Shown here: piece by piece, positions 1 through 64,000 of the stretch
Layout: each line of letters opens with the position of its first letter
How positions within the stretch are numbered: the stretch's first letter is position 1
Assembly: GCA_947165685.1 (NCBI GenBank)
Contig: CAMVBK010000009.1
Coordinates: forward strand, 2,524 to 66,523
Length of the DNA stretch: 64,000 nucleotides
Direction: 5' to 3'
Source of the DNA: an uncultured Bacteroidales bacterium
GTDB lineage: Bacteria; Bacteroidota; Bacteroidia; Bacteroidales; WCHB1-69
Notes under the pieces: generated by a model
Told to the model about the DNA's origin: nothing
Seen by the model: only the letters and a program-made list of their open reading frames with translations
Database searches by the model: none
Program-made: the position numbers and the translations under genes

Positions 1-34
1 CGGCGAAGACGGCCGCGAAGTCCTGCTGTCGATT

Positions 35-160
35 TAGAACTGTTGGCTGTTGGCTGTTGGCTGTTGGCTGTTGGCTTTGAACTGTGAACCTGAAACTTGA
101 AACTTGAAACCTGAAACCTGAAACCTTGAACTTTGAACTTTGAACTTTAAACTTTAAACC
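35..160. repeat. Heptamer tandem array, 18 units in perfect register
   Basis: Read base by base: TAGAACT, (GTTGGCT)x5, TTGAACT, GTGAACC, (TGAAACT)x2, (TGAAACC)x3, (TTGAACT)x3, TTAAACT, TTAAACC. There are no indels across 126 nt. Confidence 0.95.
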
Positions 161-167
161 ACATACA

Positions 168-503
168 ATGACCGTAAAAGAATTAGTAGAGAAAATGAAC
201 CTCACCGTTTTTTGTGGAGAGGACAATATGGACACGGAGATCAAGGGCGGATATGTTTCCGACCTGCTGAGCGATGTCATGGGATTTGCGCAGGAGGGCC
301 ACGTGTGGGTGACCTTGCAGACCCACAAGAACGTGATCGCCATCGCATCCTTGAAGGAGTTGGCGTGCGTCATCCTCGTGAAGGGCAACAAGCCTGACGA
401 CGACATGCTGGAGCAGGCCAAGGAGGAGGACATCCCTGTCTTGGGCACCACTGAACAAACCTTCGAGGTGGCCGGGCAAATCTACAAATACTTAAATGCT
501 TAA
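168..503 (+). CDS. DRTGG domain-containing protein
   Basis: 111-aa ORF with an ATG start. It has the layout typical of DRTGG-domain proteins: GGYVSDLLSDVM, then W(V)TLQTHKNVIAIA, then the C-terminal VL(G)T segment. It ends 2 nt before the next gene. Confidence 0.7.
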   Translation: MTVKELVEKMNLTVFCGEDNMDTEIKGGYVSDLLSDVMGFAQEGHVWVTLQTHKNVIAIASLKELACVILVKGNKPDDDMLEQAKEEDIPVLGTTEQTFEVAGQIYKYLNA

Positions 504-505
504 GT

Positions 506-1051
506 ATGAAGGATTTGTCGATGCACATCATGGATATTCTGCAGAATTCCACACGTGCAAAAGCGAAAAACATCACCCTTGAGGTTTTGGAGAATCACGA
601 CGCGGACACGCTGACGCTGATCTTCAAGGACGACGGCTGCGGCATGAGCGCGGAGACGGTGGAGAAGGTTGTCAACCCCTTTTTCACCACGCGCACCACG
701 CGCAAGGTCGGCCTTGGGCTTCCTTTGCTGAAGCAGAACTCCGAGATGACTGGCGGGTCGATGAAAATTGACAGCGAGCTGGGCGTGGGCACGATCGTCA
801 CCGCCGTGTTCGGGCTCACCCACCTCGACCGTCCGCCGATGGGCGACTTGGCCGGCACTATGGTGCTCACCATCGCCGCCCATCCGGAAATACACTTCGT
901 CTTCCACTTCCAACGCACCCAGGGCGGCGAGCAGACCACCGACTACGTGCTCGACACCGACGAGCTGTACGAAGCCTTAGACGGCGTGTCGCTGCAGGAG
1001 CCCGAAGTGATGTCCTACATCAAGGAGATGGTGGAGGAGAACATCCGCTAA
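506..1051 (+). CDS. GHKL/histidine-kinase-like ATPase domain protein, usual partner of DRTGG proteins
   Basis: 181 aa. Motifs: MHIMDILQNS..A.A (N box-like), DDGCGM (G1), and TTRKVGLGLPLLKQ..E.TGG...I.SE.GVGT (G2). It is probably translationally coupled to the DRTGG gene. Confidence 0.7.
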   Translation: MKDLSMHIMDILQNSTRAKAKNITLEVLENHDADTLTLIFKDDGCGMSAETVEKVVNPFFTTRTTRKVGLGLPLLKQNSEMTGGSMKIDSELGVGTIVTAVFGLTHLDRPPMGDLAGTMVLTIAAHPEIHFVFHFQRTQGGEQTTDYVLDTDELYEALDGVSLQEPEVMSYIKEMVEENIR

Positions 1052-1204
1052 AAAAGGAATATCCTTCCTTAAACAGCCTCGGAGAGGCAAAACGCACGAA
1101 AGTGCAATTAACCCCACACAAGCGGAGCGCAGTGTGGGGGACACCCCGGGCGCAGGCAAAGCGCAGTGTGGGGAACATCAACAAGTAACTAAACATATCG
1201 AAAT

Positions 1205-4027
1205 ATGCCTGAAATGTCAACCAAGTTCGTCCCGAAACACAAGGGCGACAAGACCCCGAACCCCAAGCTTCTCAAGCTGGTTCGCCATATCACCGACCGT
1301 ATCCCCGGCAAGATCAAGATGGATACCGACGCCCCCGAGTACTGGGGTCTCGCCTGCATCTTCGAGGACGAGATGGATGCCGTCACCCGCGAGGCCGCGT
1401 TAGACCTGATGCTCGACATGCTGCCCGGAAACCCCTTCAAGGTGCGCAAGCACTGGACCAACGCGCAGCTCCACGAGCTGAACCGCCAAAAACGCTACAC
1501 TCCCGATGACAAGTCCTTCGACGACCTGTTGGATCTCATGGCCCGCATGGGGGTCATGGAGTACGACTATGGCGACAAATATACCAAAGACGGCCCTATT
1601 CCCGGCACCACCTACGAGCGGAAAGACCGCGTGTATTGGGTGCCCATGTTCGTGCCCGGCAGTGCCGAATACACCAACATGAACGAGGAACTCATGAAGA
1701 AACACCCCGAGTTGGGCATGTTCTTCGAGCGCATGACGTTCCTGCCGTTGGAAAAAATCACCCCGATGGTGCCCATGGGCGGCTCCGGCATCGGCATGCA
1801 CGTGATTCCGGTCGAGAAAGCCATCTCCATGGAGAATCAGTCCATTGATATAGAGCATATTTCCTATTGGCTCAAACGCTACGAAGGCCATCTGGCCGTG
1901 GGCATCTGCTCCTGCCGTATCGGCCGCAAGGGATTGGACGAGGGCTGCGCCGATGACTACCACGACTGGTGCATCGGTGTGGGCGACATGGCGGAATATC
2001 TGGCTGAAACAGGTCGCGGCCACTACATCACCTACGAGGAGTGCATGGCCATCCTGAAAAAAGCTGAGGACCATGGTTTTGTGCACCAAATCACCAATAT
2101 TGACGGAGAAGGGAAGATTTTCGCGATTTGTAACTGCAACGTCAAGATTTGCAATGCGTTGCGTACTTCCCAGCTGTTCAATACCCCCAACATGAGCCGC
2201 AGCGCGTATGTGGCGAAGGTCGATCCGACGAACTGCGTGGCATGCGGACGTTGCGTGGAATATTGTCCCGCCGGCGCCGTGAAGCTCGGTCAGAAGCTTT
2301 GCACCAAGCACGGGGAGCAGACGTATCCCAAGCAGGAACTGCCCGATGCGAAGAAGTGGGGACCGCACAAGTGGGATGAGGACTACCGTGACAAGAACCG
2401 TATCAACTGCTATCCGACGGGTACGGCACCGTGCAAGACCGCCTGTCCCGCGCACATCGCCGTGCAGGGTTATCTCAAGAAGGCAGCCGAGGGTAAATAT
2501 ACTGAGGCACTGGAACTTATCAAGCGCGAGAACCCGTTCCCGGCGGTATGCGGGCGCGTCTGCAACCGCCGCTGCGAGGATGCCTGCACCCGCGGCACCA
2601 TCGACCAGCCCATCGCCATCGACGCGGTGAAGCGGTTCATCGCCGAGCAGGACCTCAAAGCCGAGACCCGTTTTGTGCCGGAGGTGAACATCTGCTCCAA
2701 CGTGAAGGAGTTCTGGGAGGAGAAGATCGCCGTCATCGGCGGCGGCCCGGCTGGACTGAGCTGCGCCTACTACCTCGCCACCATGGGCTACAAACCCACC
2801 GTGTTCGAGAAAAACGAGATACCCGGCGGTATGCTGCAATACGGCATCCCGTCCTACAAATTGGACAAGGCGGTGGTGAAGGCCGAAATCGACATCATGC
2901 GCGAAATCGGCGTGGACATCCGCACCGGCGTGGAGGTCGGCAAAGACATCACCATACAGCAACTCAGGGAGCAAGGCTACAAGGGCTTCTACGTGGCCAT
3001 TGGCTGTCAGGGCGGCAAGCTGCCCGGCATTCCCGGCGAGACCATGCCCGGCACCGTCACGGCCATCGATTTCCTGTACAACTGCAATTGCGGCACAAAA
3101 GTCAACGGTAAGGTCGTGGTGGTTGGCGGCGGCAACGTGGCCATCGATGCGGCGCGGGTCGCCAAGCGTGGCGGCGCCGCCTCTGTCACCATGCTCTCAT
3201 TGGAGACCGAAGACATCATGCCCGCCTCGTTGGAGGAGCGTCGCGAGGCCCGCGAGGACGGCGTGGTCATCAACCCCGGCTGGGGCCCGAAAGAGGTGCT
3301 GGGCACCGACAAGGTCACGGGCATCGTCTTCAAGAAATGCACCAGCGTCTATGACGAACAGCATAAGTTTAATCCGCAATACAATGAAAACGAGACGATT
3401 ACACTGGATGCCGATATGGTGGTCTTCGCCATCGGACAGACGGTCATTCTCAACGACTTGCTTAAAGATACGAAGGTGGAGTTCTTCAGAGGGGTCTATC
3501 CCGTGGCCGACAAACTGACCTATCAGACCGCCGAGGAGGACATCTTCGTGGGCGGCGACTGCTACTCAGGCCCGAAGTTTGCCATCGATGCCATCGCTGC
3601 CGGCAAGGAGGCTGCCGAGTCGCTGCACCGCTTCGTGCAGCACGGCCATCTCACCATCGGGCGCAACCGCCGCGATTTCATCGAACTTGACAAGGACGAC
3701 ATCCGCGTGGAGAGCTACGACAACTCCTCCCGTCAGGTGGAGGGCGTGGCCGAGCAGACGGACAAGTTCCGCGAATACCACCAGACGCTCACCGAGGAGC
3801 AGGTGCGCATCGAGACGGCGCGTTGTCTGAGCTGTGGCGCGTCAGTGGTCGATGAGAACCGCTGCATCGGTTGCGGTATCTGCACCACCAAGTGCGCCTT
3901 CGATGCCATCCACCTCTTCCGCGACAATCCCGAGGCCAGCGTCATGCGCACCTCCGAGAACAAGTTCGACGGCATCCTCCCGTATATGCTGAAACGTGCC
4001 GCGAAAATTGTGCTTAAGAAGGGATAG
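1205..4027 (+). CDS. Multidomain Fe-S flavoprotein: an N-terminal Cys-rich domain, 4Fe-4S ferredoxin motifs, and a GltD-like FAD/NAD(P)-dependent oxidoreductase
   Basis: 940 aa. CVACGRCVEYCPAGA and CIGCGICTTKCAFDA are 4Fe-4S motifs. CGRVCNRRCEDACTRG matches the GltD N-terminal cluster region. VIGGGPAGLSCAYYL and VVVVGGGNVAIDAA are two Rossmann dinucleotide folds. Confidence 0.8.
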   Translation: MPEMSTKFVPKHKGDKTPNPKLLKLVRHITDRIPGKIKMDTDAPEYWGLACIFEDEMDAVTREAALDLMLDMLPGNPFKVRKHWTNAQLHELNRQKRYTPDDKSFDDLLDLMARMGVMEYDYGDKYTKDGPIPGTTYERKDRVYWVPMFVPGSAEYTNMNEELMKKHPELGMFFERMTFLPLEKITPMVPMGGSGIGMHVIPVEKAISMENQSIDIEHISYWLKRYEGHLAVGICSCRIGRKGLDEGCADDYHDWCIGVGDMAEYLAETGRGHYITYEECMAILKKAEDHGFVHQITNIDGEGKIFAICNCNVKICNALRTSQLFNTPNMSRSAYVAKVDPTNCVACGRCVEYCPAGAVKLGQKLCTKHGEQTYPKQELPDAKKWGPHKWDEDYRDKNRINCYPTGTAPCKTACPAHIAVQGYLKKAAEGKYTEALELIKRENPFPAVCGRVCNRRCEDACTRGTIDQPIAIDAVKRFIAEQDLKAETRFVPEVNICSNVKEFWEEKIAVIGGGPAGLSCAYYLATMGYKPTVFEKNEIPGGMLQYGIPSYKLDKAVVKAEIDIMREIGVDIRTGVEVGKDITIQQLREQGYKGFYVAIGCQGGKLPGIPGETMPGTVTAIDFLYNCNCGTKVNGKVVVVGGGNVAIDAARVAKRGGAASVTMLSLETEDIMPASLEERREAREDGVVINPGWGPKEVLGTDKVTGIVFKKCTSVYDEQHKFNPQYNENETITLDADMVVFAIGQTVILNDLLKDTKVEFFRGVYPVADKLTYQTAEEDIFVGGDCYSGPKFAIDAIAAGKEAAESLHRFVQHGHLTIGRNRRDFIELDKDDIRVESYDNSSRQVEGVAEQTDKFREYHQTLTEEQVRIETARCLSCGASVVDENRCIGCGICTTKCAFDAIHLFRDNPEASVMRTSENKFDGILPYMLKRAAKIVLKKG

Positions 4028-4031
4028 GCTT

Positions 4032-4379
4032 ATGCACGAGTTGGGGATTGTCTTCTACATCATCCGGGATGTCAAAAAGGTGGCGGAGGAGAACCACGTG
4101 GAGCGGGTCTCCGCAGTGGTCATGGACATCGGGGAGGTTTCCACGGTGGTGCCGCACCTGCTTGACGACTGCTGGCGCTGGGCTGCCGACAAAGAGGATT
4201 TGCTGCGCGACTGTGTGTTGGAAATCAATACTATCCCGGCTGTGACTTGGTGCGATGACTGCAAGCAGGAGTACGAAACGGTGAAACATGGGAGAACGTG
4301 TCCCCATTGTCACAGCGAAAACACATGGTTGCTTCGTGGAAACGAAGTGGAAATCAGGGAATTGGTTGTCGATAAGTAG
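4032..4379 (+). CDS. hypA: Hydrogenase nickel-insertion metallochaperone HypA/HybF-like
   Basis: 115 aa counted from the internal ATG at 4032; the listed ORF starts at 3996, inside the previous gene. It has the N-terminal MHE nickel-binding motif and the zinc site CDDC...CPHC. It starts 4 nt after the upstream stop. Confidence 0.7.
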   Translation: MHELGIVFYIIRDVKKVAEENHVERVSAVVMDIGEVSTVVPHLLDDCWRWAADKEDLLRDCVLEINTIPAVTWCDDCKQEYETVKHGRTCPHCHSENTWLLRGNEVEIRELVVDK

Positions 4380-4502
4380 TCGGTTCCTCTTGATGGGCCT
4401 CGGAGTGACAAGGCACACGCAGCGCAAGTAACCCCGTACCACAGTTTGCATGTGGAGTGGATGCCAGACGGGGATGCGGCTGGCCGTCAGCTTCAAATTG
4501 TG

Positions 4503-4558
4503 TTAGAGCTTGGAGCTTAGAACTAAGAGCTAAGAGTTTAGAGCTTTGAACTTGGAAA
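4503..4558. repeat. Heptamer tandem array (TAGAGCT family), about 8 units
   Basis: TAGAGCT TGGAGCT TAGAACT AAGAGCT AAGAGTT TAGAGCT TTGAACT TGGAAAC. It lies between the convergent hypA-like and TPR-membrane genes. Confidence 0.9.
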
Positions 4559-4573
4559 CGAGGTCGAAGCTCT

Positions 4574-6610
4574 TTATTTTTCTGCGTATTTCTGCGCGTT
4601 GGCTTCGTCTCCTTTGTCCGTGTACATGTAGTAGAGGTTTTTCTTGATGTTGTCGTTGTCGGGGGAGAGTTCGAGTGCGTGCAGCAGGCAGCGTTCGGCG
4701 TTGTCGAAGTCGCGTTTGATGGCGTAGCATATCCCCATGTTCTCCCATGCGCTGGCGAAGTCGGGCTGTTCGGCGACAATCTCCTCGAAGATTTTGACGG
4801 CCTCGTCCAAACGGCCGTAGCCGCGCCCTAACACATTGCCTTTCACGTTTTTGGCCACGAGGTTGCTGGGATCTTTATCCAAAATCTTGTTGACCTCCCG
4901 CCAGGCATCGTCCACTTTGCCTTCGTCTAAAAGCTTGTTCACGGGGTCGAGCTCGTGCGCCTTTTGGGATTGCGTGGACATGGTCAGCAGGTTTTTCGCC
5001 TGTGGGTTCTCGGGGTCAATAAGCGTGGCGTTGCGAGCGGCCTGGAACGCCAGGTCGGGGTTCTCGTCCAAATAGGCCAGCTCGCTGAGCAGCAGGTAGG
5101 CATTCAGCGCGTGGTCGTCCAGCTGCAGGGCTTTTTCCAGATGTTTGTAGGCATTCCGTCTGTCGCGGTCCTTGTGGTTCTTCTTCCAAAGTTGCAGGTA
5201 GCTTCCGCCTGCCGAGATGTTGCATTTGATGCTGTTCTCGGAGGTTTTCACGTCGGTCAGGAAGAGCGTGAAGTCATCCCTCCAGGTGAAGTTCCGCGTG
5301 AAGGTCTTGACACCAAACAGCAGGCAGACGACCCCTGTGATGCCGACGGCCGTTTTCTGCAGCGCCGGCACGGAGGCGGTGGCAAGCCGGTAGAGCCACC
5401 ATCCGACGATTAGGGTGAAACCGATGGACGGCATGAAGACGAACCGCTCGTTCATGAAGGTGCCCACGTTGAAGAGCAGGTTGGAGACAATCGAGAAGGT
5501 GATGATGAAGTATAGGATGCCGAAGGCGGGGACGGTCTTCTTGCGGAGTTTCCAGACGCTGTAGCCCACAAGGGCGATGCAGCCGACCAGAATCAGCCAC
5601 ACGAGCGGGTTACTGAAGTCGGTGATGGCAATTTGGTGCGGGTAGTAGTCGTGAGTGAGCGGATGGGGAATGAAGAGCAGCTTGAGGTAGATGCCCCAGG
5701 TGAGTAGCACAGTGGCGATTTGCTGCGCCCGCGTGGAATGGACGTAAGGGTTGTTAAGGATGTTGCCGGTAAGGTCGGGCTGCATCATGTTGCCCAACAC
5801 CTTGTAGCGCACCCAAATGAAAAATACACTGCCTAAAACAATGGGAATCAGCGTGATAAGATAGTCGATGGGACGTTTTTTCTCGCTTGGGAGGAAGAAC
5901 AGCGCCATCGGCACCACGGCAAGGAATGTGATGGCGTTCTCCTTGGAGAAAATGCCGAAGGTGAAAGTCAGAAGACTGATAACCAACCAGAACCATTTCC
6001 GTGTATCGACATATTTGAGGGAGCACCAGAGGGCGGCGAAGGCGCCGAGCATGGCGAAAATCTCGTCGCGCCCCTTCACGTTGGCCACCACTTCGGTGTG
6101 GATCGGATGCACGACGAAGAGCAGCACCGCGAGGAACGGCAGCGACTGGAACCACCTCTTGCCCTCGTGCTGCGGGAAAATCCGCGACAGCGTCTCATTG
6201 ATCAGCAGGCAGAGCAGGATGAAGTAGAGCAGGTTCATCAGATGGTTGACGAAGGGCAGGGGAGTGTCGTAGAAGTAGTCCTCATGCGCGGCATTGTGCA
6301 GGTTGTAGTAGTCGTCGAGGTCGCCGATTCGCTCTTTGATGTTCTTGCCAAACAATTGGCATTCAATCATGAACGTCAGTTGCGACATCGGTCTGTATCG
6401 TCCTCCGGCCACAATGGAGTGGTCGCTGCCGAAATAGCCGGTGAAGGTGTCTTCGGTGAAGATGGCCTTCATGGAGTCCCACCCACCCTTGAGGGTGTAT
6501 TTGCTCTCAAGGATGACCATGCGGTCGTCGAGGGCATAGTGCAGGGTGAGGGTGTTGGCATAGCACAGAAGTGCCAGTACGGAGATGATGATGCGGTGGA
6601 TTTTCTTCAT
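4574..6610 (-). CDS. Polytopic membrane protein with a C-terminal TPR domain (TMTC/PMT_2-like, DUF1736-type architecture)
   Basis: 678 aa. About 10 hydrophobic segments are followed by TPR-like repeats, for example AWENMGICYAIKRDFDNAERCLLHALELSPDN. Confidence 0.65.
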   Translation of the reverse strand: MKKIHRIIISVLALLCYANTLTLHYALDDRMVILESKYTLKGGWDSMKAIFTEDTFTGYFGSDHSIVAGGRYRPMSQLTFMIECQLFGKNIKERIGDLDDYYNLHNAAHEDYFYDTPLPFVNHLMNLLYFILLCLLINETLSRIFPQHEGKRWFQSLPFLAVLLFVVHPIHTEVVANVKGRDEIFAMLGAFAALWCSLKYVDTRKWFWLVISLLTFTFGIFSKENAITFLAVVPMALFFLPSEKKRPIDYLITLIPIVLGSVFFIWVRYKVLGNMMQPDLTGNILNNPYVHSTRAQQIATVLLTWGIYLKLLFIPHPLTHDYYPHQIAITDFSNPLVWLILVGCIALVGYSVWKLRKKTVPAFGILYFIITFSIVSNLLFNVGTFMNERFVFMPSIGFTLIVGWWLYRLATASVPALQKTAVGITGVVCLLFGVKTFTRNFTWRDDFTLFLTDVKTSENSIKCNISAGGSYLQLWKKNHKDRDRRNAYKHLEKALQLDDHALNAYLLLSELAYLDENPDLAFQAARNATLIDPENPQAKNLLTMSTQSQKAHELDPVNKLLDEGKVDDAWREVNKILDKDPSNLVAKNVKGNVLGRGYGRLDEAVKIFEEIVAEQPDFASAWENMGICYAIKRDFDNAERCLLHALELSPDNDNIKKNLYYMYTDKGDEANAQKYAEK

Positions 6611-6626
6611 GACGGATTATGTGAAG

Positions 6627-6826
6627 GGTTGGTGGGTTTGGTGGGTTAGTGGGTTAGTGGGTTAGTGGTTTAGAAGTTTAGTAGTTTAGAAGTTTAGAAG
6701 TTTAGTGGTTTAATGGTTATTAGTCACTTGTCACTTGTCATTAGTCACTTGTCACTTGTCATTAGTCATTAGTCATTAGTCACTTGTCATTAGTCATTAG
6801 TCACTCGTCACTCGTCGTAGCCTTAA
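6627..6826. repeat. Composite 8-mer then 7-mer tandem array, about 200 nt
   Basis: (GGGTTAGT)x3, a GTTTAGNN 8-mer series (about 6 units), then TCACTTG/TCATTAG/TCACTCG heptamers (about 14 units). It fills almost the whole kdsA-TPR intergenic region. Confidence 0.95.
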
Positions 6827-6829
6827 CCC

Positions 6830-7642
6830 TTAAAGGATGGCTTGGCGGATGCGGACGAGTTTGGAGAGTAGCGGTCGCAGTTGGTCGAGTGGGAGCATGT
6901 TGGCGCCGTCGGAGAGGGCCTTGGCCGGTTCGGGGTGCGTCTCCATGAAGAGCCCGTCGAAGCCGACGGCCACACCGGCCTTGGCGATGGTCTCGATGAG
7001 ATCGGGGCGGCCGCCGGTGACCCCGGAAGGCTGGTTGGGTTGTTGCAGCGAGTGTGTGCAGTCGAGCACGGCGGGGCATCCGAACGACTGCAGGGCCTTC
7101 ACGCCGCGGAAATCGACCACAAGGTCTTGGTATCCGAAAGTGGTGCCGCGTTCGGTGAGCATCACGCGGGGGTTGCCTGCCTCGCGCACCTTCTCCACGG
7201 CGTTGCCCATCGCCTCGGGCGACATGAACTGCCCCTTCTTGATGTTGATGACCTTGCCGGTTTTCGCCGCCGCGACTAACAGCTCCGTCTGCCGGCAGAG
7301 GAACGCGGGAATTTGCAGGATGTCGGCTACCTGCGCGGCCCATGCGGCCTCCTCGTTCGTGTGGATGTCCGTCACCACGGGCACCTTGAGCTCCTCTCTC
7401 ACGGCCTTCAGCACGGCAAGGGCCGCCTCGTCGCCGATGCCCGTGAACGAATGCAGCGACGACCGGTTGGCTTTCCGGTAGGAGGCCTTGAAACAGAACG
7501 GAATCCCCAAATCTGCGCAAATTCCCTTGATTTCCCGTGCAATACGGAAAGTGATTTCCTCGCCTTCCACCACGCACGGCCCGGCAATGAGGAAGAAACT
7601 GTTGCCCTCGCAGGATATGATTCGTTGAAGCACTGTGTCCAT
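6830..7642 (-). CDS. kdsA: 3-deoxy-8-phosphooctulonate synthase (KDO8P synthase)
   Basis: 270 aa. FFLIAGPCVVE, FKASYRKANRSS and LDCTHSLQ.P are hallmark KdsA motifs. Confidence 0.9.
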   Translation of the reverse strand: MDTVLQRIISCEGNSFFLIAGPCVVEGEEITFRIAREIKGICADLGIPFCFKASYRKANRSSLHSFTGIGDEAALAVLKAVREELKVPVVTDIHTNEEAAWAAQVADILQIPAFLCRQTELLVAAAKTGKVINIKKGQFMSPEAMGNAVEKVREAGNPRVMLTERGTTFGYQDLVVDFRGVKALQSFGCPAVLDCTHSLQQPNQPSGVTGGRPDLIETIAKAGVAVGFDGLFMETHPEPAKALSDGANMLPLDQLRPLLSKLVRIRQAIL

Positions 7643-7680
7643 ATTCGTTTATTTTGGGCGGCAAAGATACGATTTTTTGA

Positions 7681-7900
7681 CTTAGAACTCAGAACTTAGA
7701 ATCAGAACTTAGAACCTTGAAACCTGAAACCTGAAACCTTTTGAACCTTGAACTTTGAACCTTGAACTTTGAACCTAGTTTAGTGAGTTTAGTAGGTTTA
7801 GTAAGTTTAGCTCCCGGAAAAGAAACTCTCAGTTCTTAGCTCTTTGAACCTTGAACCTTGAACTTTGAACCTTGAAACCTGAAACCTGAAACCTGAAACC
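7681..7900. repeat. Composite tandem array in two parts, separated by about 30 nt of unique sequence
   Basis: TAGAACT-type, TGAAACC and TTGAACY heptamers, then GTTTAGTNN 9-mers x4, unique sequence at 7812-7840, then TTGAACY and TGAAACC heptamers again. Confidence 0.9.
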
Positions 7901-7977
7901 AAAAAGGGAGACCCTCTCGGATCCCCCTTTGCAATGGTCATAAAGAATTTACGCGAGATTCGCGAAATACGCGGAGA

Positions 7978-10900
7978 TTATCGTTTCACGACAAACGGTT
8001 TGGTCACCGTGCCGGCCTCCGTGGTCACGCGCACGAAGTACATGCCGTCGGCCAGGCCGGAAACGTTGACGGAGGTGGTTTCACCCGTCATCGGGACGGT
8101 CTGCACCAATTTTCCATACACATCAAACACGTGCAAGTCAGCACTCATTTGTACATTATACATTGTACATTGTACATTGACGAGGTCGTTCGCCGGGTTC
8201 GGGAACAACTTCACGCTGTTCTCCAGGTGGTTCTCGATGCCCACGTTGGTGGTGTGTGCGGTGATGATGGGAGACCATTCGCTCTCGTTGCCGCCGCCGC
8301 AGTTGGCCTGCACCTGAATCTCGTATTCGGTGTCGCCTTCAAGTTCGGTGATGGTGTAGCTGTTGGTGGTGGAGGTGGCGGAGGTGAGCTGGCCGTTCAC
8401 GGGCTTGTACTGGATGTTCCAGCTGACCGCGTTCGGATTGGCATCCCAAGTGAGGGTGATGGCGTGGTTCTCGATGTTGGAGGCGGTGAGGCCGGTCGGG
8501 GTCACGCACGGTTCGGGCGTGTCGTTAGGCAACGTGGTGAAGGTCAGCTCGTTGCCGTAAACGGTCTGTCCGTTGAAGGTGATGAATGCACGGAAGGTGT
8601 AGCCCGTGTTGGCAGTCAGACCGGTGAGGCTGGCCGTGAAGTTGTTGCCCGTGCCCGTGCCGGTCACTTGCGTGTAGGTGCCGCCAGTCGTGGTCTTCCA
8701 CTCGAAGCCCTTCGCCGTGACGGTCACGTTGTCGGGGTTCGTGATGGTGGCGTTCAGCGTGGCGGTGGTCTGTGTGACGTTCGTGGCGGCATTGGTGGCT
8801 ACCGTCGGGTTGGTGACGACCGGGCCGCTGCCGTCGGTGGAGACCGTGACGTTGGTCACGATAGCACCGGGCTGAGTGCCTTGTGAGCTGTCGTTGCGCC
8901 ACAGGAAGACTAATTTGCCTAAGCCGTTGGCATCCGGGTTGGGCATGTTCACACTCACGTGGATGGCATTGCCTTGCGTGAGGTTCAGCGTGAACGGGTT
9001 GCTTCCGTAGCCGGTCTGCGACTTATAAGCGGAGAAGTTGAGCGCGTTGGTGGAGTAGGTGTTTCCGGATTGGGAGTTATGTCCTGTTCCGGCGGTGAAA
9101 GTCTCTGTGCTCGGAACCAGGAACACTTTGAAGTAGTCAAATGAACTCTCGCCGCCGGCGCGGATATCGAACTCCACGTGCACGGAGTCATCGCTCGGCA
9201 TGTAGAACAGCTTCTCGGCCATCACCGTGGAACTGCTGCCGATGTTGTAGCCCGCGCTGCTGTTGTCGTTGGTGATGAACAGGGCGCTTTGGCTCTCGCC
9301 GCTCGGCGTACCCATCATCCAATGGTTGGCGCAGGTGCCGTTGTTGAGTTCCCAGGCTTGGTCAGTGGTGAAGTCGGTGGTGTAAGGCAGGTTCACGGCC
9401 ACCATCGTGGTGGTGAAGTTCACGGAAATGCCGGTGGAGAGTCCATCGGGGCCGCAGTCACTGTAGATATAGACCGTGTAGGCCGTGGTGGCGTTCAAGC
9501 CAGTGAGTGTGTAGCTCATGGCATTGTTGACGTTCACCGTGGTGCCTGTGCCTTGCGTGAAGCCAGCAGGGCCGTACTCCAGCACATAGTTGGAAGTGGG
9601 ACCGTTCCAGCTGATGGTCGCACCGTCGCCCGTGATGTCGCTAACCGATGCGCTGGTGGGATGGAAGCAGCTCGGAATCACGTCGAAGGTGAGGTTGTCG
9701 AGCAGGTAGGAGACATCAAGGCCGTTCATCGCGCGGAAGGCGATGTAGTGGTCGTTGCCCGTGTAGTTGTTGAGCAGGACCGTGAAGGGCAGCCAGGTGA
9801 AGGTCGCGCTGTACGTAATGGTTTCATACGGGGTGAAGGTGGTCGGGTCGTTCGGGTCGCTCATGGTGCCGATCTCGAACGTGCCGGCTGTGCCGTTCAG
9901 GTGGATTCGGGTCATACCGTCCACCATCAGGGTGTTCAGCGAGATGCTCGGGTCGAACATCGGGGTGACCGCCATCGTGTAGCAGTTGGGCGTGTAGTGG
10001 AAGTCCAAGGAACCGCCGGCGTAGGCATCGTTGGTTGTGACATACACCCAGTGGTTGGAAGGGTCGCTGGCATGGCGGCTCCAGCATTCCACGAAGTTGG
10101 AACCGTTCATGGAGGAGTACGTGTTGAAGTCGGCGATGAAGGGCAGGGTGGTGATGGCGCCGCAAGCGGTGGTGAACTGGATGCCCTGGGAGAGCATGGA
10201 GCTGTCGCTGCCGCAGTAGCCTCTCACGGCCACCTGGTAGGCGGTGTTCGGGTTGAGGCCGGTCAAGGAAAGGGAGTTGGTCGTAGTGGTCTGGTAGTCC
10301 TGCGTGCCGTCGGAACCGAGGATGGTCACGCCGAACAGGTCCGCGCTGCCGGTCCAGGTGAGGTCGGCCGAGTTTTCGGTGATGTTGCTGGCCGCCAGGT
10401 CCATAGGAGTGGCACACGTCACCACCGTCAGGCTGACGTTATCGACGGCTGCCGGCGGGTTGGTGCTGCCGGAAGTGTTACGCCAGTGGAAGTAGAGGCG
10501 GTAGATGTGGTCGCCGTTGCCCATGCCCGCGAACTGCGTGGCGGAGATCAGCATCTCCTCGTGCTGCCAGGTGTTCTGCTGGGAGAGCCAGTGCGCACCG
10601 TTGGTGGGGTAGCCGGGCATGCCGTGGAGATCGTAGTTCACGCCGCCCACAGAGGGAGGATTGCTGCCGGCATTGGCCGTCACCACGGCGGGGTCAAGCC
10701 AATAGACGCGCAGGAACTCGTACGTGGCGTTGTTGCCCTGGGCTTTCCAGTCGAAGGAGAGCTTCAGCTCGGTGGTGCCGTCGGGAACCAGGATGTCGCG
10801 GAACGCATAGACATGGCTCTCGGTGCCCGAGTAGGTGTTCGACGCGCCGTTGTTGTTGGAGATGTACAAACCGTTCATGCCGCCAGGAGTCGTGTTCACG

Positions 10901-13900
10901 TCGCTGGTGCCGTCCGTGGGTGCGCCGATGTACCATTTGTTGGTCTGCGTGCCGTTCACGAGGCCCCATTGGATGTTGTCGTTCTCATCCTCGAAGTCGG
11001 TGAGGTAGGGAATGGTGGCCGGGACGGTGGGCGTGGTGAAGCTCACGGGAGCCGACAGGTCGGCGGTGTCGCCGTCGGAGCAGATCGTCTGCACCGCCAC
11101 CGCGTAGGTGGTGTTGAGGTTCAGGGTCGTGAGCGCGAGCGTGGTGTCAAAGACGTCGAAGACCGTGGTGTCGCTCGGACCGTAGAGATAGACCAGATAC
11201 TCGTCGCCGCTGCCGCTATGCCAGCTCAGGTCGGCGCTGGTGGTCATGATGTTGGAGACTTGCAGGCCGGAGGCCGGGTAGCAGGTCACACAGGAGGCCG
11301 TGATGGCAAATCCGGGTCTGACGACAGAACCATCGGAGTGGAATACGAGAGTGATCGGACCGGTGGTGGACATCACGTTCACCGTCTGGTTGGCACCGCC
11401 GATTTTCGTTATTTGCGATCCGGTGCCCACACCGTCATAGAAGGTTATATAGTCGTATGAAATGCTCTCCGTGTTCAAGGTGCCGTTGAGAGCCACGACA
11501 GCATTGGGGATTTCCGGGTAAATGACCAGGGTGAAGTCGCAGCTGTTGGCGTAGTCTCCGTTCGGGCCGCCGTTGTCATAGAGAATCATGCCGCAAGTGG
11601 TGATGGTATCGTGCCCTGTGACATCGAAGATATACTGGCCGGGCGTGGCCGACGCGGGTCCGTTGAAGCTGGAGACATCGTCGCTGCAGATGCTCTGGAC
11701 GTAGAAGTCGTAGGTCACGGTCGGGGTGAGGTCGGTCACGGTGTAGGGGTTCTCATAGGCCGTGACCACAGTGCCGTTGCCCTGGCCCGGGGTGAAGCCC
11801 GCAGGACCGTACTCGATGTTCCATGAGGTGGCGTCGCCCTGCTCGTCCCAGGCCAATGTGGCGGTGGTGTTGCCAAGGTCGGTGACGGCAATGTTCATCG
11901 GGTAGTAGCAGACCGGGATGTAGTCGATCGTGAAGTCGTCAACAATCAGGGAAGTGCTGGTGCCTTGGGTCTCCAAGATGGCAATGTACTGGTTGCTGCC
12001 GGTGTAGTTCTCCAAGGTGAAGATGATGTTCTCCCAGGTATTGGGGGCGCTCAGGCGGAGCGTGTCATAGAACTCGTAGGTGGTGATGTCGTTCGGGTCG
12101 CTCATCGTGCCGATCTCGAACCAGCCCTGGCCGAGGCCGCTGTAGGCCCAGAAGTCGAGCATCAGCGTGTTCAGCGGGATGGAGGCGTCGATCTGCGGGG
12201 TGACGGCGATGGTGGAGCAGGAGGGGGTGTAGTGGAAGTCGAGGGAGTAGGAGCCGCTGTGGGTGGCGCTGCCGTAGCAACGCACGACATGGGCGGGATC
12301 GGTGGTCAGACGGTTCCAGCAGGTGACGAAGTTGGTGCCATCGACGGAAATCACGTCGTCGAAGTTGTTGAAGTAGGGAAGCTCGGTGAGCGGGCCGCAC
12401 TGGGTGCGGAAACTGACGGTGACGGAAGCCTGGGAGTCCTCGCCGTCGTCGCAGTGCGACACCACATACATGTCGTACTTGGTGTCGGTGCTCAGACCGT
12501 AGAGGTCGGCTTCGGGCGTGCCGGTGACGGAGACCTCAGTGTAGTCCTCGTTGCTGCCGTTCACGCGGTAGAACAGCGACCAGCTGGTGGAGGAACCGTT
12601 CTCGGTCCACGACACGGACAGCGACTCGCTGGTGGAGCCGGTCAGCACTAAGTTAGTGGGACGGCCGCAAGTGTAGCCGATGATGGAGATGTTGTCGATA
12701 GCGGCAGGCGGTTGCGTGCCCACGGAACCGTCGTTCCTCCACCAGAAAACCAACTTCTTGGAGGTGCCGACCACATTGTTGAGGATGGCATCTTTGTGCT
12801 GCCAATTGGACTGCAGGTTAAGTTTTCCGCATACATCAGTGCCCGAAGGAGCTCCGGTGGAGGGCATGTTGACAGAAGCGTCGCACAGGTAAGCATAAAG
12901 ATAGTCATAGTTGCCCTCTCCCTGCCCTTTCCAGTCGAACTCTAAATGGTATTCGGCGGGCGTGTTGGGGAACTCGATGTTCAGCACCGCGTAGGTGTTG
13001 GAGGTGGAGGAGATGGTGTAGGCGTTGCTTACGCCGTTGTCGTTGGAGACGTACAGCGAGTGGATGGTGCCGCCTTGTCCGTCATCGACGCCCGTGGCGG
13101 AGCCGATGCGCCATTGGTTGGTGCCGTTATGGACGAACTCGAAGTCGGTGAGGATGGTGGCCGCGTCGCCTTCGAAATCCTGGATGTAGGGCAGGGCGAT
13201 GGGCAGTGCCGGGGTGGTGAACGTGCGGGTGGCCGCCGCGCTCTCGGTGTTGTCGGTGCAGGAAGCCGTTACCATCACCGTGTAGGAGGTGCCGGGATCC
13301 AGCGTCGGCAGGGAGTAGGTGGTGTCGTAGGCCACGTCGTAGGTGGTGTCGTGGGTGAGCTGGTTCACGATGGCGACATTGTAGAAATCAGCAGGAAGAC
13401 CGGTGGCGGCAGGATGCCAAACCACTTCGGCCGAGGTGGCGTGCAGGTCGTTAACCTGCAGGTTGGCCGGCTGGATACAGGTCGGGGCATTGGTCATGTT
13501 GATGACAACGTTGGCCAGGCTGCCGCCCGGGTTCACCGTGACGGTGACAGAACCCCAGCCCTCCTCGCCGTTCACGAGGGTACCGTTCATATAGACACTG
13601 GCCACGCGCCATCCTTCGTCAGGGGTGATGGTGAAGGTCACGTTGTCGGAGCTGAGACAGGGAACGGTGGTGCTTTCCGGGCTCACCGTGCCGTGCACCT
13701 GGCCGTCGGAGGAGGCCGCCACCGTGGCGTTGATCACCGCCTGCGGATAGACGGTAATGGTGACGCTGTGCGTGCCCGTGGAGCCGTCGCTCATCGTGCC
13801 GGTCATCGTGTAGGTGGTCGTCGTGGTCGGCGACACGGTGATGGTCTCGGAAGTCAGATTGCCGGGCGTCCAAAGGTAACTGTCATAGCCCATGCCGGTG

Positions 13901-14931
13901 AGCACAACACTCTCGCCGTTGCAGATTTCCGAGGCGGAGGCGCTTATGCCGGCCATGAAGGAGAGGATCGGATAGCCGTTGTTGACGTTGTTTTCATCAA
14001 CCTTGAAAGCATCGCCCAAAAGGGTGATCATGCTGTCGGACTGCATGATGGCCTGCGACACCGAGGTGCCGTCGCCACCGTTATGCGAGCCGGAGAATGT
14101 GCAGTAAGAGTAACAGTTGTTGCGCGAACCCTGGTAGGCCGTGATGGCGCCGGACTCGGCATTGTAGTTGGTGATGGTGCCTGCAAAATAGCAGTTCGTG
14201 AAGTTGTCCCCGGTGCTGTTACCTCCCAGGCCGCCTGCGTAGAAGCCGCTGACGGTGCCGGTGGCGCCGCAGTTCTGGATATGGGTGCCGCCGGAAGAGT
14301 TCGGGTAGTTGGCGCCCACGATGCAGCCGATGTTGTTGTGGCTTGCCGACGGGCCGGTACCCGAAGGCGTACCCACCACGTTGGCGTTGACTACCAAGCA
14401 ATAACGGATGTAGATGGCACCGCCGCTGCGGGTCATGCCCGCGATGCAGCCCATCATGCCGCACGATTTCACCGTGGGATTATACATCACCAAGGAGTCA
14501 ATCGTACACGGGTTCTGGATACAGCCGAAAAGACCCGCATGGAAATAGTTGGTCTTGTCGCAGTAGAGGTTGTGGATGGCGTGGCCATGGCCGTTGAACG
14601 CGCCTCGGAAACTGTTTCCGGACGAAGCCTCCTCGCTCGTGGGGGTCGCTGCCCCGCCGATGGGCGTCCAGTTGTTGGTGTTGACCCCGTTGGCGTTCAA
14701 CCAGATGTCGGCCGTCAGGTTCAGCGTCGCCCCCTGGAAGGAGGTGCCGCTGTTCACCAACTGTGCCACACCGGCAAGCTGCTCAGGAGTGGAAATGTCG
14801 AATGACGTCTGGGTGGCATCGTACCACGAAATGTCCGCGGTGCCGTCCCAGACCGTCTGCGCCTGCGCCTTCGGAGGGAATCCGAAGAGTGTCATCAGGC
14901 TAATCACGAAAAAAAGGTAAACCTTTTTCAT
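7978..14931 (-). CDS. Giant modular T9SS-secreted surface protein. It comprises a signal peptide, a GLUG-like N-terminal region, multiple FN3 domains alternating with two kinds of beta-sandwich module, a CUB-like domain and a C-terminal sorting domain.
   Basis: 2317-aa uninterrupted ORF with signal peptide MKKVYLFFVISLMTLFGFPPKAQA. The boundary motifs F(T/R)T..(LPY/LPF)..DF recur. The C-terminus KLFPNPANDLV...GMYFVRVTTEAGTVTKPFVVKR is a Por/T9SS sorting domain. Confidence 0.85.
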   Translation of the reverse strand: MKKVYLFFVISLMTLFGFPPKAQAQTVWDGTADISWYDATQTSFDISTPEQLAGVAQLVNSGTSFQGATLNLTADIWLNANGVNTNNWTPIGGAATPTSEEASSGNSFRGAFNGHGHAIHNLYCDKTNYFHAGLFGCIQNPCTIDSLVMYNPTVKSCGMMGCIAGMTRSGGAIYIRYCLVVNANVVGTPSGTGPSASHNNIGCIVGANYPNSSGGTHIQNCGATGTVSGFYAGGLGGNSTGDNFTNCYFAGTITNYNAESGAITAYQGSRNNCYSYCTFSGSHNGGDGTSVSQAIMQSDSMITLLGDAFKVDENNVNNGYPILSFMAGISASASEICNGESVVLTGMGYDSYLWTPGNLTSETITVSPTTTTTYTMTGTMSDGSTGTHSVTITVYPQAVINATVAASSDGQVHGTVSPESTTVPCLSSDNVTFTITPDEGWRVASVYMNGTLVNGEEGWGSVTVTVNPGGSLANVVINMTNAPTCIQPANLQVNDLHATSAEVVWHPAATGLPADFYNVAIVNQLTHDTTYDVAYDTTYSLPTLDPGTSYTVMVTASCTDNTESAAATRTFTTPALPIALPYIQDFEGDAATILTDFEFVHNGTNQWRIGSATGVDDGQGGTIHSLYVSNDNGVSNAYTISSTSNTYAVLNIEFPNTPAEYHLEFDWKGQGEGNYDYLYAYLCDASVNMPSTGAPSGTDVCGKLNLQSNWQHKDAILNNVVGTSKKLVFWWRNDGSVGTQPPAAIDNISIIGYTCGRPTNLVLTGSTSESLSVSWTENGSSTSWSLFYRVNGSNEDYTEVSVTGTPEADLYGLSTDTKYDMYVVSHCDDGEDSQASVTVSFRTQCGPLTELPYFNNFDDVISVDGTNFVTCWNRLTTDPAHVVRCYGSATHSGSYSLDFHYTPSCSTIAVTPQIDASIPLNTLMLDFWAYSGLGQGWFEIGTMSDPNDITTYEFYDTLRLSAPNTWENIIFTLENYTGSNQYIAILETQGTSTSLIVDDFTIDYIPVCYYPMNIAVTDLGNTTATLAWDEQGDATSWNIEYGPAGFTPGQGNGTVVTAYENPYTVTDLTPTVTYDFYVQSICSDDVSSFNGPASATPGQYIFDVTGHDTITTCGMILYDNGGPNGDYANSCDFTLVIYPEIPNAVVALNGTLNTESISYDYITFYDGVGTGSQITKIGGANQTVNVMSTTGPITLVFHSDGSVVRPGFAITASCVTCYPASGLQVSNIMTTSADLSWHSGSGDEYLVYLYGPSDTTVFDVFDTTLALTTLNLNTTYAVAVQTICSDGDTADLSAPVSFTTPTVPATIPYLTDFEDENDNIQWGLVNGTQTNKWYIGAPTDGTSDVNTTPGGMNGLYISNNNGASNTYSGTESHVYAFRDILVPDGTTELKLSFDWKAQGNNATYEFLRVYWLDPAVVTANAGSNPPSVGGVNYDLHGMPGYPTNGAHWLSQQNTWQHEEMLISATQFAGMGNGDHIYRLYFHWRNTSGSTNPPAAVDNVSLTVVTCATPMDLAASNITENSADLTWTGSADLFGVTILGSDGTQDYQTTTTNSLSLTGLNPNTAYQVAVRGYCGSDSSMLSQGIQFTTACGAITTLPFIADFNTYSSMNGSNFVECWSRHASDPSNHWVYVTTNDAYAGGSLDFHYTPNCYTMAVTPMFDPSISLNTLMVDGMTRIHLNGTAGTFEIGTMSDPNDPTTFTPYETITYSATFTWLPFTVLLNNYTGNDHYIAFRAMNGLDVSYLLDNLTFDVIPSCFHPTSASVSDITGDGATISWNGPTSNYVLEYGPAGFTQGTGTTVNVNNAMSYTLTGLNATTAYTVYIYSDCGPDGLSTGISVNFTTTMVAVNLPYTTDFTTDQAWELNNGTCANHWMMGTPSGESQSALFITNDNSSAGYNIGSSSTVMAEKLFYMPSDDSVHVEFDIRAGGESSFDYFKVFLVPSTETFTAGTGHNSQSGNTYSTNALNFSAYKSQTGYGSNPFTLNLTQGNAIHVSVNMPNPDANGLGKLVFLWRNDSSQGTQPGAIVTNVTVSTDGSGPVVTNPTVATNAATNVTQTTATLNATITNPDNVTVTAKGFEWKTTTGGTYTQVTGTGTGNNFTASLTGLTANTGYTFRAFITFNGQTVYGNELTFTTLPNDTPEPCVTPTGLTASNIENHAITLTWDANPNAVSWNIQYKPVNGQLTSATSTTNSYTITELEGDTEYEIQVQANCGGGNESEWSPIITAHTTNVGIENHLENSVKLFPNPANDLVNVQCTMYNVQMSADLHVFDVYGKLVQTVPMTGETTSVNVSGLADGMYFVRVTTEAGTVTKPFVVKR
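8149..8176. repeat. Heptamer tract (TTGTACA/TTATACA x4) inside the coding sequence of the giant T9SS protein
   Basis: TTGTACA TTATACA TTGTACA TTGTACA on the plus strand. On the minus strand it encodes ..NVQCTMYNVQM.. within the C-terminal sorting domain. Confidence 0.9.
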
Positions 14932-15117
14932 AATACTGGATTTTGATGAATAATAGTGATATAAATAACTTGTTTAATTTCAATGTTTTAAACATTTCCC
15001 CTCAGCCCATTTTCCAATCAAATCCAACGCTCGATCCAAAAACAGCCGCAAAGGTACAAATTATTTTATTATTCACAAACAGATGTTGATGTTTTTTTTC
15101 GTCCTGTGCCGTAAGCC

Positions 15118-17598
15118 TCAGAACTCCACCATCAACTTCACGTTGATCAGCCGTCCCGTCAGGTAGGTAGGCACGGGACGCTGGTTGTTGTAAATGTCGG
15201 TAACCCACATGTACGACGACACGTTGTAGGTGCCCAACAGGTTGAAGACCTCCACATATACGCCGGCGTTCTTGATGCTGCGCACGAAGGCGGACTTGTG
15301 CTTCATGCGGTCGCGGCTTTGCTCCAGAATCATGAACGAGAGGCCAAGATCGACACGGCGGTACCACGAGGAGCGGAACACGCGCATGGCAGGCTCCGCT
15401 TTCGGCGGGCCGTAGGGCAATCCGCTGGCGAACACGAAGTTCAGGTGTACGCGGAACTGCGGGAAGCTCGGGATGTGGTCTTGGAAGAAGAGGTTGAACT
15501 GCACCCGCTGGTCGGTGGGACGCGGAATGTAGCCGACTTCCACGGTGTTGCCGTTCGCGTCGGTGCGGTAGTCGCCGATGACATCCTCCATGGTCTTCAT
15601 CAACGATACGGCAAACCACGACTCCAGCCCGCGCACGAATTCGCCGCTGATGCGCAGGTCTATGCCCGTGGCGTACCCTTTGGCGTTGTTCTTGCCGCTG
15701 TAGATGATCTGCACGTTGTTGACGTTGTAGGTGATCAGGCGGTCAAGGTATTTGTAGTAGGCCTCCGCCGTGAACTTGAACGGGCGTCGCCACAGCTTGA
15801 AGCGGTACTCGCTTCCGGCCACCACTTGCGCCGACCGCTGCGACCGGATGTTGGGGTTAAGCGACCCGTCAGGGTAGCGCATCTCGCGGTAGAACGCCGG
15901 CTGGTAGTAGAGGCCGGTGCGGAGGCTGAACTGCCAGTCGTGCTTCCAGCGCGGCTTGTAGGTGAAGGCTATTCGCGGCGACACGGTGAACTCCTTCGGG
16001 TTGTAGGTCCAGAAATGGTAGCGCAGGCCGCCGGTGAGGGTGAATCGGTTCGCACTGTCGCCGTCAATCTTCCAGGTGTCTTGTACATAGCCTGTTAACC
16101 GCCAAGTGTTAAGCGTGTTGAAGGAGACGAGATAGTTGTCGTCCCCGAAGTAGAGCTCGCGGGCGGGGTCGTCGGGCATGACAATCTCGCCGGGCGCGGT
16201 GGGGATGTAGGGCAGCGTGTAGCCGGAGGAGTCGAGCATCGTCCACTCCCGGATGTTGTCGCGGATATATTCGTTCTGGGCCTTCACGCCCCATTCCAGT
16301 TTGTTGGAGAACGGGAGCCGGTGCGCACCCTGCAGGTCAGCGGCCGACACCACGGAAGTCAGGTGGTTGCGGGCGTGCTCCAAGTAGCTGCCGTAGCCCA
16401 GCTGGTCGCCCATTTCCACCTCGCCGTCGCCCCCGAGACGGATCTCGTTGAGCCAGTACTGCGCCAGAATGTCGTAGGTTTCGCTCTCTTTGGCGTAAAA
16501 AGAGGAGAGAATGAGCCGGTACTGGTTGCGCTCGTCGGGGTGGTAGTGGAAGGTGAGGCCGCCGAGGTAGTTCTGGTAGCGGTCCACCTCCTGGCCCTCG
16601 TAGAAGGCGCGCAGCATCTGGGCCTCGCCCACGCTGCCGTAGCGCGTGCTCACGCTGTCGGGCTGGAAGAGGTAGTAATTGTAGGATGCGTTTCCTAAAA
16701 GGCTGATGGACAGTTTTTTCGTGACATCCCATTTCAGCAGGAACTGCGTATCGAAGAAACGGGGTTTGTAGTTGCCGGCGGTCTCTAAGGACTTGAGCAG
16801 GTAGGCGTTCGACTTGAAGCGGAGGCCCACGAGGAAGGAGAAGTTGCCGGTTTTGCCCTCGGCGTGGGCGGTGGCGCCGAGCAGACTGGCCGACACCGAG
16901 CCGCCGTACTGCACCGGGTCCTTATAGACCACGTCGAGCACGGAGGAGGTCTTGTCGCCGTATTTCGCGTCGAAGCCGCCGGCTGAGAAGGTGACGTTGC
17001 CGGTGAGGTCGCTGTTGATGAAGCTCATGCCCTCCTGTTGGGCGCTACGCACGAGGAACGGGCGGTAAATCTGGATGCCGTTCACGAAGACTAAGTTCTC
17101 GTCGAAGTTGCCGCCGCGAACGTTGTACTGCGAGCTGAGTTCGTTGTTGGAGGTGGTGCCGGGCAGCATTTTGATGAGCGACTCCATGCCGCCGGTGGGG
17201 GAGGGGAGTTGGAAAGTGAGTTTGGGGTTCACCTGCACGTAGCCAGTCGTTGTGGCCCCGTGGATGTTCACCGTCTCCAACCGTTCGCCCGTGGTGCGCA
17301 GCTGTAGGTCCAGCGTGTGGGTCTCCTTCGCCTTCAAGGTCAGCGACACCAATGTGTCGCGGTGGCTCAGGTGCTGGACGAAGATGCGGATTTCACGGCC
17401 GGCGGGCACGGAGAGGCTGTATTGGCCGTGTTCGTTGCTGATGGTCTGCAGGTCGTGGTCGATGACGCGGAACACGGCGTTCTCGATGGGATCGCCAAAC
17501 TCGTCGGACACAACCCCTTTTACCACAGCGTTTTGCGCAAGGCAGAAAGTCGTGGCGAACAGAAAAGCCATGATGGTCAGGATGCGATGCTTCATCAT
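15118..17598 (-). CDS. TonB-dependent outer-membrane receptor with an N-terminal carboxypeptidase-regulatory-like domain
   Basis: 826 aa. Signal peptide, then VKGVVSDEFGDPIENAVFRV (CarbopepD_reg-like), a plug region (NVRGGNFDENLVFVNGIQIY), a long beta-barrel, and a terminal aromatic residue (..KLMVEF). Confidence 0.85.
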   Translation of the reverse strand: MMKHRILTIMAFLFATTFCLAQNAVVKGVVSDEFGDPIENAVFRVIDHDLQTISNEHGQYSLSVPAGREIRIFVQHLSHRDTLVSLTLKAKETHTLDLQLRTTGERLETVNIHGATTTGYVQVNPKLTFQLPSPTGGMESLIKMLPGTTSNNELSSQYNVRGGNFDENLVFVNGIQIYRPFLVRSAQQEGMSFINSDLTGNVTFSAGGFDAKYGDKTSSVLDVVYKDPVQYGGSVSASLLGATAHAEGKTGNFSFLVGLRFKSNAYLLKSLETAGNYKPRFFDTQFLLKWDVTKKLSISLLGNASYNYYLFQPDSVSTRYGSVGEAQMLRAFYEGQEVDRYQNYLGGLTFHYHPDERNQYRLILSSFYAKESETYDILAQYWLNEIRLGGDGEVEMGDQLGYGSYLEHARNHLTSVVSAADLQGAHRLPFSNKLEWGVKAQNEYIRDNIREWTMLDSSGYTLPYIPTAPGEIVMPDDPARELYFGDDNYLVSFNTLNTWRLTGYVQDTWKIDGDSANRFTLTGGLRYHFWTYNPKEFTVSPRIAFTYKPRWKHDWQFSLRTGLYYQPAFYREMRYPDGSLNPNIRSQRSAQVVAGSEYRFKLWRRPFKFTAEAYYKYLDRLITYNVNNVQIIYSGKNNAKGYATGIDLRISGEFVRGLESWFAVSLMKTMEDVIGDYRTDANGNTVEVGYIPRPTDQRVQFNLFFQDHIPSFPQFRVHLNFVFASGLPYGPPKAEPAMRVFRSSWYRRVDLGLSFMILEQSRDRMKHKSAFVRSIKNAGVYVEVFNLLGTYNVSSYMWVTDIYNNQRPVPTYLTGRLINVKLMVEF

Positions 17599-17650
17599 CA
17601 GAAAACGAACGACGTATTACGTTTTTTTCTCCTTTTTATTGTGTTTCGGC

Positions 17651-17688
17651 AAAAAAAAACTGCTGTCCGGAAACAGCAGTCCTTTTTT
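17651..17688 (-). terminator. Intrinsic terminator downstream of rpmB; its A/T flanks could make it bidirectional
   Basis: Perfect 8-bp stem ACTGCTGT/ACAGCAGT (17659-17666 with 17673-17680) and a 6-nt loop. A9 lies on one side and T6 on the other. It sits 20 nt beyond the rpmB stop. Confidence 0.7.
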
Positions 17689-17707
17689 CTCTCGCGATGG
17701 AAACGGA

Positions 17708-17941
17708 TTATAAGATGCCATTGTCACTGGCCTCGATCAGGCATTGGTAGATGCCCTTCTTGTTGATGTTGCGCATGCCGTGCGCCGACACCTTGAGGTA
17801 AATCCACTCGTCCAGCTCCGGCACATAGAACTTCTTGGTGTGCAGGTTGGGTCTGAATTTCCGTTTCGTTTTGATATTGGAGTGGGAGACATTGTTGCCC
17901 ACAATCGCTTTCTTTCCGGTAATTTCACAAACTCTTGACAT
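17708..17941 (-). CDS. rpmB: 50S ribosomal protein L28
   Basis: [33 protein letters not shown] is the canonical bL28 N-terminus. The internal ATG at 17941 is preferred over the listed upstream start at 18019. Confidence 0.9.
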
Positions 17942-18042
17942 AGTTATCTTCTTTATTTTATTATATTTCGGTTTTGATTTTTCGAGCGGCAAAAATACAC
18001 TTTTTTTTGATACGCGCAACTGCCTAACACAAAAATATTTTC

Positions 18043-18098
18043 ACCTAACCTATTAACCCATTACCCCATTAACCTATTCACCCATTCACCCATTCACC
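18043..18098. repeat. Octamer tandem array (CCATTMAC family), about 7 units
   Basis: CTATTAAC CCATTACC CCATTAAC CTATTCAC CCATTCAC CCATTCAC. The reverse complement resembles the GTTAATGG/GGGTTAGT units of the 6627 array. It abuts the glmS stop. Confidence 0.9.
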
Positions 18099-18100
18099 GA

Positions 18101-19951
18101 CTATTCCACCGACACGGACTTTGCCAGATTCCTCGGCTTGTCCACGTCGCAGTCGCGGATGACGGCCACGTGGTAGGCGAGCAGCTGCAGCGGCACGGAA
18201 GCCACCAACGGTGTGAGCAGCTCTTCGGTTCTGGGAATTTCGATGCAGAACTTCGACATGTTCTTCACGGCGGTGTCGCCTTCGGTGACCACGGAGATGA
18301 TGGTGCCCTTGCGGGCGATAATCTCTTGGATGTTACTCACCACCTTGTCGTAGGTTTTCTGTTCGGTGGCGATGACAATGACAGGCATATTGGTGTCTAT
18401 CAAGGCGATGGGACCGTGTTTGATTTCGGCGGCGGGGTATCCTTCGGCGTGGATGTAGGAGATTTCCTTGAGTTTGAGGGCCCCTTCCAGCGCCACGGGG
18501 AAGTTGACGCCGCGCCCGAGGAACATGGCGTTGGGCTTGGTGGCCACGTACTGCGCGATGCGCTGGATGTGCTGTTCCTGTTCGAGCACCAGGCGGATTT
18601 TGTCGGGGATGGACTCCAGGTCGTTGATTAGCTGGTGATACATCGACTTCGGGATGGTGCCTTTTTTCTCGGCGAGGCTCAGGGCCATGAGGGCGAGTAC
18701 GGTCACCTGCGCGGTGAACGCCTTGGTGGAGGCCACGCCGATTTCAGGCCCCGCGTGCGTGTAGGAACCGGCCATGGTTTCCCGTGCCAGGGTTGAGCCC
18801 ACCACGTTGCAGATGCCGATGACCGTGGCGCCGTGCCGCTTGCCGATCTCCACGGCGGCCAGCGTGTCGGCGGTCTCCCCCGACTGCGAGATGGCGATCA
18901 GCACGTCGTCTTCGCGGATGATGGGGTCGCGGTAGCGGAACTCGGAGGCGTACTCCACTTCAACGGGGATGCGCACCAACGTCTCGAACAGATGCTCCGC
19001 CACGAGTCCGGCGTGCCAGGAAGTGCCGCATGCCACGATGATGAACCGTCTGGCATTCAGCATCTTCTGCTCGTATTCGATGATGCCGCCCAAGGAAACC
19101 ACATCCTTCTTCAGGTTGATACGGCCGCGCATACTGTCGGTCACTGCCTTGGGCTGCTCGTAGATCTCCTTGAGCATGTAGGTGTCGAAGCCGCCCTTCT
19201 CCAACTGCTCCAAACTGAGCTCCAATTTTTGGAATTCGGGGCGTTTGAGCAGGTGCTTCTCATCGTTTATATTTCTGATTTTCAGAGGTTCGCCGCGTTT
19301 GATGACCCCTACGTCGCCGTCTTCGAGATAGACGACATCCTGGGTGTATTCCACGATGGGCGCCCCGTCGGAGCCCACGAAGTAGTTGCCGCCTGCGCGT
19401 CCGATGAGCAGCGGGCTGCCCTTTTTGGCGACGATGAGCCGGTCGGGGTCATCGACCGACAGGATGGCCAAGGCGTAGGTGCCCTCCACCATACTCAGGG
19501 CGAGCATGACGGCCTCGGGTAGCGCGAGCCCCTCTTTCTGCTGCACGCTTTTGATGAGATGCACAAGCACCTCGGTGTCGGTTTCGCTTCGGAAGACGAA
19601 CCCCTCCTGCAGCAGTTGTTTCTTGAGACTGAGGTAGTTCTCGATGATGCCGTTGTGGATCAGCGCCATGGAGCCGTCGTCGGCGATGTGCGGGTGGGCG
19701 TTCTCTTCGCTCGGCTCGCCGTGTGTGGCCCAGCGTGTGTGCGCGATGCCGGCCGTGCCGTGCGTGTCTTTCCCGGCGCAGTACTGGTCCAGCTCGTCCA
19801 CACGCCCCTTCTTTTTATACATTATTATATTATGGTCTTGCATTAAGGCCACGCCCGCACTGTCATACCCCCGGTATTCCAGTTTTCGAAGGCCGTTGAT
19901 GAGGACGCTGTAGGCTGCGTCCGTGCCGATGTATGCTACGATTCCGCACAT
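18101..19951 (-). CDS. glmS: Glutamine--fructose-6-phosphate aminotransferase (isomerizing)
   Basis: 616 aa. MCGIVAYIG supplies the N-terminal catalytic Cys, followed by two SIS domains and the C-terminal ..NLAKSVSVE. Confidence 0.95.
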   Translation of the reverse strand: MCGIVAYIGTDAAYSVLINGLRKLEYRGYDSAGVALMQDHNIIMYKKKGRVDELDQYCAGKDTHGTAGIAHTRWATHGEPSEENAHPHIADDGSMALIHNGIIENYLSLKKQLLQEGFVFRSETDTEVLVHLIKSVQQKEGLALPEAVMLALSMVEGTYALAILSVDDPDRLIVAKKGSPLLIGRAGGNYFVGSDGAPIVEYTQDVVYLEDGDVGVIKRGEPLKIRNINDEKHLLKRPEFQKLELSLEQLEKGGFDTYMLKEIYEQPKAVTDSMRGRINLKKDVVSLGGIIEYEQKMLNARRFIIVACGTSWHAGLVAEHLFETLVRIPVEVEYASEFRYRDPIIREDDVLIAISQSGETADTLAAVEIGKRHGATVIGICNVVGSTLARETMAGSYTHAGPEIGVASTKAFTAQVTVLALMALSLAEKKGTIPKSMYHQLINDLESIPDKIRLVLEQEQHIQRIAQYVATKPNAMFLGRGVNFPVALEGALKLKEISYIHAEGYPAAEIKHGPIALIDTNMPVIVIATEQKTYDKVVSNIQEIIARKGTIISVVTEGDTAVKNMSKFCIEIPRTEELLTPLVASVPLQLLAYHVAVIRDCDVDKPRNLAKSVSVE

Positions 19952-19961
19952 GTCAAGTGGG

Positions 19962-20024
19962 GTTCAAAGTTCAAAGTTCAAAGTTCAAACTCTAAGCTCT
20001 AAGCTCTAAATTCTAAGCTCTATA
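19962..20024. repeat. Heptamer tandem array in the reverse-complement orientation of the TTTGAAC/CTTAGAG units
   Basis: (GTTCAAA)x4, (CTCTAAG)x2, CTCTAAA, TTCTAAG, CTCTATA. It lies between the glmS start and the DUF4270 stop. Confidence 0.95.
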
Positions 20025-21338
20025 TTAATACGTGGAATAGGCGATTTCGAGGCGGAGGCGGGTGGGGGAGTCGAGGTGGGTGCCGTCGAGGACGAGACGG
20101 TGGGGCCGCACGCCGGAACCGCGCACAATGAGGTTGATGGAGTTGCTCCAGTCGCCCTGCTGGAGAATCAGTTGCTGCACCCATTTGGTGACGCGGAACC
20201 GATATTCGTGCTTCGAGGCGTCGTAGGTGCCACCGTAGTAGGCGACCGAGGTGTAGTAGTCGTCGTCGGGTATGAAGCGGATGGCGCTGTCAGATTTGCC
20301 GATGCCCTGCAGGGTGAGTGCGGTGGGATGGGTGAGATAGGGGTTGCTGGGTTCCATGTCGGTGACGACCAGTTCGGCACGATGGATGACCACCCGTTTG
20401 TCGAGGTGGTCGAAGGCGTGCTCCAGATTCGGGAAGGTGATGTGGGTCTTAACGCCGCCACCGCCTTGCACGTAAAGCACCTCCTGTCCGATGGCGTGCT
20501 GGTTCTGAAGCACCTCCTCCACAAAGTCGCTGCTTTGCGATGTCTCATAATTGTGACTGATGTGGGTGAAGCGGACGCACTTGTCCGAGCAGGGGAACGT
20601 GTAGCGCTTGTTCTGCTCGTTGGCATTATGGTAATACAGGGTGATGCCGGTCAGGGCGCTGGTCATGTTGGAGGTGAGCATGTAGCCTCGGTTGCCAGTG
20701 TGCGACACGGCGGTGATGTACAGCCCGGGCAGGTACCCCGAGAAGTCGTTGTTGAGTTCAGCCTGGTGGTTGAGCAGTTCCTGGCCGAACTGTGGCGACA
20801 GGCGGATGCGCATGTGCGCGTTATAGACACCGGTATCGACCACCATGGAGGTGTTGGGCCTCAAGGTGTAGCCGTTGAGATTTTGGTTGATCGGGGTCGG
20901 GTCGTGTTCCATCGTGGCGTCCTGGTGGTAGGTGGTCTCCGAGTCGAGGCTTTCGGTGAGCCGGTGCACGCGGATGCCCACGGTGGAGTTGGTGTCGCCG
21001 TAATAGCCGGAGATCTGCAGGGTGAGCACCACGGAGTCGATGGAGGGGGCTTCGCCGAAGTTGACGGCATCGCCGGCCAAGGCGAATTCCGCGTAGATAC
21101 CCGCCTCACTATCCCCGAACACGGGGTCGCTGAGATGGCCCAGGATGTTGGCCGACAGGTTGGTGGTGCTGATGGTATCCTCCAGTTCAGAGTACGCCTG
21201 CAAGGTGACGGTGTCCGTGAAGGTGGTGCCCACCAGGTTGTCGATCAGGTCGAGGCCGATGTCGGAACTTTCCCTTTTGCAGCCCGGCATGAGAAGGCAC
21301 GCTAAAAGCGCAAGGGTGCAGAGAAGAAGCTTTTTCAT
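20025..21338 (-). CDS. DUF4270-family lipoprotein
   Basis: 437 aa with lipoprotein signal LLACLLMPGC. As recalled from other Bacteroidales, it sits immediately downstream of the short glycogen-synthase-like gene. The family call is from memory of that synteny. Confidence 0.55.
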   Translation of the reverse strand: MKKLLLCTLALLACLLMPGCKRESSDIGLDLIDNLVGTTFTDTVTLQAYSELEDTISTTNLSANILGHLSDPVFGDSEAGIYAEFALAGDAVNFGEAPSIDSVVLTLQISGYYGDTNSTVGIRVHRLTESLDSETTYHQDATMEHDPTPINQNLNGYTLRPNTSMVVDTGVYNAHMRIRLSPQFGQELLNHQAELNNDFSGYLPGLYITAVSHTGNRGYMLTSNMTSALTGITLYYHNANEQNKRYTFPCSDKCVRFTHISHNYETSQSSDFVEEVLQNQHAIGQEVLYVQGGGGVKTHITFPNLEHAFDHLDKRVVIHRAELVVTDMEPSNPYLTHPTALTLQGIGKSDSAIRFIPDDDYYTSVAYYGGTYDASKHEYRFRVTKWVQQLILQQGDWSNSINLIVRGSGVRPHRLVLDGTHLDSPTRLRLEIAYSTY

Positions 21339-21347
21339 GGAATCCTC

Positions 21348-22166
21348 CTATTCGTTGGGTTGCATTTCCAACAGTTCGTCGTAGAATTCATCGTACATAT
21401 CGACATAGTTGTCGTCATCGGGGTGTTGGAGGACGGGTTTGCCGGACTTCTCGACGTAGGTGAGCAGTTTTTTCTTGATGTCCTTGGTGAGGGCGATGCC
21501 GTCGGAGTAGTCGATGGCCGCCTGGATGATCTGGTCGTAGCCGGCCTTGCGGAAGTGCTTGAGCCCGGCGGTGGGGATGTTGGTCTGCTTGAGCTTCTTG
21601 GCGAAGTTGGGCGAGAACTTGTCGGGGAACTCGTCGGGCAGGATGGAGAACACCACGCGGGTGCCCTGCAGCAGCGGGTCGTCCTTATAGACGGTTTTCA
21701 CGAAGAGCGGCACCAGGGCGGAGATCCAGCCGTGGCAGTGGATGACGTTCGGGTCCCAGCCGAGCTTGCGCACCGTCTCGATCACGCCTTTCGCGTAGAA
21801 GATGGCGCGGGAGTCGTTGTCGGGGTAGAACTCCCCGTTCTCGTCGTGGTATTGTGTCTTCCGCTTGAAGAAGTCCTCGCTGTCGATGAAGTAAATCTGC
21901 ATCCGGACGTTCTGCAGCGACGCCACCTTGATGATGAGAGGATGGTCGGTGTCCTCGATGATAATGTTCTGCCCGGAGAGCCGGATGACCTCGTGCAGCA
22001 TGTGCTTGTGGTCGTTCACGCAGCCGAATTTCGGCATGAATGTGCGAATTTCGTTCTCACGCTCCTGAATTCCCTGCGGGAGAAAACGGCAAATATTGGA
22101 GATGTAGCCCTCTGGAAAGTAGGGATAAATCTCGGGAGTGATGAATAAAACCTTCTTTTGAGCCAT
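21348..22166 (-). CDS. Short glycogen/starch synthase-like protein (GT5 N-terminal domain only)
   Basis: 272 aa. VLFITPEIYPY......I...P....E...EIR.FMP.FG is the GT5 N-terminal pattern. No GT1 C-terminal half is present. Confidence 0.75.
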   Translation of the reverse strand: MAQKKVLFITPEIYPYFPEGYISNICRFLPQGIQERENEIRTFMPKFGCVNDHKHMLHEVIRLSGQNIIIEDTDHPLIIKVASLQNVRMQIYFIDSEDFFKRKTQYHDENGEFYPDNDSRAIFYAKGVIETVRKLGWDPNVIHCHGWISALVPLFVKTVYKDDPLLQGTRVVFSILPDEFPDKFSPNFAKKLKQTNIPTAGLKHFRKAGYDQIIQAAIDYSDGIALTKDIKKKLLTYVEKSGKPVLQHPDDDNYVDMYDEFYDELLEMQPNE

Positions 22167-22184
22167 ATTTTTATTTTAAGACGG

Positions 22185-22192
22185 CAAAGATA
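22185..22192 (-). promoter_or_regulatory. Bacteroidota -7 promoter box (TAtcTTTG) for the glycogen-synthase-like gene
   Basis: The plus strand reads CAAAGATA, which is TATCTTTG on the minus strand. It lies 19 nt upstream of the ATG at 22166. Confidence 0.55.
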
Positions 22193-22252
22193 CGATTTTT
22201 TTCGATACAAAATTTTTTTTTTCAAAAGTGGTGCACCATATCAAAAAAATTG

Positions 22253-22260
22253 TATTTTTG
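22253..22260 (+). promoter_or_regulatory. Bacteroidota -7 promoter box (TAttTTTG) for tRNA-Leu
   Basis: TATTTTTG ends 13 nt upstream of tRNA position 1. Confidence 0.55.
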
Positions 22261-22273
22261 CCGCGTCTTTCAA

Positions 22274-22360
22274 GCCCAGGTGGTGGAATTGGTAGACACG
22301 CTACTTTGAGGGGGTAGTGGGAGTACTCCCGTGCAAGTTCGACTCTTGTCCTGGGCACCA
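22274..22360 (+). tRNA. tRNA-Leu (anticodon GAG), class II with a long variable arm and encoded CCA
   Basis: Acceptor stem GCCCAGG/CCTGGGC. D-loop GGAATTGGTAGA. Anticodon stem CTACT/GGTAG with loop TTGAGGG. Long variable arm. T-arm GTTCGACTC. 3' ACCA. Confidence 0.9.
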
Positions 22361-22363
22361 CAG

Positions 22364-22392
22364 AAAAGCCGTTCGTCTGAACGGCTTTTTTG
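22364..22392 (+). terminator. Intrinsic terminator after tRNA-Leu
   Basis: Stem AGCCGTTC/GAACGGCT (22367-22374 with 22379-22386), 4-nt loop, followed by T6. Confidence 0.75.
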
Positions 22393-22453
22393 CTTGATGG
22401 ACTGCGCGATTCCTCCCGTTCAAAAAAAAGTCGCGTCTGGATTGGAAAAATCG

Positions 22454-22461
22454 TACTTTTG
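22454..22461 (+). promoter_or_regulatory. -7 promoter box (TActTTTG) for the oxidoreductase gene
   Basis: TACTTTTG lies 11 nt upstream of the ATG at 22472. Confidence 0.5.
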
Positions 22462-22471
22462 CGGCTCGAAA

Positions 22472-23980
22472 ATGATGAATACGAAACATGTCCATATCAT
22501 CGGGGGCGGTGTCGGCGGCCTTTTCACCGCCGCGCTCCTTGCCAAGGAGGGTTTCCGCGTGACCGTTCTGGAACGCAGCCCCCACCTTGGCGGCGGCCTG
22601 CAGTCGTTCACCCGTCGCGGGGTGGCCTTCGACGCGGGCATGCATATCGTGGGCGGCCTCTGCCCCGGCGGCTCCCTTCACCGTATCTGCCGCTATCTCG
22701 GCATTCTGGACGAGATTTCCTACCGTCCCGTCGATGCCGACTGCATGGACGAGGTCTTCTGCTTCGCCGACGGGCACACCTACCGCATCCCGCAGGGGCG
22801 CGAGCCGTTCGCGGAGTTTTTCCAGCGCACTTTCCCGGGGGAACGGGAGGCCGTTCGCCGCTACACCGACCGTCTGTTCGGTATGGCCGAGCAGGTCGAT
22901 TTCTTCTTCCTGCGCCCCGGCAGCGAGTCGGGACCGGGCTCCGATCCTGCGTTCTACCAATCGTCCGCGCAGCTCATCGCCGACCATGTCCGCGACCCGC
23001 GCCTGCGCAGTCTGCTGGCCTACCTCAGCCCGTTATGCGGCGGTGAGGCCGGTCACACGCCCGCCTACATCTTCGCTCTCATCAACTATCTGTATGTCAC
23101 TGGTCAATTCCGTTTCGAGGGACCGGCCGAGCAACTGGCCGACGCCCTGGTGCGTCGCATTCGGCAGTGGGGCGGCGAGGTGCTCGTCAATGCCGAGGTC
23201 ACGGGAATCGGATTTGAGGACGGGAAGGTGAAAACGCTCGCCACCGCCGATGGCCGGGTCTTCGAGACGGATGCCGTTGTTTCGTCCATTCATCCGCAAT
23301 CGTTATTGAAAACGATTGATGGACAGTTGTTTACGAAGGCAGCGCGGAACCGTTTGGCCGCTGCCCCGAACAACTATTCGGCCTATTGTGTCTATGTGGT
23401 GCTGAAGGAGGGTACGTTCCCCTACATCAACCATCCGTGCTATTGCCTGGATCGTTACGAAGATGTGTGGGAGTTTGGCCGGTATGTGCCGGAGAGATGG
23501 CCGCGTAGTTTCGTCTATTACACGCCGTGCGTGCGTGGACAAGGGCCGTATGCCCGCGCCCTGCAGGTGTTCGTCTTTTCCCCGTTCTCGATGTGCGAGC
23601 GCTGGGCGGGCACGACCGTCGGGTGGCGCGGCGCGGAGTACGAGGAGTGGAAAGCACTACACACAGATCTGATACTGAGAAAGTTAGAACAAAGGCATCC
23701 AGGTTTCCGCGCGCGCGTGGAGGCGGTCTATGACGCCACCCCGCTGACCATCCGCGACTATTTCAACGAACCGGAAGGCGCGCTCTACGGCCTTCGCAAG
23801 GACAGCCGCGACCCATACGCCGGCTATCTCCCGCTCCGCACCAAGGTCGGCAACTTCTTCATGACCGGCCAAAACGTCTATCTGCACGGTTGCTGCGGCG
23901 TTCCCCTCACCGCCGTGATGACCGCCGAGGCGGTGATGGGAGAGAAGGACGGGATCGTGAAGAAGATTTGTGATGAGTGA
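22472..23980 (+). CDS. NAD(P)/FAD-dependent oxidoreductase, phytoene-desaturase/amine-oxidase superfamily
   Basis: HIIGGGVGGLFTAALLAKEGFRVTVLERSPHLGG is a dinucleotide-binding fold. The start is moved to the ATG at 22472 because the listed GTG at 22331 lies inside the tRNA. Confidence 0.75.
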   Translation: MMNTKHVHIIGGGVGGLFTAALLAKEGFRVTVLERSPHLGGGLQSFTRRGVAFDAGMHIVGGLCPGGSLHRICRYLGILDEISYRPVDADCMDEVFCFADGHTYRIPQGREPFAEFFQRTFPGEREAVRRYTDRLFGMAEQVDFFFLRPGSESGPGSDPAFYQSSAQLIADHVRDPRLRSLLAYLSPLCGGEAGHTPAYIFALINYLYVTGQFRFEGPAEQLADALVRRIRQWGGEVLVNAEVTGIGFEDGKVKTLATADGRVFETDAVVSSIHPQSLLKTIDGQLFTKAARNRLAAAPNNYSAYCVYVVLKEGTFPYINHPCYCLDRYEDVWEFGRYVPERWPRSFVYYTPCVRGQGPYARALQVFVFSPFSMCERWAGTTVGWRGAEYEEWKALHTDLILRKLEQRHPGFRARVEAVYDATPLTIRDYFNEPEGALYGLRKDSRDPYAGYLPLRTKVGNFFMTGQNVYLHGCCGVPLTAVMTAEAVMGEKDGIVKKICDE

Positions 23981-24025
23981 CGAGTGATTTGTGATTTGTG
24001 ATGTGTAATGAGTGATGAGTGTTTT
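23970..24025. repeat. Heptamer tandem array (GTGATGA family), 8 units, beginning inside the last codons of the upstream CDS
   Basis: GTGATGA GTGACGA GTGATTT GTGATTT GTGATGT GTAATGA GTGATGA GTGTTTT. This is the reverse complement of the TCATCAC/TCGTCAC-type units at 6700-6826. The TGA stop at 23978-23980 lies in unit 2. Confidence 0.95.
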
Positions 24026-24105
24026 GTTTCGTTATATTTATTCCTTGAAAGCCCTGAAAGGGCGTCCTATGTCAGCCCAGGGTGAGCGTTAGCGAGCCCT
24101 GGGGC

Positions 24106-24180
24106 GAATGAATGAAATGAATAAAATGAATAAAACGAATGAAATGAATAAAACGAATAAAACGAAACGAAACGAATAAA
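24106..24180. repeat. Irregular A-rich tandem array (GAATAAAAY / GAAAY units)
   Basis: GAATGAATGAAATGAATAAAATGAATAAAACGAATGAAATGAATAAAACGAATAAAACGAAACGAAACGAATAAA. The period varies from 4 to 9 nt. Confidence 0.85.
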
Positions 24181-24202
24181 TAGACCAAAACAAACAAATA
24201 AT

Positions 24203-25027
24203 ATGATGAAAAGAAGACCGATTAATACAGGAATCGTTGTGTTGACCGTATGTATGGCGTTGTGTGTTGGCAGTGTTTCCGCCCAGCGTCTCACGGAGTT
24301 TTTGCCCTCGAAAGGATGCGTCACGCGACCGGTCGACACCGCCGTGGTGGTCTGTCCCGGCGGCAGCTACTACTGGTTAGCGAAGCGCGGCGAGGGCTCC
24401 GAGGTGGCGCAGTGGCTGAACGCCAACGGCTACGCGGCCTATGTGCTCGAATACCCGGTTTCGGGCTGGTGGTCGTGGTTCACGCACATCCGCCGGAGCT
24501 GCTGCACGCAGTATCCCGGACAGCTCGATGCGCTGGCTGACGCCCTGCGCACCGTCAGGGCGAAAGGCTATGCGACGGTGGGTGTGATGGGCTTCTCCGC
24601 CGGCGGTCACCTGGTGCTCAGCGGCGCCGAGCTGCTGCCCGATAGCACCGCTCCCGACTTCGTGGCGGCCCTCTATCCGGTGGTCACCATGCGCGAGCCC
24701 TACGTGCACAAGCGCTCCCGACGCGGGCTTTTGGGCGAACGCCGCAGGCACGACCCCGCGATGCAGGACTCGCTCTCCATGGAGCTCCACGCCGATCGGG
24801 TGTGCTGCCCCGTCTTCCTGCTCAGCTGCGACGACGACCCCACGGTGGACTGGCACAACGCCGCCATGATGGCCGACTCGCTGTCCGTTCATGGCAAGCG
24901 GCACCGCATCCTGCGGCCCGCGACCGGCGGCCACGGCTTCGGGGTGAACCCGGAGAAGATGGCCGGCAAGGAGTGTGCCGTATGGCCCGCCGCCTTCCTG
25001 CGCTGGCTCCGGAACGAGACGCGGTGA
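24203..25027 (+). CDS. Secreted alpha/beta hydrolase (esterase/lipase-like)
   Basis: 274 aa with a signal peptide. GFSAGGHL is the nucleophile elbow (GxSxG). A distal D and H (..GGHGF) are also present. Confidence 0.7.
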   Translation: MMKRRPINTGIVVLTVCMALCVGSVSAQRLTEFLPSKGCVTRPVDTAVVVCPGGSYYWLAKRGEGSEVAQWLNANGYAAYVLEYPVSGWWSWFTHIRRSCCTQYPGQLDALADALRTVRAKGYATVGVMGFSAGGHLVLSGAELLPDSTAPDFVAALYPVVTMREPYVHKRSRRGLLGERRRHDPAMQDSLSMELHADRVCCPVFLLSCDDDPTVDWHNAAMMADSLSVHGKRHRILRPATGGHGFGVNPEKMAGKECAVWPAAFLRWLRNETR

Positions 25028-25029
25028 GC

Positions 25030-25085
25030 GCTCAAAGCTCAAAGCTCTCAGCTCCCAGTTCTCAGCTCTCAGCTCTCAGTTCATT
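25030..25085. repeat. Heptamer tandem array (GCTCAAA/GCTCTCA family), 8 units
   Basis: GCTCAAA x2, GCTCTCA, GCTCCCA, GTTCTCA, GCTCTCA x2, GTTCATT. It starts 3 nt after the hydrolase stop. Confidence 0.95.
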
Positions 25086-25109
25086 GTCGGGGCATATCCG
25101 GAATTTGTG

Positions 25110-25117
25110 TATTTTTG
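25110..25117 (+). promoter_or_regulatory. -7 promoter box (TAttTTTG) for the HAD hydrolase gene
   Basis: TATTTTTG lies 26 nt upstream of the ATG at 25143. Confidence 0.5.
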
Positions 25118-25142
25118 CGGCTCATCTAAAAGAGCATCGGAT

Positions 25143-25769
25143 ATGATAACAGACGGGATCACCCACATAGCCCTTGACATGGGCGGCGTTGTGCTCCACA
25201 TCGACCACGAGCAGGCGGTGGCGCGCTTCGAGGAGATTGGCGTGGCCGACGCCCGCCGCTTCCTCAACCCCTACCACCAGCAGGGGATTTTCGGCCAGCT
25301 GGAGGGCGGCCTGATCGACTCGGTCACTTTTGTGGACGTGTTGAGCCGCTTTGTCGGCAAGGAGTTGACATACGAGCAGTGCCGCTATGCGTGGCTCGGC
25401 TACTTGGGCGGGATCCCGGAGCGCAACCTGTCGGCCCTGCGGCGGCTGCGGCGCGAGGGCTTCCGGATCTGCCTGCTCTCGAACACCAACCCCTTCTTTT
25501 TCGAATGGGCGGAAAGCGGGGCGTTCGACGGCTGCGGCCACTCCATCCGCGACTATTTCGACAGTCTCTACGTGAGTTTCCGCTGCCGGATGCTGAAGCC
25601 TACGCGCGAGATTTACGAATATGTGCTTCGTTGCGAGGAGATTCGGCCGGAACAGCTCCTCTTCGTTGATGACAGCGAGCGCAACACGGAAGCCGCCGCA
25701 CAGTTGGGCATCCGGACGCTCCACGTGGAGACGAACGGGGACTGGGCCGCAAAATTGTTCGGCAAGTAG
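25143..25769 (+). CDS. HAD-superfamily hydrolase (subfamily IA)
   Basis: LDMGGVV approximates HAD motif I (DxxGV). LLSNTN is motif II. FVDDSERN is motif IV. The internal ATG is chosen because the listed upstream extension is translated repeat sequence. Confidence 0.7.
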   Translation: MITDGITHIALDMGGVVLHIDHEQAVARFEEIGVADARRFLNPYHQQGIFGQLEGGLIDSVTFVDVLSRFVGKELTYEQCRYAWLGYLGGIPERNLSALRRLRREGFRICLLSNTNPFFFEWAESGAFDGCGHSIRDYFDSLYVSFRCRMLKPTREIYEYVLRCEEIRPEQLLFVDDSERNTEAAAQLGIRTLHVETNGDWAAKLFGK

Positions 25770-25794
25770 TCTGGTCAAGGTTCCCAATATTTTG

Positions 25795-25802
25795 TATTTT
25801 TG
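25795..25802 (+). promoter_or_regulatory. -7 promoter box (TAttTTTG) for the PaaK-like ligase gene
   Basis: TATTTTTG lies 48 nt upstream of the ATG at 25850. Confidence 0.45.
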
Positions 25803-25849
25803 CGCCGCTTTTTTTTCAGGGCGGAAGCCTGAGTGTTATATAATATTGT

Positions 25850-27181
25850 ATGATGAACACGTCCAAAGACATCGAGTTTGCCTCCCCGGAGGCGATCAAA
25901 GCTTTCCAGGAGGAGAAACTTCACGACGCGCTGGTCTATCTGCAGCGCCATTCGCGTTACTATCAGCGCATGTTTGACCGCTATGACATCAAGGTGGAGA
26001 AGATCCGCTGCATTGAGGACCTGGTCAACATCCCGTTCACCGAAAAGAAGGACCTTCAGCTCTTCAACGAGGACTTCCTTTGCGTGCCCAAGGAGAAGGT
26101 GATCGACTATATCACCACCAGCGGCACGCTGAGCGACCCGGTGACCTTCTGTTGCACGGAGAAGGACCTGCGGCGGCTGGCCTTCAATGAGAAGAAGAGC
26201 TTCGAGTGCGCCGGGCTGCGTCCGGGCAACATCCTGCAGCTGATGGTTACCCTCGACAAGCGCTTCATGGCGGGCCTGGCCTACTTCCTTGGCCTGCGGG
26301 AACTCGGCGCATCAGTCATTCGGGTCGGCAACGGCATCCCCGAACTGCAGTGGGACACCATCCGCCGCATCCGTCCCGACAGCATCATGTGCGTGCCGTC
26401 GTTCATCCCGCGTCTCATCCAATATGCCGAAGACCACGGCATCGACTACCGGAACTCCAGCATCCGGAAAATCATCGGGATAGGGGAGAGCCTGCGCAAC
26501 CAGGACTTCTCGCTCAACCTCCTCGGCGAGCAGATCAAGTCGAAATGGGATGTGGAGTTGTATGCTACCTATTCCTCCACTGAGATGGGCGCGACGTTCA
26601 GCGAGTGCGCGTACGGCGTGGGCGGCCATGTGCATCCCGAACTCATCATCGTGGAAATCATCGGTGAGGACAACCTGCCGGTGCCCGATGGGGAGACCGG
26701 CGAGGTGGTGGTGACGACCCTCGGCGTGGAGGGTATGCCGTTGCTGCGCTTCCGCACGGGCGATATGTGCGCGAAAATCACCGAGCAGTGCCCCTGCGGG
26801 CGGAACAGCTACCGGCTCACCCCTTTGGTTGGACGTAAGAACAATATGATCAAGTTGAAGGGTACCACGCTCTACCCGCCGGCCTTGATGGACGTGCTCA
26901 ACAACACCCCCTTCGTGCAGAACTATGTCATCTACGTGCAGGACTCCCAGCAAGGCACCGACGAGGTGGTGGTGAAGGTGGGGTTGAACGCCGAGGCGGT
27001 GGAGGGCAATGTCCGTTTCAAGAGCCATCCCGAGGAGATTGTCAACGAGCTGAAGAACCGCTTCCGTGCGCACGTGCGCGTCGCGCCCTCGGTGGTGGTC
27101 GCCCCCGTGGAGGAGGTGCAGCGCATCAACTTCCCGCCCAGTGCCCGAAAACCGGTTAAGTTCGTGGATCTGAGGGGGTGA
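25850..27181 (+). CDS. Phenylacetate--CoA ligase family (PaaK/F390-synthetase-like) adenylate-forming enzyme
   Basis: 443 aa. The N-terminal pattern (..Q.EKL...V.Y....S.YY...F......I....DL..IPFT.K.DL), TSGT and YSSTE motifs, and an ACT-like C-terminus (VVV.V..) fit the family. Confidence 0.75.
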   Translation: MMNTSKDIEFASPEAIKAFQEEKLHDALVYLQRHSRYYQRMFDRYDIKVEKIRCIEDLVNIPFTEKKDLQLFNEDFLCVPKEKVIDYITTSGTLSDPVTFCCTEKDLRRLAFNEKKSFECAGLRPGNILQLMVTLDKRFMAGLAYFLGLRELGASVIRVGNGIPELQWDTIRRIRPDSIMCVPSFIPRLIQYAEDHGIDYRNSSIRKIIGIGESLRNQDFSLNLLGEQIKSKWDVELYATYSSTEMGATFSECAYGVGGHVHPELIIVEIIGEDNLPVPDGETGEVVVTTLGVEGMPLLRFRTGDMCAKITEQCPCGRNSYRLTPLVGRKNNMIKLKGTTLYPPALMDVLNNTPFVQNYVIYVQDSQQGTDEVVVKVGLNAEAVEGNVRFKSHPEEIVNELKNRFRAHVRVAPSVVVAPVEEVQRINFPPSARKPVKFVDLRG

Positions 27182-28154
27182 TGTTTTCCCCGCCAAGGGG
27201 TAGCGTCTCTCCCATCGACAGTGTCTTTTCTTCCGTCAGACCTGTGATTTCCTCGACAATAGAAGGGGGAATTCCTTTGTCGAGCATGTCGCGGGCAAGT
27301 TTCCGCCTCTCTTCGCTCCGTCCTTTTTGCATCCCTTCTTCACGCCCTTGCAGCAAACCTTGCTGCAGCCCTTGTTGTAGCCCTTGTTGCAGCCCTTCCT
27401 CGCGTCCTTGCTGCAAACCTTTTTGCAGCCCCTCGTCCCGGCCGATGCCCTTCCAGGTGGCCTCCACGCTGACGCCGTCCCAGTATCTGTCGTAGAGGTA
27501 CTCCTCCGCCTCGTCGTAGTTGATGACCTCCAGCAGTTTGACGGCCTTGGCGATGTCGGGGTCGGCGAGGAGTTCCGGCGCGGGTGTCCTCGTCTTGGCG
27601 GTCATCTCCGTGAAGTAGCGCATCCACAGGTCCTTCTTGGAGTCGCCCTTCACGGCCAGCTTCTTGTACTTTTCGATTTCGGCGAAGACGATCTTGAGCC
27701 CGTCGAAGACGCGGTCGGTGTGGTAGATGTGGACGAACTGGTAGGGGTGGTACCATTCGCTGAGCCCCTTGTGCAGGTCTCCGGTGACGAAGTTGAGGGA
27801 ATAGACGGGCTTCAGGAGTTTGTAGCGTTCCCCCTCGTTGAGCTGGCGGACGTAGGCTTTTGAGGCGTTGAAGAAGACGCGCTTGAAGAAGTCGGACTCC
27901 CAGTTGAGCTGCATCTCGACGAGGAAGGTCGCGCCGGCGGAGTCGGTGCAGTGCAGGTCGACGATGCTGTCCTTGCGGGTTGGAGTGTTGGGCATCAGTT
28001 CGGGCGGGAGGTAGCGCAGGTCGGTGATGGTGCGGCCCTCCTCCAAGGGGAGGAAGGCGTTGAGCAGGCTGGCGGCGAGGTCGATGTGCTCGCCGAAGAC
28101 CTTCCGGAAGGTGACGTCGGTCACGGGGCTGAAGTATTTGCAGTAGTTCTTCAT
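27156..28154 (-). CDS. Rpn-family recombination-promoting nuclease / putative transposase (PD-(D/E)XK, YhgA-like)
   Basis: N-terminal KYFSPVTDVTFRKVFGE. Core ..IVDLHCTD..G..FLVEMQ. C-terminal Q/G-rich pentapeptide repeats (GLQKGLQQGREEGLQQGLQQGLQQGLLQGREEGMQKG), then an HTH-like tail. The ATG at 28154 is preferred because the longer form would include the promoter box. Confidence 0.7.
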   Translation of the reverse strand: MKNYCKYFSPVTDVTFRKVFGEHIDLAASLLNAFLPLEEGRTITDLRYLPPELMPNTPTRKDSIVDLHCTDSAGATFLVEMQLNWESDFFKRVFFNASKAYVRQLNEGERYKLLKPVYSLNFVTGDLHKGLSEWYHPYQFVHIYHTDRVFDGLKIVFAEIEKYKKLAVKGDSKKDLWMRYFTEMTAKTRTPAPELLADPDIAKAVKLLEVINYDEAEEYLYDRYWDGVSVEATWKGIGRDEGLQKGLQQGREEGLQQGLQQGLQQGLLQGREEGMQKGRSEERRKLARDMLDKGIPPSIVEEITGLTEEKTLSMGETLPLGGENITPSDPRT

Positions 28155-28173
28155 GACGACAAGTTTTAGGTTG

Positions 28174-28181
28174 CAAAGATA
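28174..28181 (-). promoter_or_regulatory. -7 promoter box (TAtcTTTG) for the Rpn-family gene
   Basis: The plus strand reads CAAAGATA, 20 nt upstream of the ATG at 28154. Confidence 0.5.
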
Positions 28182-28332
28182 CAACGGAAAAACGCTGTTG
28201 TCAAGGGTTTTGCGAAATTTTTCTGTTGTCTGTTAATCAGACTGTTGCAATGTTTGATTTAACAATTCGATTCGGAATTGTAAATTTTTGAGCGCGGGTT
28301 TCGCAGGATTTTAAGGCTGTTCGACGAAATCC

Positions 28333-30924
28333 TTAGTCTGCTAACCCTCTCACCTTGAATGTCGGTTCCTCGTCTAACAGCGGGAACATGACCCGGACTT
28401 CCACCTCTTCGTTCGGCTTCAGGTCAAAGTAGTTGTCGAAAATGATGACAGGGTAGCCGTGGGTCTCCTCGATGAAAACCCCTTTTTGCAACGTTTTGGC
28501 AGACAGTCGGATGGTGGCGTTGTGGTTGCCGTAGATGATCTTGGTTTGCAGGTCCCCTCGGTTGAGTTTTAACATCTTGGGCTTCGCAAAATAGGTCAAG
28601 TATTGCAACTTTTCGCCTTTTTTGGGGGTGAAGAAGGCTTCCACATACACCTCGCCTGCGTTTTTGACCGATTTCGGCCGGGAAATGGTGACGGCTTTGA
28701 TGCTGCTGCCGGCGGTTGCGCTCACGTTTACCGCGGCCGAATCAACCAACGTGCCGTCCATCTTGCGGATGGCCCAGACCAGCTCGCCCGCGACGGTCTC
28801 GAAAGCGTCGTTGATGACGTACAGTTCGATGGAGTCCTGCGAGAGGCGCCTTGAAGCGATGGCGACGTTGGCGTAGAGGCTCGGTAGCGCGTAGTACAGT
28901 GCCTTCGGATGCCCGGCCACGTCGATGCAGCTCCAGGAGGCTACGGGCCAGCAGTCGTTGAGCTGCCAGAGGAGCGTGCCGCTGCACTTGTCGTGCTGGA
29001 TGCGGTGTGCCTCGATGGCCTGCGCGATGCCGTCGCGCTGCACCAGCTGACTGATATAGACGAATTTTTCGAGATTGTTGGTGTCTTTGTAGCCGTAGAG
29101 GTCCTCCATCGCTTTCAGGATGATGGGTACCCCGCGGCCATGCTTCTGGTGGTTGCGCATAGACGGGGAGCGAAGATCGCGTTCGCCTTCAGGGATGAAA
29201 GCGTTCCAGAGGGCCATCTCCGGGTAGGCCTGGAAGCCGTACTCGGTCATGAAGCGGCCGGTCTTCTCCCACCATATCTCGAAGGGCAGCTCACCCCACC
29301 AGACCCCCCAGTAGTGGCTGCAGCCGTGGGTGGTGCACTCAGGATGCCCCCAGCCGTAGGTCGGCGAGGAGTGCACGTAGTTGGGCTTGTGCATATTTTC
29401 TGTGCAGACTCTCGGCAACAGCTTTTCGAAAAGTTGCTCGTAATCCTGGTACATCTTGGCGTATTGCTGGTCGGTATAGCCTAACGCATCTTTCCAGCCC
29501 CAGTCTTCCAAGCCGTTGTGCACCTCGTTGTTGCCGCACCATGTGGCAAGGCAGGCGTGATGGCGCAGCCGTTTTACCTGCTCCGTCGCCTCCGCCTCCA
29601 CATTGTCCATGAAGGCTTTGTCGCCCGGGTAGATGTTGCAGGCGAACATGAAGTCTTGCCACACGAGGATGCCCAGGTAGTCGCAGAGCTCGTAGAAATC
29701 ATCATGCTCGTACAGACCGCCGCCCCAAACCCGCAACATGTTCATGTTTGCGTCTTTGGCCTGCCGAATCAACTCGTCGTAGCGTTCGTATCCCTCGCTG
29801 CGGGCGAGCGTGCCCGGGTACGAAGAAGCCGGAATCCAGTCGGCACCGCGCATGAAAAGCGGGCGGCCGTTGACGATGAACTGGAACGATTCGCCGATGC
29901 TGTCTCGCTTCTGGACGAGCTCCACTGTACGCAGCCCGTGGGTGTGCATGATGTCGTTGTCAACACGGCTATCCTTGACCGTAAAGTAATAGAGGTGGGG
30001 TTCGCCTGCGCCGTTCGGCCACCACAACTTGGGATTCTCGATGGTCACGGGGATAACCACTTTGTTGTTGCCCTTGTGCAGTCTCGCCTTGTACTGGATT
30101 TCCTGACTGTAGTCATCCTTGTCGGTGATAGTCAGCAAAAGATTGGTGGTCAGCTTTTTCTCTGCTTGGATTTCCACTTCCACCTCTGAAATCCAGGGTC
30201 TGTTCGCATCGAGAGAGGGCTCAGTGTCTTTGACATAGAAGTCGTTGATTTTCATATCGTTCCAAGACTCGATATAGACATCCTTCCAGATGCCGCAGGT
30301 GTTGAGCTTCGGCCCCCAGTCCCAACCGCTCTCGTACTGCGCCTTGCGGGTGAAGACGCGGTTGTCGGGGAGCTTGTACGGCAGCTTCGATGCCGCAATG
30401 CTGTCGAACGGGGCGGAGGGCAAGAAACGGACGCGAAGTTCGTTCCCCACTTCGTCCAGTTTTTCGGGCATCGGAAAGCGCCAGGTGCGGAACATGTTAT
30501 TGGTCAGCGAATCTCCGGTCGTTGCCACCAAGCGTGTTCCGTTGATATAGACTTCCGCGTAAGTGTCCAATCCTTCAAATACTAACTCGTTGTGCGCGAA
30601 TGTTTTGCCATGGCCGCAGCTTTTGTCGAAGTGGACGACGTATTCCCACACGCTGTCGGACACCCATTGCACTTTCGATTCGTTGTCGCCGTAGAACGGG
30701 TCGGGAATCAGCTTGTTGGCAAGCAGGTCGTCGTGGATGTTGCCCGGCACGGTAGCAGGATGTTCGTTGAATATCTCGCCTTGAAGGCGGACTTTCCACT
30801 CGTTGTTTAGGCATCCGTGCTGCGAATTGAGATAACGGCGCTCGTAGCCGGTGCGGGTGTTGGTGTGGCAACCGGCGAGAAGGACGACGGCGAGGACGAG
30901 GATGGGGATATGCGCTTTTTTCAT
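28333..30924 (-). CDS. Beta-mannosidase, glycoside hydrolase family 2
   Basis: 863 aa with a lipoprotein signal (LLAGC). N-terminal W......A.VPGNIHDDLLANKLIPDPFYGDNE. Catalytic region NEVHNG / MTEYG. Confidence 0.85.
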   Translation of the reverse strand: MKKAHIPILVLAVVLLAGCHTNTRTGYERRYLNSQHGCLNNEWKVRLQGEIFNEHPATVPGNIHDDLLANKLIPDPFYGDNESKVQWVSDSVWEYVVHFDKSCGHGKTFAHNELVFEGLDTYAEVYINGTRLVATTGDSLTNNMFRTWRFPMPEKLDEVGNELRVRFLPSAPFDSIAASKLPYKLPDNRVFTRKAQYESGWDWGPKLNTCGIWKDVYIESWNDMKINDFYVKDTEPSLDANRPWISEVEVEIQAEKKLTTNLLLTITDKDDYSQEIQYKARLHKGNNKVVIPVTIENPKLWWPNGAGEPHLYYFTVKDSRVDNDIMHTHGLRTVELVQKRDSIGESFQFIVNGRPLFMRGADWIPASSYPGTLARSEGYERYDELIRQAKDANMNMLRVWGGGLYEHDDFYELCDYLGILVWQDFMFACNIYPGDKAFMDNVEAEATEQVKRLRHHACLATWCGNNEVHNGLEDWGWKDALGYTDQQYAKMYQDYEQLFEKLLPRVCTENMHKPNYVHSSPTYGWGHPECTTHGCSHYWGVWWGELPFEIWWEKTGRFMTEYGFQAYPEMALWNAFIPEGERDLRSPSMRNHQKHGRGVPIILKAMEDLYGYKDTNNLEKFVYISQLVQRDGIAQAIEAHRIQHDKCSGTLLWQLNDCWPVASWSCIDVAGHPKALYYALPSLYANVAIASRRLSQDSIELYVINDAFETVAGELVWAIRKMDGTLVDSAAVNVSATAGSSIKAVTISRPKSVKNAGEVYVEAFFTPKKGEKLQYLTYFAKPKMLKLNRGDLQTKIIYGNHNATIRLSAKTLQKGVFIEETHGYPVIIFDNYFDLKPNEEVEVRVMFPLLDEEPTFKVRGLAD

Positions 30925-30994
30925 AATGCTTTTTCTTGATGGCTGGTTATCGTTGTTTTCGCGTCATTAAATAATCGTTTTAGACAGGCAGAGG

Positions 30995-32080
30995 TCAGAC
31001 AATCACCTTCACCCTGAACCCCAGTTTCGTGGGCTCTTCGATAATCTCGCGCGAGAGGTCGCGGATTTCGTCTATCGTGTGCGGGTCGCAGCCGTCTGCC
31101 CGCAAGGGGGAGGTTGCCAGGTCTTTAACCATGAAATCCAAGGACACGAGCTCGTGCTGTTCGCTGTAGGAGATGCGCACCGTCAGGGGGCGGTAGTGTG
31201 CCATGACGGACAGTACCATCTTGTCGGTGATTTGCCGTATATTGTCGATTTTCTCGGCGAAGTTGTATTTTTGGCAGAAACGCATCATTTGCGCGTGCAT
31301 TTCCATCATGTCGAATGCGGGGCCCTGGATCTCGAACAGCTGCTTGTAGATGCGCTGCACGAAAGCTTTGGTGGCGCTGTGGACAGGGTGCTCGAAAATT
31401 TGTTCCGGCGTGCCGTCCTCGTGGATGCCCCCGTCGTACATGAAGAAGATGCGGGAACAGACATCGTGGGCGAACTTGAGCTTGTGGGTGACGATAAGCA
31501 TGGTCATTCCTTCTTTCGCTAACTGTCGGATGACGCTCATCACCTCGCCGACCATGGAGGGGTCGAGGGCGGAGAGCGGTTCGTCGAAGAGCATCACCTC
31601 GGGCTGCATGACTAACGAGCGGGCGATGGCGACGCGCTGCCGCTGGCCGCCGGCCAGGTCGGAAGGCATGGCATTGCACCGGTCGTCAAGCCCCACCTTG
31701 TGGAGCATGGCCATCGCCTCCTTTTCCGCCTCCGAACGGCTTAGCCCTTTCAGCTTCATAGGCGCAAGGGTGAGGTTCTCCAGCACATTGAGATGGTCGA
31801 ACAAGTTGAAGGACTGGAACACCATACCCATGCGCTGCCGCAACCTGTTGATCGGGTAGCCCTTTGACAGGATGTTTTGGTTCTCAAAATAGATTTCGCC
31901 TGCCGTGGGGGGCGTCATCAGGTTGAGGGTTTGCAGGAAAGTGCTCTTGCCCGTTCCGGAAGGACCGATGATGCCGATCACTTCACCCCGGTGGATTTCA
32001 CAGTTGACATCCTTCAGCACCTCGTGGAGGCTGCCGTCGGGGTGTATGAATATTTTGGAAAGGTGTTTGACCGTGATCAT
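30995..32080 (-). CDS. Amino-acid ABC transporter ATP-binding protein with an extra C-terminal domain of about 115 aa
   Basis: Starts MITVKHLSKIF. Walker A GPSGTGKST, signature LAGGQRQRVAIAR, Walker B MLFDEPLSALD. The ATG at 32080 overlaps the upstream stop (ATGA). The listed 564-aa ORF is an artefactual 5' extension. Confidence 0.85.
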   Translation of the reverse strand: MITVKHLSKIFIHPDGSLHEVLKDVNCEIHRGEVIGIIGPSGTGKSTFLQTLNLMTPPTAGEIYFENQNILSKGYPINRLRQRMGMVFQSFNLFDHLNVLENLTLAPMKLKGLSRSEAEKEAMAMLHKVGLDDRCNAMPSDLAGGQRQRVAIARSLVMQPEVMLFDEPLSALDPSMVGEVMSVIRQLAKEGMTMLIVTHKLKFAHDVCSRIFFMYDGGIHEDGTPEQIFEHPVHSATKAFVQRIYKQLFEIQGPAFDMMEMHAQMMRFCQKYNFAEKIDNIRQITDKMVLSVMAHYRPLTVRISYSEQHELVSLDFMVKDLATSPLRADGCDPHTIDEIRDLSREIIEEPTKLGFRVKVIV

Positions 32081-33549
32081 ATTGTTGTGGCTATTTTGAA
32101 AAGAAAGTCGAGGAGTTTGCCCATCAGCCAGGCCAGGATGAAATAGATGATGGTGATGAGAAACAGCGGGAAGACGGCCTCGAAGGTGCGTGCGCGAATC
32201 ATGTCGCATGCGCGGGTGAGGTCCTGGATGGCCAAATACCCGACCACCGAGGTGTTCTTGATGAGCGACACGGCCTCGCTCTTGTACTGCGGGCGGATGT
32301 CCTTCAAGGCTTGCGGACCGGTGATGTAGCGGAGAATCTGCGCCGGGGTGAACCCGAGCGCCAGTCCCGCTTTGTAGGTGTTTTCGCCGATGGCCGTGAT
32401 GGCGTTGTCCATCATGTTGGCGAATGTGGATGCGAACGTCATGGAGAAGGCCACCACTGCCACTGCCACGCTGTTGACGCCCACCAGCACGATGTAGAAG
32501 AGGATCATCAGCAACACTACCAGAGGAATGCCTTTGAGAATGCTGGAATACATTTTGGCCGTCGTGATCATCCATTTGCGGTGGCTTCTCCGCATGGCTA
32601 ACAGGCCTATGCCGAGCATGCTGCCGAAGAGCAGCGAGAGCAGGGTGATTTCGATCGTCACCCAAAGTCCCTTCGCCAAAAACAGCCACCGGTTCTCCAC
32701 CAGCAAGTTGCTGTTGACCGAGCCTTTGATGTCTGACATGCCGGGAACACTTCTCTCTTTCTCCGCCGACTTGTCCACGATGAAATAGGCGCCGTAGCCG
32801 TAGTAGTAGGTGTCGGTGAGGGCGAGTAACCGTTGCCGCTCCTGCGTGGCGAAAAGCATGCCGCCGGCGATGTCGATGCTTCCGGACTGGAGTGCGGGCA
32901 CCAGCGCGGAGAAGTCGAAGAGCCGGTATTCGACCGGGCGGCCGATGTACTCGCCGAAGCGGTTCAGGATTTCGATTTCAAATCCGTACCAGTCGTGGCC
33001 GATCATATAGGAGATGGGGGCGGTGGTGTAGTAGGTGCCCACCACGATTGGCTCGCCAGGCAAAGAGTCGCTGGTTTCGGGCATGGGGACCTTCGCGTAG
33101 TCGATGGCCTCCATCCATTTGCCCGTGATCTCAAGCAGCTCTCCGGAGGCTTTCAGCTTTGAAAGGAATTCGTTGAACTTGTTCACCAAATCTATGTTCG
33201 ACTTGGCGCAGGCGAAGGCGCACGGGTAACTCTTCTCGGTGCGGAAGGCAATCTTGATTCCGTTCTTGCGGAGCAGCGAGTCGGAAAGGCTCACTTCGTC
33301 ATACAGGATGGCGTCGATGCGGCCTTTGTGGAGCGAGGCGATCAGGTCGGGCAGGGTGGGCTGGCGCACGATCCGGAAGTAGCTGTTGCCGGCCATGTCG
33401 ATTTCAAAGCTGGAGCCCGTCAGCGTGCCCACCACCTTGCCGTTCAGGTCTTCAATCGTGGTGATTTCTTTGTCGGCGGGTTGTTGTTCTTCCTGCTTCC
33501 CGCACGCGACGAAGCAGAGGACGATAAAGAGGAGTAGTAGTTTTCTCAT
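32077..33549 (-). CDS. GlnP-like fusion of two substrate-binding domains and an amino-acid ABC permease
   Basis: 490 aa. Lipoprotein signal (FVAC), two periplasmic-binding-protein type 3 (PBP3)-like segments (..GKVVGTLTGS.., ..DIAGGMLFATQERQ..), then a polar-amino-acid permease with an EAA-type loop (GLALGFTPAQILRYITGPQALK). Confidence 0.8.
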   Translation of the reverse strand: MRKLLLLFIVLCFVACGKQEEQQPADKEITTIEDLNGKVVGTLTGSSFEIDMAGNSYFRIVRQPTLPDLIASLHKGRIDAILYDEVSLSDSLLRKNGIKIAFRTEKSYPCAFACAKSNIDLVNKFNEFLSKLKASGELLEITGKWMEAIDYAKVPMPETSDSLPGEPIVVGTYYTTAPISYMIGHDWYGFEIEILNRFGEYIGRPVEYRLFDFSALVPALQSGSIDIAGGMLFATQERQRLLALTDTYYYGYGAYFIVDKSAEKERSVPGMSDIKGSVNSNLLVENRWLFLAKGLWVTIEITLLSLLFGSMLGIGLLAMRRSHRKWMITTAKMYSSILKGIPLVVLLMILFYIVLVGVNSVAVAVVAFSMTFASTFANMMDNAITAIGENTYKAGLALGFTPAQILRYITGPQALKDIRPQYKSEAVSLIKNTSVVGYLAIQDLTRACDMIRARTFEAVFPLFLITIIYFILAWLMGKLLDFLFKIATTI

Positions 33550-33564
33550 GCGGGCGGGATTGGG

Positions 33565-34146
33565 TTAACGGGATTCGTTTTCAGGGCCGAAGGTTGCCTC
33601 TAACAAGGAGAGGAACTCCTGGTAGGGGAGGGTGCCGTCCAGGTCTGCCAGCGCCACTGCGAGGTTCCGGTAGTACCAGGCCACATCCTCCATGCCGTTG
33701 GGTGCGCTGAAGCGTTGCCAAAGCCGGTCGCCGATCTGCCTGTAGTCGTGGGCGATGGCACGGAGGTTGGAGAGCTTGTCGCCGATGGCCACCACTTTGC
33801 AGTCGTAAGGGGCGGACGCGAGGAGATCGACCTGTGCCTGCCTGCGGACGCGCCACGGGGTGCCCTTGGGCAGCGGGGCGGTCTCGTGCTGCACGAGCGT
33901 GGCCACTCTTGCGCCGAAGCGTTCGCGAATCTGTTCCAGTGTCGCGTCGGTGTCCTCCACGGTGTCGTGCAGGATGGCGGCGGCCAGCATCTCGGGGTCG
34001 GAGGTGACGGTGGCCACAATGGCGGCGGCCTCCATGGGATGTATGATGTAGGGGAAGTTTTTCCCACGCCGCTCTGTGCCGCTGTGCGCGTCGGTGGCGA
34101 ACTTCACGGCCTCGTCGAAAAGTCGGGTGTCAAGGGGATTGTTCAT
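33565..34146 (-). CDS. HD-domain (p)ppGpp hydrolase-like protein (small alarmone hydrolase / Mesh1-like)
   Basis: 193 aa from the ATG at 34146. A.H.GT.R.G..FPYIIHP and AAILHDTVEDT form the RelA/SpoT hydrolase HD...ED signature. It starts 5 nt after the upstream stop. Confidence 0.75.
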   Translation of the reverse strand: MNNPLDTRLFDEAVKFATDAHSGTERRGKNFPYIIHPMEAAAIVATVTSDPEMLAAAILHDTVEDTDATLEQIRERFGARVATLVQHETAPLPKGTPWRVRRQAQVDLLASAPYDCKVVAIGDKLSNLRAIAHDYRQIGDRLWQRFSAPNGMEDVAWYYRNLAVALADLDGTLPYQEFLSLLEATFGPENESR

Positions 34147-34151
34147 GATGG

Positions 34152-35231
34152 CTAAATGAGGTTGATTTGTTTCGCTTGCCCATAGATGCGTGCCGCGCGG
34201 GATTTGTTGTAGTCGTTCTCGCCGTAGAGGGCGTTGAAAAGGAGTACCAGCCCGGCCTCGCCGAACCCCTGCTTCAGGATATAGACGATGCAGAGGTTCT
34301 GGAGCGCCACCGACTTGGCCAGGATGTCGAGCCCGGTGCCGGCCAGCTGGATGAGCGCCAGCTGGTAGGCGCTGTCGCTGTTCTCGTTGCGCATTCTGAC
34401 AATGTCGCCGATGGTCTTCATGTCCATCTCGCGGAACACGTTGTAGTAGGGCATGAGGCTGTCCTCGTAAATCTCGGCCTGGTTGATGGCCGCTATCTTG
34501 TCGGTGAGACGCTTGAAGGGGTTCACGGCAAGGAAGCTGCGGAAGGTGTCGCCGTTGAGCGGCACTTCGTCGAAGTTCCCGCTCGCCACGAGCGACTGGA
34601 CGTTGCGGCGGTAGGTGTTGATCTCCTTGCGGATATGGGTGAACTGCTCGTCCGCCAGCTCCAGCATCCCGGCCAGGCGGCTCATGCTCCGCTGGTATTC
34701 GGTTGGGATCTCGACAGCGCTTTTGTACCCCATGTCGTGGTACATGTTGGCCCAAACATGCTGCAGCGTGCTGCGCATCTGGAGCTCGAAGCGGATCTGG
34801 TTCAGCTCCGGCATGTCAGGGTCGTGGAACAGCGCCTCCGGGATGCGGCAGATGTAGTGGAGCGACATGTAGCCGAAGCGGTCGAACTCCAGCATCTTGC
34901 GCTTATCGACCGAGTTCTCCCAGTCGATCTCGAACAGCTGCTCCGCCAGCGCCGAAATGATATCGACCTCGTCGCTGAAAAAGGTGATGATGCGGACGCC
35001 GAGGATGTCGGTGATGTCGGAGAGACCGTGGTATTTGAACCCTTTCAGCTCCAGTTTCCCGATGAGGCTGTCCTCGGTTTTGATGCGTGCTTCCATGCCA
35101 GCCACGACTATCTGGTTGCTGTCGAGGCGTTTGCGCAAGCATTCCAGCACCACCGTCTTGGCGCTCTCAAAGAGCGGTAATTTTTCGTGATACTCGTCGA
35201 GTATCATCTCGCAATGCAGGTCGAGTTTCAT
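34152..35231 (-). CDS. RelA/SpoT-domain nucleotidyltransferase (small alarmone synthetase-like) with a C-terminal extension of about 150 aa
   Basis: ARIKTEDSLIGKL, DILGVRIITFF, FGYMSLHYI and FELQMRSTLQHVWANMYHD are the conserved synthetase-fold motifs. The ATG at 35231 is preferred over the listed TTG at 35261. Confidence 0.8.
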   Translation of the reverse strand: MKLDLHCEMILDEYHEKLPLFESAKTVVLECLRKRLDSNQIVVAGMEARIKTEDSLIGKLELKGFKYHGLSDITDILGVRIITFFSDEVDIISALAEQLFEIDWENSVDKRKMLEFDRFGYMSLHYICRIPEALFHDPDMPELNQIRFELQMRSTLQHVWANMYHDMGYKSAVEIPTEYQRSMSRLAGMLELADEQFTHIRKEINTYRRNVQSLVASGNFDEVPLNGDTFRSFLAVNPFKRLTDKIAAINQAEIYEDSLMPYYNVFREMDMKTIGDIVRMRNENSDSAYQLALIQLAGTGLDILAKSVALQNLCIVYILKQGFGEAGLVLLFNALYGENDYNKSRAARIYGQAKQINLI

Positions 35232-35253
35232 GAAACTTCTAATTGATGTGATG

Positions 35254-35565
35254 CTATACAATCGTGATGATGTTCGAGAACCCGGTGATGTCGAACACCT
35301 CTTTCACCTGGGGGTTCATGTTCCGCATCACCAGCTTCCCTTTGTGCGCCATGGCGCTCTTCTGCATCATCAGGAAGATGCGGAGCCCCTGCGAGGATGT
35401 GTAGGTCAGGTTCGTGCAGTCGATGTCGATGTCCAGGCCCTCCGCCTGCATGAGCGGGTTGACGGCCTCCAGGAACTGGTCGGCGTTGGAGGTGTCGATC
35501 CGTCCGTCTAACGTCACGAATGTTTTGCCATTTTCTTGGTTTATGGAGAGATTCATGTTTTCCAT
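35254..35565 (-). CDS. STAS-domain anti-sigma-factor antagonist (SpoIIAA/RsbV-like)
   Basis: 103 aa. The LTYTSSQGLR motif carries the phosphorylatable Ser. The C-terminal FDITGF pattern is also present. Confidence 0.85.
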   Translation of the reverse strand: MENMNLSINQENGKTFVTLDGRIDTSNADQFLEAVNPLMQAEGLDIDIDCTNLTYTSSQGLRIFLMMQKSAMAHKGKLVMRNMNPQVKEVFDITGFSNIITIV

Positions 35566-35592
35566 ATTTCTTGCAAGTCTTAGGTTTTGTGA

Positions 35593-36003
35593 TTATCTTT
35601 TTTGTATTTTTTTGGTCATGGTGAGCACGTTGTTGCCGTCCTCGTAGCGGTAGCGGATGCTGTCCATCATCTTTTTGCAGAGGAAGATGCCGAGTCCGCC
35701 GATATTGCGTTCTTCTGCGGGCAGAAGGGTGTCGGGGTCTTCCATCTCCAAGGGGTTGAACGGCACTCCGGCGTCGCGGAGCTCGATGGTGAGCACGAGC
35801 GTGTCCTGGTCAAGGTTGGTGCCGGCTTCAAGCCACCCGATGCCGCCGTCGTAGGCATAGCGCACCACGTTCTCCACGGCCTCCTCGATGGACAGGCGCA
35901 GTTTGAACCGCAGCTCCTCGTCATCGGGAATGTCCGGGGAAGACATCAGGAACTCAATGATCTCGCTGCTTTTGTCCTTGATAGGGTTAAAACGTTTCTT
36001 CAT
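35593..36003 (-). CDS. Anti-sigma regulatory Ser/Thr kinase (SpoIIAB/RsbW-like, GHKL ATPase)
   Basis: 136 aa. LSIEEAVENVVRYAY (N box), LRDAGVPFNP, and GGLGIFLCKKMMD (G2). Confidence 0.8.
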   Translation of the reverse strand: MKKRFNPIKDKSSEIIEFLMSSPDIPDDEELRFKLRLSIEEAVENVVRYAYDGGIGWLEAGTNLDQDTLVLTIELRDAGVPFNPLEMEDPDTLLPAEERNIGGLGIFLCKKMMDSIRYRYEDGNNVLTMTKKIQKR

Positions 36004-36024
36004 ATTTGTAACGGATTTAATGGG

Positions 36025-37908
36025 CTAAACAGTCAGGTTCAGAATGGTGATGTCGTCGTTCTGCGGGGCGCCGTCGGCGAATGCCCGCACGGTGTCGAGA
36101 AGGTTTTCGTCCGCCGTTTTCGGGTCGGTGGCGGGGCTGAGCTGCCGGCACCATTCCATCATCCGGTCGTTGCCGAAGAACTCGCCGCGGCCGTTTTCCG
36201 CCTCGGTGACGCCGTCGGTATAGGCAAAGATCCGGGTCCCGGCGTCAAAGTCGATGCTCTCCTCCACGTATGGGAAATCCGCAAACAGCCCGACGGCGAT
36301 GTTCGGCGTGGCCTTCAGGAAATAGGGCTCTCCGTTTTTGGGGATGACGACGAGAGGGTTGTGCCCGGCGTTGCAGTAGTCCAGATGTCTGGTTTTCAAA
36401 TTGATGCGGCCGACGAACAGGGTTACGAACATGTCGCGGCTGTTCGCGTCGCACACTCCGTTGTTGATGCGGGTGAGGGTTTCGTTCAGCGGGAGCCCGG
36501 TTCCGGCCACGAAGCGCAACGCGGAGCGCGTGATGGCCATCATCAGGGCTGCGGGCACGCCTTTGCCCGACACGTCGCCGATGGCGAAATAGAGCTGGTC
36601 GCCTCGCAGGGCGAAGTCGTAGAGGTCGCCCCCTACCTCTTTGGCGGGGATCAGCATGGCGTGGAACTGCGGCGGGAAGTCGGTGCGCAACATGCCCATC
36701 TGGATGTTGCGGGCCACGTTGAGCTCCGACTCCATCCGCTCGTTGGCCGCCGTGGAGGTCTTCAGCTCCTCGATGTAGGTGGCGATGGAATTCTGCATGT
36801 AGGTGAAGCTGTCGCGCAAGTGCATGAGCTCGTCATGGCTGGCAATCTCGGGCAGCTTCGTCTTGAAGTCCCCTTTTGCCATTGCGAGCGCCGCCTCCGA
36901 GAGCTCCGTGACGGGGCGGGTCATGCGCTGTATGGCTCTGCGACAAGAGAAGAAAATGACAGCGAGACCGATTAAACCGATGATAATCAGGCTAATGTGC
37001 ATTTGGCTGGAACGGCGCAGCACATCGTGGTAGGGGCAAGTGATGCTGAGCATCCATCCGTTGTGCAAGGGACCGTAAACCACAAACGATATCTCGCGGC
37101 CCTTGCCTACGCTTCGCCTCATGCTGTCCTTTTTGCTCCTAAAGTCCTCCACCAGATTCTCGAAAGAACTGCTCCCGAGGAAACTGCGTCTGTAGCGGTT
37201 GATCAGGTCGGAATCGGAACGCTTGATGCCGGCGATGTTTTTCTCGTCGAAGATGAGGGCGGTGATGGCGTTGTCGTAGGGACGAAGGCCCTCCACGGTG
37301 TTTTCAATCTGGTCGATGGCCATGTCGGCGGCCACCACGGCATAGACGCGAAGGGCGGAATCCACCAAGGGGTAGCAGTAGGTGGCGAGTTTCGAGGTTC
37401 GGGAGTCGGGAGCAGGGTGGGGGGTGGTCCAGAAAGGCGTTTTGGTTGAGGATAGTTTCTTGGTGTCCCAGAAAGTCGTGAATTTCTGAAGCTGATTGCC
37501 CGACGGGTGGAAATCGTGAATGCCGTTGTCGTCGCGGTAGCTGAAGATGGCCGGGCGGCTGTGGTCGATGCTTCCGTCGGGGCGGAGAAAGAGGATGGCG
37601 CAGCCGTTGATCAGGCGGCTGACCTCCACCGTGCGCGAGGCGATGGCCTGCAGCGCCTGGGGCTGGTCTTGCATGGCCGACATGTAGGCGGCCACCGACT
37701 GTGTGGAAATCTCCACCTCGGACAGCGGCTTCTCCAGCTCGCTGATGGTCCCGCGCAAGATGTGCTGGGCGGAACGGGTGGCCTCATCGGCGATGATTTT
37801 GTGCGAGACAATGGCCACAATCACCATAGCCGTGAAAAAAATGGCAGACACAATGCCGATAATTCGCCAACTCAGCCTGTTAGAAAAGGATTTGTTTCTC
37901 TTTGTCAT
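36025..37908 (-). CDS. Membrane sensor PP2C phosphatase (SpoIIE/RsbU-like): extracytoplasmic sensor domain, HAMP domain, then PP2C domain
   Basis: 627 aa. Two TM segments bracket about 250 aa. HAMP region (..RPVTELSEAALAMAKGDF..). PP2C motifs GGDLYDF, AIGDVSGKGVPAAL, AYTDGVTEA and DDITIL. Confidence 0.85.
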   Translation of the reverse strand: MTKRNKSFSNRLSWRIIGIVSAIFFTAMVIVAIVSHKIIADEATRSAQHILRGTISELEKPLSEVEISTQSVAAYMSAMQDQPQALQAIASRTVEVSRLINGCAILFLRPDGSIDHSRPAIFSYRDDNGIHDFHPSGNQLQKFTTFWDTKKLSSTKTPFWTTPHPAPDSRTSKLATYCYPLVDSALRVYAVVAADMAIDQIENTVEGLRPYDNAITALIFDEKNIAGIKRSDSDLINRYRRSFLGSSSFENLVEDFRSKKDSMRRSVGKGREISFVVYGPLHNGWMLSITCPYHDVLRRSSQMHISLIIIGLIGLAVIFFSCRRAIQRMTRPVTELSEAALAMAKGDFKTKLPEIASHDELMHLRDSFTYMQNSIATYIEELKTSTAANERMESELNVARNIQMGMLRTDFPPQFHAMLIPAKEVGGDLYDFALRGDQLYFAIGDVSGKGVPAALMMAITRSALRFVAGTGLPLNETLTRINNGVCDANSRDMFVTLFVGRINLKTRHLDYCNAGHNPLVVIPKNGEPYFLKATPNIAVGLFADFPYVEESIDFDAGTRIFAYTDGVTEAENGRGEFFGNDRMMEWCRQLSPATDPKTADENLLDTVRAFADGAPQNDDITILNLTV

Positions 37909-37948
37909 CTTTTGTCGTCAGCTTGATAAGCTAATAATTTGAAAGGCG

Positions 37949-37956
37949 CAAAGATA
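37949..37956 (-). promoter_or_regulatory. -7 promoter box (TAtcTTTG) for the RsbU-like gene and the operon it heads
   Basis: The plus strand reads CAAAGATA, 41 nt upstream of the ATG at 37908, inside the 90-nt gap after the upstream ABC gene. Confidence 0.5.
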
Positions 37957-37998
37957 CAAAAAATAAGGTTAGGAGAAAGCCGCGCGACAATTTTTTTG

Positions 37999-40794
37999 TC
38001 ACAGTATTAGTTTCACGCGGAAGCCTCGCTTGGTGGGCTCCTCCACCACCTGTCGGCACTGTTTGCCCAGTTCGTTTCGCTGGTTGTCAGTCAGCGGTGT
38101 AGTCTCCATTTTCTCCACCATGAAATCCAAGGCGGTGACACCTGACATTTCGCTGTGGGTGATACGCACCGTGATGGGGCGGTGGGCGGCCATCACATCG
38201 TTGAGCATCTTGTCGCAGAGCTGCCGTGCCGTCTCCTGTTTCTCAGGGATGCTGTATTTGAGGCAGAAAGCGTTGATGGCAGAGTGCATGCCGAGGAAGT
38301 CGAAGTCCGGGCCGTCGATTTCAAACACCTCCTTGCGGATGCGCTGTATGAAAGCCTTGGTGGCGCTGTGGACGGGCGACTCGAAGATCTGCGCGGGGGA
38401 TCCGTCCTCGTGAATGTAGCCGTCGTACATGAAGAAGATGCGCGTGCTCACGTCGTGGGCGAACTTCATTTCGTGGGTGACGATGAGCATGGTCATGCCT
38501 TCATCGGCCAGCTGTCGGATGACGCTGAGCACCTCGCCCACCATGGTGGGGTCAAGCGCCGAAGTGGGCTCGTCGAAGAGGATGATGTCGGGCTTCATGG
38601 CTAAGCAGCGGGCGATGGCCACACGCTGCTTCTGGCCGCCGGAGAGGCTCGTCGGATAGACATCGGCCTTCTCGGCCAGCCCTACCTTGCGCAGGAGCGC
38701 CATCCCTTCCTCCCGCGCCTTGTCCACGGGCTCGTGACGCAGCTGGCAAGGGGCAAGCATAACGTTCTCCAGCACGGTTTTATGGCTGAAGAGGTTGAAC
38801 GACTGGAAAACCATCCCCATCTTCTGGCGTAGGAGATGGATTGGATAACCTTTTGCAAGGATGTTCTCCCCATCGACCAGAATTTGTCCCGCGGTAGGGT
38901 GCTCCAACAGGTTAAGGCATCGCAATAGAGTACTTTTGCCTGTGCCCGAGGGACCGATGATGGAAATGACCTCGCCGCGATGCACATCGGCGTTGATGTC
39001 TCGCAAAACATCCAGATTCTCAAAGGTTTTCTTCAGATGGCTGATGCGTATGACGGGACTGCCGGAGGGTTGAGCGGAGGATGGGGCGGTGAGTGTTGAG
39101 GGTTGGGACATGTCGCGTTTACGGCGGACGAGGAACCATGCGCCACCACCCATTAAAAGAACAAGGATGGAGGCCACCCACGGCCATTTGCTCGTCCCTT
39201 TCCCGGTGTCGGGCGACGGTGAAGAAGGGGCGAGGATCCCCGCTTCCCCTTTGCGTGTGATAAGCAAGATGTGCGACTCGAAATATCCGTCAGAGAAGAG
39301 CACCTGCTTCTGTCGCTCCTCGGTGATGCTGATGGCTCCCATGGCCATATCGACCTTGCCCGTCTGCACGGCAGGGATTTGCGCGGCAAAGTCCATCACG
39401 AGGAACTCCAGTTTCCAGTTGCGCCTGTTGGCCCACTCTGTCAGAATATCCACTTCAATGCCGGAAGGCTTTCCTGAGCAGATGAAATTGAACGGTGGCA
39501 TGGAGGGATAAATGGCCACGCGCAGGGGCTTCCCCGTTCCGCGCTGCTTGGGTATGTCCAGTGCTGAAGGGTCGTCTGCATTGGTCCAACGGTTCAGAAT
39601 ATTCTGATAAGTTCCGTCGTCTTTGATATCGGCCAGGTAATTGTTGAAATCTTGTTGTAACTCGCTGTTTCCCAGTTGGAAACAGGTACCGACCTGAATT
39701 GGTGCCAGACCTGTGCCTACAGAGTCCACCTTTGAAGTCACTTCCTTGTTGAACGTCATTGTCAAACTTTCGAAACCGGCCACATCCACCTTGCCGTTTT
39801 CTAAGGCGGCCAACAGGTCGGCATAGGAGGCCACACGCTGTATGTCGGCATCCGGTGCCAACTCGGTGACGACCATGTCCTGTATGCTGCCGATGACGAC
39901 GCCCACTTTCTTCCCGCTGAGGGCTTTGAACACGGCTGGAACGTCCGTCCGCGCGTCTGTGGTGGAGGCTTTCTTGCTGTCCGACAGCAGAGAGGGCACA
40001 TAGCAGGCCGTTCCGCCGATCACCAGAGCCACAGCTGCTACGATGGCCTTCGTGCGCTTACGCTGCACCAGTGAGGTGAGCAGCATCCCGATGAGCCAGG
40101 CAATGATAAAATAGATGATGGCCGTCACGATGAGAGGGAAGAAGGCGTCGAAGGTGCGCGAGCGTATCAGGTCGGAGGCTCTCGTCATGTCGGCCACGGC
40201 GATGTATCCCACGATGCTGGTGCCTTTCAGCAGACTTACCACCTCGCCCTGATAGATGGGCATCACCGCCTTGACCACTTGTGGCAGCACAATCCGGAAG
40301 AACGTCTGCCGCGGCGTGTAGCCCAAAGCCAGGCCCGCCTCGGTCTGGCCTCGGTCGATGCCTTGTATGGAGGTGCGCAGCATCTCGCTGACGTAGGCCG
40401 CCAAGTTCATGGCGAAGGTGACGATGGCCACCACGATGCCCGTTGCTTTCAGCGGCGCCATCACCACGTAATACATCAGCATGAGCACAACCAGTACGGG
40501 TGTGCCGCGCATGATGTCGATATACACCTTGGCCGTGCGTTGCAGCCATTTGCGTCTGCTCATGCGCATCCAGCACACCAGGCCGCCCAGTATCGTGCCC
40601 AGGACGGTGGCGCAGAGCGTGATGATCAGCGTCACCTGTAGGCCGTCGAGAATCATCCGGTAACGCTCTTCGGCAATCAGGTTGTTGGAGAAACTCTCGA
40701 CCACGCGGTTTGTTCCGCCGGTGCAGCTGGCCAATGCCATACAGCCGCAGAGTGTCAGGATGGCGGCACACACCCGTTGAATATCCTTTCTCAT
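37999..40794 (-). CDS. Single-polypeptide amino-acid ABC importer: permease, two substrate-binding segments, a TM helix, an ATPase and a C-terminal extension
   Basis: 931-aa continuous ORF. N-terminal permease with an EAA loop (GLALGYTPRQTFFRIVLPQVVK). PBP3-like segments (..KVGVVIGS.., ..GKVDMAMGAISITEERQ..). TM helix WPWVASILVLLMGGGAWFLV. Nucleotide-binding domain (NBD) with GPSGTGKST / LSGGQKQRVAIAR / ILFDEPTSALD. The tail is homologous to the tail of the 30995..32080 protein. Confidence 0.8.
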   Translation of the reverse strand: MRKDIQRVCAAILTLCGCMALASCTGGTNRVVESFSNNLIAEERYRMILDGLQVTLIITLCATVLGTILGGLVCWMRMSRRKWLQRTAKVYIDIMRGTPVLVVLMLMYYVVMAPLKATGIVVAIVTFAMNLAAYVSEMLRTSIQGIDRGQTEAGLALGYTPRQTFFRIVLPQVVKAVMPIYQGEVVSLLKGTSIVGYIAVADMTRASDLIRSRTFDAFFPLIVTAIIYFIIAWLIGMLLTSLVQRKRTKAIVAAVALVIGGTACYVPSLLSDSKKASTTDARTDVPAVFKALSGKKVGVVIGSIQDMVVTELAPDADIQRVASYADLLAALENGKVDVAGFESLTMTFNKEVTSKVDSVGTGLAPIQVGTCFQLGNSELQQDFNNYLADIKDDGTYQNILNRWTNADDPSALDIPKQRGTGKPLRVAIYPSMPPFNFICSGKPSGIEVDILTEWANRRNWKLEFLVMDFAAQIPAVQTGKVDMAMGAISITEERQKQVLFSDGYFESHILLITRKGEAGILAPSSPSPDTGKGTSKWPWVASILVLLMGGGAWFLVRRKRDMSQPSTLTAPSSAQPSGSPVIRISHLKKTFENLDVLRDINADVHRGEVISIIGPSGTGKSTLLRCLNLLEHPTAGQILVDGENILAKGYPIHLLRQKMGMVFQSFNLFSHKTVLENVMLAPCQLRHEPVDKAREEGMALLRKVGLAEKADVYPTSLSGGQKQRVAIARCLAMKPDIILFDEPTSALDPTMVGEVLSVIRQLADEGMTMLIVTHEMKFAHDVSTRIFFMYDGYIHEDGSPAQIFESPVHSATKAFIQRIRKEVFEIDGPDFDFLGMHSAINAFCLKYSIPEKQETARQLCDKMLNDVMAAHRPITVRITHSEMSGVTALDFMVEKMETTPLTDNQRNELGKQCRQVVEEPTKRGFRVKLIL

Positions 40795-40816
40795 AAAGCG
40801 TTGGATTAATTGGCGG

Positions 40817-40824
40817 CAAAGATA
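40817..40824 (-). promoter_or_regulatory. -7 promoter box (TAtcTTTG) for the fused ABC importer gene
   Basis: The plus strand reads CAAAGATA, 23 nt upstream of the ATG at 40794. Confidence 0.5.
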
Positions 40825-40925
40825 CGTTTTTTTTGCTTAGGGTAGAGGACGGAAATTGGTTCGGGCTCCCAGTCCGTCGGCGGGTGTTCTGCGAAACTTA
40901 AATTTGTGTCGTACCGAAAAAAAAT

Positions 40926-40933
40926 GTATTTTT
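40926..40933 (+). promoter_or_regulatory. -7 promoter box (TAttTTTG) for the EEP-family gene
   Basis: TATTTTTG lies 24 nt upstream of the ATG at 40957. Confidence 0.5.
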
Positions 40934-40956
40934 GCCAACTTTTGAATATTCGGATT

Positions 40957-41979
40957 ATGAACAAGTTTACGATAGTGTTGCTCTTGTGCGCGTCTTTTGT
41001 GTTTTCGTTTGCGCAAAACGCTGGAAATAAGGCTGTTATAGGCTTCTACAACGTGGAAAACCTTTTCGACACGATTGACGACCCGTTGAAGAACGACGAA
41101 CAGTTCCTGCCCGGCGGCGACTACCGCTGGAACACCGAACGCTACAACGCCAAGCTGGAGGCCCTCTCCAAGGTGATTGGCGAGCTGGCGCAGTTGGAAG
41201 GCGGTCTGGTGGTGCTGGGTGTCTCCGAGGTGGAGAACGAGCAGGTGCTGCTCGACCTGGCCGCCACCGAACGGCTGGCTCCCTACAAACTCTCCGTCTG
41301 CCACCACGAGTCGCCCGACCGCCGAGGCGTCGATGTGGCATTCTTCTACGATGCCGCCCGTTTCAAGATCCTCAGTACGAAGGCCTTCCCGACCATCGTG
41401 CCCAACAACCCCGATTTCATCACCCGCGACCAGTGGCTGATGACCGGCGTCTTGGACGGCGTTGACACCTTGGACATCGTCGTCAACCACTGGCCCTCGA
41501 AGTCCGGCGGCGAGAAACGCAGTCTCCCCGGCAGGATGGCCGCAGGCGTCCTCGGCCGCAGCATCGCCGACTCCGTGCTGCGCTCCCGTCCAAATGCCAA
41601 GTTCATCTACATGGGCGACCTCAACGACAACCCCACCTCCAAGTGCATCATCGCCGAAATGGCCACGAAGACGAAGCCGGAGAAACTTTCGGACACCGAC
41701 CTCTACAACCCCATGTGGAAGCTCTTCCGCGACGGTCTCGGCTCCTACGCCTACCGCGACTCCTGGGAAATGTTGGACAACATCATCATCTCCGGTGCGC
41801 TGGTCGATGCCGCCCCCGGCACCTACCGCTTCCGCAGCGCCCACATCTTCCGTAAGTCCTTCATGTTCACCAAGTCCGGCTCCTACATGGACTACCCCTT
41901 CCGCACCTTCGCCGGCGGCAACTACCAAGGCGGCTACAGCGACCACCTGCCGGTGTATATCGTTTTAGTTAAGAATTGA
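40957..41979 (+). CDS. Secreted endonuclease/exonuclease/phosphatase (EEP) family protein
   Basis: Signal peptide MNKFTIVLLLCASFVFSFAQ. GFYNVENLFD is the N-terminal catalytic Asn/Glu region. GDLND and SDHLPV are the C-terminal catalytic His region. Confidence 0.75.
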   Translation: MNKFTIVLLLCASFVFSFAQNAGNKAVIGFYNVENLFDTIDDPLKNDEQFLPGGDYRWNTERYNAKLEALSKVIGELAQLEGGLVVLGVSEVENEQVLLDLAATERLAPYKLSVCHHESPDRRGVDVAFFYDAARFKILSTKAFPTIVPNNPDFITRDQWLMTGVLDGVDTLDIVVNHWPSKSGGEKRSLPGRMAAGVLGRSIADSVLRSRPNAKFIYMGDLNDNPTSKCIIAEMATKTKPEKLSDTDLYNPMWKLFRDGLGSYAYRDSWEMLDNIIISGALVDAAPGTYRFRSAHIFRKSFMFTKSGSYMDYPFRTFAGGNYQGGYSDHLPVYIVLVKN

Positions 41980-42147
41980 GAATTGTTGGCTGTTGGCTGT
42001 TGGCTATTGGCTTTGAACTTTGAACCTTGAACCTTGAACTTTGAACTTAGAATTTAGAATTTAGAACTTAGAACCTGAAACTTGAAACCTGAAACTTGAA
42101 ACCTGAAACTTGAAACTTGAAACTTGAAACTTGAAACTTGAAACCAC
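41973..42147. repeat. Heptamer tandem array, 25 units in perfect register (175 nt)
   Basis: Read base by base: GAATTGA, GAATTGT, TGGCTGT x2, TGGCTAT, TGGCTTT, GAACTTT, GAACCTT x2, GAACTTT, GAACTTA, GAATTTA x2, GAACTTA, GAACCTG, then ten AAACTTG/AAACCTG units ending AAACCAC. There are no indels. The upstream TGA stop is inside unit 1. Confidence 0.95.
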
Positions 42148-42153
42148 CATTAT

Positions 42154-42900
42154 ATGAAACGCTTAGTAATCATTCCGACTTATAAGGAAAAGGAGAACAT
42201 CGAGAACATCATCCGGGCCATTTACGACCTGATCGATGTCCACATTTTGATTATCGACGACAATTCGCCGGACGGGACGGCCGACATCGTGAAGTCGCTG
42301 ATGCCCGAGTTTGAAGGGCGGCTGTTCATCGAGGAGCGCAGCGGCAAGCTGGGCTTGGGCACGGCCTACATCCACGGCTTCAAGTGGGGGCTGGCGCACG
42401 GCTACGACTACCTCTTCGAGATGGACGCCGACTTCTCGCACGACCCGCACGACCTGCAGCGGCTGTTTGATGCCTGCGAGACGCAGAACGCCGATGTGGC
42501 CGTGGGCTCGCGCTACTGCCAGGGAGTGAACGTGCTGAACTGGCCGATGGGCCGCCTGCTGATGTCCTACTACGGCTCCGCCTATGTGCGTTGTGTGCTG
42601 GGCGTGCCCGTGAAGGACACCACCGCCGGCTTCATCTGCTACCGCGCCGACACGCTCAACGCCATCGACTTCGACAAGATCAAGCACATCGGCTACGGTT
42701 TCCAGATCGAGATGAAGTTCACGGCTTGGAAGTTAGGCTTCAAGATCGTGGAGGTCCCCATCATCTTCAAGGACAGGACGCAGGGCGTCTCCAAAATGAG
42801 CTCCGGCATCTTCCGCGAGGCCATCTTTGGGGTCATTGGCCTGAAAATCCGCAGCTGGTTCCGGAAGTGGGAACGTGTCGATAACCGGGCGAAATGTTGA
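42154..42900 (+). CDS. Polyprenol/dolichol-phosphate mannosyltransferase (GT2)
   Basis: 248 aa. VIIPTYKEKENI, IIDDNSPDGT, EMDADFSH, and a C-terminal amphipathic tail. Confidence 0.85.
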   Translation: MKRLVIIPTYKEKENIENIIRAIYDLIDVHILIIDDNSPDGTADIVKSLMPEFEGRLFIEERSGKLGLGTAYIHGFKWGLAHGYDYLFEMDADFSHDPHDLQRLFDACETQNADVAVGSRYCQGVNVLNWPMGRLLMSYYGSAYVRCVLGVPVKDTTAGFICYRADTLNAIDFDKIKHIGYGFQIEMKFTAWKLGFKIVEVPIIFKDRTQGVSKMSSGIFREAIFGVIGLKIRSWFRKWERVDNRAKC

Positions 42901-42972
42901 TCTCCGTAAACCCTCATTGGAAAAACGTATTTTAACCCTGGTGACATTGAATTCTTAAAATGCCAAAGTGAT

Positions 42973-44103
42973 ATGGAAAAAGAGAGATCACGAACAAAGA
43001 GATGGTGCGAGCATTTTACCTCCGTGGCGGTCTCTCTGCCCCTCCTGCTCGCCTTGCTCACCGCACGCGGACAGTACATGTCCTTCTTCGGCGACAGCAC
43101 GTGGGAATACAACATTACGTGCATTAGCCAGCCCCCGATGGATTATGTGAACAACCCACCCGATGAACCCAACCAATTAGGCGTGTATTGTGTCACGTAT
43201 CAGTATCTGTATCGGAAAGACCATCATCTCTATAATTATTTTGACACTGCGTGGCCAGTACCAATGGATGAGTTATATGAATCCATTTATCATAAAACTA
43301 ATGGCCCTTTAGTGAATCTTAATTGGATGTATCCACTGTATGAAGACACTGACCATGGACGCCTGTATGGAAAATGGAACATATTACTTTGCGACATGTC
43401 TCTCTCGGAAGGGGATACGTTCGTACTCCATGATGTATGCAAATGGGCAGATCCTCTTCATTGGTTCCCTTGGGAACCCACCCCGTCTTTTGACATTTCC
43501 ATGTTGGTGGATAGTGTCGCTTACGAAAACGGGCGGAAAGTAATTTTTCTCTCCCTGATAGACCATCAGGACGATTATTTTTTCGGAGCGGGAAATGCAG
43601 GGGTGCTGTCAGGTTATAATCTTTCCATCCGTTTTATAGAAGGCATAGGTGCTACGTATGGTTTTCATTTCATGTGCGAATATCCCTCTACTCAATATGG
43701 ATATGAAAGTGCTTTTTATTACTATTATTACCCATGGTTGCCCCTTCTTCAATGTATGTACAAGGATGATTCCCTGGTTTATATGGCTCATGAGGATTTG
43801 GAGTGTGCGCAGTCCTGCTGGGGGAACAACACCTACATTTGGGAGGATGTGCCGGGGTACTCGACAGCAGTTGTGAATTTATACCCGAATCCTGCCACGC
43901 AGTATGTCGTGTTGGATTTGAGCACCGGGGAGGAACTTAGCGGTACGGTGAGCATCACGGATATGCTGGGAAAGCTGTGCATCCAGCAGAAAGCCGAGGG
44001 GACCCGTTTCCAGTGCAATGTTTCTAATCTGCCCACAGGCATGTATTTTCTGACATACACGGATGGAAAGATGAAAATTGTGAAAAAGTTCTTAAAGGAG
44101 TGA
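42973..44103 (+). CDS. Hypothetical T9SS-secreted protein (C-terminal sorting domain)
   Basis: 376 aa. The C-terminus VNLYPNPATQYVVLDL......ITDMLGK.....NVSNLPTGMYFLTYTDGKMKIVKKF is a Por sorting domain. The N-terminal body shows no motif I recognise. The DNA is visibly AT-richer than its flanks. Confidence 0.6.
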   Translation: MEKERSRTKRWCEHFTSVAVSLPLLLALLTARGQYMSFFGDSTWEYNITCISQPPMDYVNNPPDEPNQLGVYCVTYQYLYRKDHHLYNYFDTAWPVPMDELYESIYHKTNGPLVNLNWMYPLYEDTDHGRLYGKWNILLCDMSLSEGDTFVLHDVCKWADPLHWFPWEPTPSFDISMLVDSVAYENGRKVIFLSLIDHQDDYFFGAGNAGVLSGYNLSIRFIEGIGATYGFHFMCEYPSTQYGYESAFYYYYYPWLPLLQCMYKDDSLVYMAHEDLECAQSCWGNNTYIWEDVPGYSTAVVNLYPNPATQYVVLDLSTGEELSGTVSITDMLGKLCIQQKAEGTRFQCNVSNLPTGMYFLTYTDGKMKIVKKFLKE

Positions 44104-44106
44104 AGA

Positions 44107-44514
44107 ATGAAAAAGAGTCTTCTCATATATTTTTATCTTATAACGGTTTGCTCGTTCAATTTGGTTGAAGGTACTTGCCAATCCTTTCCTCCTTTCCAAC
44201 TGGCATTCACCAATTACATCACGATATCGAATGGAGAATTCAAGGATGGTAACGACGTTTTCAAACCGCTGTGCATAAACTATCTGATTGACTATAACCA
44301 GAACACTTTAAATTCGGAATATTACATTGCGCCTCATCATGCCTATAGTAGCATCATGAGGGATCATACAGAAACAAAAATTAGTTCTTGGTGTCTTGGG
44401 GAGTTTGACCAATACTACGTGGGTGACTTTTCTGGTGACGGCATTGACGAACTCTTCTGTGTGCAAATCATAGGTGGAACCACAGTGTATTTATCAAATA
44501 CAGTGAAACATTGA
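44107..44514 (+). CDS. Hypothetical small secreted protein, possibly a gene remnant
   Basis: 135 aa with signal-like MKKSLLIYFYLITVCSF. It contains one FG-GAP/VCBS-like motif (GDFSGDGIDELF) and ends abruptly 23 nt before the next gene. The DNA is AT-rich. Confidence 0.35.
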   Translation: MKKSLLIYFYLITVCSFNLVEGTCQSFPPFQLAFTNYITISNGEFKDGNDVFKPLCINYLIDYNQNTLNSEYYIAPHHAYSSIMRDHTETKISSWCLGEFDQYYVGDFSGDGIDELFCVQIIGGTTVYLSNTVKH

Positions 44515-44537
44515 CAAACAGTAGATTATAAGTGTAT

Positions 44538-45698
44538 ATGGAATACTTCGTAGCAAAAACCTTTGCCGGATTGGAGACCGAGCTGTTCAAGGAACTGCAC
44601 GCCTTGGGTGCGCGGAACTGCGAGAAGCTCAGCCGCGCGGTGGCCTTCGAAGGCGACATGGAGATGCTGTACAAGGCGAACTACTACTGCCGCACCGCCC
44701 TGCGCATCCTCTGGCGCCAGAAGCAGTTCAAATTCCGCAGCAACCGGCAGTTCTACGAGGAGATCTTCGACTTCCCGGCGGAAAACTACCTCTCCCCGGA
44801 CGGCACCCTCGCCGTGCACGCCACCATCGTCGAATCCATCTTCAACACACCGCTCTACGCCTCCGTGCTTGCCAAGGACGCCATCTGCGACCGCTTCCGC
44901 GACCATTTCGACCGGCGGCCTTCCGTGGATAAGGAGTACCCCGACGTGCAGTTCCACCTGCATGTCTATAAGGACGAGGCGCAGCTCTTCATGGACAGTT
45001 CCGGCGAGTCGCTCCACAAGCGCGGCTACAAGGTCCGGAACCACCCGGCGCCCCTCAACGAGGTGGCCGCCGCCGCCATGATCCTGAAGAGCGGCTGGGA
45101 CGGCTCCTGCGACTTCATCGACCCTATGTGCGGCGGCGCGACCCTGCTCATCGAGGCGGCCATGCAGGCCCTCCACATCCCCGCAGGCTTCTACCGCCGC
45201 GAATACGGCTTCTACCAGTGGAAGAATTTCGACCGACAGCTCTGGAAAAAGGTGCGCGACGCCGCCGACATCAAGGATGACGTGACCGTCAACTTCTACG
45301 GCTCCGACATCGACAGCCGTTACCTCGACATCGCGCGGGCGAACGTGCAGAAAGCCCGACTGCAGGATTTCATCATCCTCGAACGGCAGGATGTGCGCCG
45401 ATCCTCCCCGGAAAACGTCCCCTCGGTGGTGATGATGAACCCTCCCTACGGCGAACGCCTCTCTGTGGATGACATCAGCACCCTGTACCGCGAAATCGGG
45501 GACACGCTGAAGAAACGCTATGCCGGCTGCAAGGCCTACGTCATCAGCTCCGACAAGGAAGCCCTGAAGCACATCGGCCTGAAGCCGTCGCGCAAGTGGC
45601 CCATGCTCAACGGCTCCTTGGAGTGCCTGTTCCAGGAATATGAGCTCTTCGCGGGCGACCGTAAACAGTTTGTGACACGTAAAAACCAGCCGGAATGA
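44538..45698 (+). CDS. THUMP-domain class I SAM-dependent RNA methyltransferase (RlmL/UPF0020-like)
   Basis: N-terminal THUMP-like region. DPMCGGATLLIEA is the SAM motif I. MNPPYGERL is the NPPY catalytic motif. The ATG at 44538 is preferred over the listed GTG at 44532. Confidence 0.8.
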   Translation: MEYFVAKTFAGLETELFKELHALGARNCEKLSRAVAFEGDMEMLYKANYYCRTALRILWRQKQFKFRSNRQFYEEIFDFPAENYLSPDGTLAVHATIVESIFNTPLYASVLAKDAICDRFRDHFDRRPSVDKEYPDVQFHLHVYKDEAQLFMDSSGESLHKRGYKVRNHPAPLNEVAAAAMILKSGWDGSCDFIDPMCGGATLLIEAAMQALHIPAGFYRREYGFYQWKNFDRQLWKKVRDAADIKDDVTVNFYGSDIDSRYLDIARANVQKARLQDFIILERQDVRRSSPENVPSVVMMNPPYGERLSVDDISTLYREIGDTLKKRYAGCKAYVISSDKEALKHIGLKPSRKWPMLNGSLECLFQEYELFAGDRKQFVTRKNQPE

Positions 45699-46774
45699 GT
45701 CGTAAAATATTGATAGTTGGTGTTTTAGTGCTTTCCGTTTTGTACGGCCATGCGCAGAGCAAATACAGCAACGAGTTTCTCTCGTTGGGTCTCGGTGCGC
45801 GCGGACTGGCCATGTCGAACACGATGTGCGCCCTCACCGACGACGTGACTTCCGCCTACTGGAATCCCGCCGGACTGACTCGCATGGACAAGCGCTACCA
45901 GCTCGCCCTGATGCACGCCGAGTATTTCGCCGGCATTGCCAAGTACGACTACGGCGGCCTCGCCTACAAGATCGACACCAACCAGTCGGTGGCCTTCTCC
46001 TACATCCGCTTTGGGGTGGACAATATCATGAATACCACGCAACTGATTGATGACCAGGGGAATGTTGATTACAATCGCATTACCTACTTCTCGGCGGCCG
46101 ACAACGCCTTCCTGCTGAGTTACGCGTATGCGTTCCCGCAGGTGCCCGGGCTCTCGGTGGGCGCGAACGCCAAGATCGTGCACCGGAAAATCGGCAAGTT
46201 CGCCCGCTCGTGGGGCTTCGGGCTCGACTTCGGGTTGATGTACAACCGCAAGGGCTGGCAGGCGGGCGTGATGCTGCGCGACGGCACCTCCACGTTCAAC
46301 GCATGGCGCTACTCGCTCACCGATGACGTGATTGCCGTCTTCGAGCAGACTGGCAACGAAATTCCCGAGAACGACCTCGAACTGACCGTTCCGGCGTTGA
46401 TGCTGGGTGGCGGTAAAACGGTCCACTTCGGGAAAGGATTCCACGGGACGTTCGCCATCGGTCTCGATTGTACTTTCGATGGAAAGCGCAATGCGTTGAT
46501 TAAGAGTAATTTTATGAGCGTTGACCCGCATTTGGGCATGGAGTTCGACTACAAGAAGATTGTCGCTCTGCGCATGGGTGTCGGCAATTTCCAGCGCGAA
46601 CCCGACTACGACGGCAAGATGAAGACCACGCTGCAGATCAACTTTGGGGTAGGGGTATGTATAAAAAATATTGTATCCATCGACTACGCCTTCACCGATT
46701 TGGGCAATCTCTCCATCGCGCAGTATTCGCATATTGTTTCGTTAAAAGTGGCTATCGATAAATTCAAAAAATAA
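45695..46774 (+). CDS. PorV/PorQ-family outer-membrane beta-barrel protein (T9SS-associated)
   Basis: 359 aa with a signal peptide. GLGARGLAMSNTMCALTDDVTSAYWNPAGL is the N-terminal family motif as I recall it. Alternating beta-strand pattern. ATGA overlap with the upstream gene. Confidence 0.5.
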   Translation: MSRKILIVGVLVLSVLYGHAQSKYSNEFLSLGLGARGLAMSNTMCALTDDVTSAYWNPAGLTRMDKRYQLALMHAEYFAGIAKYDYGGLAYKIDTNQSVAFSYIRFGVDNIMNTTQLIDDQGNVDYNRITYFSAADNAFLLSYAYAFPQVPGLSVGANAKIVHRKIGKFARSWGFGLDFGLMYNRKGWQAGVMLRDGTSTFNAWRYSLTDDVIAVFEQTGNEIPENDLELTVPALMLGGGKTVHFGKGFHGTFAIGLDCTFDGKRNALIKSNFMSVDPHLGMEFDYKKIVALRMGVGNFQREPDYDGKMKTTLQINFGVGVCIKNIVSIDYAFTDLGNLSIAQYSHIVSLKVAIDKFKK

Positions 46775-46778
46775 TATC

Positions 46779-47651
46779 ATGCAAGACAATCCCAAAACCA
46801 TTACCATTCAAAAATTTCCCTTTTCCGAGTCGCAGTTCCTGCAGCGCGTGGCGGCTGATTCCCGGCTTTCGGTCACGCCGGCCGACGAACTTGCGATGTG
46901 CCGCACGATACTGGGCTGCATCGACCTGACCACCTTGGAGGGATCGGACACGCGCGAGAAGGTGTCCAAGCTTTGTGAAACCGCCGTCTCCTTCCGCAAC
47001 GAGGCTCGCCAGATTCCTTCGACGGCCTCGGTGTGCGTCTATCCGCCGTTCGTGGCCTTGGCGAAGGAGAAGCTGGCCGGGACGGGGGTCAAGGTGGCCT
47101 CCGTGGCGGGCGCGTTCCCGTCAGGGCAGCTGCCGATCGGCCTGAAGGTCGCGGAGGTGGAGTACGCGGTGTCGCAGGGCGCCGACGAAATCGACATGGT
47201 CATCTCCCGGGGCACGTTCCTCGAAGGGAAGTTCCAGGAGGTCTATAACGAAATCTGCGCCATCCGGAAAGCCTGTCCGCAGCAGAAACTGAAGGTGATT
47301 CTGGAGACCGGAGAGTTGCAGACTCCGCAGAATATTTTCCGGGCCTCGCAGCTCGCCATCCATGCCGGCGCCGACTTTCTGAAAACTTCCACGGGCAAAA
47401 TCGCCGTCAATGCCACCCCTGAGGCGTTCTGGGTGATGATGTTCGCCATCAAGCAGCATTTCCAGAACACGGGCAAAAAAGTGGGCATAAAAGTGGCCGG
47501 TGGGGTGTCGGAATTGCCTCAGGCATACATATATTTGAACATTTGGCGTAAAAATATGGGCAAAGAATGGGTGTCTCCGGACCTCTTCAGGGTGGGCACC
47601 AGCCGCCTCGCCACAAAGGTTTTCGGCAAAATTCAAGAAAATTTTGTATAA
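46779..47651 (+). CDS. deoC: Deoxyribose-phosphate aldolase (long form)
   Basis: IDLTTLEG, VCVYP, ADEIDMVI, and the Schiff-base Lys context FLKTSTGK. Confidence 0.85.
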   Translation: MQDNPKTITIQKFPFSESQFLQRVAADSRLSVTPADELAMCRTILGCIDLTTLEGSDTREKVSKLCETAVSFRNEARQIPSTASVCVYPPFVALAKEKLAGTGVKVASVAGAFPSGQLPIGLKVAEVEYAVSQGADEIDMVISRGTFLEGKFQEVYNEICAIRKACPQQKLKVILETGELQTPQNIFRASQLAIHAGADFLKTSTGKIAVNATPEAFWVMMFAIKQHFQNTGKKVGIKVAGGVSELPQAYIYLNIWRKNMGKEWVSPDLFRVGTSRLATKVFGKIQENFV

Positions 47652-47676
47652 GTGTTGGATTATAAAGAAATTATTG

Positions 47677-47684
47677 TATTTTTG
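47677..47684 (+). promoter_or_regulatory. -7 promoter box (TAttTTTG) for the HU gene
   Basis: TATTTTTG lies 46 nt upstream of the ATG at 47730. Confidence 0.5.
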
Positions 47685-47729
47685 CAGCCCGAAATTTTTT
47701 AGTTACAAATCAAACAAATTAAAGTAGTT

Positions 47730-48014
47730 ATGACTAAAGCAGAAATTGTAAATGAGATTTCCAACCGCACTGGTTATGAGAAGAATAGCGTGCAAACCAT
47801 CGTCGAGGCCTTCATGGAATCCGTGAAGAAGACCATGGTGAACGGCGAGAACGTTTATCTGAGAAGCTTCGGTAGCTTTATCGTGAAACACAGAGCCGAG
47901 AAGACGGCCCGCAATATCTCTAAAAACGAGACTATCACCATCAAGGCGCACAACATTCCGGCTTTCAAACCGTGCAAGGACTTCGTCGAAGCAGTCAAGA
48001 AAAACACTAAATAA
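47730..48014 (+). CDS. HU/IHF-family DNA-binding protein
   Basis: 94 aa. MTKAEIVNEI...TG........V.AF......M..GE.V.LR.FGSF.VK.R..K.ARN....E...I.A...P.FKP. Confidence 0.9.
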   Translation: MTKAEIVNEISNRTGYEKNSVQTIVEAFMESVKKTMVNGENVYLRSFGSFIVKHRAEKTARNISKNETITIKAHNIPAFKPCKDFVEAVKKNTK

Positions 48015-48040
48015 TTATAATCATTCAATAAGTATTCATT

Positions 48041-48130
48041 ATGCCTAGCGGAAAAAAACGTAAACGTGCGAAAATGAACACGCACAAGCGCAAGAAAAGA
48101 CTGAGAAAGAACAGACATAAGAACAGATAG
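48041..48130 (+). CDS. Unlisted 29-aa Lys/Arg-rich peptide, MPSGKKRKRAKMNTHKRKKRLRKNRHKNR (candidate small ribosomal-type protein)
   Basis: ATG..TAG ORF read by hand; it falls below the size cutoff of the ORF track. It lies 26 nt after the HU stop and is followed 20 nt later by a strong hairpin terminator. Its composition resembles the very small basic ribosomal proteins (bS22/THX class). Confidence 0.5.
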   Translation: MPSGKKRKRAKMNTHKRKKRLRKNRHKNR

Positions 48131-48150
48131 TTCTTGCGTGTACAAAAAAT

Positions 48151-48192
48151 GAAAACTAAATGGCCCGTCCCGGTCATTTAGTTTTCTTTTCT
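48151..48192 (+). terminator. Intrinsic terminator after the HU / small-peptide unit
   Basis: 12-bp stem GAAAACTAAATG/CATTTAGTTTTC (48151-48162 with 48175-48186), further pairing inside the loop, and a T-rich tail. Confidence 0.7.
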
Positions 48193-48200
48193 TTTATAAT

Positions 48201-49787
48201 ATGGAGAACAATCAAACAGAAGTCACAAAAGAAATCATCATCACCTCGCATACGAACGAGGTGCAGGTCGCGCTTTTGGAAGACAAGAAGCTGATGGAGA
48301 TTCACACGGAGAAGTCCTCCGCGCAGTTTTCTGTGGGTGACATCTATCTCGGCAAGGTGAAGAAGATCATGCCCGGACTCAACGCCGCTTTCGTCGATGT
48401 GGGAAGCGAGCGTGAAGCCTTCTTGCACTACCTTGACCTCGGCATTCACGGCCGGACAATCAACGCCTTCGTGAGCCAGGCCATTACGACAGGGAAACGG
48501 AGCATCAGCCGCGTGCAGTACTTGGACGAAATCCCCAAGAACGGCAAAATCAGCGACGTGATTACCTCCGGACAGCAAATCATGGTGCAGGTCGCCAAGG
48601 AGCCCATCTCCACCAAAGGCCCCCGCATCACCACCGAAATATCCTTTGCCGGACGTTACCTCGTCTTGGTGCCGTTCGGAGACAAAGTGTCTGTGTCCCA
48701 GAAAATTAAGAGCAGCGAAGAGCGTAAGCGCCTGCGCACGGCCGTGCAGAGCATCCGCCCGCGCAACTTCGGTATCATCGTGCGCACCGTCGCCGAGCAC
48801 AAGCCTGTGGAGGAACTCTCCGCCGATCTCGACATGCTGCGCTATCGCTGGGACACCACCGTGGAGAACCTCTTCGCCTCCAAAGCCCCCGTCCGCCTTG
48901 CCCAAGAGGAGAATCGCATCTCCGCCTTGCTGCGCGACTTCCTCAACGACTCTTTCCACGCCATCTATGTCGATACGCCGGAAATTTTCACTGAAGTGAA
49001 AAACTACCTGCATGTCCATGCCCCTGAACAAGAGTCCATTGTTAACCTCTACACAGACAAACGCCCCATCTTCGACTATTTCAACGTCGCCAAGCAGATC
49101 AAAGGCTCCTTCGGCAAGGTGGTCACTGTGAAGAACGGCGTTTATCTGATCATCGAACACACCGAGGCCATGCACGTCATCGACGTGAACAGCGGCAATC
49201 GGGTGAAATCCTCCCAGACACCGGAGCAGAATGCGCTGAACACCAATATGATAGCTGCCCAGGAAATAGCACGGCAACTGCGTTTGCGCGACATGGGCGG
49301 CATCATCACCATCGACTTCGTCGATCTGCACGACGCCGGTAACAAGGCAACGCTGAACAGAGCCATGGCCGAGTTCATGCGCAACGACAAGGCCAAGCAT
49401 ACTATCCTGCCGCTCAATAAGTTCGGACTGATTCAGATCACCCGCCAGCGCGTGCGCCAGGCCACCATCATCGAGAACACGGAAGTCTGCCCGACCTGCA
49501 AGGGCACCGGCAAAATCAAGCCGCCAATCGTCATCGAGGACGAAATCGAAAACGCGCTCGAATTCCTTTACGAACGGCAGCACGAGCCCAAAATCACCGT
49601 GGTGACGCACCCCTTTGTCTATGCCTACCTGACCAAGGGCATCCCGTCCATCCGGACGAAATGGAGTTTCCGGTTCAAAAAGTTTGTCAAAATCGTGTCC
49701 AATCAGAGCAGTCGCCTGACCGAGGTACACTACCTGAACGAACGCGGCGAGGACATTGTCCTGTGGAACGAACCCGCACGCGAGTAG
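48201..49787 (+). CDS. rng: Ribonuclease E/G family endoribonuclease
   Basis: 528 aa. S1 domain (VGDIYLGKVKKIMPGLNAAFVDVG). Catalytic region (IIEHTEAMHVIDVNSG). CPxCxGxG zinc link (CPTCKGTG). Confidence 0.9.
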   Translation: MENNQTEVTKEIIITSHTNEVQVALLEDKKLMEIHTEKSSAQFSVGDIYLGKVKKIMPGLNAAFVDVGSEREAFLHYLDLGIHGRTINAFVSQAITTGKRSISRVQYLDEIPKNGKISDVITSGQQIMVQVAKEPISTKGPRITTEISFAGRYLVLVPFGDKVSVSQKIKSSEERKRLRTAVQSIRPRNFGIIVRTVAEHKPVEELSADLDMLRYRWDTTVENLFASKAPVRLAQEENRISALLRDFLNDSFHAIYVDTPEIFTEVKNYLHVHAPEQESIVNLYTDKRPIFDYFNVAKQIKGSFGKVVTVKNGVYLIIEHTEAMHVIDVNSGNRVKSSQTPEQNALNTNMIAAQEIARQLRLRDMGGIITIDFVDLHDAGNKATLNRAMAEFMRNDKAKHTILPLNKFGLIQITRQRVRQATIIENTEVCPTCKGTGKIKPPIVIEDEIENALEFLYERQHEPKITVVTHPFVYAYLTKGIPSIRTKWSFRFKKFVKIVSNQSSRLTEVHYLNERGEDIVLWNEPARE

Positions 49788-49788
49788 C

Positions 49789-50235
49789 ATGACGGAGATT
49801 CCCGCAGACATTATGACGAAAATGGAACGTTTCTGTGCTTATCAGGAACGTTGTGAGAATGACGTGAGACGTAAACTCACGTCATTCCATCTTTCTGAAA
49901 GCCAGGAAGATGAAATAATCCAGCTTCTGACCGACGGCCGTTTCATCAATGAGGAACGCTACGTGGAGTCCTTCGTCCGCAGCAAAGTGAAAGCCGCCTG
50001 GGGAAGACAGAAGATCGTGGCGGGACTGCGAGCGAAGGGCATCGGCAATGCGTTGATACAGCGTTTCTGCACGGAAATTTCCGAAGACGACTATCGCAGC
50101 CAGCTGCTCGGCGCAGCGGAGAAGTGGCGCCGTACACACCCCGACGAACCCCAGAACAGTCCCAAGCTGGTACGGCACCTCCTCTCGAAGGGCTATGCCA
50201 TCCACGAGATCATGTCTATGCTGGACTTTAGTTGA
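49789..50235 (+). CDS. recX: Regulatory protein RecX
   Basis: 148 aa from the ATG at 49789, 1 nt after the rng stop. The helical-repeat pattern ..CAYQERCENDVRRKL......EDEIIQLL....FINEERY..SFVR fits RecX. Confidence 0.75.
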   Translation: MTEIPADIMTKMERFCAYQERCENDVRRKLTSFHLSESQEDEIIQLLTDGRFINEERYVESFVRSKVKAAWGRQKIVAGLRAKGIGNALIQRFCTEISEDDYRSQLLGAAEKWRRTHPDEPQNSPKLVRHLLSKGYAIHEIMSMLDFS

Positions 50236-50330
50236 CCGATATTCCTTAATAGCCTGTTAGGGCGACATACATTCAACTCTGGGTGAACAAAGTGAGCCCT
50301 GGGACGATTCCATCAATAAGTAACGATAAT

Positions 50331-51167
50331 ATGAAAATGAAGAAAATAGCAATTGGAATTGGGGCAGCCTGTGCCCTGCTGCTCGTGACCGGCTTGTTGG
50401 TCAAAGGGAAAGGCTCCTCGCGCCCGTCGCAGGCGACAGTGGCCGCCTCCTCTGTCGAAACCTCGTTTGTCAATAGCGGATCATACGAAGTCCCGCGCTT
50501 CAGCCGGGTTCGAAAACATTCACAACAGATTGAGCATAAGGCCTATACGGTTGACTACAACGAGGAGTGGCGGTTGCCGAACTGGGTGGCCTATTCGTTG
50601 ACGGACCAGCAGACGAAGGGACCGGTGGAGCGTTACAACAAGTTCATGCCCGACCCGCAGGTGAAAGGCGCCACCGCGCAGTTCTGGGACTACCGGAACA
50701 GCGCCTACGACCGTGGGCACATGGTGCCGGCCGGCGACATGAAGTGGGACCAGACCGCCATGATGGAGTGCTTCTACCTGAGTAACATCTGCCCGCAAAA
50801 CCATGCCCTCAACGAGGGTGATTGGAACTATTTGGAGAACCGTGTGCGCGGATGGGCAAACTTCTTCGGCAAGGTCTATGTCGCCTGCGGTCCGATTGTT
50901 TCCGAGCATCCGGCGGTGATCGGCGAGAACTGCATCGCCGTGCCCGACTCGTTCTTCAAAGTGGTGCTGTGTGACATGCGCGGCACGTGGAATGCCATCG
51001 GTTTCGTCTATCCGAACGATGGTACACCCCACAACTTGTCGTTTTATTGCCGGACGGTCGACCAGGTGGAGGAAATCACGGGCATCGACTTCTTCCCTGG
51101 TTTGCCCGATGATATTGAGAACAGTGTGGAAAAAACATATAATAAAGAATCTTGGCGAATTCGTTGA
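50331..51167 (+). CDS. Membrane-anchored DNA/RNA non-specific endonuclease (beta-beta-alpha-Me, NUC1/Endonuclease_NS family)
   Basis: N-terminal TM anchor. The DRGHMVPA catalytic motif and the downstream N (SNICPQNHALNEG) match the Serratia-nuclease family. Confidence 0.8.
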   Translation: MKMKKIAIGIGAACALLLVTGLLVKGKGSSRPSQATVAASSVETSFVNSGSYEVPRFSRVRKHSQQIEHKAYTVDYNEEWRLPNWVAYSLTDQQTKGPVERYNKFMPDPQVKGATAQFWDYRNSAYDRGHMVPAGDMKWDQTAMMECFYLSNICPQNHALNEGDWNYLENRVRGWANFFGKVYVACGPIVSEHPAVIGENCIAVPDSFFKVVLCDMRGTWNAIGFVYPNDGTPHNLSFYCRTVDQVEEITGIDFFPGLPDDIENSVEKTYNKESWRIR

Positions 51168-51223
51168 CGAACGTATTGTTTCTTTTTTTACTTTTGCGGC
51201 CTAAAACTTAAAATTTCAAGAAA

Positions 51224-51652
51224 ATGACAGAAAACGATCCTCAAAACGGAAACAAGAGTTTCCTCCAGAAGGTTCTGGACAAGTTTAAATCGACGTCCGA
51301 AAAGGTCGCCGATAAGGTGGAAGACACCATCGACGACATGAAGGAGTCCGAATTTGGCGAAAAGGTCTCCAATGCGGCTCAGAAGGTCGGCGACAAAGCC
51401 AAGGACATGATCCAGGATGTCAAGGACAGTGAGTTTGCCGACAAACTTGACGACATGAAGGATGCCGTGGTGGACAAAGCCCGGGATCTGGGCGGCGACG
51501 TGACCAATTTCTGCGCCGACAAGATGAAGAAGGTCATCGGCAAAATCAACTTCGATGAGACGTTGAGCTCCCTTCGGGAAAGACAGGAAAAGACCGGGCG
51601 CGACATGTCGGGTCTGATTAATTTCGTTGAAAAACTTCAAAACATTAAATAA
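51224..51652 (+). CDS. Hypothetical acidic repeat protein (YtxH/LEA-like)
   Basis: 142 aa with repeated K(V/L)xDKxxDxxxDxK(D/E)SEF segments and no signal peptide. A TActTTTG box at 51189-51196 lies upstream. Confidence 0.45.
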   Translation: MTENDPQNGNKSFLQKVLDKFKSTSEKVADKVEDTIDDMKESEFGEKVSNAAQKVGDKAKDMIQDVKDSEFADKLDDMKDAVVDKARDLGGDVTNFCADKMKKVIGKINFDETLSSLRERQEKTGRDMSGLINFVEKLQNIK

Positions 51653-51661
51653 CAGAGAATT

Positions 51662-52120
51662 ATGGCAAACATAAATATCTTGTCCCAATTGCAGGACTTA
51701 CTGAAAAACGCCAACTTGAACGATTTGCTCAAGCAGGCAGAGGTTGCCATGGGTAAAGAAAACCAGGCCAACAACAATGCGCAAGCGGAAGATAAAAAGG
51801 GCGGCGGTGTGGTCGGCATCGTCAAGGTGCTGAAGATGCTCAAATCATTCCAGGGCGGAAAAATTCTCGGAAACTTGGGCAAACTGGCCGGTGTCTCTTC
51901 TCTGATGGGAGCCGCCACGAAGTTGCAGGAGTCTCCTGAAAACACTGAAGTTCAAGAGAATAAGCTGAATGAGCTGGATTTGATGGTGGCCATGGTCATC
52001 GAGGACGGCGTGATTTCTCCGGAAGAGGAGGAGATGCTGTCGAAGAAGGCTGAGGAACTCGGGCTGAACGTGCCGGAATTCTTGGCCGAGGTGCGCGAGA
52101 AATGCGCCCTGCAGGCTTAG
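51662..52120 (+). CDS. Hypothetical protein with a TerB-like C-terminal segment
   Basis: 152 aa. The C-terminal DGVISPEEEEMLSKKAEELGL resembles the TerB/DnaJ-like co-chaperone motif. It overlaps the convergent MutS-like gene by 4 nt. Confidence 0.4.
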   Translation: MANINILSQLQDLLKNANLNDLLKQAEVAMGKENQANNNAQAEDKKGGGVVGIVKVLKMLKSFQGGKILGNLGKLAGVSSLMGAATKLQESPENTEVQENKLNELDLMVAMVIEDGVISPEEEEMLSKKAEELGLNVPEFLAEVREKCALQA

Positions 52121-53493
52121 GATTTCCGTTCCGTTTCGCATTCCGCGAGGAACTCCTCGTCAACATGCAACAGACGCGCAATGGTGAACGCCTCTTTGGG
52201 GACGTCATCGTTGCGCGTTTCGATTAGCGTGTAGTCCATATAGTCGGAAATATGGCCGATACTCAGCGAATTAACGCCGTCTGGAATCTGCAAGCCTTTG
52301 ACACGCAGTCGTTTGCAATCGACGTTGAGGCCGCTGTAGTGCGTGGTCACGATGGCGGTGAGCCGAAGCTTGCCGCAAATGCGGACGAACCCGTTCACCA
52401 TGCGTTTGCCCTCGTCGGGGTTGGTGGTGCGGGCCAGCTCATCCACTAAGGCGAACACTCGTTTGCCTTCCCTCGCGGCTTTGATGATGCGGTCGATGGT
52501 GAGCACCTCCACGGCGAAGGAGGAGAGTCCGCTCAGTGCCGACTGCCGGTCGCCGATGCTGGTGATGACTTCATCGACAATCGGTAAGGTGGCCGATTCG
52601 GCGGGCAGGAAGAATCCGAATTGGAACAGATACTGCGCGAGCGCCATCGATTGCAGCAGCACCGATTTGCCGGCCATGTTCGCCCCCGTGATCAGCACGG
52701 TTTCGCGCCCGAACGTGATGCTCACGGGCTGGAACCGACGTCCTTTCTGCGACAGAGAGGCTGCGATTTCCGGGTTGGTGAGGTTTTTGAGGAGGTGGCC
52801 TTCGCCGATTTGGGGCTTGCAGGCGTTCCATTCCTTGGCGAGACGGGCTTTGGCCATCAGCAGGTCGAGTTGTGCGGTGCTGAGCAGGTTCTGCGCCAGC
52901 GCGTCGTGGTGCGGCCGCAGCTGCTCGCTGAGTTTCGCCCGAAGCCGGTCCTCGATTTCCTGAGCCTGGAAACGGTACGTCTCCAGCTCCTGGCTCTCCT
53001 CTGTGGCTTTCATCTTTTCGCGCAGGCAGGCCAGCTCCTCGTCGTAGGCCGAATAGACGTAGAAATGGGGGATGTTCGTGTGCTCGGGGTCGAGGATGCG
53101 CACTGTTTCCGTCATGGAGGCGTAGGGCAGCCAACTTATTTCCAATTTCTTGACATCTTGGGCGATGATGTCGGTCAGGATGGCCGTCTTCTTGATTTCG
53201 AAGAGCTGTATGTCGTCCATCACTGCGCCGTTTTTCAGGGCGAGTAGGGTGGGGGCGATGTTGTTGAGCTGGTGAATTTGCTGGGTGAGATGCGCCAGGG
53301 TGGGGCGGTGACGCTCCTCCCCGCAGATGCGGTCAATGGCGGCCACGCGGTCGAACTCGTCGGCAAGTTCGCTGGCATCGGTGTATAGGGGCTGATCCAG
53401 CAGATGCTGCCTCCCGAGATTGGAGGTGAACTGCATTCTCTCATAGACAAATCGCAGCGACGGCTGCTGCTCAAAGGCGTTTTTGAATCGCAT
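52117..53493 (-). CDS. MutS-related protein (MutS domain V ATPase only; no mismatch-binding domain)
   Basis: 458 aa. Walker A ITGANMAGKSVLLQS. S.GDRQSALSGLSSF is the MutS signature region. Walker B LVDELARTTNP. Confidence 0.75.
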   Translation of the reverse strand: MRFKNAFEQQPSLRFVYERMQFTSNLGRQHLLDQPLYTDASELADEFDRVAAIDRICGEERHRPTLAHLTQQIHQLNNIAPTLLALKNGAVMDDIQLFEIKKTAILTDIIAQDVKKLEISWLPYASMTETVRILDPEHTNIPHFYVYSAYDEELACLREKMKATEESQELETYRFQAQEIEDRLRAKLSEQLRPHHDALAQNLLSTAQLDLLMAKARLAKEWNACKPQIGEGHLLKNLTNPEIAASLSQKGRRFQPVSITFGRETVLITGANMAGKSVLLQSMALAQYLFQFGFFLPAESATLPIVDEVITSIGDRQSALSGLSSFAVEVLTIDRIIKAAREGKRVFALVDELARTTNPDEGKRMVNGFVRICGKLRLTAIVTTHYSGLNVDCKRLRVKGLQIPDGVNSLSIGHISDYMDYTLIETRNDDVPKEAFTIARLLHVDEEFLAECETERKS

Positions 53494-53539
53494 ATCGTGA
53501 CGGTTGTTATTCTGAAATCCGGACTTTGAAAATGGTCGG

Positions 53540-53547
53540 CAAAGATA
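53540..53547 (-). promoter_or_regulatory. -7 promoter box (TAtcTTTG) for the MutS-related gene
   Basis: The plus strand reads CAAAGATA, 47 nt upstream of the ATG at 53493. Confidence 0.45.
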
Positions 53548-53615
53548 GCATTTTTATGGGCAGACGGCATTGCCAAAGATTCCTCGTTCATTCTTCGAGG
53601 TAAGGTTAAAAATCG

Positions 53616-53623
53616 TATTTTTG
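53616..53623 (+). promoter_or_regulatory. -7 promoter box (TAttTTTG) for the EamA transporter gene
   Basis: TATTTTTG lies 23 nt upstream of the ATG at 53646. Confidence 0.5.
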
Positions 53624-53645
53624 CCGCCTGTTTTTTGAAAAGCGT

Positions 53646-54554
53646 ATGGAAGCCAAAGGGAATCGGAAATGGGTCGGGCATCTCGCGGTGCTGGCCGTCT
53701 ATATTATTTTCGGGGTGAACCCGAACTGCTCGAAGGCGGTGGTGCCGGACTACATCACGCCCGAGTGCTACACGGCCTTGCGTCTTGTCTTCGGGGCGGC
53801 GGGCTTTTGGCTGATTTCCCTTTTCACACCGCGCGAGAAGGTGCCCCGTCGCGACATGGCGCTCATTCTTCTCGGGGCCGTCTCCCTCTACGGCACTCTC
53901 TGGGCCTTCGCCGAGGCCATGCGTTTCATCTCGCCCACTTACGTGTCGCTCATCTCCGCCATGTCGCCCTTGGTGGTCATGCTCATGGCCGCCGTCTTCC
54001 TTAAGGAGCCGATCTCCTCGCGGAAGGCCGCCGGGGTCTTCTTCGGCATCGCCGGTGCCCTGATGATGATCGTCTTCTCCCTGCACGGCGACACGCACTA
54101 CAGCAACGTCGGCGCCCTGCTCTGCCTCGTCAACATCCTGTTCTATGCCGCCTACCTGCTCATCACCCGCGCCATCTCCCCGAAATACTCGCCCGTTACG
54201 ATGATGAAGTGGATGTTTCTGTTCAGTGCGCTGCTGAGCATTCCCGCGGCTGTCCCGTCGGTCACTGCATCGCCGATCCTGATGGGCACTGCTCCTGCGA
54301 TGGCCTACGTTAACATGCTGGTTGTCGCGCTCTTCGCCACGGTCATCGCCTACTTCTTGCTGCCCGTCGCCCTGCGCTACCTGCGTCCCACCACCGTCAG
54401 CATGTACAGCAACCTGCAGCCTATCGTCACGGCCGTGCTCGCCATCGCTGTCGGCCAGGATGTCTTCACCTGGAACAAGCCGGTGGCCCTCGTCCTCGTC
54501 ATCATCGGCGTATTCCTCGTCACCACCAGCCGGGCGAAATCAATTGAAAATTGA
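53646..54554 (+). CDS. DMT-superfamily (EamA-like) transporter
   Basis: 302 aa with about 10 TM segments arranged as two EamA repeats. Confidence 0.8.
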   Translation: MEAKGNRKWVGHLAVLAVYIIFGVNPNCSKAVVPDYITPECYTALRLVFGAAGFWLISLFTPREKVPRRDMALILLGAVSLYGTLWAFAEAMRFISPTYVSLISAMSPLVVMLMAAVFLKEPISSRKAAGVFFGIAGALMMIVFSLHGDTHYSNVGALLCLVNILFYAAYLLITRAISPKYSPVTMMKWMFLFSALLSIPAAVPSVTASPILMGTAPAMAYVNMLVVALFATVIAYFLLPVALRYLRPTTVSMYSNLQPIVTAVLAIAVGQDVFTWNKPVALVLVIIGVFLVTTSRAKSIEN

Positions 54555-54604
54555 AAATTGAGAATTGAAAATTGTGAAACCTGAAACTTGAAACCTGAAA
54601 CCAC
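54542..54604. repeat. Heptamer tandem array, 9 units (AATTGAA then AAACYTG)
   Basis: AATTGAA x2, AATTGAG, AATTGAA, AATTGTG, AAACCTG, AAACTTG, AAACCTG, AAACCAC. The EamA gene stop (TGA, 54552-54554) lies inside the array. The array ends 1 nt before the next ATG. Confidence 0.95.
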
Positions 54605-54605
54605 C

Positions 54606-55772
54606 ATGCTCATCGCTTTTATCATCGTTTTGATCCTTTTTCTTCTTCCGGATTTGTACATTTCCCTCGCGTTTCTTCGCGGGGCTGCGCTCGTGTGGCG
54701 TGTCTTGTTTTTCGTCCCCACGCTTGTGGGGCTCTTCTCGGTGGTCGGCTTTCGCTTCTTCGGGATGACAAGCGGCCTCAGTTCGTTGTTTTTGGCGATG
54801 CTCCTCTGCTTCGCGCTTCCCAAGTTCGTGTTCACGCTTATATCGTTGACGGCGAAGCTGTTGGGGCTGTGGAGTGCCACGGCTTTCACGGTGGTGAACA
54901 CCTTTGGCCTCGTGACCGCCTGTGCGGTCTCCCTGATGGCGCTGTATGGGCTCACCCTCGGGTGGAAACGCTTGGAAACCAAGCATGTGGACCTCTACTT
55001 TGAGGATCTTCCGGAAGCCTACGACGGCTACCGCATTGCGCACCTCAGCGACTTGCACGTGGGCACCTATGGGCACAAGACCGCCTTTGTGGAGAAAGTA
55101 GTGCGCAGCGTGAATGAGGAAAATCCTGATTTGGTGGTGTTTACGGGCGATATTGTGAACGTTGACCCGGATGAGTTGACGCCCTTTGCGCCGGTGTTGT
55201 CTCGGCTTGCGGCAAAGGACGGTGTGATTTCCGTGCTTGGCAACCACGACTACTGTCTTTACGGCAACCCTGACCGGTGGTCGCATGTGCGTGAAGGTGC
55301 CATGCAAGTGGTTGACAGGGAACGCTCCATGGGTTGGGATGTGCTGATGAACGAGTCAAGGGTGCTGAAGAGGGGGGAAGCGCGTCTTGCGGTTGCGGGG
55401 GTGGAGAACACGGGCAAGCCGCCGTTCCCGCAGATTGGCGACCTGCGGGCGGCCGTGAACGGGATAACGGACTATGACACTGTTGCATGTGCTGAGGATG
55501 TCTTCACCATACTTCTTTCGCACGATCCGTCGCATTGGCGCATGGAGGTCTTGCCGGAGACGCACATCGCGCTCACCTTGTCGGGGCACACGCACGCGGC
55601 GCAGTTCAAACTGGGCCGCTGGTCGCCCTCCAGTTGGTTGTATCCGGATTGGGGTGGGGCATATCAGTCTGACGGACAGCAGCTTTACATCTCCGAAGGC
55701 CTGGGCGGCACCCTTCCGTTCCGTTTTGGCGCCACTCCGCAGTTAGTGCTTCTCACGTTGCATCGCCGGTGA
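54606..55772 (+). CDS. Membrane-anchored metallophosphoesterase (calcineurin-like)
   Basis: Four N-terminal TM helices, then HLSDLHVG, TGDIVN, GNHD and GHTH motifs. The ATG at 54606 is used because the listed TTG at 54588 lies inside the heptamer array. Confidence 0.8.
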   Translation: MLIAFIIVLILFLLPDLYISLAFLRGAALVWRVLFFVPTLVGLFSVVGFRFFGMTSGLSSLFLAMLLCFALPKFVFTLISLTAKLLGLWSATAFTVVNTFGLVTACAVSLMALYGLTLGWKRLETKHVDLYFEDLPEAYDGYRIAHLSDLHVGTYGHKTAFVEKVVRSVNEENPDLVVFTGDIVNVDPDELTPFAPVLSRLAAKDGVISVLGNHDYCLYGNPDRWSHVREGAMQVVDRERSMGWDVLMNESRVLKRGEARLAVAGVENTGKPPFPQIGDLRAAVNGITDYDTVACAEDVFTILLSHDPSHWRMEVLPETHIALTLSGHTHAAQFKLGRWSPSSWLYPDWGGAYQSDGQQLYISEGLGGTLPFRFGATPQLVLLTLHRR

Positions 55773-55842
55773 AAGGCTTTCCCAAAATCATGTGAACCCG
55801 AAACTTGAAACGCCCCCTCATACATCTTTAACCAAACTTTTG

Positions 55843-55850
55843 TATATTTG
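55843..55850 (+). promoter_or_regulatory. -7 promoter box (TAtaTTTG) for the PPIase gene
   Basis: TATATTTG lies 55 nt upstream of the ATG at 55905. Confidence 0.45.
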
Positions 55851-55904
55851 CCGTTTGGAAATATATTGTGTTTTTGAATCTAAAAATCTGATATAGAAGA
55901 TATT

Positions 55905-57650
55905 ATGAAAAAGATGCTTTCACTGGCGATTTCCTTTGCCACCTTGTTTGGCGGATTTTTGTGTGCCCAGACGAACGACCCGGTTCTGATGACCGTGGGT
56001 GGTGAGAAGGTGACCAAATCCGATTTCATCAAGGCTTACCAGAAAAACAGCTCGTTGAGCGAGGCCACGGAGGCCGATCTGCGCGAATACCTGCGGCTTT
56101 ACACCGACTACCGCATGAAAGTGCAGGAGGCCAAAGCCATGCAGTTGGACACGGCCAAGGCCTTCCAGCGGGAATGGGAGTCCTACAAAGGACAGTATGC
56201 GCAACAGTATCTTATTGATACAGAGGTAAGCGACCAACTTCTGCAGGAAACGGTGGACAGATCCCGCTACCATGTCCGTGCCTCCCATATCCTGGTGCGG
56301 ATTCCGCAGGATGCCTCCTCGAAGGACACGCTTGCCGCCTACCATAAAATCATGAAGATTCGTGACGAGATTGTCGGCGGACTGGACTTCAATGAGGCTG
56401 CCGCCCGCTACTCCGAGGACGAGTCGGCGCGGGATTTCGTGAACCCGCAGACCGGGCGCCGTCAGCCGGGCAACCGCGGCGAGCTGGGCTATTTCTCCGT
56501 CCTTGAAATGGTCTATCCGTTTGAGACTGCCGCCTACAGCACGCCGGTGGGACAGGTCTCCATGCCCGTTCGCAGCCAGTTCGGCTACCATTTGGTGTAT
56601 GTGCAGGACAAGATTCCGGCGATTGCGAAACTCTTTGTGTCTCAGATTTTTGTGAAAGACACAGCGGCCCTTGATGCCAAGGCGGACCATCAAGAGATGC
56701 TGCGGAAGTGCGCGCTTATACGGGAGCAGTACCAGCAGGGCGTGCCGTTCGACACGCTGACCGTCCGCTACTCCGACGACATTGCCACGCGCTCGCATGG
56801 CGGCCGCATGGAGCCGTTCACCCCCAACCGCCGTCCGGGCAATTATGTGAGCGCCGCCCTCAAGCTGAAGAAAGGCCAGATTTCCGACCCGGTACCGTCC
56901 ATGATCGGTTGGCACATCCTGCGCCTCGATTCTGTCGTCTATACCACTGTGAACGAGGAATTTGAGTATATGGTCAAGAATCGGCTCGGCCGCGACTCGC
57001 GCTCCAAAAAAAGCAAGGAGTCGCTGGTGGAGAAACTGAAAAAGGAGTATAACTACCAAGAAAAAGGCAAGGCTGCCGCGATGAAGTTCTTCCGCAAGAA
57101 CATGCCCGACAACTTCTTCCAGGCCAAGCGTGTGGCCGCCGACTCGCTGAAAGGCATCGAGAAGCTGAAGCCGATGTGCTCGTATGCCGACAGAACTCTT
57201 TCCGCACGCGATTTCGGTCGCTATCTGTCTCGCTATCAAGGGGCGCAAATCAGTACGTCAATGGAGGCTTTCTTAGAACAGACGTTCTCTAATTTTGTGA
57301 TGGAGAACATGTTGCGCTATGAAAGCTCTCGCTTGATGGACAAGTATCCGGAATACCGGGATGTGGTGAACGAGGTGTATGACGGGTTGCTGATTTACGA
57401 GGTCAACGCCAAGATGGTCTGGAACGCAGCCATTCAGGACACCGTGGGGGCGGAGCGTTTCTATGAGACGATCAAGTCTCAGTTCGCTACCGGCGACACG
57501 CTGCAGCCCTATAAGCCCTTCGGGGAGGTCCGCGCCCTCGTCATCAGCCAGTATCAAGACAAATTGGAGAAAGACTGGGTGGCCAATCTGCATAAGAAAT
57601 ATCCTGTCAAACTGAACGAGGAGGTTTTCCGTTCCATTTTGAAACGATAG
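55905..57650 (+). CDS. Periplasmic peptidyl-prolyl cis-trans isomerase, parvulin type (SurA/PpiD-like, two PpiC domains)
   Basis: 581 aa with a signal peptide. Parvulin cores ASHILVRIP...GGELGYF...FGYHLVYV and a second degenerate copy (...GWHILRL). Confidence 0.8.
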   Translation: MKKMLSLAISFATLFGGFLCAQTNDPVLMTVGGEKVTKSDFIKAYQKNSSLSEATEADLREYLRLYTDYRMKVQEAKAMQLDTAKAFQREWESYKGQYAQQYLIDTEVSDQLLQETVDRSRYHVRASHILVRIPQDASSKDTLAAYHKIMKIRDEIVGGLDFNEAAARYSEDESARDFVNPQTGRRQPGNRGELGYFSVLEMVYPFETAAYSTPVGQVSMPVRSQFGYHLVYVQDKIPAIAKLFVSQIFVKDTAALDAKADHQEMLRKCALIREQYQQGVPFDTLTVRYSDDIATRSHGGRMEPFTPNRRPGNYVSAALKLKKGQISDPVPSMIGWHILRLDSVVYTTVNEEFEYMVKNRLGRDSRSKKSKESLVEKLKKEYNYQEKGKAAAMKFFRKNMPDNFFQAKRVAADSLKGIEKLKPMCSYADRTLSARDFGRYLSRYQGAQISTSMEAFLEQTFSNFVMENMLRYESSRLMDKYPEYRDVVNEVYDGLLIYEVNAKMVWNAAIQDTVGAERFYETIKSQFATGDTLQPYKPFGEVRALVISQYQDKLEKDWVANLHKKYPVKLNEEVFRSILKR

Positions 57651-57651
57651 C

Positions 57652-58494
57652 GTGAGAAAAACAGCCTTTTTGTTCTGCATTCTGCTGCTGTGCTGCGCCG
57701 CCTGCCGCAAAAAGGGCGACGCGGTCGTGGCGCAGGTCTATCAGTACAAGCTCTACGCCTCCGAAGTGCAGGCCGGCATGCCGCGCGGCCTCTCCCAGGA
57801 GGACAGTCTGGCGCTCGTCCGCGACTTCATCGACAGCTGGGTCAAGGAAAAACTGATCCTGCATGAAGCCGAGAAAAAGCTCTCCCCCCGAGAAAAGAAT
57901 TTCGAGAAGGAGATGTCGGAGTATCGCAATGCGCTGCTAATCAACAGGTATTATGAGAAACTGTGGCAGAAAGATACCGCCCAAGCCGTGGTTTCCGACA
58001 AGGAAATCGACGAGTTCGTCCGCTCGTTGGACGACCGCTACACGGTGGAGAAGGAAATTGTCAGGGTCAACTATGTGAAAATGCCGTCCGCGGACGCGCA
58101 GCTGCCCCAGGTGAAGGCCATCCTCTTCGACGAGAGCCGCCGCAAGGACGAGAAAGAGGCGCTGGTGGCGATGCTCGGCGACACGATTGAGTATCTGCTC
58201 GACGACGATGCATGGCTCTATCTTGACGACCTGCAAAACGAGGTCTCTTTCCAGATTAACGCGGAGGCGGCCATGGAGAAGGGAAACGTGCAGCGCATGG
58301 AGAAGCAGGTCGGCGACCAGACGGTTCTGCTGGTGGTTCTTGACTATCGGTCGCAACGCTCGGTGAACGAGACGAAAGAGGAACGCGCCGCCGCAGGCAT
58401 GCTCCTCCAGAACCAGCGCAAGAGCCAGTTCGTCAACCGCTACATTCAGGAACTATATGACAAGGCCATCAAAGAAGGCAAAATAGTGCAATGA
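57652..58494 (+). CDS. Hypothetical lipoprotein, SurA N-terminal/chaperone-like
   Basis: 280 aa with a GTG start 1 nt after the upstream stop. Lipobox LLCCAAC. Helical, Lys/Glu-rich. Its position between a PPIase gene and dut is common in Bacteroidales (from memory). Confidence 0.45.
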   Translation: MRKTAFLFCILLLCCAACRKKGDAVVAQVYQYKLYASEVQAGMPRGLSQEDSLALVRDFIDSWVKEKLILHEAEKKLSPREKNFEKEMSEYRNALLINRYYEKLWQKDTAQAVVSDKEIDEFVRSLDDRYTVEKEIVRVNYVKMPSADAQLPQVKAILFDESRRKDEKEALVAMLGDTIEYLLDDDAWLYLDDLQNEVSFQINAEAAMEKGNVQRMEKQVGDQTVLLVVLDYRSQRSVNETKEERAAAGMLLQNQRKSQFVNRYIQELYDKAIKEGKIVQ

Positions 58495-58506
58495 TTTAAC
58501 AACCAA

Positions 58507-58947
58507 ATGATACGAATCTACAACAAATCCAAAAATGCCCTGCCGACGTATGCGTCGGAACGGGCTGCCGGCATGGATCTGCGTGCGGACCTTGCGGCCC
58601 CCGTCATGCTCCAGCCGATGGAGCGCAAGCTCATCCCGACGGGACTGTTCATCGAACTGCCGGACGACTGCGAGGCGCAGGTGCGCCCGCGCAGCGGCTT
58701 GGCTCTCAAGCACGGCATCACCGTTCTGAACAGTCCGGGCACCATCGACGCCGATTACCGGGGCGAAGTGTGCGTGATACTCATCAACCTGTCGGACGAG
58801 CCGTTCGAGATCCAGCCCGGTGAACGCATCGCCCAGATGGTCGTCGCCCCGTTTCGGCAGGTGAAACTCCAGCCTGTTGAAACCCTGGAAGAGTTATCGT
58901 CCACGGAGCGCGGTACAGGCGGATTTGGACATAGTGGAAAGAAATAA
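58507..58947 (+). CDS. dut: dUTP diphosphatase
   Basis: 146 aa. [23 protein letters not shown], and the C-terminal [10 protein letters not shown]. Confidence 0.95.
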
Positions 58948-58957
58948 CTAATTGATT

Positions 58958-59914
58958 ATGAAAAGATTGTCGGTTTTTCTTGCAGTAATACTTTTGGTGG
59001 TTTCCGTAGATGCGCAATCCACCCAAAAGACGCGCCGGATGGCCTCGAACTCGAAGGAGGCGGTGACGGAACGGCAGATTTCCAGCCGCTTCAACCAAGG
59101 ACTGCGGGCCTATTACACGGCGCAATATGACGAGGCGGTGCAGGCCTTTTCCGGCATCCTTTCCGACAACCCTAAGCATGCTCCCTCGTATTACATGCTG
59201 GCGCGTGTGTATGCCGGGCAGCAACGTTATACCGAGGCGGAATCGGCCTGCAGACAGGCGGTCAAGCTTGACAAGAACAACATTTGGTACCAGGTTGCCC
59301 TGGCGCAGTCCCTTATGACCAACGAGAATTTCAAAGAAGCCCTGCCGCTTTGGGAAAAAGTGTGCCGTGAATATCCTAATAACACGGACTACCTCGCCGC
59401 TTTGGTTTTGTGCTACGAGAAGACGGCCCAGCCGGCCAAGGCAGCGGAAACCCGCGCTCAGCTCGCGGCATTGCAGCAGGAGGATTCACAGAAGCCCTCT
59501 GCCGCGCCTTCAGAAGGCTCTTCCGGAAACTCGAAGGCGGCCGGACAGGCGGCGCTGAAGGCTCAGCAGTATGAAAAGGCTGTGGCACATTTGGAGCAAG
59601 CCTTGCGGGAAGACGACACCGACTACGAGGTGTGGGAGGCCTTTTCTGAGGCCGTCTCCAAGTCGGGACAGTGGGCGAGGCTCACCGCCTACGAAGACGA
59701 CCTGACCACGCTTTTCCCGCAGTCGGCGGCACTGCTGACCACCCTCGCCGACGCGTTCTTGCAACAAGGAAACAACGAAAAGTCGGTGGAATACTATCGC
59801 CAGGCGCTTGCCTTCTCCTTTGACGAGACGTTGACCAAGCAGATCCGCCGGGGACTGCATGACGCCTACACGCGCATGGGCGATGCCGATAAGGCTGCGC
59901 GCTATCGCGATTAG
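58958..59914 (+). CDS. Secreted TPR-repeat protein
   Basis: Signal peptide MKRLSVFLAVILLVVSVDAQ; the ATG at 58958 is preferred over the listed TTG at 58952. Several TPR-like repeats follow, for example YYMLARVYAGQQRYTEAESACRQAVKLDKNN. Confidence 0.7.
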   Translation: MKRLSVFLAVILLVVSVDAQSTQKTRRMASNSKEAVTERQISSRFNQGLRAYYTAQYDEAVQAFSGILSDNPKHAPSYYMLARVYAGQQRYTEAESACRQAVKLDKNNIWYQVALAQSLMTNENFKEALPLWEKVCREYPNNTDYLAALVLCYEKTAQPAKAAETRAQLAALQQEDSQKPSAAPSEGSSGNSKAAGQAALKAQQYEKAVAHLEQALREDDTDYEVWEAFSEAVSKSGQWARLTAYEDDLTTLFPQSAALLTTLADAFLQQGNNEKSVEYYRQALAFSFDETLTKQIRRGLHDAYTRMGDADKAARYRD

Positions 59915-59975
59915 TAAGTTTAGTAAGTTTAGGGAGTTTAGTAAGTTTAGGGAGTTTAGAGCCAACAGCCAATAG
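59911..59975. repeat. Nonamer tandem array (TTAGTAAGT/TTAGGGAGT x5), then GCCAACA-type heptamers
   Basis: TTAGTAAGT x2, TTAGGGAGT, TTAGTAAGT, TTAGGGAGT, then TTAGA GCCAACA GCCAATA G. GCCAACA is the reverse complement of TGTTGGC. The TAG stop of the TPR gene (59912-59914) is in unit 1. Confidence 0.95.
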
Positions 59976-59998
59976 TTAGAGAAAGGAAAGTGAAAAAG

Positions 59999-62503
59999 AT
60001 GAGATTGGATCAACGTGAGTTTGAAAAGAGCCCTGACCACATTCGTGTGCGCGGGGCTCGAGTGCATAATCTGAAAGACATTGATGTGGATGTACCGTTG
60101 CACCGGATTGTGGCTGTGGCGGGTGTTTCCGGCTCTGGAAAGTCTTCGTTGGCTCTCGGGGTGCTCTATGCGGAGGGTTCGCGCCGTTATTTGGAGTCGC
60201 TATCCACCTATACGCGCCGCCGCATGACGCAGGCCGCCAAGGCCGATGTCGATGAGATTCTTTATGTGCCTGCCGCTCTCGCCCTGCACCAGCGGCCTGC
60301 CGTCCCGGGCATCCGCTCCACTTTCGGCACGGGCACGGAGCTGCTTAACAGCTTGAGACTCATGTATTCCCGCTTGGCCGAGCATCGCTGTCCCAATGGG
60401 CATTACTTGCCGCCTTCCCTTGCTGTGGCCGCCGGTCAGGAGTGTGTCTGCCCGGAATGCGGCGAGCATTTCTATGCGCCGGGCGCAGAGGAGCTGGCCT
60501 TCAACAGCCAGGGAGCCTGTCGGCACTGCGGCGGCACCGGCATGGTGCGCACCGTTGACAAGGCCTCTCTCGTGCCCGATGAGTCGCTCACGATCGACGA
60601 GGGGGCCGTTGCGCCGTGGAACAGCCTCATGTGGTCGCTCATGACCGACGTGTGCCGCGCCATGGGGGTCCGCACCGACGTGCCATTCCGCGAACTGACG
60701 GACAAAGAGAAGGATATCGTCTATAACGGTCCTGCCGAGAAGAAACATATTTTCTATAAGTCCAAGACCACGAACGTGGCCGGGGAGATGGACTTCACCT
60801 ACTTCAATGCCACCTATTCGGTGGAGAACGCGCTGTCGAAAGTGAAGGACGAGAAGGGGATGAAGCGCGTGGAGAAATTCCTGAAGGAGGATGTCTGCCC
60901 CGAATGCCACGGCACCCGACTGTCGGAGGCTGCCCGGGCACCCAGGCTGCGCGGCATCGGGCTCGACGAGGCCTGCCAGATGACACTTTCGCAGCTGTCG
61001 GAGTGGGTGGACGGCGTGCCCGCATCGTTGCCTGAAGAGATGCGTCCCATGGCCGAAAGCATTTGCGAGTCATTTCGGACTGCCGCCAATCGGTTGATGG
61101 ACTTAGGGTTAGGGTATCTTACCCTCGACCGAGCCGCCTCCACGCTCTCCACCGGCGAACGGCAGCGGATGCAGCTTGCCCGCGCCGTCCGAAACCGCAC
61201 TACGGGCGTGCTCTACGTCTTGGACGAACCCTCCATCGGTCTGCATCCTTCTAACATCGTAGGACTTAATGGGGTGATGCACGACCTCGTGGCCGACGGC
61301 AACACGGTGCTACTGGTTGACCACGACACCCAAATCCTGCAGGAGGCCGATTGGCTCATCGAGTTGGGACCGGATGCGGGTGCCAAAGGCGGACAGGTCA
61401 TCGCCGAGGGCACCATCGCCGACATCATACGGAACCCGGGTTCGCGCATAGGCCCTTTCTTGGACCTGAAACGCGAGCATGGCTGGAGCGACCCCGACAA
61501 GGAACGACTCTTTGATTTTGGCAATATCCACTTGTCAACCAAACAGATACATACAGTGAAGCCGTTGGAAGTCGATATTCCCAAGGGACGGCTCACCGTG
61601 GTGACGGGCGTGTCGGGATCCGGCAAGACAACGCTGATTCTGGAAAGCCTTGTGCCGTCGTTGGAGGCACTGACCCGCAAGAAGCGGATGCCGGACCATG
61701 TCACGGACATCCTCGCCGAGGGTATCGAGCACGTGAAGCTCATCGATGCCACGCCCATCGGCATCAATGTGCGCTCCACCGTGGCCACCTACGCGAACGC
61801 GCACGACGAGCTGCGCAAAATCTACGCTCGAACCCCCGAAGCCAAGCGGCGCGGCTACAAAGCCGGCGACTTCTCCTACAACACCGGTGACCTGCGCTGT
61901 CCTGTCTGCGACGGCACCGGCTCCATCAGCCTTGACGTCCAGTTCCTCCCCGATGTCGATATTCCTTGTCCCGAGTGCCGCGGCTCGCGCTACGCCAAAG
62001 CCGCCTACGCGGTCAAGCACACCAACAAGCGCCACGAAAGTGTCTCCCTGCCGGCGCTGATGGACATGGACATCAACACCGCCATGGAGTTCTGCCAGGA
62101 TATGAAGACGGTCTTTCCGAGGCTTCAAGTGCTGCAAAGTCTTGGCTTGGGGTATCTTACGCTTGGTGAGGAGACGCCGAGTCTGTCGGGCGGCGAAGCC
62201 CAGCGGCTGAAGCTGGCTACCGAAATGGGACGTCTGCAGCACGATTCGGTGTTTGTGTTCGACGAACCCACCATCGGGCTGCATCCTTTGGACGTGCAGA
62301 CGCTGTTGCAGGTGTTCGACACGCTGATTCGGAACGGGGCCACGGTGGTTGTCATTGAGCACGACCTGGACGTGATCCGGGCGGCAGACTACATCATCGA
62401 CATGGGACCGGGCGGCGGCGAGGACGGCGGCCGCGTCGTGGCCGTGGGCACGCCGAGGGACATCGCCGGGAATCCGGAGAGCATCACGGGGCGGTTCCTG
62501 TGA
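59999..62503 (+). CDS. UvrA-family ABC ATPase paralogue (short, class II-like)
   Basis: IRVRGARVHNLKDIDVDVP, two GVSGSGKS(S/T) Walker A motifs, two LSTGE/LSGGE signatures, and Zn-module CxxC pairs. It is about 835 aa, whereas canonical UvrA is about 940 aa. An alternative GTG start lies at 59990. Confidence 0.85.
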   Translation: MRLDQREFEKSPDHIRVRGARVHNLKDIDVDVPLHRIVAVAGVSGSGKSSLALGVLYAEGSRRYLESLSTYTRRRMTQAAKADVDEILYVPAALALHQRPAVPGIRSTFGTGTELLNSLRLMYSRLAEHRCPNGHYLPPSLAVAAGQECVCPECGEHFYAPGAEELAFNSQGACRHCGGTGMVRTVDKASLVPDESLTIDEGAVAPWNSLMWSLMTDVCRAMGVRTDVPFRELTDKEKDIVYNGPAEKKHIFYKSKTTNVAGEMDFTYFNATYSVENALSKVKDEKGMKRVEKFLKEDVCPECHGTRLSEAARAPRLRGIGLDEACQMTLSQLSEWVDGVPASLPEEMRPMAESICESFRTAANRLMDLGLGYLTLDRAASTLSTGERQRMQLARAVRNRTTGVLYVLDEPSIGLHPSNIVGLNGVMHDLVADGNTVLLVDHDTQILQEADWLIELGPDAGAKGGQVIAEGTIADIIRNPGSRIGPFLDLKREHGWSDPDKERLFDFGNIHLSTKQIHTVKPLEVDIPKGRLTVVTGVSGSGKTTLILESLVPSLEALTRKKRMPDHVTDILAEGIEHVKLIDATPIGINVRSTVATYANAHDELRKIYARTPEAKRRGYKAGDFSYNTGDLRCPVCDGTGSISLDVQFLPDVDIPCPECRGSRYAKAAYAVKHTNKRHESVSLPALMDMDINTAMEFCQDMKTVFPRLQVLQSLGLGYLTLGEETPSLSGGEAQRLKLATEMGRLQHDSVFVFDEPTIGLHPLDVQTLLQVFDTLIRNGATVVVIEHDLDVIRAADYIIDMGPGGGEDGGRVVAVGTPRDIAGNPESITGRFL

Positions 62504-62534
62504 TCGGGAGCGGTTATGGATTATTGCGTCTGTC

Positions 62535-63962
62535 CTATTGGCATCCATTGTAAAAATGGATGGCCTTCTGGTAGCCACGCGCCATCGCCATCATGATCCA
62601 TTTTTCCGCCTCCTTTGGGTTCCCTTTCACTCCTTCTCCGTTATACAAGCACCATCCGACCATATATTGGGCCGGGGCATACCCTTCTTTTGCGCTTTTC
62701 TTGAAGCAGGCGTATGCTTTTTTGTAGTTGTTGTTGGTCGGGTCTATGATCCCGTCCTTGTGGCATAATCCAAGCCAGTAAAATCCCTCGGGGTCTTTGC
62801 GTACGGCGGCCTTTTGCCATAGCGCTACGGCCTGGTTGGTGTCTTTCTCCAATCCGCACCAGCCGTTGAAGTGGAATTTCCCGAGCTGGGTGCACGCCTT
62901 GGGATGTCTTTTTTCGGCAGCCTGCCGGAAATAGGCGTAGGCTTGAAGGGAGTCTTTCTCCACGCCTAAACCGTTCATACACAGCACTCCCATGCCGTAA
63001 AGCCCGTCGGCGTCGCCTTGCTTGGCAGACTCATTGTACCAATAATATGCTTGAGTGTAGTCTCTGTTACGTAAAATCTTGTTCCAATTGTATAGAAACA
63101 GATCTCCTGCTTCTGCTTGCGCCTTCGCCTTGCCCGCTTTTGCATTTGCGATAATTGAACTGTCTCTTTGGGGATCCACAATTCCTCTGTAGATTTCTGA
63201 AGGGTTAAAGACGAGGATTTGTCCATTAATCCTTTCCGTGCGGATGGTGGTGATTTCGGGTGCGGAATAAGATGAAATTAGAAAGGCCGTCCTTTCCTTT
63301 TCCCAAGATTTTTTAAGTTCGCTGTCCCAATAGGCAATCTCTTTGAAATAGCGTCTGGCCTTGGCGGGATTGGCTTTCACCCCTCGCCCTTTGGCATAGC
63401 ACACCGATAGGTAGTAGCGTCCGAGGTCGCAGTGTTGGTAGGCAGCTTCCTGGAAAAGTTTGAACGCGGAGTCATAGTCGGGCTGGGGCTTGTAATAATG
63501 ATACAAGCCGATGCGGCAGGCGGCCATTGGGTCTCCGTACTGCTCGTAGGCCGTTCGGTAATAATACATGGCCGTGTCGGTGCTGTTCCGTGATGCGTAG
63601 AGATCCCCTAATTGGACCATCGCGCAAACGTTGCCTTCTTGGCTCACTTGATAGTTGAGGCTGTCGAACAGGTTGGGCTTGATTTTCCAGAGTAATTCAT
63701 CCTCTCTGAAATTGAAGAATTTACGTTCCGGACGCTGGTTTTTGTCCTTGAATTCACTCTCCACATATTGCCTGATGTAACGGAAAAGATTCTCTATGGT
63801 TACACTGTCTGTTGAAAATCGTTTCAGATAGTGTAATTCATTGCCGGAGACGGAATTGGCCAGTGCCTTTTCCAACGGGGTGAAGTCGCGTGTGGGAATG
63901 TACGAAGTGTCGTATTCGCTGCTGGAAAAGAAGAATGCGCACTTGTCATCCTTGCGATTCAT
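62535..63962 (-). CDS. Sel1-like repeat (SLR/TPR-family) protein
   Basis: 475 aa. Multiple units of about 36 aa match A..WY.KAA.QG...A...LG..Y..G.GV.KD. The DNA is somewhat AT-richer than the window average. Confidence 0.75.
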   Translation of the reverse strand: MNRKDDKCAFFFSSSEYDTSYIPTRDFTPLEKALANSVSGNELHYLKRFSTDSVTIENLFRYIRQYVESEFKDKNQRPERKFFNFREDELLWKIKPNLFDSLNYQVSQEGNVCAMVQLGDLYASRNSTDTAMYYYRTAYEQYGDPMAACRIGLYHYYKPQPDYDSAFKLFQEAAYQHCDLGRYYLSVCYAKGRGVKANPAKARRYFKEIAYWDSELKKSWEKERTAFLISSYSAPEITTIRTERINGQILVFNPSEIYRGIVDPQRDSSIIANAKAGKAKAQAEAGDLFLYNWNKILRNRDYTQAYYWYNESAKQGDADGLYGMGVLCMNGLGVEKDSLQAYAYFRQAAEKRHPKACTQLGKFHFNGWCGLEKDTNQAVALWQKAAVRKDPEGFYWLGLCHKDGIIDPTNNNYKKAYACFKKSAKEGYAPAQYMVGWCLYNGEGVKGNPKEAEKWIMMAMARGYQKAIHFYNGCQ

Positions 63963-64000
63963 CGAATCGAGCTTGTTGACAAGGGATTTGGCGTAGCATG

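Follow-up and report, generated by a model that had tools for sequence, protein, structure and literature searches.

A conserved five-gene module of Bacteroidales suggests a partner switch wired to a small alarmone synthetase

Main finding

Five consecutive genes of the 64-kb window (the whole stretch of DNA analyzed) make up a conserved unit encoding a PP2C phosphatase, an RsbW-like kinase, a STAS protein, a small alarmone synthetase (SAS) and a small alarmone hydrolase (SAH). With a probability of roughly 70%, this unit is a partner switch with an enzyme, not a sigma factor, as its output. The observations behind this reading are the gene content, the intact catalytic and phospho-site motifs, the conserved co-occurrence of the genes and the existence of gene fusions. 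The initial annotation had proposed that the switch could act on alarmone synthesis or degradation without a sigma factor, and this proposal was strengthened by the neighborhoods of 82 related loci, by fusions that include kinase::SAS, and by a set of distant SAS loci used as control, where the association was absent (0/80).

Gene cluster and predicted transcription

The eight minus-strand genes of the cluster, and the spacings between them, were reproduced exactly when the ORF coordinates were recomputed. All of them start with ATG. In 5′ to 3′ order they encode a fused ABC importer, the phosphatase, the kinase, the STAS protein, SAS, SAH, an SBD-SBD-permease and an ABC ATPase, and the successive intergenic gaps are 90, 21, 27, 22, 5, 15 and −4 nt, the last one being an ATGA overlap of the ATPase start with the permease stop. 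The HMM search that the initial annotation had proposed placed all eight products above Pfam gathering scores in the families assigned to them; as these are other families, no sigma factor gene is apparent among the eight, as had been stated. HMMs of the three switch proteins gave no further match among the ORFs of the window, so the cluster is its only partner-switching module.

A Bacteroidetes-type −7 promoter box, TATCTTTG, occurs on the minus strand at 40817–40824, 22 nt upstream of the ATG (40794) of the fused importer gene. Another −7 box, TATCTTTG, occurs on the same strand at 37949–37956, in the intergenic region 40 nt upstream of the phosphatase ATG (37908), and the extended sequence GTATCTTTGC is common to both. 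The second box is likely the start of a seven-gene transcript. It had been described as the only TAnnTTTG box of the seven-gene run; the box is indeed there, but an additional match, TAGATTTG, at 33187–33194 of the minus strand, inside the SBD-permease gene, had been left uncounted. This internal match probably arose by chance. The window contains 30 TAnnTTTG matches versus 15.5 expected, only about a two-fold enrichment, and the TATCTTTG variants at 37949–37956 and 40817–40824 are those that appear credible as promoter boxes. On the minus strand, the gaps downstream of the box at 37949–37956 showed no terminator-like sites. The tight spacing, the one credible promoter and the gaps devoid of terminator-like sites fit a single transcript; judged by their spacing and by where the promoter lies, the seven genes are plausibly co-transcribed.

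Switch proteins

The phosphatase (36025–37908, 627 aa) matched the Pfam families SpoIIE (161 bits, 3.8e-47), HAMP (1.9e-08) and, weakly, dCache_1. Its architecture is RsbU/SiaA-like, with a TM helix, a Cache-like outside domain, a second TM helix, HAMP and SpoIIE/PP2C. The extracytoplasmic domain previously noticed corresponds to about 260 aa between hydrophobic segments at approximately aa 12–41 and 300–326, and a Prevotella homologue displays a clear MCP-like_PDC_1/dCache_1 domain. The metal-binding Asp motifs are kept in 40 homologues. The top NCBIfam match was SiaA, with 64.7 bits against a cutoff of 700, which means that the protein is not a SiaA orthologue.

The kinase gene (35593–36003, 136 aa) encodes a HATPase_c_2 protein (68.7 bits, 6e-19) with N-box and G-boxes kept in 61 homologues. 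Its best NCBIfam matches were RsbW and SpoIIAB, below their equivalog cutoffs, and the sequence marks it as a candidate RsbW/SpoIIAB/SiaB-like serine kinase. The STAS protein (35254–35565, 103 aa) is a single Pfam STAS domain (59.6 bits, 3e-16) that scored above the cutoff of NCBIfam ant_ant_sig (72.4 versus 53.45 bits) and below the SpoIIAA equivalog cutoff. The SSQGL motif reported earlier is present, its serines being S57 and S58, each conserved to 95% or more across 65 homologues; S58 is the predicted phospho-serine.

Synthetase and hydrolase

SAS (34152–35231, 359 aa) matched Pfam RelA_SpoT with 55.5 bits and consists of a RelQ/RelP-like catalytic core (aa 1–205) and a family-specific C-terminal domain (aa 206–359, window positions 34155–34616). 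Residues R49, K51, K59, D75, G78, R80, Y121, S123, H125, E149 and Q151 were invariant in an alignment of 17 sequences, down to 29% identity. In the AF2 model (pLDDT 90), the closest folds were those of Bacillus subtilis SAS1/SAS2 and Staphylococcus aureus RelP, with TM values of 0.77–0.84, and the NCBIfam YjbM model gave 52 bits with a cutoff of 320. The C-terminal extension, previously estimated at about 150 aa, measures about 154 aa past the core; its model (pLDDT 95) had no fold match among PDB structures. The initial annotation had envisaged it as a possible docking site for the kinase or STAS protein. The domain is not particular to the switch but family-wide, being present also where switch genes are missing and in distant homologues that stand alone, and a general docking role did not gain support.

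SAH (33565–34146, 193 aa) matched Pfam HD_4 (73.2 bits, 2.5e-20) and has an intact HD...ED motif. Its top PDB sequence matches were 7qoe (3.4e-27) and 7qoc, followed at lower rank by 6z3o (deposited as Small Alarmone Hydrolase), 5vxa (MESH1) and long Rel/SpoT enzymes, matched in their hydrolase regions.

Conservation of the neighborhood

The survey comprised 82 non-redundant loci with SAS of the same clade at 51–85% identity, and neighbors were sought within 8 kb of SAS with HMMs built from the window's own clade. Many of the genomes are MAGs, where labels such as Firmicutes or Akkermansia may be binning errors. Partner-switching genes were present in 62 of the 82 loci and all three of them in 46, these and the following figures being raw counts that ignore the kinship of the loci. 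By gene, STAS was found in 62 loci, the kinase in 58, PP2C in 47 and SAH in 60. STAS lay at ≤100 nt from SAS in 39 of its 62 loci, SAH was adjacent at that distance in 52 of its 60, and the kinase in only 5. In this conservation survey, which the initial annotation had suggested, the genes stay together in related genomes through 36 gene-order patterns, a result that strongly supports alarmone metabolism as the output of the switch. The association persists at 35–50% SAS identity, with the arrangements SAS-SAH-STAS (L090) and STAS-SAS-LuxR (L094). Of 80 loci with distant SAS relatives from viral contigs, none had a STAS, kinase, PP2C or SAH gene detectable with the clade-built HMMs, which may have missed divergent homologues.

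The module has variable limits. In 20 of the 82 loci, including all those labeled Fibrobacter, SAS with or without SAH had no switch genes in its flanks, so SAS can work without a linked switch. About 20 loci, mostly of Prevotellaceae, kept STAS-SAS with no adjacent SAH, and SAH is therefore not obligatory to the module. Gene fusions were also recorded: about 25 related loci have PP2C::kinase, three independent 90% protein clusters (P0123, P0271, P0272) have kinase::SAS, and one (P0161) has SAS::SAH; SAH::APH-kinase fusions occur as well.

Sigma factors are what classical RsbU-RsbW-RsbV modules regulate, and the kinase found its best NCBIfam matches in RsbW and SpoIIAB. The switch could accordingly control a regulator, sigma factor or other, whose gene lies elsewhere, SAS and SAH being co-transcribed cargo regulated in amount and not gated at the protein level; the LuxR/GerE-type gene that lies directly 3′ of SAS in Prevotellaceae loci could then be the real output. 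This is very unlikely, considering that no sigma factor gene was found beside the module in the loci with annotated genes, and that the co-occurrence outlasts the shuffling of gene order, even with genes on opposite strands (L033, L064), where co-transcription is impossible. Moreover, a kinase::SAS fusion exists, and membrane-anchored phosphatase::kinase fusions are ill suited to sequestering a sigma factor.

SAS and SAH could also form a toxic-SAS/antitoxin pair (type IV, similar to FaRel-ATfaRel) or an anti-phage abortive-infection module, in which growth arrest by (pp)pApp synthesis or tRNA pyrophosphorylation would be neutralized by SAH, with the switch genes as unrelated neighbors or as the toxin trigger. 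Besides the frequent adjacency of both genes, this would agree with the sixteen loci where the pair occurs alone, with a weak match (3.6e-13) of the SAS catalytic core alone to PDC-S33, a PADLOC candidate, and with distant SAS relatives on IMG/VR viral contigs. FaRel-ATfaRel has adjacent SAS and SAH genes, as the window does, and a PbcSpo-family SAH is a proven FaRel antitoxin; SAH could neutralize the SAS product (PMC7229694). Nevertheless, the window SAS is closer to housekeeping SAS: its nearest solved relatives, by sequence and by fold, are RelQ and RelP, while CapRel ranked 40th by fold with an rmsd >15 Å. The STAS-SAS loci without adjacent SAH, which is dispensable in many related loci, are hard to square with an obligate antitoxin. 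A mobile-element context is absent, the flanks of the cluster in the window being metabolic genes, neither defence nor prophage; no clade member at ≥50% identity was found on IMG/VR viral contigs, and the other four module proteins had no PADLOC match. Since the association with the switch in 62 loci and the kinase::SAS fusion would also remain unexplained, the toxin reading is considered distinctly unlikely.

Amino-acid importers

The fused importer (37999–40794, 931 aa) contains BPD_transp_1, two SBP_bac_3 and ABC_tran (Pfam), arranged as permease, two SBD stretches, a TM helix (hydrophobic helix at about aa 538) and an ATPase with a 116-aa C-terminal extension, and is GlnQ/TcyN-like by NCBIfam. 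Downstream of the module, the SBD-SBD-permease (32077–33549, 490 aa; two SBP_bac_3 plus BPD_transp_1) has a lipoprotein signal-like N-terminus, and the ABC ATPase (30995–32080, 361 aa; ABC_tran) is of the ArtP/GlnQ type. The latter matched ArtP of the PDB (1e-79) only over aa 16–245, and its C-terminal 116 aa had no Pfam match. The paralogy proposed for both importers was corroborated by 59% identity of the ATPases over all 361 aa and 44% of the permeases.

That these importers feed amino-acid availability, sensed or transported, into the switch and hence into alarmone synthesis was the full wiring first envisaged. It is in line with their co-directional position on both sides of the module, with the downstream pair starting 15 nt after SAH with no promoter box, with the uncharacterized ATPase C-terminal domain common to both, and with importer genes adjoining SAS in L006, L008, L009, L025, L049 and L073 (in L009 and L025 without switch genes). 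Against it, importer-type genes were near SAS in only about 7 of the 82 loci, the neighbors are unrelated in most loci, with an ABC-2 type transporter in the importers' position in Prevotellaceae, and the upstream importer gene is preceded by a promoter box of its own and separated from the phosphatase gene by 90 nt. The importers do not hold as a general part of the system, and their integral role is unlikely; the two polar amino-acid importers are local recruits of this genome and of a small number of near relatives, outside the conserved core. The downstream importer is probably in the same transcript as the module, which would couple uptake capacity to module expression.

Comparison with known systems

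The closest likeness is with SiaABCD of Pseudomonas aeruginosa, where unphosphorylated SiaC binds and activates the diguanylate cyclase SiaD (PMC7647112, PMC8457831). The order siaA-siaB-siaC-siaD (phosphatase, kinase, phospho-target, nucleotide-messenger synthase) is that of the window, SiaA likewise combines two TM helices with HAMP and PP2C, and an enzyme takes the place of a sigma factor as output, as proposed here. The differences are that the window has a canonical STAS as phospho-target, with Ser as its site (SiaC is DUF1987 with Thr68), that a dedicated hydrolase is co-encoded, and that the output enzyme is a RelA/SpoT-fold pyrophosphokinase and not a GGDEF cyclase, so that an alarmone of the (p)ppGpp/(pp)pApp type, and not c-di-GMP, would serve as messenger. 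In the HptB-HsbR-HsbA-HsbD system of the same species, HsbR is a fusion of PP2C and HATPase_c_2 kinase, like those of about 25 related loci, and HsbA, a STAS protein, conveys the output and promotes HsbD cyclase activity, as summarized in PMC7647112. In contrast, a phosphorelay provides the HsbR input through a receiver domain, while the window input is a Cache-HAMP membrane sensor and its output is SAS.

The RsbU-RsbV-RsbW-SigB and SpoIIE-SpoIIAA-SpoIIAB-SigF modules of B. subtilis share with the window the three protein families and the position of the predicted STAS phospho-serine, but the window cluster lacks a sigma factor, an enzyme gene adjoins STAS, and kinase and STAS fall below the RsbW, SpoIIAB and SpoIIAA equivalog cutoffs. 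RelQ and RelP (B. subtilis SAS1/SAS2, S. aureus RelP) share the core fold and all synthetase motifs with the window SAS, which is only about 21–24% identical to them and has the extra C-terminal domain of 154 aa, to which no solved structure is related. Regulation of RelQ and RelP is transcriptional and also through pppGpp or RNA; they are not known to be regulated by a linked switch.

Proposed mechanism and meaning

Most likely, the phosphorylation state of STAS sets the activity of SAS, and SAH clears the product. The following scheme, with its binding partners, direction of control, ligand and nucleotide product, is our inference. The kinase would phosphorylate STAS on Ser58 and keep its unphosphorylated form bound in a complex. 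Ligand binding by the phosphatase, at its Cache-like outside domain, would be relayed through HAMP and change PP2C activity and with it the ratio of STAS to STAS-P. Unphosphorylated STAS would then bind SAS and switch its pyrophosphokinase activity, as SiaC does on SiaD; SiaC and HsbA are published precedents for the activation of a nucleotide-messenger synthase by a STAS-type protein (PMC7647112, PMC8457831). In the membrane-anchored phosphatase::kinase fusions, STAS is the sole diffusible component, which favors it as the output carrier. A less likely variant is that STAS would release SAS from inhibition by the kinase; the kinase::SAS fusion fits this alternative of SAS being contacted by the kinase and not by STAS. 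Co-made SAH would degrade the SAS product, so that the alarmone signal would be a pulse and stay non-toxic.

The initial annotation was not aware of such wiring in Bacteroidota, and no published description of a switch connected to an alarmone synthetase was found in the literature searched, which suggests that it is so far undescribed. The module, kept across many rumen and gut Bacteroidales, suggests a signal-gated route to stress alarmones in these bacteria.

Gene arrangement and transcription signals of the cluster

The eight genes running co-directionally on the minus strand were recovered by ORF listing and by direct reading of the sequence, as the initial annotation had described them, and the families that it had named for all eight products scored above the Pfam gathering score, with NCBIfam in agreement. 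All of them start with ATG. From first to last, they encode a single-chain amino-acid importer of 931 aa (37999-40794; BPD_transp_1, SBP_bac_3 and ABC_tran), a sensor PP2C phosphatase of 627 aa (36025-37908; SpoIIE and HAMP, with a weak dCache_1 match), a serine kinase of 136 aa (35593-36003; HATPase_c_2), a STAS protein of 103 aa (35254-35565; STAS), a small alarmone synthetase (SAS) of 359 aa (34152-35231; RelA_SpoT), a small alarmone hydrolase (SAH) of 193 aa (33565-34146; HD_4), an SBD-permease of 490 aa (32077-33549; two SBP_bac_3 and BPD_transp_1) and an ABC ATPase of 361 aa (30995-32080; ABC_tran). The successive gaps are of 90, 21, 27, 22, 5, 15 and -4 nt.

The TAnnTTTG promoter box reported ahead of the phosphatase gene is real, but it is not, as had been claimed, the only one of the seven-gene run that it precedes: another minus-strand copy lies inside the run at 33187-33194. 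The motif is about 2-fold enriched throughout the window (30 found versus 15.5 expected). Since the two intergenic boxes, at 37949 and 40817, share the variant GTATCTTTGC, they remain credible promoters. The -7 box variant TATCTTTG has six minus-strand copies in the window (7662, 22185, 28174, 37949, 40817 and 53540), located directly upstream of gene starts where this was checked, and is apparently the promoter form that the source genome prefers. No minus-strand terminator-like site was found in the intergenic gaps of the cluster, nor did the Rfam scan detect any RNA element within it; the sole Rfam match in the window was an Acido-Lenti-1 sRNA (24050-24103, minus strand; 40.9 bits versus a gathering score of 37).

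A GH2 beta-mannosidase-like gene (28333-30924, minus strand) begins 70 nt past the ABC ATPase gene. As the gap between them holds neither a TAnnTTTG box nor a terminator-like site, the transcript may run beyond the cluster as initially delimited. Farther along, at 27156-28184 (minus strand), lies a gene for a PD-(D/E)XK (PDDEXK_2) transposase-like protein that has, close to its C-terminus, a Q/G-rich repeat (QQGLQQGLQQGL...).

The phosphatase, kinase and STAS proteins

The phosphatase matched Pfam SpoIIE with 161 bits. Its metal-binding aspartate motifs are intact, and the segments GGDLYDF, IGDVSGKG, TDGVTEA and QNDDIT are kept across 40 homologues. Hydrophobic segments around aa 12-41 and 300-326 bracket an outside domain of about 260 aa. 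When the Cache-domain alignment was scanned for the amino-acid-binding motif, WSEPYxD was the sole conserved segment, and the published motif residues could not be placed reliably. The kinase (HATPase_c_2, 68.7 bits) displays the N-box and the G-boxes, and EEAVxNVVxYAY, DxGxPF and IGGLGIFL are kept across 61 homologues, which places it as a putative member of the HATPase_c_2 serine kinase class of partner switches. The STAS protein scored 72.4 bits with TIGR00377, above the cutoff of 53.45, and contains the segment S57-S58-Q-G-L, with both serines at least 95% conserved among 65 homologues. The predicted phosphorylatable residue is Ser58, two residues before the conserved GL, the position of the phospho-serine in SpoIIAA and RsbV. 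Judging from their sequences, the three proteins can each be assigned to a partner-switching system of the RsbU/RsbW/RsbV type. No sigma factor gene is present in the cluster, and no second switch module occurs in the 64-kb window. Neighbourhood conservation and gene fusions, the two kinds of evidence presented below, make SAS a candidate for the output partner.

The alarmone synthetase and hydrolase

SAS matched Pfam RelA_SpoT with 55.5 bits and conserves all the catalytic residues of Syn1-Syn5 (RxKxxxSxxxK, DxxGxR, GYxSxH, ExQxR(T/S) and HxxYK). In a 17-sequence alignment reaching down to 29% identity, R49, K51, K59, D75, G78, R80, Y121, S123, H125, E149 and Q151 are invariant. These features indicate a probable small alarmone synthetase, with the RSH synthetase domain. 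Its PDB sequence matches were exclusively RelQ/RelP-type enzymes, and its AlphaFold2 model (pLDDT 90) superimposed best on SAS1 and SAS2 of B. subtilis and RelP of S. aureus (target-normalised TM 0.77-0.84), with the toxic CapRel at rank 40 and an rmsd above 15 Å. It is not a RelQ (YjbM) equivalog, as it scored 52 bits versus an NCBIfam cutoff of 320 and has an additional C-terminal domain. From the main texts of Atkinson 2011 and Jimmy 2020, no named SAS subfamily could be assigned to it.

The additional domain (aa 206-359) is separate from the catalytic core in a confident model (pLDDT 95, pTM 0.90). A Foldseek search of it against the PDB gave no significant neighbour (best E = 1.2, TM not above 0.32), and thus no support for a sigma-factor region or a known regulatory fold. 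Nor is the domain specific to switch-linked synthetases: it was present in 85 of 85 loci, including switch-less ones, and in distant stand-alone homologues.

Concerning SAH, it matched Pfam HD_4 with 73.2 bits, has the size of a single domain and aligned over the whole HD domain with PDB 7qoe and 7qoc, with the HD, ED and DKLxNLR motifs kept; weaker PDB matches included MESH1 and an entry deposited as Small Alarmone Hydrolase (6z3o). The H...HD...ED...DKLxNLR pattern within a single domain is that expected of a small alarmone hydrolase of the HD_4 type, and SAH is probably one.

Conservation of the gene neighbourhood

The SAS family, of proteins of about 360 aa, is large: cluster representatives numbered 7302 at E <= 0.001 and 1084 at E <= 1e-30, and a search of 90% identity clusters gave more than 6000 matches. 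Scanning one genome per GTDB species yielded 80 loci with SAS identities of 51-85%, labelled mostly as Bacteroidales, Prevotellaceae, Paludibacteraceae and Fibrobacter. ORFs were called in these and in loci from metagenome look-ups, and profiles derived from the proteins of the window were searched against them. The counts refer to 82 non-redundant loci (numbered with the prefix L), mostly from MAGs, some of whose labels may be binning errors, and not phylogenetically independent: STAS was found in 62, the kinase domain in 58, the PP2C domain in 47, the three together in 46, and SAH in 60. Within 100 nt of SAS, SAH was found in 52 loci, STAS in 39 and the kinase in 5. Some loci (L067, L072, L090 and L094) have SAS accompanied by STAS alone among the switch proteins. 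The association reaches more distantly related synthetases, as in L090 (35% identity; order SAS-SAH-STAS) and L094 (50%; STAS-SAS-LuxR). Two further distant synthetases, with 42% and 34% identity, stand alone.

The survey of neighbourhoods that had been proposed shows a conserved functional unit composed of the switch, SAS and usually SAH. It is the co-occurrence that is conserved and not the order, since 36 gene orders were counted among the 82 loci, including components downstream of SAS and on the opposite strand. Such shuffled and opposite-strand arrangements fit poorly with the idea that SAS and SAH are co-transcribed cargo of a switch directed to a sigma factor, and so does the fusion of the kinase to SAS described below; this explanation seems very unlikely.

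Another possibility is that SAS and SAH constitute a toxSAS/antitoxin or defence module. The pair FaRel-ATfaRel is a precedent for a SAS/SAH toxin-antitoxin pair (PMC7229694), and the close SAS-SAH adjacency partly fits the bicistronic toxSAS architecture. PADLOC gave a single weak candidate match of SAS, confined to the catalytic core, and relatives from the broader family occur on viral contigs. Against this, about 20 loci are devoid of SAH, the closest solved relatives of SAS are non-toxic RelQ/RelP-like enzymes, metabolic genes flank the cluster in the window, and the association with the switch is left without explanation. Besides, the viral contigs carry no member of the close clade (at least 50% identity). 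We consider a toxin or defence role quite unlikely, and an assignment as a defence system was rejected.

The distant relatives on predicted viral contigs (L095-L174, from IMG/VR) are common and mostly cover the catalytic core. Among these 80 loci (26-43% identity), which served as a control, are not a neutral genomic background and were searched with neighbour profiles that are all clade-derived, none had STAS, kinase, PP2C or SAH within 6 kb. This indicates that the broader SAS family includes mobile, stand-alone members.

Gene fusions and accessory genes

Taken together, the fusions chain all the core components. About 25 loci encode a phosphatase-kinase fusion, for instance a protein of 796 aa with the architecture MCP-like_PDC_1/dCache_1-HAMP-SpoIIE-HATPase_c_2 (L052). 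A second fusion, of 521 aa, joins kinase and SAS; it accounts for three separate clusters at 90% identity, of NCBI and JGI origin, and its SAS part is 48% identical over the full length to the SAS of the window. Two of these fusions (L086:8001-9566 and L087:2282-3847), which share the NCBI assembly GCA_024712465.1, occur on their own next to genes for MFS transporters, with no STAS or PP2C within 8-10 kb, so they add no neighbourhood information; the third is of JGI source. SAS and SAH are fused in protein cluster P0161. Finally, SAH is fused to a C-terminal APH-family kinase domain in about 15 loci (about 470-480 aa).

A stand-alone APH-family phosphotransferase of about 277 aa occurs in 22 loci and is lacking in the window; examples of APH-family genes are L013:5115-5948 (minus), L002:11092-12528 (plus) and L001:7145-7978. 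This protein could be a sixth component of the module. In 6 loci (L029:7057-7965, plus; L006, L008, L023, L026 and L028), a YegS/DAGK-like kinase gene (YegS_C, 3.9e-19) separates STAS from SAS. L006 and L008 are the loci most closely related to the window, which itself has a gap of 22 nt there. A Y_phosphatase3 gene, of the tyrosine-phosphatase family, adjoins the module in 7 loci (L058:7920-8735, plus; L026, L028, L029, L038, L062 and L080). In 10 loci of Prevotellaceae type, the gene immediately after SAS, in the place of SAH, encodes a LuxR/GerE-family protein of about 199 aa (e.g. L052:9111-9704 and L094:1708-2298, both plus), which may be an alternative output or a regulator. In 9-10 Prevotellaceae loci, two genes lie between the phosphatase-kinase fusion and STAS-SAS (L052:3799-6690 and 6731-7537, plus). 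One encodes a fused ABC-2 type transporter (ABC_tran and ABC2_membrane; about 965 aa), the other a lipoprotein-like protein of 268 aa with no Pfam match.

The amino-acid importers

The importers combine SBP_bac_3, BPD_transp_1 and an ArtP/GlnQ-type ATPase (PDB match to ArtP, 1e-79), the ATPases being GlnQ/TcyN/ArtP-like according to NCBIfam. They probably belong to the polar amino-acid ABC class (PAAT; GlnPQ/ArtPQM type), with all scores below the equivalog cutoffs. Their description as paralogues was borne out: the two ATPases share 59% identity, their C-terminal extensions of 116 aa included, and the permeases 44%. The single-chain importer has an unusual arrangement: permease, two binding-domain stretches, an additional TM helix around aa 538, and ATPase. 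The extension (30995-31345 in the downstream ATPase) is conserved, had no Pfam or PDB sequence match, and may be a regulatory domain.

The initial annotation had wired the importers into the switch-alarmone system. The link holds for the window, for loci closely related to it and for some further ones (L006, L008, L009, L025, L049 and L073), but amino-acid permease or binding domains were found in only these 6 of the 82 loci besides the window, so they were rejected as a general feature of the conserved unit. Moreover, Prevotellaceae have at the importer position the ABC-2 type transporter and the 268-aa protein. It is thus unlikely that the importers are an integral part of the system.

A putative mechanism and its precedents

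A related logic is known from SiaABCD, where the phosphorylation state of SiaC depends on SiaA and SiaB and the unphosphorylated form activates the cyclase SiaD by binding to it (PMC7647112, PMC8457831); HsbR-HsbA-HsbD, cited in PMC7647112, is a second precedent. The window order phosphatase-kinase-STAS-enzyme equals that of siaABCD. However, the target is a canonical STAS protein and not DUF1987, and the output is RelA_SpoT and not GGDEF. These differences, together with the score of the phosphatase with SiaA, its best NCBIfam equivalog-type match (64.7 bits versus a cutoff of 700), rule out orthology. By analogy, the window module may work like SiaABCD without being a member of that system.

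In the mechanism that we favour, a ligand would be sensed by the Cache-HAMP phosphatase, STAS would bind SAS directly in a manner governed by Ser58 phosphorylation, and SAH would reset the alarmone signal; the nature of the ligand, the sign of the effect and the product are inferred. STAS is proposed as the contact of SAS because it is the switch protein most tightly linked to it, because there are STAS-only loci, and because the membrane-anchored phosphatase-kinase fusion leaves STAS as the sole diffusible part. The kinase-SAS fusion leaves room for the classical alternative, in which the kinase would hold SAS as an anti-sigma factor holds sigma. In its most far-reaching version, to which we give a probability of about 0.5, a pathway widespread among Bacteroidales and Prevotellaceae of the rumen and gut would place alarmone synthesis under the control of an extracellular ligand, with no involvement of the ribosome. 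The ligand would act by way of the Cache-HAMP-PP2C protein and of the phosphorylation state of STAS, which would bind SAS, and variable accessory proteins (a LuxR regulator, a tyrosine-phosphatase-like protein, and APH-like and YegS-like kinases) would tune the pathway.

Significance

Partner switches that act on an enzyme have precedents, as have SAS and SAH enzymes; what appears to be new is their combination. A literature search of incomplete coverage, which gives only absence of evidence, found no paper in which a small alarmone synthetase, or an alarmone synthetase in general, was linked to a partner switch, an anti-sigma antagonist, STAS or PP2C, nor are neighbours of this kind mentioned in the main texts of two major RSH surveys. 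To our knowledge, the switching of SAS at the protein level is known in a few cases only, the controls being transcription, allostery by pppGpp or RNA, and antitoxins, and alarmone control in Bacteroidota outside the long Rel enzymes has received little study. The compactness of the module and the integrity of all its catalytic motifs make the hypothesis directly testable with purified proteins or in E. coli. If true, this would be the first partner-switching system controlling (p)ppGpp- or (pp)pApp-type signalling, and alarmone enzymes would join sigma factors and c-di-GMP cyclases among the outputs of partner switching. Through a conserved phosphatase-kinase-STAS input, these bacteria, which are abundant in the gut and rumen, would have a dedicated route to a stringent-like response that is triggered by a ligand.

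Follow-up and report, generated by a model that had tools for sequence, protein, structure and literature searches.

Why are some spacers between bacterial genes filled with tandem units of only 7-9 nt, and do such arrays have any function? This question is raised by a run of 25 consecutive heptads (41973-42147, hereafter the flagged array) found in a stretch of 64,000 nucleotides (the window) from an uncultured Bacteroidales species of the ruminant gut. Heptamer arrays between genes have been known in bacteria since 1990, and they are statistically over-represented in many of them.

A reading of the sequence alone had listed 12 intergenic sites with arrays of this kind in the window, together with a three-unit trace at 55791-55812. 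The arrays at the listed sites are real: Tandem Repeats Finder (TRF) calls an array of period 7, 8 or 9 at each of them (37-159, 4503-4556, 6626-6816, 7680-7900, 18046-18098, 19962-20022, 23965-24027, 24107-24180, 25030-25083, 41984-42144, 54542-54602, and 59911-59959), and the trace is visible in the sequence. Perfect period-7 runs of at least three copies number 10 in the window vs. none in 100 dinucleotide shuffles. Arrays occur at a density of about one per 5 kb and make up 26% of the intergenic bases (999 of 3781); all of them lie between genes or reach no more than five codons into the 3' end of a gene. As an exception to the non-coding location, a four-copy TTGTACA run lies inside a gene (8149-8179). 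The arrays can be described as follows (positions in the window; no strand is assigned to any of them):

A1, 35-160: 18 heptads, namely TAGAACT, (GTTGGCT)5 and then TTGAAC/TGAAAC/TTAAAC units; fills the spacer before a DRTGG-domain gene, stopping 7 nt short of the ATG at 168; spacer alleles of 158-246 nt among strains.
A2, 4503-4556: TTAGAGC/TTAGAAC/TTTGAAC units, called by TRF, in the convergent spacer between HypA and a PMT_2/TPR gene; its AGAGCTT units pair with 4561-4573, a terminator-like pairing at the array end; spacer alleles of 194/201/208 nt.
A3a, 6626-6720: 8-mers GGGTTAGT, then GGTTTAGW/AGTTTAGW, then GGTTTAAT; in seven strains, family order is kept and copy number is variable.
A3b, 6721-6816: heptads TAGTCAC/TTGTCAC/TAGTCAT, in which a higher-order repeat of 28 nt is seen; 13 nt separate the array end from the DAHP synthase stop codon.
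A4a, 7680-7810: ACTTAGA, TGAAACC and TTGAACC heptads, then AGTTTAGTR 9-mers, the register being broken in places; the DAHP synthase gene has its promoter-like box, TATCTTTG, downstream of the array.
A4b, 7844-7900: TTGAACC/TGAAACC units, immediately following the terminator hairpin (7903-7930, minus strand) of the gene for a 2317-aa T9SS protein.
A5, 18046-18098: 8-mers TAACCCAT/TCACCCAT; adjoins the glmS stop codon (18101) and precedes the two TATTTTTG boxes of the L28 gene; spacer alleles of 127/143/151/159 nt, in steps of 8.
A6, 19962-20022: (GTTCAAA)4 (CTCTAAG)n, filling the BamH-glmS spacer; alleles of 59/73/101/108/129 nt, in steps of 7.
A7a, 23965-24027: GATTTGT/GATGAGT/GACGAGT units, overlapping the last codons and the stop codon of an amine oxidase gene.
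A7b, 24107-24180: 9-mers AATGAATAA/AACGAATAA, partly complementary to 24021-24046 across an invariant core.
A8, 25030-25083: GCTCAAA/GCTCTCA units; adjoins the stop codon of an S9-like hydrolase gene, upstream of the TATTTTTG box of a HAD gene; spacer alleles of 87 and 115 nt.
A9 (the flagged array), 41973-42147: 25 heptads, namely (GAATTGA)2, (TGGCTGT)4, GAACTTT/GAACCTT, GAATTTA/GAACTTA and (AAACTTG/AAACCTG)n; provides the stop codon of an EEP-family gene (41977-41979) and stops 6 nt short of the GT2 ATG (42154); spacer alleles of 132/153/168/174 nt.
A10, 54542-54602: (AATTGAA)n (TGAAACY)n; provides the final four codons of an EamA gene along with its stop codon, and stops 2 nt short of the Metallophos ATG; spacer alleles of 50/57/92/134 nt.
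Trace, 55791-55812: three units, TGAACCC GAAACTT GAAAC; spacer length equal in all strains.
A12, 59911-59975: 9-mers TTAGTAAGT/TTAGGGAGT, then GCCAACA twice, overlapping the stop codon of a TPR gene; constant length among strains (75-nt spacer), with units swapped.

Several familiar kinds of element can be set aside. The arrays are not CRISPR arrays, since their units are contiguous and only 7-9 nt long, vs. 24-48-nt repeats with unique spacers. Inverted repeats are absent within them, which rules out REP/BIME elements and MITEs. Intrinsic terminators are likewise ruled out, as no terminator-like hairpin was found inside the arrays; terminator hairpins occur beside A4b. No known RNA family or tRNA was found at the arrays; the sole Rfam match falls between two of them. 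A separate hairpin repeat of ~35 nt (1052-1204) does match a REP-like element.

An assembly artefact, which the sequence-only reading had proposed to recognise by the absence of the arrays from other assemblies, is also ruled out: independent assemblies of other strains carry the same arrays. Identical flanks go with an identical 146-nt allele in three different assemblies, and another three share a 182-nt allele.

How regular are the arrays? The flagged array consists of exactly 25 heptads and 35-160 of exactly 18, both free of indels, so that the claim of a phase that is never broken holds for these two. It does not hold in general: TRF reports 4-16% indels in the rows 6626-6673, 6719-6816, 7680-7715, and 7712-7776; one 6-mer and one 9-mer unit are included in 7680-7776; and the 35-160 array of other strains mixes 6-mers (TTAGAC) with 7-mers. 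Within the flagged array, 19 of the 24 neighbouring unit pairs differ by 0-1 base and three junctions show 3-4 base differences.

The proposed sharing of a unit vocabulary among loci was borne out as non-random, the same units standing in tandem in several spacers of the window: TGAAACY in four, TTGAACY in four (one of them reversed), GTTTAGN in three, and TGTTGGC in two. In total, at least six unrelated unit families coexist in one genome. A1 and A9 have a common order (TGTTGGC, TTTGAAC, TGAAAC, CCAC, ATG) and a common junction, TGGCTTTGAAC. Beyond this genome, period 7 accounts for 34 of the 45 perfect runs in 1.4 Mb of unrelated Bacteroidota loci, (TTGAAAC)3 is present in at least 120 metagenome contigs of 27-67% GC, and tandem triplets of three window units occur 24, 40, and 20 times in IMG/VR vs. 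2, 3, 2, 7, and 7 for five composition-matched controls. A metagenome-assembled contig (L008) joins a different upstream gene to GT2 via a 340-nt composite array holding 9-mers otherwise found at 7777 and 59911; import of 9-mers into the flagged array and a chimeric contig would look alike here.

Between strains about 1% diverged, array lengths differ by whole units with the flanks conserved, as in VNTRs; a comparison of unit counts had been suggested from the sequence alone, and the length polymorphism exists. Five array-free spacers vary in length by at most 1 nt among strains. Unit-family order and edge units at each locus are identical in all strains; what changes are the copy numbers within blocks, including multi-unit block duplications. 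Strains with no SNP in the flanks have the same allele, and those with about 0.6-1.5% flank divergence nearly always have a different one. Since identical flanks from different samples carry identical alleles, the high-frequency switching within a clone that is typical of contingency loci is not observed in this comparison between samples. No strain has lost an array. Among other relatives, three have 1-12 nt between the same two genes that flank A9, and a sister species has about 130 nt of different repeats at that site. Finally, similarity within arrays decays steadily with distance (0.84, 0.76, 0.72, and 0.67 at lags of 7, 14, 21, and 28), and the lag analysis gave no 21-bp helical-phase super-period.

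Among spacers of at least 50 nt, arrays are held by 9 of 22 between tandem genes, by the only convergent one, and by none of three divergent ones. Arrays adjoin or overlap the stop codon of the upstream gene, and four of them provide it. The Bacteroidetes -7 box (TAnnTTTG) lies between array and start codon, or is absent where the array reaches the start codon; one array begins right after the best terminator hairpin. The four arrays that reach a start codon (A1, A6, A9, and A10) all carry TTGAAC/TGAAAC in sense orientation and finish with AAACC(A/C)C, a recurrence that could reflect selection, four loci being too few to test. An orientation rule relative to genes, hinted at by four window loci, was absent in 80 metagenome loci of (TTGAAAC)n, and a tally of array families against chromosome strand (13 plus vs. 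6 minus) was not significant. Matches to sigma-70 promoters formed by TTGAAA units (140-169 and 42124-42153) were rejected, because transcription would start inside the gene and because, to our knowledge, Bacteroidota do not use that consensus.

At the RNA level, arrays are abundant in rumen metatranscriptome contigs. One such contig spans glmS through A6, others join arrays to the downstream gene, and assembled RNA contigs break inside the repeats. The arrays are AT-rich and their folding energy (MFE) is 0 to -0.24 kcal/mol per nt on either strand, vs. a background of -0.33, with the minus strand of A8 as an exception (-0.33). A special lack of RNA structure was nevertheless rejected: z-scores against dinucleotide shuffles are about 0, so that the low structure follows from composition alone and not from arrangement.

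In view of these data, the arrays are best read as long simple-sequence repeats (VNTRs with 7-9-nt units) that have grown by slippage in unconstrained spacer, most likely without a dedicated function; to this reading we give somewhat better than an even chance. The allele patterns suggest that an array would lengthen, shorten and diversify in situ, replication slipping by one to a few units at a time, while variant units would arise by point mutation and then be amplified locally into blocks. Arrays would settle in the signal-free part of a spacer, starting at the upstream stop codon, or providing it, and ending a few bases before the next start codon, promoter box or terminator; selection would fix their edges and the interior would drift. 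Their effect would probably be limited to a change in spacer length. Because most arrays lie inside apparent operons, they would be transcribed as AT-rich, weakly folding intercistronic leaders. Recurrence of units between loci may be due (i) partly to a general favour for some heptamers as repeat units; and (ii) possibly also to sequence exchange among arrays.

The sequence-only reading had argued that simple slippage would yield homogeneous microsatellites only, a premise contradicted by the gain and loss of whole units in blocks, the fixed edges and order, and the decay of similarity with lag. It had offered a common generating process or selection on periodicity instead: the former is supported, and the latter is not needed, given the steady lag decay without an extra 21-bp signal. 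As judged from sequence, the 1-12 nt of the relatives at the A9 site suggest that the array is dispensable there. Against a purely neutral reading, no strain lacks any one of the arrays, the sense-strand ends recur, and RNA contigs contain the arrays; an RNA-level role is possible, since arrays occur in RNA contigs joined to the downstream gene. The occurrence of the same units across distant taxa above composition-matched controls also counts against growth by slippage in unconstrained spacer, which leaves it unaccounted for.

Other explanations assign a function to the arrays. Copy number in a transcribed leader or intercistronic spacer might set the stability or translation of the downstream mRNA in a graded manner, on the model of the ATCTTTC heptamer repeat upstream of Haemophilus influenzae hmw1A/hmw2A. 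There, a heptamer array of variable copy number in the transcribed 5' leader (5'-UTR) does control expression (PMC12721329, PMC8262952). Seven arrays of the window stand directly upstream of genes without a promoter box of their own, array and downstream gene are joined in RNA contigs, copy number varies from strain to strain, and AT-rich, weakly folding arrays would suit the Shine-Dalgarno-free translation initiation of Bacteroidota. However, the H. influenzae locus switches within clones and controls an adhesin, whereas here alleles are stable within clones from different animals and the genes concerned are housekeeping ones (glmS, GT2, L28), not genes of surface variation. Besides, variation is confined to the interior of the arrays, the units nearest the start codon being fixed, some arrays lie after terminators and upstream of promoters, relatives dispense with the spacer at the same site, and the low structure is explained by composition, folding energy equalling that of shuffles. 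Such graded tuning is thus considered unlikely. A loading platform for a protein recognising DNA or RNA with a 7-nt register, the preferred units being its putative binding sites, appears quite improbable. The candidates would be a nucleoid protein or a single-strand-binding OB-fold protein (cold-shock protein, ribosomal protein S1); S1, Csp, and Csr family proteins have been proposed for TAACTGA repeats (PMC4679880). The recurrence of units across loci and, above controls, across distant taxa would fit a platform, as would the abundance of arrays in metatranscriptome contigs. It is opposed by the unbiased orientation with respect to genes at 80 loci (a point against any role tied to one RNA strand), the at least six unrelated unit families of one genome, the other units of the sister species, and the absence of a 21-bp helical-phase signal; moreover, no candidate protein was identified. 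A broader version, which we regard as very doubtful, holds that a few heptamers (TTGAAAC, TTTGAAC, CAACAGC, and relatives) are favoured across phyla and phage contigs by a conserved sequence-specific process, be it a protein reading 7-nt steps or a slippage-promoting property of a polymerase or primase; operon spacers of this Bacteroidales lineage would thereby have become transcribed platforms whose length is under selection.

The sequence-only reading had itself suggested insulation, that is, a translational or transcriptional uncoupling of neighbouring genes through stops in all three frames or through termination. On the upstream gene's strand, its observation on stops stands for 10 of the 13 arrays and fails for the remaining three (A4b, A8, and A12 lack three-frame stops on the sense strand). 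Four arrays do provide the upstream stop codon, and arrays adjoin gene 3' ends. Nevertheless, 6 of the 13 present three-frame stops on the other strand too, hairpins and terminator-like sites are absent within them, RNA contigs traverse them, the orientation of (TTGAAAC)n is unbiased in the 80 metagenome loci, and in relatives the two genes that flank A9 are only 1-12 nt apart, so that insulation is highly improbable. Lastly, arrays may spread between loci as units by ectopic recombination, template switching or a mobile process; transposition of short-repeat satellites has been proposed (Subirana and Messeguer, 2019; PMC6749651). Although the family order and junction common to A1 and A9 and the 9-mers of other loci in the L008 composite would agree with such traffic, shared repeats may have produced a chimeric assembly of L008, the order of families is particular to each locus and the same in all strains, and terminal inverted repeats, target duplications and transposase genes are absent. 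Spread of this kind seems extremely unlikely.

With growth by slippage in unconstrained spacer as the preferred reading, the arrays belong to a kind of bacterial simple-sequence repeat that is known already, though little studied: short units stand head to tail beyond chance expectation and, as suits unit lengths that are not a multiple of three, in non-coding DNA. Long simple-sequence repeats with 5-11-nt units were surveyed by Mrazek, Guo and Shah (2007). As summarised in later work (PMC4679880, PMC4692102), those repeats share with the present arrays the tandem units beyond chance, the dominance of heptamers, the non-coding location, the sporadic distribution across lineages, and polymerase slippage as the proposed cause; that survey did not describe this lineage, and the present arrays differ in their high load (26% of the intergenic bases of the window) and in being composites of several families. 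The heptamers GGGAATC and GGGGA(C/T)T of Xanthomonas and Nostoc (Rehm et al., 2015; PMC4692102) are alike in that (i) about 90% are intergenic, and they lie nearer to where the upstream ORF ends than to the following ORF; (ii) most lie between co-oriented genes, few between divergent ones, on both strands; and (iii) length and sequence vary extensively between close relatives. Those units are, however, G-rich and quadruplex-forming, with one dominant unit per genome, whereas here they are mostly AT-rich, with G3 runs only at 6626-6667, and form at least six families.

Cyanobacterial STRR units are CCCCAGT, TTGGTCA, and CAACAGT (STRR3). As in the STRR systems (Calothrix/Anabaena, as cited in PMC4692102), a single genome carries several heptamer families, scattered among many intergenic sites, and the window unit CAACAGC (TGTTGGC on the other strand, rotated) is one base away from STRR3; CAACAGT itself occurs in another Bacteroidales locus. 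Nonetheless, the phylum and the other unit families differ, so that the arrays are not STRR repeats. The TAACTGA direct repeats of Beggiatoaceae, cyanobacteria and five Bacteroidetes (MacGregor, 2015; PMC4679880) also form forward-oriented heptamer arrays a few nt ahead of start codons, from a unit with stop codons in all frames, and the same work noted long arrays and other heptamers in some Bacteroidetes spacers. No tandem TAACTGA was found in the window, where, unlike in that system, anchoring at stop codons is as frequent as at start codons and orientation is mixed.

In practical terms, the arrays break short-read assemblies and may cause chimeric joins, and they are potential strain-typing markers for an uncultured rumen bacterium. 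For the biology of the group, this organism offers a dense natural example in which to ask why seven is favoured and whether such arrays act. An allelic series across strains lies ready in public rumen and gut metagenomes, and relatives without the spacer at the same site provide a clear contrast; with this density, series and contrast, the rate of change, orientation and effects on expression are testable.

Tandem Repeats Finder recovered arrays of period 7, 8 or 9 at all the sites listed by the sequence-only reading, and they are also readable by eye. The window holds ten perfect runs of three or more copies with period 7 and one with period 8, versus none of either period in 100 dinucleotide shuffles of the window. 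The strict heptad register reported for two stretches holds, as 41973-42147 consists of exactly 25 units (19 of the 24 adjacent pairs differing by at most one base when cut into heptads) and 35-160 of exactly 18. The claim that the phase is never broken is too strong for the arrays overall: Tandem Repeats Finder places indels in several of them, one 6-mer and one 9-mer break the register within 7680-7776, and TTAGAC 6-mers are intermixed in the 35-160 array of other strains. A unit vocabulary common to several spacers was also recovered, in tandem: TGAAACY (four spacers), TTGAACY (four, one reversed), GTTTAGN (three) and TGTTGGC (two). The only intragenic period-7 run (8149-8179, TTGTACA x4.4) lies in the coding region of a gene for a 2317-aa fn3/T9SS protein. 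The intergenic arrays are a real and striking feature, and a further example of an already known kind of repeat.

Tandem arrays of the window, with the spacer alleles found among strains
A1: 35-160
A2: 4503-4556; spacer alleles 194, 201, 208 nt (step 7)
A3: 6626-6816
A4: 7680-7810 (A4a) and 7844-7900 (A4b)
A5: 18046-18098; spacer alleles 127, 143, 151, 159 nt (step 8)
A6: 19962-20022, BamH-glmS spacer; alleles 59, 73, 101, 108, 129 nt (step 7)
A7: 23965-24027 (A7a) and 24107-24180 (A7b)
A8: 25030-25083
A9: 41973-42147, spacer between an EEP-family gene and GT2; alleles 132, 153, 168, 174 nt (step 7, the 168-nt allele excepted)
A10: 54542-54602, EamA/Metallophos spacer; alleles 50, 57, 92, 134 nt (step 7)
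A12: 59911-59975

Spacers were extracted from up to eight other strains by means of flanking anchors. Array-free spacers (n = 5) vary by at most one base across strains, and the non-repeat portions of array-bearing spacers are almost unchanged. Locus by locus, all strains share one order of unit families and the same units at both ends of the array; they differ only in unit numbers inside blocks, at times by blocks of two to four units. Base identity within arrays declines steadily with lag (0.84, 0.76, 0.72 and 0.67 at lags of 7, 14, 21 and 28). This pattern of whole-unit change is that expected of stepwise replication slippage plus point mutation; therefore, the arrays change at a rate well above that of substitution and below that of phase-variable loci, and their behaviour is not that of contingency loci. 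Strains with 0.6-1.5% flank divergence nearly always have different arrays. Where the flanks do not differ at all, the arrays are identical even between strains from different samples and assemblers, which rules out an assembly artefact.

According to a gene map built from gene calls on GT2-bearing contigs and an ORF scan, the arrays are intergenic or cover only the final few codons of a gene, and they account for 999 of the 3781 intergenic bases (26%). When spacers of 50 nt or longer are counted, arrays occur in 9 of 22 tandem, the single convergent and none of three divergent ones. The arrays begin at the upstream gene's stop codon or overlap it: the EEP-family gene takes its TGA from A9, the EamA gene takes its final four codons and its stop from A10, A7a and A12 also provide stop codons, and A5, A6 and A8 adjoin them. 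The motif TAnnTTTG, which from established knowledge of Bacteroidetes promoters we take to be the -7 box, is located 26-62 nt ahead of the start codon in operon-heading genes (DAHP synthase, L28, GT5, HAD, EEP, EamA and PpiC among them). Genes that directly follow an array (DRTGG, PMT_2, GlmS, S9-like, GT2, Metallophos and UvrA-like) have no such box within 300 nt. Thus, A1, A3, A6, A7, A9, A10 and A12 appear to be intra-operon spacers. A4, A5 and A8 separate the end of a transcription unit from the promoter that follows, and A4b starts immediately past the strongest terminator hairpin of its region.

The arrays appear in RNA, since a 1.8-kb contig of one metatranscriptome extends from glmS across almost the whole of A6, and in another RNA contig GT2 is joined to the final 50 nt of A9. 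RNA contigs end within repeats. In three RNA runs (X17, X27, X28; 19700-20300), glmS is covered by contigs and the upstream BamH gene has zero coverage; a transcription start in or near A6 is possible. Despite this glmS-only coverage, no promoter box was found between BamH and glmS. Summed contig depth over arrays (41910-42212 and 54538-54609; sequencing runs X1-X3, X17, X25-X28) exceeds flank depth by a factor of about 90 to more than 2000, and array sequence is joined to many different flanks, so the window units occur at very many loci of sheep gut communities, in RNA and in DNA.

The best-supported account, and on balance a probable one, is that slippage-driven VNTR arrays without a dedicated function would fill unconstrained spacer, their extent being bounded by signals at the edges. 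That the arrays, with their whole-unit length alleles and presence in RNA, tune expression in a graded way is unlikely. A binding platform in 7-nt register seems still less probable; the identity-by-lag profile has no excess 21-bp signal. Protein-binding platforms had been suggested by the sequence-only reading. The same reading had proposed insulators. Of 13 arrays, 10 present stops in all three frames when read on the upstream gene's strand and 6 when read on the other, and no terminator-like hairpin was found inside any of the arrays; the idea is weak and very improbable. Array GC is 22-52% versus 57% for the genome, and folding on either strand yields 0 to -0.24 kcal/mol per nt versus a background of -0.33 (the exception is the A8 minus strand, at -0.33). 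Dinucleotide shuffles of the arrays fold equally weakly, and hence composition accounts for their weak folding.

In the summaries of Mrazek et al. (2007) given by PMC4679880 and PMC4692102, long simple-sequence repeats have units of 5-11 nt, with heptamers dominant, and the window arrays fit that description. A close match is found in the heptamer arrays of Xanthomonas and Nostoc, which are intergenic, near the end of the upstream ORF, mostly between co-oriented and rarely between divergent genes, on both strands, and of different length among close relatives (PMC4692102). Other analogues are cyanobacterial STRR and TAACTGA repeats (PMC4679880). CAACAG-type satellites recur in several species (Subirana and Messeguer, PMC6749651), and a recent survey found high short-tandem-repeat density in Bacteroidota and enrichment for 6-9-bp units in prokaryotes (PMC12699852). 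None of the arrays is a CRISPR, REP or MITE element or a terminator.

The triplet (TTGAAAC)3 occurs in soil, sediment, water and gut metagenomes, on at least 120 contigs with a GC of 27-67%. Among 80 metagenome loci, (TTGAAAC) arrays have no orientation bias: both flanking genes are on the TTGAAAC strand at 10 loci versus the opposite strand at 15. At 31 of these 80 loci (L116-L195), a partner array in inverted orientation is found no more than 200 nt away; the window has no such pairs. Pairs of this type, for example (GTTTCAA)n, a loop and then (TTGAAAC)n, would make long hairpins, and further inverted heptamer pairs occur at comparison loci L013 (10739-10813), L082 (983-1056), L090 (3718-3813) and L054 (18874-18955). 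In IMG/VR, tandem triplets of three window units gave 24, 40 and 20 stretches versus 2, 3, 2, 7 and 7 for five composition-matched controls. This small test suggests that certain heptamers are generally favoured; such a preference is beyond what neutral slippage alone explains.

A match to Acido-Lenti-1 RNA (Rfam RF01687; 24050-24103, minus strand; 40.9 bits versus a gathering score of 37) sits in a strain-invariant 80-nt core with variable arrays on either side, and the 9-mer array at 24143-24168 has its complement at 24021-24046. Depending on the strain, the region 1052-1204 has one to five tandem copies of a hairpin unit about 35 nt long (CCCCACAC...AAGCGnAGCGCAGTGTGGGG), with spacers of 119-258 nt; this unit is a REP-like element, separate from the heptamer arrays. 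A copy of it, and part of the Acido-Lenti-1 motif (GCCCTGAAAGGGC), also lie upstream of GT2 in the sister species (L011). On the plus strand, opposite to the flanking genes, the GGGTTRGT units of 6626-6667 form at least five G3 runs separated by 5-nt loops and fit a G-quadruplex motif. One strain has Cas1 and Cas2 genes (L092, 1-787) some 8 kb before the window begins, where other strains have MBOAT and small genes, in a variable region adjoining the window.

Contigs that encode the exact GT2 protein (42154-42900) number 21 and come from gut metagenomes, of ruminants and others, and two MAGs; the closest species representative is a goat-omasum Bacteroidales MAG (96% protein identity), and the runs containing the region are mostly sheep gut metagenomes. 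Among 80 Bacteroidota loci picked by GT2 homology alone, about 30 have period 7-9 arrays, and 34 of the 45 perfect runs have heptamer units. Identical units are seldom common to different species; the themes GTTCAA, CAACAG, CTCTAA and AATTGA recur. In one MAG (GCA_045112015.1; L008, 1-474), a 340-nt composite array links GT2 to another upstream gene (ending ...GYSVRCVKEKD*), which may be a true array-mediated rearrangement or a chimeric contig formed via common repeats. Sequence exchange between array loci is possible, this being the sole apparent case and perhaps an assembly chimera. The EEP-family gene lies 1-12 nt from GT2 in three more distant relatives, and in the sister species the spacer (about 130 nt) has hairpin elements and a different 8-mer array (CGATGATR) that extends out of that species' own stop codon. 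These short or different spacers indicate that A9 is a lineage-specific filling of a once-tight operon junction and is dispensable for the EEP-GT2 gene pair.
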